From an uncultured virus (IMG/VR IMGVR_UViG_3300015608_000687) (lineage: Duplodnaviria > Heunggongvirae > Uroviricota > Caudoviricetes > Crassvirales), in the IMG/VR virus record IMGVR_UViG_3300015608_000687: 20,000 nucleotides of DNA, one strand, 5' to 3'. Below are positions 1-20,000 of this stretch, in pieces (within the stretch, counting starts at the first letter, position 1; the number at the start of each line of letters is the position of its first letter). Below the pieces are notes generated by a model that saw nothing but the letters and a program-made list of their open reading frames with translations, did no database searches and had not been told where the DNA came from. The position numbers and the translations under genes were made by a program.

Positions 1-3000
1 AAAATTGATGATAAACCTGTTTTAGGTTATGTGCAAAAAGTACAACCAAACGGTTTACTTGAAAGCATTGAGGAATACCCTTTTGTTGCTAAGACTTTTA
101 ATCAAACTACCGGACGTAATGAATACGATATAGTATTACCTGATGGTTCAATTGAAAGAGTTGATAATCCAACATTTGTTGAAACAGATGGTTCTTCTGG
201 AACGCAAAGTTCTGGTAAAGTAGTATTGAATGGTGTTGACCATTTTTCTAATCCTTTGTTTTGGAATTATTACAGAGAGGTTGAAATGCTTAAAAACATT
301 TCTGCGGCAGAAGGTATTTCTGAAGCAGAATTGCTTGAAGCATATGGTCAGGAAGGATTTCCTGCACATTATCAAAGAGCTTTACTAGAGCATATATTAG
401 CTACAAGACCTAATTGGAGAGATTATATAAAGCTTGAAGCTGTTCAAAATAAACAATCTCCTGAATATCTTGCGAAACCTGTTGATTTAAAAAACAAAAG
501 AATAAGAGGTAAAAGATATTCCGGTGTAAATATTACCTTAAGTATAACTAATCCTGAGACTGGAGAAGTATACAGATTAGCACATACTTTAGATACTGAT
601 TTTTTTGAAGAAGTAAGTGATGAAGGAGTTGTTACCCCTATTGATTTTCTTAAGCTTGATTACAACGAGTTTAATAGTAAGTTTGCGTTCAGGTCTTTCG
701 GAGAGAAGAATGAAAGAAATGCAACGCCGGAAGAATATGAAAAATTCCTGTTAGTTTATGAGTCAGCAATGACTTTTAACAAGTGGGTTAATAAGTGGTA
801 TTCTGACAATAATTATAAAGATATTGTTCCAATACCGGAAGAAGCTTATAGTCTGGAGCCATATGGAATGTTGGATTTTAAACATAAGCTTGACCCAGAA
901 GTTGCAATAGCTGATATACCTGTACTTGAAAATGCACCAATTATAGCACCATTTCAAAGTACTTTAAAGACAATAAACGGCTTACCACTTCCATCTGGTT
1001 TAGATTTTAATCTTGAAATTACTTCAGGAGCATATTATGCATTAGCTCAATTTCCAAATGGTTATAACACTTGGGTAAGACTTAATGGTAAAACAATTGA
1101 GCAAGATAAAGAACTTGAAAAAGAACTTTCAGAACTAATTAAGAATGCAAATAATTTTGCATCTAATTTTGATTCTACAACAGCACTTAACACGTTAGTT
1201 GAATTTGAAGGTTCAGAAGTTGAGCTTAAACAGGCTTTTAAGACCTTATCAGACAGGCTTGGGTTTATACAGTCCAATGACCCAAGAATATCTGTAAATT
1301 GGTCTATTGACGTTCCTATGGCTTCTGAAGATGCTTTGCCTAACTATCAGGTAAAGCTGGAATTTAAATTTACAGAAGAAGGTAAGTCAATAAAAGGTTC
1401 TTCTTTGTATATCACTGATTTTGAATCAATTAGTGACTTATTGAGTCAAATAAAGGAACATGAGAAAAAGAACGCTTTTTTAATAAATAAAGCAAGAGTT
1501 CTTTATTCCGTTGATAAATCTTCTTTTAAGTCTTGGCCTGCTTATGGTGACTTGGGATTAAACTATAAGAAAAAGCTTTATCCGGTAACTAAACCGAATA
1601 TTGTTAAATCTTGGAATGTTAAAATAAGATTTAACGGAGAAGCTTTAATGAAAGAGGTTCCTTTAGCTGTTAGTAATTACACACCTTCGGATATTGATGA
1701 AAGTGTACCGTCTGAATTTTCTGGAACTGAAATAGAAGACTTTATAAAAGAACAAGAAACTGATATACAAACTAAAAAAGCTGAGACAGAAAGAAGAAGA
1801 CAAGAGGAATTAAATAAGGACAATGTATTATCAGAATTAAAAAAAATAGTATCGAAGGAAACCTTTGAAAATGCTAATACAGAAGGTCAAATAGAACAAA
1901 GGGTTATATTTGTTAAAGAGCATTCAAATAATGAAAAGGCTAAAGAATTAGCTAAACAATGGTTAAATATCAAAAATCATTCTGATAAAATCAATGCTAG
2001 ATACGATGCAAAAATAAAAGCATTAGAAGAGCAAACTGCTCAACCTGAAATAAAAGCTAAAAAAGCTTATATAGAAAAAAGAAGACAAGAAGAACTCAAA
2101 TCTTTACCTCTTGCTGAAAAAAGGGATGAGATAAATAACGCTAATGTTATGGAAGTTATCCCTGGGGATAAGTTTGGTAATGTAAGACCTAAGTATATTC
2201 CGTTTATTATAATTGAGGAAGCTAATAAAAATGATAAGTTAGGAGGTCAAACAGCCAGAGAAATTAATATTAGAGGAGGTTACTCTACTAAAGAGTTAGA
2301 TAGTAAACTTCCAAACTGGAGGAATTATTTAACAGGTGCTAAAGAAATCAATGCTAAATATGATGCAGAATATGTAGATGCTGTTAAAAAAGGGGAAATG
2401 ACTAAGGAGCAAGCTATGCAAGCTCTTGAACAAGCAGGTAGAAAAGGTAGTGATGCTTATACAGAATTAGCTGCTTTAGAAAATAAAAAGTCTGAACAAA
2501 ATAAATTATCTAAATTTAAAAAAGAAGATTTAGATAAATACGATAATATTGATTTTAAAATAGTTGATAGAGGTACTATAAACTATACTCTGACTTTAGA
2601 AGATGCAAGAGACTGGGTTGCTAAAAGATTTGGCAAATCAGCTTTTGTTCAAAATATTGATACACTTATTCATAACTCTGAAATAACAGGAATTCCTGTT
2701 GGTGCTGTTGTGAATAACATAATGTATTTAAGAAAGATAGGTGATAAAACAGATATGTATCACGAAGCTGGTCATATTGTGTTTAATAATTTCTTACCTT
2801 TTAAAAGACAAAACGCATATATAGAGAGAATAAAGAATGAATTAAAATGGTCTCCAAAACAACTTGAAGAAGCTAAACAAAAACTAAGAGCAAGAAGTTC
2901 CAGATATAGAAATATGTCTGACGCAGCTCTTGAAAGAAAAGTCTATGAAGAACAAATCATGGACAAATATGCTGATTGGCAAACTAAAAGAGAAGAAACT

Positions 3001-6000
3001 AGAACTTGGTTATCTGATTTTTTCAACAGTCTTAAATCTTTTATTGATTGGTTATTCAATAACAAGAGTCTTGTTGCTTTGTTTAATCAAATTGACAGAG
3101 GTGCTTTTAGAAATGCAAAAGCAAAGAACAAATATGGTGAAATAGATTTCAAGATTGTTCCCGGATTTAATCCTGTCACAAGTAATGTGTTTAAATCTCA
3201 GTTGGTGGGATTTATGATAAATGCTAAATTACCAGCTACTTTATCTGGTTTTGAAAAAGCATATGATATGTTATTATCTACATATGATGTAGATAATTCA
3301 GATGTTCAGAAATTTATTAAGAACAGCACCATTGAAGATTTAGAAACTAAAATGGCTGTAGTTTGGTCAAGACTTTCTAAAGCAGAAGCTAAGAATGTTC
3401 TTATGAATGAAGTTATAAAATTCTTTAAAAAGAATAAATATAATCCTGAAGTTGAGGTTTATGATGATTCTTCTTCTGAAGAAGGAGACAGAGTTTATGA
3501 TAAACCTGCTAATGAAATAGACCCTACAGATACTATAAATGAAGTTGTCAGAAACTTCTTGGCTACTACGTTAGCTATTGATAAAGATATATTTGGAAGA
3601 CCTGTTGAAACAGTTATCCCTTGGCAAACTGTTTATAACAGATTGTTACCTGTTTTATCTGTTACTCACACTAAATCTTCAGATATAATCAGAAGATTAT
3701 CTTACATGTCTAAGGACAGTAATGATACTTTTATACAAGCTGTTTACGAAAGATTAATAAAAGAAACTGGTTACAGCAAAGAAACTCCAGATGGTGTTGG
3801 TACAGAAGGTAAGAATCTTTTAATAGCTTTTAAAAATGCTTTTGCTTTAGAGCAGAATCTTTATTTACAAGCTGTGCTTGATAATGGTCAGGCTTCTATA
3901 CATATAGAAAATAAAAAAGATTTAGGTCAAAAGACTAAAGAAGAATGGGAAGACGACCACATTAAGAATTATCTTAATAAAGTAAATGCCGATAAGCAGA
4001 TTGCGTCAAAAGTCAATAAAGATTTTGAACACTTATTGTTAAGACTGAGTAGCAATCCTGCTGATGTCGAGCTTTCTAAATTCAAGAATTACAGACCTGA
4101 AAATGCTGTACTTGAGGTTTTAAATTCTGTTGGAATAAAACTTCAAAAGAAACATGCACAAGCTGCTTTTGGTGAAGAAACTGATGATGTTGAAGAAAGA
4201 AGAATTGTAAATGAAAATAAACAACCCATAATCACAATATCAGATATAAAGTTGATTTCTGAATATTTGAAAAAAGGTCAACCTTTATTTTCAGGAGAAG
4301 AAGGTGTTGATACGCTTGCTTCTCAAATAAAGCTGATAGCTACTGCTGATGCCAGATATAATCCTTTTATTGTAGCTAAGACTTATCAGGATGCTGCTGG
4401 AAAGAAAAGATATTCTTATTCAGAAGCTAATATGATGCATTCTGAAATACATAAGTTGAGAACTGATGTTTACAATGAGTCGAGATATAATGAGTTGTTA
4501 AACAGACAAAATGGTTATTTTAAATACAATAGTCTTGTAAACAAGAGTTATCAGGATGCTAAAAACATTCTTAATAACTTATGGCCCCACCTTATTTATG
4601 ATTTATCTGTCAGAGACGAGAATCAAACAGAAGGTATTACAAGCAAATCAGCTACAGACGGTGACTTTTTAGTTCTAATGCATATGTATTATCAGAGAAC
4701 TATAAAGAACTCTGAGACTGGTAATAAACCTTTTTCTATATTCAGTATGTCTCAAATTTCTGATAAGACATCTCAATATGGTTTCTTTTTACCTGTTGAC
4801 AGATATGTTACAAACGGTAAGTTGAATGAACTTGGTAAAAAGGATTTGTGGAATATGTTTAAAACAGACCTTTTCACTAAACAAGAAAAGTTTAATACTG
4901 GTTACATATTCAAAGGAGATTTGTTCTTTTTTGAGTATTTGAAATCTGATATTAATGTAGGAGATTATGTAAAAGCTCTTATAAGTAAAGAAACTTCAAT
5001 AGAGGATGTTACCCCGGAAGTTGAAAATATGATAGTTAAAGCTATCTATGATAAATTAATACAGCAAGCAAATGACCATATTAAGATTCTTCAAGATATG
5101 GGTCTTTATGATAATGTTGTTACTCCGGCTTTAAAGAAGGAATATCCCAATATTCTTGATTATTTTGTCAATCATCAGTTAAACACTTTTATCAAAGTAA
5201 ATGATGCTTACAAATTAATTGGGGGTAGTCCTAATTATACTAAAGGTTGGGATGACTTTATTAAGCGTATGGGTAGAATCATTGCTGCTGGTAGAGATTT
5301 TTCTGCTGGAAAATCAACTACTTATCACAGAGTTGCTTTTACAGATGACCAAGTTGTATTTGTAAATCCTGAAAATTTTGATGAAATAACAACTGATTCT
5401 AAAAAAGCTAAAGAGCTTGGTTGGGATGAAATAAATACAACAGATGCTCAGGTATGGTCTACAACTAATTCTAAACTTGAAGACATGCGTAAGCTGGGTC
5501 TTTTGACAGATGCTCTTGAAAGTGTTCTTTTAAGAATGTCTGTTGTAAAAGACAATGATGGAAATCTTGTGTTTCCTAATCCCGATGATGTTCCTACAAG
5601 AGATGAAATAGAGGCTGCCGGACTTGATTTAATTCCATCTAAACAAGTTACAGGTGGTAAAACAGATGATTTAAAAGAAGTCTATAACAAGATGGCTGTT
5701 CATTATCTGTCTTTTGTTGATTTGGCTTACCATGATGGTGAAAAATGGATTCCCAGACCAGACAGATTGTCTTTATATAACAAATACATGATGATGGTTA
5801 ACAATGATGTTACTCATCTTGTTCCAAAATCTGCAGCAAAGATGTTTTATGGTTCTCCTGTAAGCCATTCTTTTTTGAATGAATACACAGGACAAACTGT
5901 AAATACTTATATTGTACCAGACATATATAGAAGATTACAAGTTCAAAACAGCACTAAATCAAAGAAGAATATAGTTTTATCAAACCAGATTCTTAACATC

Positions 6001-9000
6001 ATTGGTTCTGAATTACCTGATACTGAAGAAAACAACAGATTGAAAACTAGAATGCAACAAAGCATTGCTAGGATGAAATCTCAGGATTTAAACTTCTTAG
6101 ATAGGATATTAGTTGGTTCTGATGGAAAAAGACCTGATTTAACAGTATTGTTGAATACCTTAATGAGTATTGCCGAAGATTCTTCTGGTGATAGCCAGAT
6201 GCTTGAGATGTTGAGTCATACTAATGGTAAACCAAATTATGATACTAACGTAGCACACATTTCCTCTAAGTTTACTGAAATGTTCTTTTCCAGATATAAA
6301 GATGTATTCAGACAGAAAGGATTTGGTAGAATATTGACAGCAGTTTCTTCTGACGGTTATAACGTAATTGAAGATAAGGATACTGGTGAAATCATTACAG
6401 ATTATACAGAGTATAATCCAGATAAGCATAAAATCAGACCTTTAAGAGGTATGAGAAACAGTGAATCTGGAATAACTCCTGCTGAAATATTTATACCCAG
6501 AAAGTATGCAGAATTATATAACTTACAAGTAGGTCAGGAACTCACATCAGATTTGTTCAAAACAATTCTCTACCGTGTACCTTCTCAGTCATATCACTCT
6601 GCTGCTATAGCTAAAGTAGTTGGATTCTTACCTGATTATTATGGTGATACAATAGTTGCTCCTAAAGAGTTTGTATTGCTTATGGGTATGGACTTTGACG
6701 TGGATAAGCTCTATATGTACAGTAAGGCTTTCTATCAGAATAAAAAAGGAGAAATCATAGTTTACGGCAAAGAAAAGACTCTAGAACAAAGATTTGAGTC
6801 TTATCTTAAAGACCTTACTGAAAACAATCCTTATATCAAAGCTGAATATAAAAGAAGACTTGAATCTGACAGTTCTTTTGCTGAAGTTAAGGAAGAACTT
6901 AAAAACGCAAGAAAAAAACTTAATTCAATATTTGAAGCAAAGAAAGAACTAAGAATACATAAAGGTGTTTTGCAAAGACTTAATCGTACAATGCAAGACA
7001 TACTTGGTGATGACAATAGTGAATTAGACCAAGAAAGTTTAAGCGAGAATATCTTGTTTATAAAGCAGGATATAGCTGAACTTCGTAATATTGTTTCTAA
7101 TATTCCTAATGTAAAAGAAGAGATATTCGATTTAATGGACAGCATAGTTCAAAGACAAGAGTTTGAATTAGTTCAAACTTTAAAGTATTTCAACATGCCT
7201 GTTAATATGGAAGAGTTTTCTAAATCTTCTTATATTCCTAAATATCAACTTTGGAACGATGTTGTTGATTCCATGTATGAGATATTCAGTAAATCTGATT
7301 TGTGGGATGCTTTTCGTATGAAACTCTCTACAGATAGAACTGACAGTTTCATTGAAACAAATAAAAACAAATTATCAACTGCAGATATTGTTCCGGGTAC
7401 TCCTAATGCTGTTTATAGTTCATTTAAAAACGCAAGACAAGGTAAAGTACAAACAGGTATTGCAGTAACAAATAACACAGGTATTCAGTTCTTACTTGAA
7501 AATAACATTGTAATTGACCCTGAAATAATTCAAGAAACGCCTATAATCTTTAACAATGAAATAATCAGGCAGTTTAACATAGATGATTTAAACAGAGAAT
7601 CTATGGACGCAGGTTCTGAAATATTAGGTCGTATTGTAGATAATCAGAAAAACCCTGTTGCTGATAAGCTTAATCTTACTCCTGAAACTATGGGTATAGC
7701 TTATATTATAACTAAAGCTACAGGTGATTTGGATTTAGCTTTATTGTTTTTACAGTCACCTACGTTAAAAGCCATTTCAGAAGCTAAAAAGAACTCTGAA
7801 AGAGTAGTTAATCCTGTTGATTATTTTGGTGAAACTACTAAGATATTGAAGAACTTAGATAACAAAGAAGTAGAATTAAAGAAAAAATCACCATCTCTTG
7901 TTGTAAATTATATTCCTGTTACTAAACAAAATCTGGAATGGTTGATAAACAACCTTAATTATGAAACTTTATCAGATGATGATAAAGCTAAATATATAGG
8001 TTTAGAAAAAGAAATATACAGAAATTATAGTATTTTAAAAGATATTGCTGGTACTACACAAGCAATAACTACAACATTGTCTTTAAATAGGTCAATTGAC
8101 TCTGATATAGCTTCTGCATATAGAGTTTTAAATGCTTTTGATACTGTTGAAAAAAACAAGGTTCTACCTAATGCTTATGGTGCATTAATGAGTAATCCTG
8201 TAAATCAAGTCAATTATGATATTTTAAAACACGCATTAAGAACACTTTCTTTATATCAAATTACTGAAACATATTATGCAAATAATGTAATTGACACTGT
8301 TCTTGGTATGTTAAGCAGTTCTGGAAGAAAGAAATATCATCAGGATATTATCAATTCTTTTATGAGTTCCTTGCAGATGGCTGTTATTGAAAAGAACGAA
8401 GGTTCTTTATTAAAACATGCTGAGTTGCTCATGAAAAATCCAAAATCTTTAGCTAACATTGTATCTGAATTTAAAAGCAGAAAAGAATATGAAAACAATG
8501 TGTTTCTTAAGCTTTTAAGTACTAAGATGAATTTGAAAGAAGAGGCTTATGATTTAGTTACAGCAGATAGTCGCAGTAAGCTTTCTCCAGAGGCTCAGGC
8601 TGCTATATTAGACGCTTCTACTTATATAATGCATAAGGAACCAGAGTTATTCAGAAAGCTTGAAAAGTATCTGCAATTGATGGATGGTATGATGTTTAGA
8701 AACGGTTCGTTTGTAAAAATGATGCCTGCTGAGACATTTAAATCCGTAGCTAAAGCTTTAGAAGACATTAATGAAGTATTAACGGGTAACTACAATAATG
8801 AACAAAGAATAGCTAAATTCAAAGAGTTGACAGGCTATGATTTCAATGAATTTAAAAACAGGTTCATTGATCAATTCTTTATGCATATTGTAAATAAAAG
8901 ATTACCAAGAACAGATTATAAGGGTTATAATAAAGAAGGTAAAACAATATTTAATAAGACTTTTATAAATGGAATACTTAAAATAAATCTGGTAGATAAA

Positions 9001-10074
9001 ACTAATCCTGAAACAGATATTCAGGTATTTCAACCTGTTTATAATGAAGACGAAACTCTTTTAAGAATAGAGTTTCCAAGATATTTAAGAATTAAACTTG
9101 AAACAGGTGGATACAAAGGATTTAGATTAAAGAAAAAAACTGATTTTTCTGCTGAATATGAACCAATAATTTACATAGGAGATAAAAGAAGAAAGCCTTA
9201 TTCATTATCTATTGCTGACAATATTAAGTTGCAGCAGATGCTAAAACAGGATATTAAACAGAATACTCCAGATACTGTAGAAGAATCAACTAATCTGATT
9301 TCTGATGATAATAGTGTATTCTTTGAACAAGAAAGTGTTGGAGATATAGCTTCACAAATACCTATTGATGAATCTACTTATATTCCTGCGTTTGGAAAAG
9401 CTGTTGCTAAACCTGAAGAAAAATTAAAAATAAACATTTATAGTGGTACTGGAGAAAATCCTGAATTAAGTAACTTTGCTAATAGACCTTTTACTGATGA
9501 TGGTATTGGAGATTTGGGAATGAATTATAAAGAAGCGACAGGAAAGTCTATAGTATTCAATACTGTAGAAGGTTTCTTCCAAGCTTCAAAAATACAATAC
9601 TCAAACTCTTCTGAGTACTGGGATAAGTCTAAAGATGGTTGGACTTTAACAAAAAGAGGAATTGAACTAATAGAAAAATTTGCCAAAGCAACTGGTTCAG
9701 AAGCTAAGTCTTTAGGTAGAACTATAAAAGAATTAGATACAAAAGAATGGGATAAGTATTCTTCACAGGAAATGAAAGGAGGTTTACTAGCATCTTTTGA
9801 ACAAAATCCAGATGCTTTAGTTAAACTTCTTTCTACAGGAAATGCTACTCTCACTCATACACAAGATAAAGGTAAATGGGGAGTTGAATTTCCAAAATTA
9901 TTAATGGAAGTAAGAACAGAACTTGCAAAACAACAAACTCAAAATCTTTGGTCTCAGTATCAACAAGCTTCAATAGAAAATAATAAAACTGTAGATTTAA
10001 CACAAGCTGAATTTGAAGCGTTATCTACTGAAGAACAAGAAACTATAATTTATCAAATCAAAAACTGTAAATAA
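1..10074 (+). CDS. Giant virion-type DNA-dependent RNA polymerase polyprotein (crAss-like / phi14:2 gp66-like two-barrel RNAP) with zincin and NADAR-like accessory domains; probably 5'-truncated
   Basis: Frame is open from base 1 (KIDDKPVLGY precedes the GTG at 31), so the true start probably lies upstream; ends TAA 10072-10074. Contains MGMDFDVDKL (6682-6711), YRVPSQSYHS (6571-6600), TTDAQ (5437-5451), PKSAAK (5824-5841) and VDNQKNP (7636-7656), in the order expected for crAss-like RNAPs. Confidence 0.9.
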   Translation, partial: KIDDKPVLGYVQKVQPNGLLESIEEYPFVAKTFNQTTGRNEYDIVLPDGSIERVDNPTFVETDGSSGTQSSGKVVLNGVDHFSNPLFWNYYREVEMLKNISAAEGISEAELLEAYGQEGFPAHYQRALLEHILATRPNWRDYIKLEAVQNKQSPEYLAKPVDLKNKRIRGKRYSGVNITLSITNPETGEVYRLAHTLDTDFFEEVSDEGVVTPIDFLKLDYNEFNSKFAFRSFGEKNERNATPEEYEKFLLVYESAMTFNKWVNKWYSDNNYKDIVPIPEEAYSLEPYGMLDFKHKLDPEVAIADIPVLENAPIIAPFQSTLKTINGLPLPSGLDFNLEITSGAYYALAQFPNGYNTWVRLNGKTIEQDKELEKELSELIKNANNFASNFDSTTALNTLVEFEGSEVELKQAFKTLSDRLGFIQSNDPRISVNWSIDVPMASEDALPNYQVKLEFKFTEEGKSIKGSSLYITDFESISDLLSQIKEHEKKNAFLINKARVLYSVDKSSFKSWPAYGDLGLNYKKKLYPVTKPNIVKSWNVKIRFNGEALMKEVPLAVSNYTPSDIDESVPSEFSGTEIEDFIKEQETDIQTKKAETERRRQEELNKDNVLSELKKIVSKETFENANTEGQIEQRVIFVKEHSNNEKAKELAKQWLNIKNHSDKINARYDAKIKALEEQTAQPEIKAKKAYIEKRRQEELKSLPLAEKRDEINNANVMEVIPGDKFGNVRPKYIPFIIIEEANKNDKLGGQTAREINIRGGYSTKELDSKLPNWRNYLTGAKEINAKYDAEYVDAVKKGEMTKEQAMQALEQAGRKGSDAYTELAALENKKSEQNKLSKFKKEDLDKYDNIDFKIVDRGTINYTLTLEDARDWVAKRFGKSAFVQNIDTLIHNSEITGIPVGAVVNNIMYLRKIGDKTDMYHEAGHIVFNNFLPFKRQNAYIERIKNELKWSPKQLEEAKQKLRARSSRYRNMSDAALERKVYEEQIMDKYADWQTKREETRTWLSDFFNSLKSFIDWLFNNKSLVALFNQIDRGAFRNAKAKNKYGEIDFKIVPGFNPVTSNVFKSQLVGFMINAKLPATLSGFEKAYDMLLSTYDVDNSDVQKFIKNSTIEDLETKMAVVWSRLSKAEAKNVLMNEVIKFFKKNKYNPEVEVYDDSSSEEGDRVYDKPANEIDPTDTINEVVRNFLATTLAIDKDIFGRPVETVIPWQTVYNRLLPVLSVTHTKSSDIIRRLSYMSKDSNDTFIQAVYERLIKETGYSKETPDGVGTEGKNLLIAFKNAFALEQNLYLQAVLDNGQASIHIENKKDLGQKTKEEWEDDHIKNYLNKVNADKQIASKVNKDFEHLLLRLSSNPADVELSKFKNYRPENAVLEVLNSVGIKLQKKHAQAAFGEETDDVEERRIVNENKQPIITISDIKLISEYLKKGQPLFSGEEGVDTLASQIKLIATADARYNPFIVAKTYQDAAGKKRYSYSEANMMHSEIHKLRTDVYNESRYNELLNRQNGYFKYNSLVNKSYQDAKNILNNLWPHLIYDLSVRDENQTEGITSKSATDGDFLVLMHMYYQRTIKNSETGNKPFSIFSMSQISDKTSQYGFFLPVDRYVTNGKLNELGKKDLWNMFKTDLFTKQEKFNTGYIFKGDLFFFEYLKSDINVGDYVKALISKETSIEDVTPEVENMIVKAIYDKLIQQANDHIKILQDMGLYDNVVTPALKKEYPNILDYFVNHQLNTFIKVNDAYKLIGGSPNYTKGWDDFIKRMGRIIAAGRDFSAGKSTTYHRVAFTDDQVVFVNPENFDEITTDSKKAKELGWDEINTTDAQVWSTTNSKLEDMRKLGLLTDALESVLLRMSVVKDNDGNLVFPNPDDVPTRDEIEAAGLDLIPSKQVTGGKTDDLKEVYNKMAVHYLSFVDLAYHDGEKWIPRPDRLSLYNKYMMMVNNDVTHLVPKSAAKMFYGSPVSHSFLNEYTGQTVNTYIVPDIYRRLQVQNSTKSKKNIVLSNQILNIIGSELPDTEENNRLKTRMQQSIARMKSQDLNFLDRILVGSDGKRPDLTVLLNTLMSIAEDSSGDSQMLEMLSHTNGKPNYDTNVAHISSKFTEMFFSRYKDVFRQKGFGRILTAVSSDGYNVIEDKDTGEIITDYTEYNPDKHKIRPLRGMRNSESGITPAEIFIPRKYAELYNLQVGQELTSDLFKTILYRVPSQSYHSAAIAKVVGFLPDYYGDTIVAPKEFVLLMGMDFDVDKLYMYSKAFYQNKKGEIIVYGKEKTLEQRFESYLKDLTENNPYIKAEYKRRLESDSSFAEVKEELKNARKKLNSIFEAKKELRIHKGVLQRLNRTMQDILGDDNSELDQESLSENILFIKQDIAELRNIVSNIPNVKEEIFDLMDSIVQRQEFELVQTLKYFNMPVNMEEFSKSSYIPKYQLWNDVVDSMYEIFSKSDLWDAFRMKLSTDRTDSFIETNKNKLSTADIVPGTPNAVYSSFKNARQGKVQTGIAVTNNTGIQFLLENNIVIDPEIIQETPIIFNNEIIRQFNIDDLNRESMDAGSEILGRIVDNQKNPVADKLNLTPETMGIAYIITKATGDLDLALLFLQSPTLKAISEAKKNSERVVNPVDYFGETTKILKNLDNKEVELKKKSPSLVVNYIPVTKQNLEWLINNLNYETLSDDDKAKYIGLEKEIYRNYSILKDIAGTTQAITTTLSLNRSIDSDIASAYRVLNAFDTVEKNKVLPNAYGALMSNPVNQVNYDILKHALRTLSLYQITETYYANNVIDTVLGMLSSSGRKKYHQDIINSFMSSLQMAVIEKNEGSLLKHAELLMKNPKSLANIVSEFKSRKEYENNVFLKLLSTKMNLKEEAYDLVTADSRSKLSPEAQAAILDASTYIMHKEPELFRKLEKYLQLMDGMMFRNGSFVKMMPAETFKSVAKALEDINEVLTGNYNNEQRIAKFKELTGYDFNEFKNRFIDQFFMHIVNKRLPRTDYKGYNKEGKTIFNKTFINGILKINLVDKTNPETDIQVFQPVYNEDETLLRIEFPRYLRIKLETGGYKGFRLKKKTDFSAEYEPIIYIGDKRRKPYSLSIADNIKLQQMLKQDIKQNTPDTVEESTNLISDDNSVFFEQESVGDIASQIPIDESTYIPAFGKAVAKPEEKLKINIYSGTGENPELSNFANRPFTDDGIGDLGMNYKEATGKSIVFNTVEGFFQASKIQYSNSSEYWDKSKDGWTLTKRGIELIEKFAKATGSEAKSLGRTIKELDTKEWDKYSSQEMKGGLLASFEQNPDALVKLLSTGNATLTHTQDKGKWGVEFPKLLMEVRTELAKQQTQNLWSQYQQASIENNKTVDLTQAEFEALSTEEQETIIYQIKNCK
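1762..2481 (+). repeat. Two tandem bracket repeats: I-x-x-KKA-x-x-E-x-RRQEEL ... insert ... IN-A-(R/K)-YDA ... (L/I)-x-ALE
   Basis: Left arms 1762-1812 (DIQTKKAETERRRQEEL) and 2047-2097 (EIKAKKAYIEKRRQEEL); right arms 1984-2028 (DKINARYDAKIKALE) and 2344-2370 + 2464-2481 (EINAKYDAE...ELAALE); the enclosed inserts are unrelated. Confidence 0.85.
2566..3129 (+). other. Zincin-like metallopeptidase domain within the RNAP polyprotein
   Basis: YHEAGH (HExxH at 2761-2775), downstream EEQIMDKY (candidate third-ligand helix) and WLSDFFNSLKSFIDWLF amphipathic helix; zincin-RNAP fusions are known in crAss-like phages. Confidence 0.75.
5251..7656 (+). other. RNA polymerase catalytic core (two double-psi beta-barrels, DxDxD metal site, putative bridge-helix/trigger-loop region)
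   Basis: DDFIKR (5251), TDAQ, SAAK, RxP motif (RVP 6574) and DFDVD (6691-6705); DFDxD resembles the DFDID catalytic motif of the phi14:2-type RNAP. Boundaries approximate. Confidence 0.85.
9430..9924 (+). other. NADAR (YbiA-like) domain near the C-terminus of the RNAP polyprotein
   Basis: LSNF...F, TVEGFFQASK, EAKSLGR, EWD, FEQNPD...LLSTG, WG, LLMEVRTEL match the NADAR motif series (SNF, EhyfQAxK, AKxlGR, KFxQN, LlsTG, WG, LMxvR). Confidence 0.8.
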
Positions 10075-13000
10075 TGCCTCATTGCATAGTAACATCACAC
10101 CCTGATTATTTAAAATTGCTTAAAGAATCTGGTTTAAAAGAACCAATTCTCAAAGCAAAAATATCCGTATGGCAAGAAAAAACAGGAAACTTAGATAGAT
10201 TTCCAACTGTTGCTGAACTAAATAATTTAGTAAGTAGTCCTAATATTTCTATTAAACCAGGAGTATCAGAATTATTTGAGAATAATCCTGAATTAGTTAA
10301 TGCTGTATATGAAGCTTTAGGGTTTGAAACAAATAAAATAAAAGGAATTTGGGGACTACCAGAAGGAGTCAGTTCTTTAGAAAAAATATTTGAAAAAAAA
10401 GTAAAAGAAAAAGGAATAGCTTTTTCTACCGCTAAAGAATTATTAGAAATTATAAGTCAGACAAAAGATACTTTAGCACCAATAGCTAAAAGTTTAATTA
10501 AATATACAGATAAGATATTAAACGCTAATGTAGAAATTTCTAAAAAATACCGTGATGGTAGATATATACCGCAAAGTTCTTCTTATGAAGAAGAAGATAA
10601 AGGTAAAATACTTTTACAAGCAAGTGGTACGTTTGCATTAAATAGTAAAATAATTATACATGAGATAGTACATAGTTTTACTTCTGATTTTGTTAGAAAT
10701 AACCCTAATGATGAATCTGTATTACAATTAAAAAATATTATACAAGAACTTAAAAAAAGAGGTTATAAAACAGTAAATTATATCAATGATAATAATGCTT
10801 CTAATAATGAGTTTTATTATTTTAAAAATGAACGTGAATTTATTGTAGGATTGTTTTCTGATACTGAATTTATAAAAACTTTACAAAAAGAATCTGGATT
10901 GAATAATAAAAAATCTTCTTTATTAGAAGAATTGTACAATACGATTCTAAAAATGTTAAATATAAGTCCTAAAGAATATAATCTTTATGAAGAAAGCCTT
11001 TATTATGTAGAATCTATATTAAACAATCCTGCTAACAAAGTACAAACTACCTATGATAAAATAACCCCACAACAAAAACAACAAGCTCAACAACTGTATT
11101 CTCAATATTTAGAACAAAATCCTAATGGTGATGTAGAACAGTTTAAGAGTTGGGTGAATGAGTTTAATAGAAAAACAAATTTAGAGAAAACTTCTGAAAA
11201 CAAAACAATAGAAGAATTATATAAAGAAAATCCAAAGCTTAAAGAGTTCATTAATTCAGTAACAGATGAAGATAATACTACATTGTCTTTATATAAAGTT
11301 AAAAATTTATTAAACCAAAAAGGTGAAGGTAGAATTGTAAAACTTAATAATATTCTCTATAATGCAATAAGTAGACTTTGGGATAATAGAATATTTTCTA
11401 ATAATAATATAAAGATATATTTTGTAGATTCTTTATCTGATAATGCAGTTGGTAATTTTAATCGAGATGATAATGAAATAACTATAGATAAAACAAAGTT
11501 TTTAAACATAGTTAATAATTCATATCAACAAGATGAAATATTTTATTTAGGATATATTTTAAATCATGAAATAATACATTACTTAACACCCAATGATTTA
11601 AGTCTTAAAATAGAATATATAGATAGAGCGTTGGAGGGAAGATTTGGTAAAACTTTTGAATTACCATCAGAAAAAGAATTTGGAAAGAATATAAAAGAAC
11701 TTTATGATATTGCTAAATCTCAAATAGAAGATGTATCAGACTATGGATTTACTAATTTAGCGGAATTTGTAGCAGAAGCTATGAGTAATCCTAATTTTCA
11801 AGAAAAACTTGCTTCTGTACCATATAAGTCTACTAAGAAATCTCTGTGGAAAAGATTTATTGAAATTGTATCAGCTTATTTAACTAAATATACTGGTAAA
11901 CCAATCAATGATACTTTATTAGAAGCAGTATTAGCTGAAGTTACAAATTATATAACAGAAAATTCCAATATTCAAAAAACTTATAAAATAAGAAATAAAG
12001 AAAATGATGTATTTTTTGATTTTGTATTTAATACAGAAAAAAATGTAAAATCTCTATCAGACTTCATATCTAAAAAATCTCAAGAAAGATTAAAGGCTAT
12101 TCAAGAAGTTTTTAATAGTAATCCAGAACTTAGTAAAATAGGAGATGTTTTTTCCTATGCAATCTATCTTGATTCTATCTTTCCTGATAGTAAAGTAAAG
12201 GATATTGTTTATCATGGAAGCCCCCAGTTTGGGTTTGATAAGTTTTCTAAAGAAAAATTAGGCGAATTTACTGGAGCAGGTTCTGCTAGATTAGGGTTCT
12301 TTTTCTCCAATAATTTAGAAAATTCTTTTGCCGCATATACAAGAAATGTAGGTAAAGATATCTCGTTTGGTGATGATGGAAATGCAGAAGGGATTGAAGG
12401 AACTTTTGGTCTTTCACAAATAGATTCTCTAATAGAAGATTTAAATGAAGGTAGAAATTTTACAGATAACGAGATAAGAAGTAAAGAGTATTTTATAAAA
12501 AGCACGTCTAAATCTGGTGGAGTATCTTATGGCAGTCCTTTTAAAACAAAAGAAGAAGCTTTAGAAGGTTATAAAAATGATGATTGGAATTATGACCCAG
12601 AAGCTAAAGTAGAAGTAATTGAAAATATAAATTATGGTAAATATAGGTATAGTAAAATAGATTGGTTAAAAGATAAACCAACAGTTTATTATAGAGAAGA
12701 ATTAGGGAAAAAAGATAGTAAAATTACTACTTCAGAAAAAGAATATACTAATGCTTTAAATAAAAGAAAAGATTTTTTATTAAATGAAAGAACTAAATAC
12801 ATTAAAGAGCAATCTAAAAATAGAGTATATAGTATTTTATTAAACTCTAAAGATTTAAAAGAATTTGATGATAAAGGTAATGAGTGGAGGGAACAAGCTT
12901 ATGTTGATAGAATTAAACAAACTTTATCTGAAAATAAAGATGGTTTAGTTATTAGAAATACATATGACCCTTTATTAAGTGACGTATATGTAGTATTTGA

Positions 13001-14580
13001 ACCAGAACAAATCCACATATTAGGTTCTCAATCAGATATTCAAGGATTTAAAGAGTTTGTTAAGGGTAAACCTAATAGTGTTAAACCTGGAGTTGAGGAA
13101 TTATTTAGTGAAAATCCTGAGTTAGCTAATGAAGTATATGAAGCTTTAGGGTTTAATTTTAGATACACATCTGAAAAATGGAAAGATGACCCAACATTAG
13201 AAAATAAAGCAACGTATATTAATATAAAAGGAACTCCTTCTAATCAAGAGTTTCAAGTAAAAAAAGATATTGAAGAAGGATTTTATTCTGTACATTTTAA
13301 AACTGAACAAGGGAAACTAACTAAAGAGCAAATACAAACATTGGTAGATGCTGTAGCTTCTCAAATTCCAATTGGAGGTAAATTATCAACATGGGGAAAA
13401 ATTAGTAAAGGCGGTATTTCAGGATTAAACAGATTCTTAAATAATGGATTTAAGAAAGTTGGAGAGCGTGAAATTAAAGATAGAGAAGGACGTCCTATTG
13501 TTGTACCTATATTAGAAAAAGTAGAAAAATCTAATTTAGAGCAACAAGCTCAACAGCTTTATTCTCAATATCTCGATACTATATTTCCTGATAGTAAAGT
13601 GAAGGATATTGTTTATCATGGTACGGTAGAAAAATTTGATAAGTTTGACTTAGAAAAGGTTAATAAAAATAGAAAAGCTTTTTGGTTTGGAGTTAAACCT
13701 GAAGAAACAGCTTTTGGTATTAAAATTCCAGTTTTACTAAATATACCAAAATGGACAGATTTTAGAGGTAAAGGTGCAATTGATGTTTTAAATAATGAAA
13801 CAATTGATAAAATTAAAGAAAAAGGAGGTAAAGGTTTTATTGGAGAAGGATTTTACGGAGAAACTCAAATAGGAGTATTTGAACCAGAACAAATTCATAT
13901 ATTAGGCTCTAAACAAGATATAGAAGGATTTAAAAAGTTTGTTAGTAACCAGTCTTTACCTGCTGCATCTATTCCTACTATTGGTAATTTAGATAATTTA
14001 CAATATGAATTTCATATAGTAACTAAACTATTTTCTGATAAAGGTCAGCAATTAATAAAGTCTTTGACTAAAAATAAAGTTAGTCAAGATGAATTCTACA
14101 ATCAGCTACAGACTAAATTACAGATTCCTAGAGACCAAATGAATCTCTTAAAAGAATCTGAGGGTAATACTATTGAAGAAAAGTTAGCTTCATTTGCTGC
14201 TAATTATAGTTATACTGTTGAGATTAATACTGCTAAAGATTTTAATAAAGATGGAGCTAAAAATTATAATTCTTTTGATTTAAATAATAGAAGATACTCT
14301 AGGGGAATAGATGATGAAGTAGGTCAATTCTATCAATATTTTGATTTAGAGAAAAAACAATTTGTAAATATTTCTCAACAAGAATATGAAAAAGCTGTTA
14401 ATGAAGCTAAAATAAAAGATGAAAAATTTAACACTCAATACTATTCTAATCTAACAGTACCAGGTGGTACTAACTATACAGAAAATGAAATATCCACTCC
14501 ATTAATTACTCCTAGTATTAAAGGTCATGCTCAATTTAGTACTGATAATGGTATTGGGTGGTTTAGAAGTGATGATAAAG
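10074..14580 (+). CDS. Giant polyvalent virion/ejection protein, 5' part (two zincin domains, two ADP-ribosyltransferase-like domains, possible GNAT-like domain); probably continues across the N gap to 19365
   Basis: ATG overlaps the upstream stop (TAATG 10072-10076); frame open until the N run at 14581; HEIVH 10659-10673, HEIIH 11565-11579, two IVYHG...VFEPEQIHIL units. Confidence 0.85.
10252..10325 (+). repeat. Box A copy 1 (KPGVSELFENNPELVNAVYEALGF)
   Basis: Direct repeat with 13081-13154; 60/74 nt identical by manual alignment, last 21 nt identical (gtatatgaagctttagggttt). Confidence 0.9.
10326..11060 (+). other. Zincin-like (MPTase-PolyVal-like) metallopeptidase domain 1 of gene 2
   Basis: GRY...KILL...IIIHEIVHSFT, then NEREFIVGLFSDTEFIKTL and SLLEELYNTILKML. 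Confidence 0.75.
11241..11960 (+). other. Zincin-like metallopeptidase domain 2 of gene 2
   Basis: VGNF...ITI...LNHEIIHYLT, then YGFTNLAEFVAEAMSNPNFQEKL and SLWKRFIEIV. Confidence 0.8.
12165..13061 (+). other. ADP-ribosyltransferase-like domain 1 (ART-PolyVal-like) with a large internal insertion
   Basis: IVYHGS...FDKF...GFFFS...AAY...RVYSILLN...DGLVIRN...YVVFEPEQIHIL motif series typical of ART domains of polyvalent proteins. Confidence 0.7.
12993..13061 (+). repeat. Box C copy 1 (VFEPEQIHILGSQSDIQGFKEFV); copy 2 at 13875-13943
   Basis: 60/69 nt identical by manual count to 13875-13943 (VFEPEQIHILGSKQDIEGFKKFV). Confidence 0.9.
13081..13154 (+). repeat. Box A copy 2 (KPGVEELFSENPELANEVYEALGF)
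   Basis: Direct repeat with 10252-10325. Confidence 0.9.
13542..13622 (+). repeat. Box B (QQAQQLYSQYL-DTIFPDSKVKDIVYHG); 5' half repeated at 11079-11111, 3' half at 12165-12218
   Basis: 12165-12218 vs 13569-13622: 49/54 nt identical by manual count; QQAQQLYSQYL is identical at protein level at 11079 and 13542. Confidence 0.9.
13569..13943 (+). other. ADP-ribosyltransferase-like domain 2 (compact)
   Basis: IVYHGT...FDKF...AFWFG...IPVLLN...KGFI...IGVFEPEQIHIL; termini nearly identical to domain 1. Confidence 0.65.
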
Positions 14581-14695
14581 NNNNNNNNNNNNNNNNNNNN
14601 NNNNNNNNNNNNNNNNNNNNNNNNNNNNNNNNNNNNNNNNNNNNNNNNNNNNNNNNNNNNNNNNNNNNNNNNNNNNNNNNNNNNNNNNNNNNNNN
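14581..14695. other. Assembly/scaffold gap (115 N)
   Basis: Run of n characters. Confidence 0.99.
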
Positions 14696-17600
14696 ATTTA
14701 TTTCAGAAAGGTAGAGACAATAAAGACTTAATTACTAAATTTCCAGATAAACATCTGCTATCATTAGAAGAATATTCTAAACAATACAATAAAATTGGAG
14801 AAAAAATAGGAAGTAAGGAAAATAATTTTTTACAACTTCTGAACAAAGACAATAATTGGGTAACCTTTTTTGTTAAATCTATCATACAAGATAGTGCTAA
14901 AAAAGGGTATGAGAAAGTATTATTTCCTACTGGTAACACTATTGTTAAAATAGAACAATTTGACAGAATTAAAGAACAATTAAATACACTAAATAATAAA
15001 TTAAAAACTTTAATTGAAACTAAAGTTGAGGATAATGGTTATGGTGTTTGGTTTTATGAAGCAGGTGTAGATGAAGAATCAGGAGGCCCTTTTAATTCAA
15101 AACAAGAAGCTGAAAAATCATTAACCAGTAGTATAGAAAAAACTAAAAGAGATTTACAACATTTTGAATCTGCTAATAAAACTGTAATAGGAACTATTAA
15201 CTTCTATGAGAATACTGTAACTAATATTCTTAAAAAACAAGGATACAATCCTGTATTAATTACAGATGAATACGGTAATACTTGGAATGAGGTTACTATT
15301 AAAAAAGAATACTTATCTCCTGTTGTTTTAAGTTATAATCCTCAAGATTTATTTCTCAATAACCTAAAAAAGCAACTTAGAATATCTGGAACTAAAAGTA
15401 GAATTCAAATAGCTAATATAAATGAAAAAATTGCTGAAATCAATAAATCATATAATATTGTTGTAAAATTAGATGTTTCTAAAATAGGACAATCTGATTC
15501 TTTTAAACTTGATTTAAAACTATTAAAGAATTCTTATCACAAATATCTTTCTGAAAAGACTTTAAAAGATGTTTTAGAAAAAGTATCTCAGAGTAATAAA
15601 ACCATGAGTACTTTAGCTAAAAAACTTCTAAATAAAATAGATGGTGTTGAAAATGTTCCTATTGAATATATTTCTGATGAAGAATTTCGTAAGATAAAAG
15701 GTTCTGTAGTTTATGGCAAAAGTGCTGCAGCTTTATATATTCCGAATGAAAAAAAGATTGTAATCAATATTGACTATATCAATAAACATCCAGAATCAAT
15801 AATTATCCATGAAATATTACACGCAATAACTTATCACTATATCCGTACTAATGATACTATAGCAAGAGAATGGCAAGAGCTTTATAATAAAGTAAAAAAA
15901 CAATTTGAAGGAGATTCTTTATATGAATCTCACGCATTAAGAGATGCAGATGAATTATTAACTGCTGTGTTTACTAATGCTAATTTTATAAAAGCATTAG
16001 CTACTAAACCATCATTACTTGCACAAAGAGCTACTTTATGGGATGACATTAAGAATTTCTTTAAAAACACACTTGGTTTAAATAATATTGAAAGAACCTT
16101 GTATGACGACGTGTTTGAAAAAGCATCTGAAGTAGTTGACGTAGCTGCTCAATTCAATAAAAATGGTTCAGATTGGAGTCTTTTCGATGATATGCCTTTA
16201 GCGGAAATTCAAGAAGATGAACTTGAATCTTATATAGACCCAAGAATAAACAGGGCCATTGACAAAATGGTAAACACTCTTAGTTCTAAAAAGAAAGAAC
16301 TTAATGAGCAATATATCAAAGGACAACATGCTGATATTTCTCGTAGAAAAAATCTTATTGAAAATAGTATAGTGAGATTAATTTCAAAAGAAAGTCCTAT
16401 AGATGATTTAATAACAGTAGGTTATAGAGACTTGTCTCTTGCACAAAAGTATTTCAATAAAGTAGATATAAGTAATTGGGAAGCTGCTCAATTGATGTAC
16501 ACAATTGAAGCTATAAAAGTATTAGACGAAGATTTAAAAGGCGTTGAAATGACTGATGAGCAGTCTGCAAAACTTTCTAAACTAAGGCAAAAGGCTCTTG
16601 AGTTTAGCTCAAAATTCGATGCTTTCTTAAAAACAAGACTTGAAGTTTTATCAAGAGCAAAAGGTCTTGAAATAAGTAATATTGATTTTGCTTCACCGTA
16701 TACCGATAGAAACATTGTTTCTGCAGCAACTTATAACATGGGTATATCTGAAATACCTCATTTAAGAGTTGGTGAAGCTATTATACAGAATCTGATGCGT
16801 TCTGCACAAGAACAAATAGATTCTTTCAGAAAAGAAAGAGAATTATTAATAAAAGAAGTTGGAAGAGAAGCTTTTGCAAAAATATTTGATTCTTCTGGTT
16901 ATCTCATAACTGAATACAAAAGGGAGTTTTTCGATGAAGAAAAACAACAAATACAAGAAGCTAATGACATAATTTATAGTGAAACCGCAAGTCCTGAAGA
17001 AAAAAGAAGAGCTGAATCTAAGTTGTTGAAATGGTTTTTAGATAATTATGACTATTATCTTACTGAAGAAGGTAAGGCTGATTATGAAACAGAACTCAAT
17101 AACGTAACTGAAGATAGTGAAAATGATGCTGCAGCAATAAAAGAATTTGAACTTAGATATTCTTGGTTGAATCAAGGGAATATAGATGCCAATGGTAAAT
17201 TCACTCCTAATAAACTATTCATTCAATATAAAGACGGAGTAAAGGCTTCTGGTTGGTATAAATATCTAAAAGCTGTTCCCAAGAGTATCCACAGAGATTC
17301 TCGCTACGATTCTATAAAAGATACGCCTGCTTATGACTTCTATGTTAAAAAAATGATTGAGGCCAGTCTTAAAATACCACACGAACTTGCAGTTGAACGT
17401 GGTTCTTTTTATAAATTCCTCAAACATGTTAAATTAGATGCTGCTGAATCTGTTGGTGGATTATCCGTATTTGCCAAAACTCTTTGGAAAGAAATGAAGA
17501 ATTGGACAAATGTTGATATTAGTATTGCACAGGCAGAAGGTAGAGACATCAGATTAGTTGACGAAAAAGGCAGACCTAAAGGAAAAATACCTTATAAAGC

Positions 17601-19365
17601 AGTAGATGAAATAAAAGTAAAAGACCCGTTAAAACTTTTAGAGGACTTTTATAAAACTGCTGTAATGTATGAAGCCAGATTAGATGCTCAATCTCAATTG
17701 GATTTGGTTGGTTATGATTTAGAAAAATTACCGGGATATTCAAGAAACAAAATAGGTGCTATACGCAAAGATATGGCTGGTAATCAAGTATTAATCGAAG
17801 GTGGTTTGACTAATGCTATAAACCAATTCAGATACCGTAAGGAAGCTGCTTTAACAGGTAAAACAAGAACTGATGAAAACATAGGAGTTGTAAAACCTAC
17901 TCCAGAAGAAATAGAAGCTAAAAAAGCTGCTATAAAAGCCAAAAGAGAAGCTGGAATAGAAATTACACCAGAAGACTATATGTTCAACAGATTTAGTGTT
18001 GTAAAGTCTTTAGATAGTGCTATAGACTATACAAGGCTTTTACTTATTGGTTTAAAACCATTTACAGCAACTGCAAACTTATTAATTGGTTTAGCAAACA
18101 ACTATATATACGGAGCTAGAAATACTGATTTCTCAGAAAGTAATCTTAATTGGGGATTAAAGAAGATATTTAAAGCTTATACAACAGGTCTTGTTACAAA
18201 GGATAAAGAAGCTTTTAAACTTGCTAACTTAGCTGAGAAATTTGGATTAACTGAAACTCTATTTGAAGACCAAGGTGAATATCAAAGTAAATTCTTTTCT
18301 AAAGTCACCAAGTTTATGATGTCTTTACAAGCTGGTGGTGAATTTGTAATTAGTGTTCAAAACATGCTTGCTTTTATGGATAAAATTAAGATAAAAGATA
18401 AGTCTGGAAAAGAACGCAGATTATATGATGCTTACGATGAATTTGGACATTGGCGTAAAGATGTATTTGGAGACATGCCTGAATGGGAAAACATGACTGT
18501 TCTTGATGGTGCTGGAACTAACATATCTAAAATAAATCAATTACGCAACAGAATTGATGAAATAAGAGATAGAACTCAGGGTGATTATAGAAACCCAATG
18601 CCTGCAAAAGGCAAAGTCTGGGGTAGAATTTTAGCTATGTTTAGAACTTGGTTGCCAAGAGCTGTACATGAAAGATTTGGTAGTCATAATCCTGCAATAG
18701 GCTTCAAAGGACGCTATAGAAGTTATGGAACAGCATTTGCCCAGTCTTGGAACAAAGGTGGCTTAAAAGAAGCTTTAAAGCTTTTAGGGGCAACTTCTCT
18801 TACAACCTTTGTTAAAACCATGAATTTGCCTGTAATCAACACAATGTCTGCAAACGTATTAAGTAAATTAGCAGATACTACACAAAGGTCTTATGATAAT
18901 TATCTTGAAAAGCTTGATATAACTGAATTAGATGTTCAAAATATGAGGTCAAATATTAAAGAGTTGCAATTCATTTTATTTACTTTGATGTTAATAGCCG
19001 CTTTAAAAGGACTTGACGATGATGATGAACAAAATCCAATGTTGAATTTTACTTTGAATTTATCTAATAGATTATATCAAGATTTAACTTTCTTTACAAT
19101 TCCGACATCTTTTATGAGTATTGTAAAAGACCCTATTCCTTTATATGCTTCTGTAAAAGGTACTGTAGATGTAATTAATGCTTTAACTAATTACATAGAA
19201 GACCCTTCAAAAGATGAATATAAAACAGGTTATAGGAAAGGTGATAGCAAAACATGGAAAGAAATCACAGATATGTTACCAATATGGTCATCTTGGAACT
19301 CTACACAAAGCGTTATGAGTCAGGTATCTAGTCAAGATGCATACAGATACACAGATAAAAAATAA
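14696..19365 (+). CDS. Giant polyvalent virion/ejection protein, 3' part (zincin domain and long helical C-terminal region with hydrophobic segments)
   Basis: Open frame resumes right after the gap (LFQKGRD at 14698) and runs to TAA 19363-19365; HEILH 15808-15822 followed by DELLTAVFTNANF; C-terminal QGDY...GRILAMFRTWLP...RF motif and hydrophobic ELQFILFTLMLIAALKGL (18961-19014). Confidence 0.85.
15550..16150 (+). other. Zincin-like metallopeptidase domain 3 of gene 2
   Basis: AAALY...KKIVIN...IIIHEILHAIT (15808-15822), HALRDADELLTAVFTNANFIKAL, TLWDDIKNFFKNTLG. Confidence 0.8.
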
Positions 19366-19389
19366 AGGAGGGAATCACCCTCCTTTTTT
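19364..19389. terminator. Intrinsic terminator, probably bidirectional, between convergent genes
   Basis: Perfect stem aaaggaggg (19364-19372) / loop aatca / ccctccttt (19378-19386); T-tract 19384-19389 on +, upstream aaaaataaa gives a T-tract on -; lies between the stops at 19365 (+) and 19391 (-). Confidence 0.85.
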
Positions 19390-19390
19390 A

Positions 19391-19708
19391 TTAACAATCT
19401 TCTCCAGTTCTTATATCAGATTCTTTTATAAATACACCGTTTAAAGTAACACCTTTTCTATTTTTAATCTCATTATAAGCATGTTCTAAACAATCTTCAA
19501 TATCAAGATTGTTTTGTGCAGCTAAAATAATAAGAGTTACCAAAACGTCTCCAATACCGTCTTTAATACCTTCAGTATTGTTTTTAACAAGAGCTGAAGC
19601 AACTTCTCCAAGTTCCTCAACAGTCTTTATAAATTGTTTTAAAGCTGTTTCAGGAGTAAGGAGATTTCTGTCTTTAGCCCATTGCAATATGTTTTCTTTA
19701 TTTCTCAT
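19391..19708 (-). CDS. MazG-like nucleotide pyrophosphohydrolase (all-alpha NTP-PPase superfamily)
   Basis: WAKDRNL, KQFIKTVEELGEVA, IKDGIGDVLVTLIILA, CLEHAYNEIKNRKG, GVFIKE: EExxE and DxxxD metal-binding pattern of small phage MazG-like proteins. Confidence 0.85.
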   Translation of the reverse strand: MRNKENILQWAKDRNLLTPETALKQFIKTVEELGEVASALVKNNTEGIKDGIGDVLVTLIILAAQNNLDIEDCLEHAYNEIKNRKGVTLNGVFIKESDIRTGEDC

Positions 19709-20000
19709 TTTCTAATAAATGTCTATATTGAATAAACCCTCTAAAGTTATTACACCAGCCTAAAACTTTAGTATCAAACTGTGATGAAATTTCATAAGTA
19801 TTATCTGTAACCAAATCTGTATTCCAATTTTGGTTAGATTTACCTTTAAAATAAGAAACGTATTCCTCATTAGTCATAGCCCTAGCGCAGTGTTCAAAAG
19901 GACTCCAATGACCAGCACTAACTAATCTGTCGTGTAATTTAATATCGTTTTCATAATTGTGAGATTTATTTTCTTCACCTACTACTGTATATGATACTCT
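19698..20000 (-). CDS. thyX: Flavin-dependent thymidylate synthase (ThyX/Thy1-like), C-terminal 100 aa; runs off the window edge
   Basis: Not in the ORF track. Manual translation from 20000: RVSYTVVGEENKSHNYENDIKLHDRLVSAGHWSPFEHCARAM...GWCNNFRGFIQYRHLLENEK*. RVSY, GHxSPFEH and NFxGxxQYR are characteristic of phage ThyX-like proteins. Stop TAA at 19698-19700 overlaps the MazG-like start (11-nt overlap). Confidence 0.75.
   Translation of the reverse strand, partial: RVSYTVVGEENKSHNYENDIKLHDRLVSAGHWSPFEHCARAMTNEEYVSYFKGKSNQNWNTDLVTDNTYEISSQFDTKVLGWCNNFRGFIQYRHLLENEK

Follow-up and report, generated by a model that had tools for sequence, protein, structure and literature searches.

Facing terminal cysteines at the junction of two giant cargo proteins of a crAss-like phage

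Genes and features of the locus

The window, by which we mean the whole 20,000-nucleotide stretch of DNA analysed here, comes from an uncultured virus (IMGVR_UViG_3300015608_000687) and is largely occupied by two consecutive giant genes, P1 and P2, followed by two small genes on the other strand (Table 1). The P1 frame is open at the 5' edge of the window, with 3357 aa visible (3357+). P2 is interrupted by a run of N; since its close relatives P0001-P0005 are uninterrupted proteins of 2351-2628 aa, each with one Cys, at position 4, and one of them, P0004, spans the gap with its residues 1045-1084, P2 is a single gene of ~3097 codons.

Table 1. Coordinates of the features of the window
Feature	Position	Strand	Basis or remark
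P1, giant virion RNA polymerase protein (by homology), one Cys	1..10074	+	ORF and Cys count; phmmer and jackhmmer matches to phi14:2 g066 and crAss001 gp50
DFDVD catalytic-type motif, P1 aa 2231-2235	6691..6705	+	aligned with g066 DFDID (1361) and gp50 DFDVD (1483)
NADAR domain, P1 aa 3153-3298	9457..9894	+	Pfam PF08719, E 3.5e-12, 47.3 bits vs cut-off 35.1
P1 C-terminal tail, aa 3299-3357, ending ...LSTEEQETIIYQIKNCK, candidate docking helix with Cys	9895..10071	+	alignment A1
TGT, Cys3356 of P1, penultimate, sole Cys in P1	10066..10068	+	followed by AAA and TAA (10072-10074)
TAATG stop/start overlap of P1 and P2	10072..10076	+	P2 ATG at 10074-10076
P2, RNAP-associated giant cargo protein (by homology), g065/gp49 homologue with added cassettes, one Cys	10074..19365	+	~3097 aa across the N gap
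P2 N-terminal domain, ~50 aa (MPHCIVTSHPDYL...W..DRFP)	10074..10223	+	alignment A2
TGC, Cys4 of P2 (MPHC), sole Cys in P2	10083..10085	+	sequence and Cys count
ART-PolyVal match, P2 aa 1179-1208, effector-type cassette	13608..13697	+	Pfam PF18760, E 4.2e-8, 34.5 bits vs cut-off 31.2
115 N within P2	14581..14695		apparent frame change between flanks
Conserved C-terminal domain of P2, g065/gp49 family; no Cys at this end	18148..19362	+	jackhmmer
MazG-like pyrophosphatase, neighbour of ordinary composition	19391..19708	-	2 Cys in 105 aa
ThyX-like thymidylate synthase, C-terminal part	19698..20000	-	2 Cys in 100 aa

Judged by homology, the window belongs to a crAss-like phage and covers the end of its cargo block; the phage most likely injects P1 and P2 into the host. 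P1 is identified as the virion RNA polymerase by its DFDVD motif, a form of the DFDxD motif named as a hallmark (10.1101/2020.03.07.982082): it reads DFDVDKLY at residue 2231 in alignment with g066 and gp50, and jackhmmer links its residues 2101-2700 to both. P2 is identified as the RNAP-associated partner protein by its C-terminal domain, which matches g065 1058-1407 and gp49 990-1343 (phmmer and jackhmmer). A zincin-like protease domain has been stated for the g065-type protein (10.1101/2020.03.07.982082), and the only such match in P2 is an SprT-like one that stays below the Pfam threshold (E 0.0042, 17.4 bits, cut-off 25.6). With these identities established, the window junction corresponds to g066/g065 of phi14:2 and to gp50/gp49 of crAss001, and the P2 C-terminus, lacking Cys, is the end of the chain. 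From the 2100 residues ahead of the polymerase core, an upstream g067-like block has probably been fused to the front of P1.

The blocks of phi14:2 (g067-g066-g065) and crAss001 (gp47/gp50/gp49) share with the window a homologous two-barrel RNAP core with DFDxD, a homologous partner C-terminal domain and terminal Cys at the matching junction, but the window proteins are far larger (3357+ and ~3097 aa, against 2180 and 1421 aa in phi14:2) and carry the extra NADAR and ART-PolyVal cassettes. Such cassettes are exchanged among close P2 relatives, while the N-terminal domain stays 82-92% identical despite differing cassettes downstream. The two domains, one in each protein and both above the Pfam cut-offs, are a polyvalent-type feature. 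Iyer, Burroughs, Anand, de Souza and Aravind reportedly described, in 2017, polyvalent proteins of phages and conjugative elements as giant, multi-cassette proteins thought to enter the host with the DNA. By Pfam name these share ART-PolyVal and NADAR-type domains with P1 and P2; their concept, however, concerns domain content, unlike the terminal-Cys pattern of the window. We know of no terminal-cysteine rule for polyvalent proteins, and a literature search combining polyvalent proteins, bacteriophage and cysteine gave none in titles or abstracts.

Wider sequence searches returned little. phmmer searches of the PDB sequences with P1, P2a and P2b gave 0 matches each; in 50,697 phage records the junction region (blastn) and the first 1000 aa of P2 (tblastn) had no match, and the last 1000 aa of P1 (tblastn) matched through the NADAR domain only, in 6 records. 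The last 68 aa of P1, used in a word-index search, matched nothing beyond the window's own protein.

The first-pass annotation had described just two cysteines in P1 and P2, facing each other across the junction, and computed counts bear this out. In-frame TGY codons number 2 of 6414, where 81 would be expected from codon-position composition and 149 from plain base composition, and the two other frames of the same DNA contain 92 and 340. Its figure of two Cys per ~100 aa in each of the MazG-like and ThyX-like neighbours is likewise correct. In alignment A1, of P1-type tails, the Cys is invariant (6/6) and an LSxEEK-type motif is common to the tails; in alignment A2, of P2-type N-termini, Cys4 and Pro44 are invariant (7/7), and each of the eight relatives of this N-terminus in the database has a single Cys, which falls at position 3-6.

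Two familiar roles for a terminal cysteine were rejected. A lipoprotein-type N-terminal Cys is ruled out because, as read from the sequences, the residue lies 3-5 residues after the start Met and leaves no room for a signal peptide. A split intein is ruled out by the Pfam matches of P1 and P2, which include no intein or HINT domain, and by the position of both cysteines at the extreme ends without flanking intein domains.

Terminal cysteines across related loci

The annotation had set lack of conservation or co-conservation in homologues as the outcome that would tell against its proposal. We compared 57 dereplicated junctions of Cys-poor giant proteins from 62 IMG/VR loci and the window, leaving out ORFs shorter than 400 aa, ORFs with at least 0.5% Cys (such as an L026 protein of 1513 aa with 29 Cys) and pairs more than 3000 nt apart; the distance rule removed the L056 junction, though here a C-terminal Cys is followed by one at position 8 of the downstream protein. 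Both facing termini carry Cys at 39 junctions, the upstream C-terminus alone at none, the downstream N-terminus alone at 3 and neither at 15 (Fisher p 3.7e-11), so that the two residues are clearly conserved together. Their placement is narrow: 1-4 residues from the end of the upstream protein in 37 of the 39 paired junction clusters, and at position 3-5 of the downstream protein in 40/42. Across 91 related Cys-poor proteins, internal Cys make up 102 of 172,104 residues (0.059%), while the terminal 12-residue windows contain 85 in 2,184 (3.9%), an enrichment far above chance. The terminal-Cys rule is widely conserved among crass cargo junctions. The pair is not indispensable, since in the L057 lineage the cargo proteins are separate (815, 521, 4367 and 1103+ aa) and contain no Cys at all.

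The cultured crassviruses follow the same layout. In phi14:2, g067 has one Cys, its last residue (1797/1797), g066 has Cys 3 and 2179 in a length of 2180, and g065 has only Cys 3; in crAss001, the sole Cys of gp47 lies at 2339 of 2341, gp50 carries Cys 5, 1334 and 2404 in a length of 2412, and gp49 only Cys 5. All six are virion proteins (record notes; PMC10172136), and the packing of cargo in the virion is known by mass spectrometry for cultured relatives only (record notes; PMC10172136). The authors of the crAss001 atlas consider that extrusion order probably depends on packing and mutual interactions (PMC10172136). Terminal cysteines of crass cargo are not mentioned in the crassvirus papers searched by word, and our literature search found no paper describing the pattern for crassviruses.

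In related phages the modules occur, to judge by their sequences, either as one Cys-free polyprotein of 6,500-7,100 aa or as separate proteins, and the terminal cysteines are lost on fusion. Of 982 vRNAP matches, 150 representatives were listed; the 34 shorter than 1800 aa, likely fragments, were left out, and 116 of at least 1800 aa were compared. Among these listed matches, a C-terminal Cys is present in 0/15 with the partner domain fused and in 92/101 with it unfused; an N-terminal Cys is present in 0/57 with the g067-like block fused, all 13 falling in the other 59. Cys is entirely absent from the two complete triple fusions, which are 7103 and 6492 aa long. The last 12 residues are without Cys in 9/101 of the unfused representatives among the matches listed; three of these nine have a Cys 14-39 residues from the end, and some may be truncated gene calls. 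Intron-type breaks serve as a further control: the RNAP core is split by ~1 kb with a LAGLIDADG endonuclease gene in L029, L030, L038, L040 and L041 and by a similar gap in L061, and in all of these the ends lack Cys. Chance as the origin of the terminal Cys is ruled out by the TGY counts, the junction statistics, the terminal enrichment and the fusion comparison together.

A predicted tail-to-head disulfide and its alternatives

The closest known arrangement comes from cyanopodophage A4, where cryo-EM shows the C-terminal helix of gp27 inserted into gp26 and a disulfide between gp27 Cys1715 and gp26 Cys5 (PNAS 2025, PMC12002296); this unrelated phage is the only one in which such an end-to-end bond has so far been seen directly. 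On our sequence check, gp27 of Anabaena phage A-4L (1717 aa) has its sole Cys at 1715 and ends NPCQF, and gp26 (1114 aa) has its sole Cys at 5 and begins MSKHC, compared with MPHC in the window. As with P1 and P2, these are consecutive ejection-protein genes whose sole Cys lie near the facing termini, and the window, with Cys3356 of 3357 and Cys4, fits the layout. When all crass ORFs and representatives were searched by jackhmmer with A4 gp26, gp27 and gp28, only the queries themselves were returned, so that the precedent is one of analogy. The A4 proteins, moreover, form a pentameric ring of the pre-ejectosome, include no RNA polymerase and have one link, unlike the crass cargo with its chains of two to four links. 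The A4 authors interpret the bond as stabilising, and the passages of their paper used here state no general rule or relation to gene fission and fusion (PMC12002296).

Co-occurrence at the junctions, loss on fusion and the A4 precedent make a tail-to-head disulfide between P1 and P2 the best reading of the facing cysteines, a predicted bond to which, on sequence and analogy, we give a probability of roughly 0.65. Once the virion is assembled, the tail at the P1 C-terminus would dock on the small domain that begins P2, and an intermolecular disulfide would then join the two terminal thiols. The result would be a thread that is again covalent and nearly linear, its overhang measuring 4 residues in the median. 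Purging of the other Cys would prevent wrong bonds in the crowded capsid or the periplasm, and the link would be cut in the reducing cytoplasm once the thread has passed the tail. That the bond forms in the window phage, when it does so, and that it serves to order ejection and to deliver the proteins together in fixed stoichiometry are what we infer. As there are two or three junctions per chain, a single Cys alone does not specify which C-end meets which N-end.

When the C-terminal 80 aa of P1 were co-folded with the N-terminal 130 aa of P2, the score was 0.53 (runs 0.56, 0.52 and 0.53), against 0.00 for the best of three controls, which is weak support; at least 56% of contacts are common to the runs, with partner pLDDT of at least 60. 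The mark used is reached by 116/157 solved complexes and 2/215 mismatched pairs, and at scores of 0.60 or below by 18/157 and both mismatches, so the result adds little.

What the co-fold weakly favours is docking as such, which would also suit cysteines joined by a bound metal ion or by other non-disulfide chemistry, for example as a thiol-based redox sensor. The cytoplasm in which the phage is assembled is reducing and many of the hosts are anaerobes, which counts against a disulfide and for this alternative, and a His directly precedes the N-terminal Cys in 5/42 junction clusters, including the window's MPHC. We nevertheless consider it unlikely: each end has one Cys, alignments A1 and A2 show no second conserved ligand, and a usual zinc site needs more than two ligands; the sole solved example of the pattern is a disulfide (PMC12002296), and inter-subunit disulfides exist in crAss001 virions, in the tail and in gp57 (PMC10172136).

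Less probable again is that each terminal Cys works independently, for example by tethering its chain end to another part of the virion, such as the portal, the capsid interior or the tail cargo zone, or as a packaging mark, with no mutual bond. Three of the 42 N-terminal Cys lack an adjacent upstream partner (L001 MGKC, L017 MQHC, L020 MTC), and in some loci (L053) the first giant protein has an N-terminal Cys and lies beside ordinary Cys-rich genes, as independent action would allow. A further apparent orphan, in L055, proved to have its partner on the opposite strand, ending HCL, as in crAss001, and all 39 C-terminal Cys have a downstream N-terminal one. In phi14:2, crAss001 and L060 the outer ends of the chain are bare, the first member having no N-terminal and the last no C-terminal Cys, and on fusion both Cys vanish together; all of this speaks for mutual pairing.

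The annotation had also read the TAATG overlap as a sign of translational coupling. The overlap is present in the window, but coupling is not conserved: crAss001 gp47 and gp50 lie on opposite strands and still have their terminal Cys, the genes are more than 200 nt apart in 9/39 paired junction clusters, and homing-endonuclease genes, found among the intervening ORFs of five loci, stand between chain members in L009, L022 (twice) and L056. A junction DNA or translational-coupling signal is ruled out, as the pair persists through strand inversion and inserted genes. That the cysteines are a neutral by-product of gene splitting or of junction DNA signals (translational coupling, endonuclease target sites), as the overlap and the endonuclease genes might suggest, is very improbable and already strongly disfavoured, because the pair is kept at junction identities below 50% and in several unrelated tail and N-domain families, all other Cys are purged to 0.02-0.06%, partners may lie on opposite strands, and the window uses both TGT and TGC, with flanking codons that differ between loci.

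The predicted disulfide can also be set against ejection proteins from which Cys has been removed altogether. The polymerase of the Schitoviridae is of another type than that of the crass phages. Members of that family (N4 gp50, DEV gp71-73) have a giant particle-borne RNA polymerase and co-ejected proteins from which Cys is almost eliminated, and this has been explained by their having to cross the disulfide-forming periplasm (PMC11445570). The annotation's proposal that Cys is purged from ejected proteins holds as an observation, and both purge and periplasm rationale are already in print for N4-like phages and so are not new (PMC11445570). In that family Cys is suppressed completely (0.00075% in gp71 homologues) and terminal pairs are absent (PMC11445570); P1 and P2, in contrast, each keep one terminal Cys.

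Implications for crassvirus cargo

Beyond the window, we tentatively suggest that terminal Cys pairs may be a general, convergent device of short-tailed phages, by which separately encoded ejected proteins would become a redox-cleavable pseudo-polyprotein. Disulfides at the chain ends would restore one thread, gene fission thereby being tolerated; the thread would be pulled through the tail in fixed order and 1:1 stoichiometry, the reducing cytoplasm of the host would act as the release switch for the RNA polymerase and its partners, and matching types of C-tail and N-domain might form an address code that sets which ends meet.

In annotation, a lone terminal Cys in an otherwise Cys-free giant phage protein predicts a partner protein, and it marks true protein ends as against intron-type or sequencing breaks. 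Crassviruses are among the most abundant gut viruses, and their megadalton cargo, which has to be put in order and moved through the tail, includes the RNA polymerase that starts infection. If the disulfide reading is true, a single-residue covalent tether at each protein boundary would give a concrete handle on cargo order, and would explain how blocks of these genes can switch freely between one giant gene and several.

Two giant genes with one cysteine each

The two long frames of the window, P1 (the 5'-truncated virion RNA polymerase giant) and P2 (its RNAP-associated giant partner), overlap as TAATG, as the first-pass annotation had stated, and the lone Cys claimed for each giant at the end facing the other is indeed there. 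Only 2 of 6414 in-frame codons of P1 and P2 are TGY, as against 81 expected from composition by codon position or 149 from plain base frequencies; in the remaining two frames of this DNA the counts are 92 and 340. With 2 Cys for about every 100 aa, the MazG and ThyX pieces beside P2 agree with what had been said of them. Coordinates are collected in the table.

Coordinates of the features discussed (window positions unless a locus is named; L numbers are IMG/VR loci with Cys-poor giants)
Feature	Location	Strand	Remarks
P1	window edge to TAA 10072-10074	+	long frame, 3357 codons
P1 sole Cys	10066-10068	+	residue 3356, TGT; end reads ...IKNCK*
P2	from ATG 10074-10076	+	second long frame of window
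P2 sole Cys	10083-10085	+	residue 4, TGC; start reads MPHC
Stretch of P2 compared with P0001-P0005	10074-14579		conserved start, different cassettes
CdiA C-terminal tRNase match	13395-13610		P2 aa 1108-1179
N run in P2	14581-14695		115 N
L001, CxxC protein	13954-15894		646 aa, cargo block
L009, GIY-YIG-type gene	11032-11637		phrog_314/7168
L022, transglycosylase-type domain	3-662		heads gene block
L022, GIY-YIG-type genes	10180-10791, 12848-13630		phrog_314/7168
L029, RNAP-core interruption	6027-7108		adjoins catalytic region; holds free-standing LAGLIDADG homing-endonuclease gene
L056, GIY-YIG-type gene	12662-13654		phrog_314/7168
L057, Cys-free cargo-type proteins	1-20475		four consecutive

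P2 is interrupted by a run of N, across which the open frame switches from frame 0 to frame 1. By comparison with its relatives it is a single gene of about 3097 codons, because the five close relatives in the database (P0001-P0005, 2351-2628 aa) are uninterrupted proteins and residues 1045-1084 of P0004 span the gap. All five begin like P2 (MPHCIVTSHP...), terminate alike (...AYRYTDKK/N) and have Cys4 alone. The relatives carry about 40 residues, without Cys, at the position of the N run and, since the frame also changes there, the real length of the hidden stretch is probably other than 115.

P1 residues 2166-2245 match the virion RNA polymerases g066 of phi14:2 and gp50 of crAss001, both cultured crassviruses, in their catalytic region, with DFDVDKLY at P1 2231 aligned to DFDIDKMY (g066, 1361) and DFDVDKLY (gp50, 1483). 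At its end P2 matches the cargo proteins g065 and gp49 over their C-terminal domain. These two matches identify the window junction, by homology, as the RNA polymerase/RNAP-associated protein boundary of a crAss-like phage. Both giants are enlarged by added cassettes: NADAR, close to the P1 end, and ART-PolyVal, in P2, exceed their Pfam cut-offs. Pfam also gives a SprT-like match, sub-threshold, within the second half of P2. Also sub-threshold, and immediately preceding the ART-PolyVal match, is a match to the CdiA C-terminal tRNase domain (E 0.00081, 20.1 bits vs. a cut-off of 26.5), a stretch that may be a further effector cassette of P2. Compared with P0001-P0005, P2 has different middle cassettes and a different length, but its first 52-76 aa are 82-92% identical and its final 1350 aa or so 92-97% identical, which points to recent in-frame cassette exchange.

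Terminal cysteines in crassvirus cargo proteins

In phi14:2, a phage of Cellulophaga baltica, the only Cys of g067 (1797 aa) is its final residue; g066 (2180 aa) has just two, Cys 3 and Cys 2179, and g065 (1421 aa) has Cys 3 alone. In crAss001, whose host is Bacteroides intestinalis, gp47 (2341 aa) has a lone Cys at 2339, gp50 (2412 aa) carries three, at 5, 1334 and 2404, and gp49 (1349 aa) has Cys 5 alone. The phi14:2 record notes state that g065-g067 were found by virion proteomics, and the available portions of the crAss001 atlas (PMC10172136) name gp47, gp49 and gp50 as cargo that mass spectrometry detected and argue that cargo must partly unfold for tail passage. The translational coupling that the TAATG overlap had been taken to suggest is not the basis of the pattern: because crAss001 gp47 is encoded on the strand opposite to gp50 and gp49 and still keeps its Cys, the rule belongs to the proteins, not to the junction DNA or to coupled translation.

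IMG/VR yielded 62 loci in two scans, and at nearly all of these an upstream giant with an RNAP core is followed by a giant with a g065-type domain. Junctions between consecutive plus-strand proteins of at least 400 aa, with <0.5% Cys and no more than 3000 nt apart, numbered 84 and formed 57 clusters (<50% ungapped identity over 50+50 residues), and Cys was scored over the 12 C-terminal residues of the upstream protein and the 12 N-terminal ones of the downstream protein. Both ends carried it in 39 clusters, neither in 15, only the downstream N-terminus in 3 and only the upstream C-terminus in none (p = 3.7e-11, Fisher's exact test, 57 clusters), so that the co-conservation for which the junctions were checked is present. 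The C-terminal Cys lies 1-4 residues from the end in 37/39 clusters and the N-terminal Cys at position 3-5 in 40/42, the two overhangs together having a median of 4 residues. Judged from these sequences, the terminal pair of the window exemplifies a rule that is strongly conserved.

Small extra links with Cys at each end occur as well, of 424 (L009), 599 (L020), 655 (L032), 665 (L019) and 691 aa (L022), with a further one of 199 aa in L033, and there are chain-first members without an N-terminal Cys and chain-last members without a C-terminal one (e.g. L060, L051). At L022 a lytic transglycosylase/internal-virion-protein-type domain, expected in an ejection module, heads the same gene block. 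GIY-YIG-type homing-endonuclease genes are found between consecutive chain members, within Cys-pair junctions, which may be favoured sites for endonuclease insertion.

Fused, interrupted and exceptional genes

A single giant is encoded on the contig of L021 (7103 aa) and another on that of L049 (6492 aa), both with g067-like, RNAP and g065-like segments in that order; in the L049 giant, P2-like sequence directly follows NADAR. Both fusions have zero cysteines. When 1.84 billion representatives were searched exhaustively and profile-free with the P1 core, 982 matched, and the 116 representatives of at least 1800 aa among the best 150 of these contain 198 Cys in 436,936 residues (0.045%), 92 of them having a Cys among their last 12 residues. 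Within this same set from the best 150, a C-terminal Cys is present in 0/15 proteins with a fused g065-type domain vs. 92/101 without one, and an N-terminal Cys in 0/57 with a detectable g067-like block, all 13 cases being among the other 59; the residues ahead of the core have a median of 1446 with an N-terminal Cys vs. 2675 without. One RNAP+partner fusion, P0139, starts MGC and has no further Cys.

A different type of split, which acts as a control, falls within the RNAP core, next to its catalytic region: in five loci (L029, L030, L038, L040, L041) the interruption is about 1 kb long and contains a LAGLIDADG endonuclease gene, and L061 has a similar gap. The ends at these six interruptions have no Cys; the arrangement is intron-like, and the insert of about 1 kb looks like a group I intron.

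There are exceptions. Three N-terminal Cys have no adjoining partner (L001, L017, L020), and another, in L055, is seemingly an orphan, its partner likely being a protein of 1614+ aa that is encoded on the opposite strand and ends HCL. Nine of the 101 unfused representatives from the best 150 of 982 matches have no Cys among the 12 C-terminal residues; in three of the nine a Cys occurs 14-39 residues before the end, and some appear truncated. The L057 lineage, whose consecutive proteins (815, 521, 4367 and 1103+ aa) lack terminal pairs, shows that the tether can be replaced or done without.

A proposed tail-to-head link between consecutive proteins

The terminal Cys precede several unrelated families of N-terminal sequence and follow several types of tail, and by eye tail type and N-domain type co-vary. 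The window, L025, L054 and L039 have in common the tail E-F/W-x-x-L-S/P-x-E/Q-E-K/Q...C and the N-domain MxHC-I/V...W...D-R/K-F-P, and Cys is invariant in both alignments. When the C-terminal 80 aa of P1 were co-folded with the N-terminal 130 aa of P2, the score was 0.53 (runs 0.56, 0.52 and 0.53; controls' best of three, 0.00), with at least 56% of contacts shared by the runs and a partner pLDDT of at least 60, and no interface was reported for this pair; the mark is reached by 116/157 solved complexes and 2/215 mismatches, only 18 of the 157 but both mismatches being at 0.60 or below. For docking of the P1 tail on the P2 N-terminus the model gives weak support, which adds little.

A structural precedent comes from cyanopodophage A4, for which the cryo-EM account, in the part available (PMC12002296), describes the C-terminal helix of gp27 as inserted in gp26, with a disulfide between gp27 Cys1715 and gp26 Cys5. 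These are the single Cys of A-4L gp27 (1717 aa) and of gp26 (1114 aa, MSKHC); sequence similarity between the A-4L and crass proteins was not found. A-4L gp28 has only Cys1036 and Cys1039, and the sole two Cys of the 646-aa protein of L001 form a CxxC at 46 and 49; each pair may form a small redox or metal site in an ejection protein otherwise free of Cys.

Suppression of Cys, with the periplasm as rationale, is already described in the accessible text on the ejection operon of N4-like phages (PMC11445570). The crAss001 atlas (PMC10172136) reports disulfides for the tail and for gp57, and the word cysteine does not occur in it; Cys, cysteine and disulfide are likewise absent from 10.1101/2020.03.07.982082. 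In the crassvirus literature dealing with cysteine, disulfide, cargo or ejection, we found no description of terminal Cys in the cargo.

Of the tail-to-head link proposed between P1 and P2, the comparative side has stood, and the A4 bond lends it a precedent; we put the probability that P1 Cys3356 and P2 Cys4 are joined by a disulfide in the virion at roughly two in three. In crass phages generally, such a bond would join consecutive cargo proteins and may have a role in their ordered ejection.

Follow-up and report, generated by a model that had tools for sequence, protein, structure and literature searches.

Organization of the locus

We analysed a stretch of 20,000 nt (from here: the window) from an uncultured wastewater virus of the Crassvirales (IMG/VR record IMGVR_UViG_3300015608_000687). 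The following genes and domains lie within it:

1..10074, + strand: ORF1, a giant protein of which 3357 aa are visible (open at the 5′ end), DFDVD motif at aa 2231
9419..9939, + strand: NADAR cassette at the C-terminus of ORF1 (aa 3140-3313; PF08719, 47.3 bits)
10074..14580, + strand: ORF2, polyvalent protein bearing the frames described below; its 3′ end enters a run of N
10074..10241, + strand: conserved N-terminal domain of ORF2 (aa 1-56)
13953..14580, + strand: C-terminal domain of ORF2, common to many relatives at 38-56% identity
14698..19365, + strand: ORF3, giant protein containing a zincin (HEILH)

The ATG of ORF2 overlaps the stop codon of ORF1 (TAATG), and ORF2 would be translationally coupled to the giant DFDxD protein encoded directly upstream. 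With the DFDVD motif as the sole basis, ORF1 is a probable crAss-type virion RNA polymerase; comparison of its aa 1501-3000 with PDB sequences gave zero matches, solved polymerases included. In most loci, as in the window, the frame unit is carried by or adjoins a giant ORF with DFD[IV]D. No GenBank phages matching the frame unit were found, and neither an immunity gene nor an orphan cassette was seen in the window.

In the homologues P0025, P0027 and P0042 the N-terminal domain of ORF2 is kept at 82-92% identity (q1-76 or q1-52), while the downstream parts differ. The sole cysteine of ORF2, at aa 4, lies inside this domain. In the C-terminal domain (13953..14580), the observed number of CpG dinucleotides was 0, with 12.1 expected.

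Repeated boxes within ORF2

According to the preliminary description of this DNA, three short boxes, A, B and C, recur in ORF2 and bracket unrelated sequences of varying length. The central part of ORF2 is composed as follows:

10242..10334, + strand: box A copy 1, interrupted form, ending in ...NPELVNAVYEALGF
10335..11057, + strand: slot 1 insert X1, zincin-like domain (HEIVH)
11058..11156, + strand: Bh helix fused straight to a C-tail-like helix (ITPQQKQQAQQLYSQYLEQNPNGDVEQFKSWV); slot 2 empty
11157..12095, + strand: zincin 2 module (HEIIH), between two frames
12096..12224, + strand: uninterrupted frame start, degenerate A with Bn 8 residues later (…NPELSKIGDVFSYAIYLDSIFPDSKVKDIVYHG); slot 1 empty
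12225..12983, + strand: ART-PolyVal core 1, containing a large insertion (254 aa separate Bn from C)
12984..13070, + strand: box C copy 1 (VFEPEQIHILGSQSDIQGFKEFV)
13071..13154, + strand: box A copy 2
13155..13532, + strand: slot 1 insert X2, family unassigned
13533..13634, + strand: complete B box, Bh + Bn (QQAQQLYSQYLDTIFPDSKVKDIVYHG)
13635..13865, + strand: ART-PolyVal core 2
13866..13952, + strand: box C copy 2

The repeats were recovered at both the nucleotide and the protein level, with nucleotide identities of 81-92%. The two copies of box A (10252-10325 vs 13081-13154) are 81% identical over 74 nt and those of box C (12992-13062 vs 13874-13944) 87% over 71 nt. B, reported as one box in three copies, is repeated as well but consists of two adjacent half-boxes: Bh, the helix part (11079-11113 vs 13542-13576, 89% over 35 nt), and Bn, the N-terminal strand of the ART domain (12165-12217 vs 13569-13621, 92% over 53 nt). 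Only the third B copy (13533..13634) holds both. Ungapped BLOSUM62 scores at the protein level were 100 for A, 95 for Bn, 98 for C and 52 for Bh. The repeats in the window lie far beyond chance, because the box profiles match hundreds of other proteins. The sequences between the boxes are indeed unrelated and differ in length.

The slot described as collapsed at 11106-11156 turned out to be a variant in which Bh is joined straight to the C tail. This clean, ART-less junction (...QLYSQYLDTGKQDIEGFKEFV) occurs in 32 distinct proteins; P0107 and P0187 read YLEQNPNGDIEGFK at this point, as the window does, and the junction at 11058..11156 is kept at 89-92% identity in P0026, P0048 and P0051. The degenerate A noted at 12099 is likewise real and represents the uninterrupted form of the frame, present in 27 loci. 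A further degenerate A proposed at 11208 reached a BLOSUM62 score of only 40, was missed by the A profile at E ≤ 1e-3 and was not upheld.

Anatomy and recurrence of the frame

In our best reading, the boxes together form one frame in which A is a helical hairpin and Bh a helix (consensus A KPGVxELFESNPELA..., Bh ITPQQKQQAxQLYSQYL, C tail helix KQDIEGFKEFV). Bn corresponds to the first strand of ART-PolyVal with its His, and C to the last ART strand, which carries the Glu, followed by a tail helix. The frame would then be a small conserved unit of about four helices with two loops serving as sockets. At socket 1 there would be a short turn (IGTxEQ) or else an inserted domain, which comes with adaptors of its own (left VYEALGF, right ITPQQKQQA). 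Socket 2 would carry either a short turn (DT-GKQ; EQNPNG at 11106-11156) or an ART-PolyVal catalytic core, whose first (IFPDSKVKDIVYHG) and last (VFEPEQIHIL) strands would make up the inner half of box B and of box C, respectively.

Across phages the boxes recur in fixed order with variable contents between them. The same order was found in about 115 metagenomic proteins, in 79 viral contigs and in 141 further proteins represented by sequences picked by box A alone. In the metagenomic protein set, A was followed by Bn 43 times (spacing 6-11 residues) and by Bh 75 times (spacing -1 to 731 residues), Bh by Bn at -5 or -4 in 41 of 55 cases, Bn by C 107 times (spacing 70-286), Bh by C at -1 to 2 in 11 of 14 and C by A at 4-10 in 17 of 27. 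In the set picked by box A (n = 141), A preceded Bh 114 times, Bh to Bn measured -5 or -4 in 56 of 60 cases and Bh to C at most 9 residues in 23 of 30. Searching with box A alone among 1.84 billion sequences yielded 637 cluster representatives at E ≤ 1e-3, 321 of them at ≤ 1e-10.

Structure modelling with box A and X2 included at first gave a poor result (pLDDT 48), and the scaffold therefore stands on a two-chain prediction alone. When A was folded with Bh-ART-C, the score was 0.63, compared with 0.02 for the best of 3 controls. Of the solved complexes, 116 of 157 attained this mark, as did 2 of 215 mismatched pairs; these counts are only rough because the alignments were the analysis's own. 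The runs agreed in at least 87% of contacts, with a partner pLDDT of at least 76, and A was predicted to contact the Bh helix (residues 11-24) and the C tail (133-146). Because both pieces belong to one polypeptide, this result speaks for intrachain packing, with a single scaffold predicted from A, Bh and the C tail, as had been proposed.

Contents of the two slots

The 184 inserts of slot 1 fell into 71 BLAST clusters. Pfam matches were AAA_33 (62.7 bits) and a second ART-PolyVal (37.1 bits); below the cut-off there were GNAT (22.5 bits), SprT/M78-type peptidases and DUF7831. For the segment 13155-13541, the label "GNAT-like" given previously is unsupported. The zincin label is based on HExxH motifs and on the similarity of zincin X1 to the zincin of ORF3 (E 1.5e-12); the latter has only a sub-threshold SprT-like match (17.4 bits; cut-off 25.6), and X1 compared with Pfam gave zero families above the cut-off. 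The zincin 2 module was found as a single block in P0004 (88%), P0005, P0007, P0008 and P0011.

Slot 2, the stretch from Bn to C, contains an ART core of hypervariable sequence or is cleanly empty. Both cores of the window pass PF18760 (cut-off 31.2 bits), core 1 with 31.5 bits in two stretches and core 2 with 37.0 bits. As a block, core 1 is 65-70% identical in P0009, P0010 and P0012. The model of ORF2 aa 1145-1294 (pLDDT 90.1, pTM 0.80) has N- and C-terminal helices around a beta core, and its best PDB folds were the ART domains of PARP4, tankyrase and PARP2 (probability 0.99-1.0, E 1e-3 or weaker, TM 0.35-0.5). These matches establish the content of slot 2 as the ART family. Of the interchangeable effectors postulated between the boxes, the unrelated domains are thus confined to the slot from A to Bh; because the Bn half and the first half of C are the catalytic ends of ART-PolyVal, the slot from B to C contains diverged members of a single enzyme family, or nothing.

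Synonymous conservation of the box DNA

Judged by their codons, the boxes are conserved at synonymous sites across otherwise saturated phages, with a divergence well below background. At identical residues, the proportion of identical box codons between loci was 0.75-0.79, compared with 0.53-0.56 predicted from pooled codon usage. For locus pairs 20-40% identical outside the boxes it was 0.76-0.77 in boxes and 0.58-0.59 in non-box sequence, and conserved 12-mers outside the boxes of the same pairs gave 0.54-0.59. The interiors of the ART cores also had a mild codon excess (0.65-0.67 at 20-40% identity, in small numbers), and only 105 of 3,081 core pairs were detectable by blastp.

The choice of codon is specific to the position: serine is encoded by AGT at Bn9 (70/78) and by TCT at A11 (48/53), glycine by GGG at A24 (29/44) and glutamate by GAG at C23 (40/48), and common codons are fixed per position as well (ATA vs ATT, GTA vs GTT, CCA vs CCT). 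The conservation is sharply bounded and extends to third positions throughout whole blocks of 24-26 codons. Between loci, exact shared runs of at least 20 nt occurred in 26-46% of box pairs and of at least 30 nt in 6-12%. The four box pairs of the window itself use the same codon at 53 of 68 positions, with 37.2 expected (p 5.5e-5). Its copies are no more alike among themselves (0.76-0.84) than those of different phages (0.75-0.79), so nothing points to intragenic homogenisation or recent exchange within ORF2.

Such conservation could serve another nucleic-acid or translational role, mosaicism being a separate matter: ribosome pacing at domain boundaries, so that each insert folds before the next emerges, or an RNA or DNA signal. 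A number of the conserved codons are less-used choices in this AT-rich coding sequence and are fixed at domain edges (GGG at A24, ACC at Bh2, GAG at C23), as pacing would have it. The fixation of common codons as well and the sharp-edged blocks, which extend beyond a few pause sites, argue against this explanation, and we consider it improbable.

Mosaic relatives and breakpoints in the boxes

Comparison of the assembled sequences demonstrates mosaic relatives with breakpoints in the boxes; a search for slot replacements between close relatives had been proposed as a check. P0015 shares X2 with the window (116/126 identical) and not the following ART core (14/77), whereas P0021 shares ART core 2 (72/77) and not X2 (23/126). 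Among the loci, L005 and L026 have an ART core 91% identical over 479 nt, with a slot-1 insert in one that is missing in the other; L046 and L062 share a slot-1 insert (90.3% over 568 nt) and have different cores; L013 and L014 share an ART core (98.3% over 362 nt); and L006 and L016, with backbones 66-67% identical, have a box at 92% and unrelated slot contents. A contig of the X12 set keeps 12990-13623 and 13884-13943 of the window, but the 260 letters between them, which hold ART core 2, give way to 413 others; the gain of 153 nt is in frame. Both ends lie in a box for 5,296 of the 6,078 blastn HSPs obtained among the loci. The raised contig depth at the boxes in public wastewater runs, and the ending of Logan contigs there, count for exchange as well as for the assembly artefact considered below.

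An indel was also found at the NADAR cassette, which is flanked by a weak A-like ENPEL motif on one side and a degenerate Bh (QQTQNLWSQYQQ) on the other (repeat family D5). In a near-identical variant without the cassette (X9 contig record 24), 9418 is joined to 9940 with 2 letters between them, a net loss of 519 nt that keeps the reading frame. The left end of this indel lies outside any recognised box. This position would suit an explanation in which the frame matters as protein only, be it as folding scaffold, flexible connector, protease-processing site or packaging/ejection signal; cassettes would then arrive by rare illegitimate recombination, selection would keep the in-frame junctions, and the likeness of the box DNA would be a by-product of cassettes spreading with the frame ends and not the cause of the exchange. 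At the protein level the boxes are highly conserved and predicted to pack, zincin-type peptidases occur in the same proteins, and autoproteolytic domain release is proposed in the text of Iyer et al. 2017 (PMC5512222). Left unexplained are the position-specific synonymous codons common to about 80 loci, where other conserved motifs are at background, the clustering of breakpoints in the boxes and the exact runs of 20-47 nt between copies. We regard a role as protein only as unlikely, though deserving more weight than the other rival explanations.

An old tandem duplication of ART-PolyVal with a helical extension, the boxes being the conserved core of paralogues without any exchange, would agree with the identity of the Bn half and C as conserved ART ends, and up to 12 ART copies per polyvalent protein are given in the text of Iyer et al. 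2017 (PMC5512222). This reading is contradicted by the codon data (box codons far from saturation, with interiors that cannot be aligned), by mosaics having one cassette in common and not the next, by the unrelated folds in slot 1 and by frames that occur without any ART. It is the least probable of all.

The mosaic patterns were drawn from short-read metagenome assemblies, where repeats common to co-occurring phages can be misjoined. Assemblers might thus have connected cassettes that were never adjacent, the window included. All comparison sequences are metagenomic, Logan contigs end at the boxes, and in public wastewater runs the summed contig depth rises 4-10 fold over the flanks in box-holding bins; among the contigs listed, none bridges B1, B2 or C2 with 31 nt on both sides. 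Against an artefact, the boxes measure at most about 105 nt, with exact identity between copies of at most 47 nt, and ordinary reads are longer than this. Contigs cross A1 (X12 record 17), C1-A2 (X1 record 6) and B3 (X12 record 20), and the reading frame is open across every junction. Each adjacency of the window is repeated in independent assemblies: P0004 and P0005 cross B1; P0005, P0009 and P0010 cross B2; P0009 and P0010 cross C1 into A2; P0013 and P0016 cross A2 and B3. The same box order is moreover found in several hundred proteins from many sources. We judge an assembly artefact to be very unlikely.

Proposed mechanism

The central idea of the preliminary description held up in each check that it had proposed, and the description as a whole is supported in part; recombination as the mechanism and delivery with the virion are inferences. 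It appears likely that ORF2 is a polyvalent effector with a structural socket, and that the conserved DNA of this socket provides the recombination arms through which cassettes are exchanged in frame. Co-infecting or co-resident phages would swap cassettes by homologous recombination in the ~60-105 nt of box DNA, which would keep the junctions in frame and the box DNA homogeneous throughout the phage population. A five-residue motif and the gene order suggest that the ORF2 protein may be packaged, travelling in the virion and acting early on the host. Frame DNA nearly alike in many unrelated phages would thus probably permit an in-frame trade of host-attacking enzymes.

Relation to known systems

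Polymorphic toxins (Rhs, CdiA and MuF-toxin families) have variable tips after a conserved demarcating motif, which are replaced by recombination with orphan cassettes. ORF2 resembles them in a conserved stretch beside a hypervariable effector part, where recombination in the conserved part would give a polymorphic arsenal. In contrast to the toxins, its cassettes lie inside the protein and are bracketed at both ends, with two sockets per frame and frames in series, and the carrier is a protein of the phage structural block instead of a secreted bacterial toxin.

Conserved linkers between exchangeable modules were reportedly part of the modular theory of phage evolution of Susskind and Botstein (1978). 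For boundary sequences of lambdoid phages and mosaic tail-fibre genes, short conserved DNA between equivalent, unrelated modules has been proposed to guide homologous exchange. The boxes of ORF2 are likewise short conserved DNA between unrelated modules; whereas those linkers are found between genes or within tail-fibre genes, the boxes are coding, in frame within one protein and, by prediction, also a folded scaffold.

Polyvalent proteins of phages and conjugative elements combine several effector-type domains per polypeptide (Iyer, Burroughs, Anand, de Souza and Aravind, J Bacteriol 2017, PMC5512222). In that account the protein-modifying domain found most often is an ART of the H-Y-[D/E] type, present once or in many copies, with zincin peptidases, GNATs and kinases as partners; the proteins are fused to or adjoin virion RNA polymerases, and entry into the host with the DNA is predicted. 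ORF2 shares the multi-domain content, the pairing of ART and zincin and the putative polymerase-type neighbour. Passages of that article describe its proteins by domain content and architecture; the two-socket frame, the conservation of junctions at the DNA level and the breakpoints at junctions are features worked out here. In its main text, the words "linker", "shuffling", "inserted" and "tandem" have 0 occurrences, and cassettes that recombine are brought up only in connection with a kinase locus, where the small ORFs are separate (PMC5512222).

Further features of the ORF2 protein

The strand-2 tyrosine of the family consensus GxYF is absent in both ARTs of the window, which read GFFF and AFWF, and these domains may be inactive as enzymes. 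ORF2 and ORF3 may be one continuous protein, as in the homologue P0029.

Giant open reading frames of the window

The window is occupied by three very large open reading frames (ORFs), all on the + strand, and the second of them encodes a frame of short boxes with two sockets of varied content, conserved at the DNA level and distributed as a mosaic among relatives.

Very large ORFs of the window
1-10074, + strand, ORF1, 3357 aa visible, 5′ end open
10074 to the 115-nt N run starting at 14581, + strand, ORF2, 1502 aa
Behind the N run to 19365, + strand, ORF3, 1555 aa

The ORF1 stop overlaps the ORF2 ATG in the sequence TAATG. The motif DFDVD occurs at ORF1 residue 2231, and towards the C-terminus of ORF1 Pfam identifies a NADAR domain (PF08719, 47.3 bits). 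The virion RNA polymerase of Crassvirales is characterised as a large protein of the particle that bears the motif DFDxD (bioRxiv 10.1101/2020.03.07.982082), and a giant ORF with DFD[IV]D contains or adjoins the box-bearing ORF in most of the related viral loci. By this motif ORF1 is a candidate crAss-type virion polymerase; it is not classed here as a member, because no sequence similarity was found to crAss hallmark genes or to any crAss-like polymerase that is named or has a solved structure. A phmmer search of PDB with ORF1 residues 1501-3000 and a PDB sequence search with ORF3 gave no match, and the sole PHROGs match of the three giant ORFs was to an unnamed family in the NADAR region of ORF1. 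Among 50,697 GenBank phage records no match was obtained by tblastn with ORF2 and its A2-to-C2 unit or by megablast with the whole window. The public sequencing runs containing window sequence are wastewater and activated-sludge metagenomes from eight studies.

Boxes and their order

Three recurring boxes, A, B and C, had been proposed in the preliminary description. Repeat comparison and protein-level scores confirmed them at their places, with the correction that B recurs not as a single box but as two half-boxes, the helix half Bh and the half Bn. Box A, a helical hairpin, is found at 10252 and 13081 (81% over 74 nt), Bh at 11079 and 13542 (89% over 35 nt), Bn at 12165 and 13569 (92% over 53 nt) and C at 12992 and 13874 (87% over 71 nt). 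The protein-level scores between the window copies were 100 for A, 98 for C, 95 for Bn and 52 for Bh. At 11208, where a degenerate A had been proposed, the profile of box A gave no match, and this copy is not confirmed.

With one profile each for A, Bh, Bn and C, the same box order was found in three sets: the homologue hits, 79 viral loci and 141 further proteins chosen by box A alone. Searching the viral contigs with a single protein gave 14 pattern matches, none of which was confirmed, while the alignment-based search succeeded. Box A alone recovers 637 protein clusters.

The frame starts in either of two canonical forms. In 27 loci the start is uninterrupted and reads KPGVxELFESNPELA[SN]IGTxEQYSQYLDTIFPDSKVKDIVYHG, and in more than 40 loci it is interrupted and reads ...NPELANxVYEALGF - insert - ITPQQKQQAxQLYSQYLDTIFPD...; thus an insert with its two own adaptors stands in for a six-residue turn. 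This position, between A and Bh, is socket 1, and both forms are present in the window.

Starts of the frame in the window
10242, + strand, interrupted start, zincin-like insert of 244 aa
12096, + strand, uninterrupted start
13071, + strand, interrupted start, insert X2 of 123 aa, no known family

Socket 2 lies between Bn and C. It is empty in 32 distinct proteins, which read ...QLYSQYLDTGKQDIEGFKEFV, the full form minus the ADP-ribosyltransferase (ART), cleanly excised; hence the frame occurs without any ART. Two of these 32 proteins read YLEQNPNGDIEGFK, as does the window at 11106-11156.

Separately, a 78-residue piece recurs between Bh and Bn (L067:912-1224 with L074:1233-1545 among the viral loci; P0016, P0031, P0036 and P0098 among the metagenomic proteins), and this position may be another insertion site of the frame, the third and smaller than the two sockets.

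Contents of the two sockets

The 73 inserts of socket 1 formed 40 BLAST clusters, and 184 inserts, with the box-A-selected set included, formed 71. Few were recognised by Pfam, an AAA_33 kinase clearly (62.7 bits) and a second ART-PolyVal (37.1 bits); matches to GNAT, SprT/M78-type peptidases and DUF7831 were below the cut-off. Insert X2 (13155-13532) was previously labelled GNAT-like. This label was dropped because Pfam gave no family for it and the protein atlas gave none either, its best score there being 0.90, to unnamed clusters. The two zincin-like modules of ORF2 are recognised by their HExxH motifs only, and ORF3 has a SprT-like match below threshold (17.4 bits vs the 25.6 cut-off).

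Both B-to-C segments of the window score above the PF18760 cut-off (31.2 bits), each in two stretches and both marginally.

ART-PolyVal copies of the window
12165-13062, + strand, ART-PolyVal copy 1 (PF18760, 31.5 bits)
13542-13943, + strand, ART-PolyVal copy 2 (PF18760, 37.0 bits)

Pfam puts the ends of ART-PolyVal at Bn and at the first half of C; in the relatives, profile position 8 of PF18760 aligns with Bn and a position near 131 with C. A model of copy 2 (ORF2 residues 1145-1294, 56 sequences) had a pLDDT of 90.1, and its top Foldseek matches in PDB were all PARP/tankyrase ART domains, with probabilities of 0.99-1.0, E-values of 1e-3 or weaker and TM scores of 0.35-0.5. Copy 2 is thus predicted to have an ADP-ribosyltransferase fold. 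The catalytic residues of these enzymes are a histidine in strand 1, a tyrosine in strand 2 and an aspartate or glutamate in strand 5 (Iyer et al. 2017, PMC5512222). Both window copies have the histidine (YHG), and each C box contains an acidic residue (FEPEQ); the family consensus GxYF reads GFFF and AFWF in the window ARTs, with strands assigned from the alignment and the model only. The slot between B and C had been taken as a site for unrelated effectors. Given the Pfam and fold matches, the slot instead holds variable interiors of a single enzyme family; once the boxes were removed, blastp detected only 105 of 3,081 pairs of these interiors.

Prediction of a helical scaffold

In a two-chain prediction, box A was placed against the Bh helix and the tail of C with a score of 0.63, compared with 0.02 for the best of three controls. 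Of 157 solved complexes 116 reached this score, as did 2 of 215 mismatched pairs; these counts apply only roughly here, since custom alignments were used for the prediction. Contact agreement in the two-chain runs was at least 87%, and partner pLDDT at least 76. As A and Bh-ART-C are pieces of one chain, we read this prediction as support for a single packed helical scaffold, which A, Bh and the C tail would form together. The single-chain model of A2-X2-ART2 (11-row alignment) had a pLDDT of 48, unusable for three-dimensional interpretation and too poor to check the scaffold.

Synonymous-site conservation of the boxes

Synonymous divergence of the boxes at background level, the pattern of a plain old duplication, had been named beforehand as evidence against swappable slots. 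Box codons were found to be conserved beyond what the protein requires, and to a plain duplication we give scarcely any credence. In the four box pairs of the window the same codon is used at 53 of 68 identical residues (37.2 expected, p 5.5e-5), and between loci at a fraction of 0.75-0.79 of the identical box residues (0.53-0.56 expected). Among locus pairs that are 20-40% identical outside the boxes, codon identity was 0.76-0.77 in the boxes, 0.58-0.59 at aligned non-box positions and 0.54-0.59 in conserved 12-residue windows outside the boxes; these pair counts are not independent, because many loci are related.

A synonymous constraint from some other cause appears improbable. Codon choice is position-specific, with AGT at 70 of 78 serines at one site and TCT at 48 of 53 at another, GGG at 29 of 44 glycines and GAG at 40 of 48 glutamates, while GAA dominates elsewhere; therefore, general codon bias is no explanation. 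The conserved blocks have sharp edges, third positions included. On the other side, the ART interiors show a mild codon excess too (0.65-0.67, small numbers). A role of the frame in the protein only, with cassettes arriving by illegitimate recombination, would agree with the predicted scaffold, and the codon excess beyond the protein requirement speaks against it; we judge it unlikely.

Homogenisation inside the gene was also considered and was rejected because box copies from one genome resemble each other no more closely than copies from different genomes do.

Cassette differences among relatives

Relatives share the contents of one socket and differ in the other. The homologous metagenomic protein P0015 is identical to the window at 116 of 126 residues of insert X2 and at 14 of 77 of the ART core, and the reverse holds for P0021 (72/77 in the core, 23/126 in X2). 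Over all homologue hits, the ends of the protein HSPs concentrate at the boxes, and in blastn among the viral loci 5,296 of 6,078 HSPs both begin and finish in a box. Loci L005 and L026 have a common core (91% over 479 nt) and a socket-1 insert in one of them only; L046 and L062 have a common insert (90.3% over 568 nt) and different cores; L013 and L014 have a common core (98.3%); and in L006 and L016 the backbones are 66-67% and the box 92% identical with unrelated socket contents.

Comparable changes were seen in contigs of the public sequencing runs. In a contig of run X12, 12990-13623 and 13884-13943 are retained and 413 letters stand where the window has 260; the 153-nt difference preserves the reading frame. 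In run X9, a contig whose backbone is nearly that of the window, each piece differing by 4-5 letters, has two letters between 9418 and 9940, so that the NADAR cassette (9419-9939) is lost in frame (net 519 nt). The right end of this deletion is within a degenerate Bh and its left end outside any recognised box. By this comparison, the NADAR domain at the ORF1 C-terminus is a presence/absence cassette. Gaps in the contigs of X9 (13169-13371), X11 (10733-11950) and X12 (12357-12965) were left unused and do not denote absence. The sides of most box-to-box contig joints measure 21-56 nt; such joints were read as cassettes of other phages lying between like boxes, not as deletions in the window phage. 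Contig depth, summed in box-bearing bins, was 4-10x higher, as counted on contigs only.

Logan contigs terminate at the boxes. As contigs break there, assembly error has to be taken seriously, but the boxes are short, contigs bridge several of them, all junctions are in frame and each adjacency of the window was found again in independent assemblies. That the mosaics are assembly chimeras is accordingly very improbable.

The central interpretation of the preliminary description, swappable slots bracketed by repeats, stands with the corrections made here, and recombination is plausible as its mechanism and the likeliest reading. Phages meeting in one cell would exchange cassettes by homologous recombination within the boxes, and the repeated exchange itself would keep the boxes uniform. 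Exact runs of at least 20 nt occur in 26-46% of the box pairs between loci and runs of at least 30 nt in 6-12%; the box copies of the window share exact runs of 30-47 nt with other loci, except for the Bh copy at 13533 (longest run 17 nt). Published work on minimal homology indicates that such lengths suffice for recombination. A further-reaching reading, slightly less likely than not, is a dedicated portable socket. The frame would then be a folded adaptor of four helices, and the DNA that encodes it would stay almost the same, even at synonymous sites, throughout a metapopulation of crAss-type phages, so that a phage could gain, lose or swap host-takeover enzymes with any other by homologous recombination and keep the reading frame.

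On general inspection of the window, no feature of a diversity-generating retroelement, a shufflon or an intein/homing element was apparent.

Comparison with known systems and implications

Polyvalent proteins are encoded by phages or conjugative elements and combine in a single chain between two and fifteen domains of effector type; HYD/E-type ARTs and metallopeptidases are hallmark domains of the class, and delivery into the host with the DNA has been proposed for it (Iyer et al. 2017, PMC5512222). With two HExxH zincin-like modules, two ART-PolyVal copies, X2 and a shared C-terminal domain, and with relatives on contigs from a viral collection, ORF2 fits this definition by its domain content; of the hallmark domains, the ART is recognised by PF18760 and the peptidase more weakly. 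Gene context, namely the overlap of its start with the stop of the giant ORF bearing DFDVD, is the one feature that bears on virion packaging of the ORF2 product, which would be virion-borne and early-acting. Iyer et al. 2017 (PMC5512222) mention recombination of cassettes solely at a kinase locus whose small ORFs are separate, and the words "linker", "shuffling", "inserted" and "tandem" are absent from their main text. Full-text literature searches, covering a minority of subscription journals, yielded no published description of such a frame.

In its working principle the frame resembles polymorphic toxin systems, in which a conserved motif precedes a variable C-terminal toxin tip, an immunity gene lies next to it and orphan cassettes occur. 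It differs from them in that the ORF2 cassettes are internal with no C-terminal tip cassette, and in that no immunity gene was seen in the window; no + strand ORF of at least 100 aa follows in the window. A likeness also exists to the exchange of modules guided by linkers in classical phage theory.

Polyvalent proteins are regarded as the earliest weapons that a phage or plasmid carries into a cell. We know of no explanation so far for the rapid change of their domain sets, for which a frame with two sockets and DNA-level homology would offer a concrete, testable mechanism. If this is true, the socket would be a protein-internal counterpart of integron and polymorphic-toxin cassettes, on proteins injected with the genome. 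The boxes provide a search handle for hundreds of candidate host-takeover or anti-defence domains; most of the 71 socket-1 clusters have no Pfam family. The frame also suggests a natural in-frame display scaffold for engineered phage-delivered enzymes. Synonymous sites kept across otherwise saturated phage genomes bear on recombination in phage populations of wastewater and probably of the gut.

Further features of the giant genes

In L008, L010, L013, L017, L032, L034, L057 and others, the giant DFDxD protein ends in a fused A-insert-ART-C unit, and in other loci this unit forms the start of the next giant protein. The unit moves between neighbouring giant genes. The first 52-76 residues of ORF2 (10074-10301; MPHCIVTSHPDYLKLL...) are 82-92% identical to P0025, P0027 and P0042, whose later parts differ, and may represent a conserved element for docking, packaging or the junction.

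ORF2 and ORF3 may be a single protein (14527-14720). The homologue P0029 is an unbroken chain that contains sequences corresponding both to the end of ORF2 (…GHAQFST..GIGWFRSD…) and to the start of ORF3 (…LFQKGRD…NQFLQLLNKDNNWVTFF…), whereas the window has these two parts in different frames with the run of N between them.

Cysteine is nearly absent from the giant proteins, with one residue in ORF1, one in ORF2 and none in ORF3. Cys 3356 of ORF1 (10066-10068) is located two residues before its end and Cys 4 of ORF2 is at 10083-10085, so that both face one another across the ORF1/ORF2 junction. The C-terminal domain of ORF2 (13945-14580) contains no CpG (12.1 expected); the observed/expected ratio is 0.34 in ORF1, 0.42 in ORF3 and 0.25-0.65 in the cassettes. 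Directly behind ORF3, a small gene for a MazG-like pyrophosphatase is located on the - strand (19391-19708; phrog_1992, E 6e-43).
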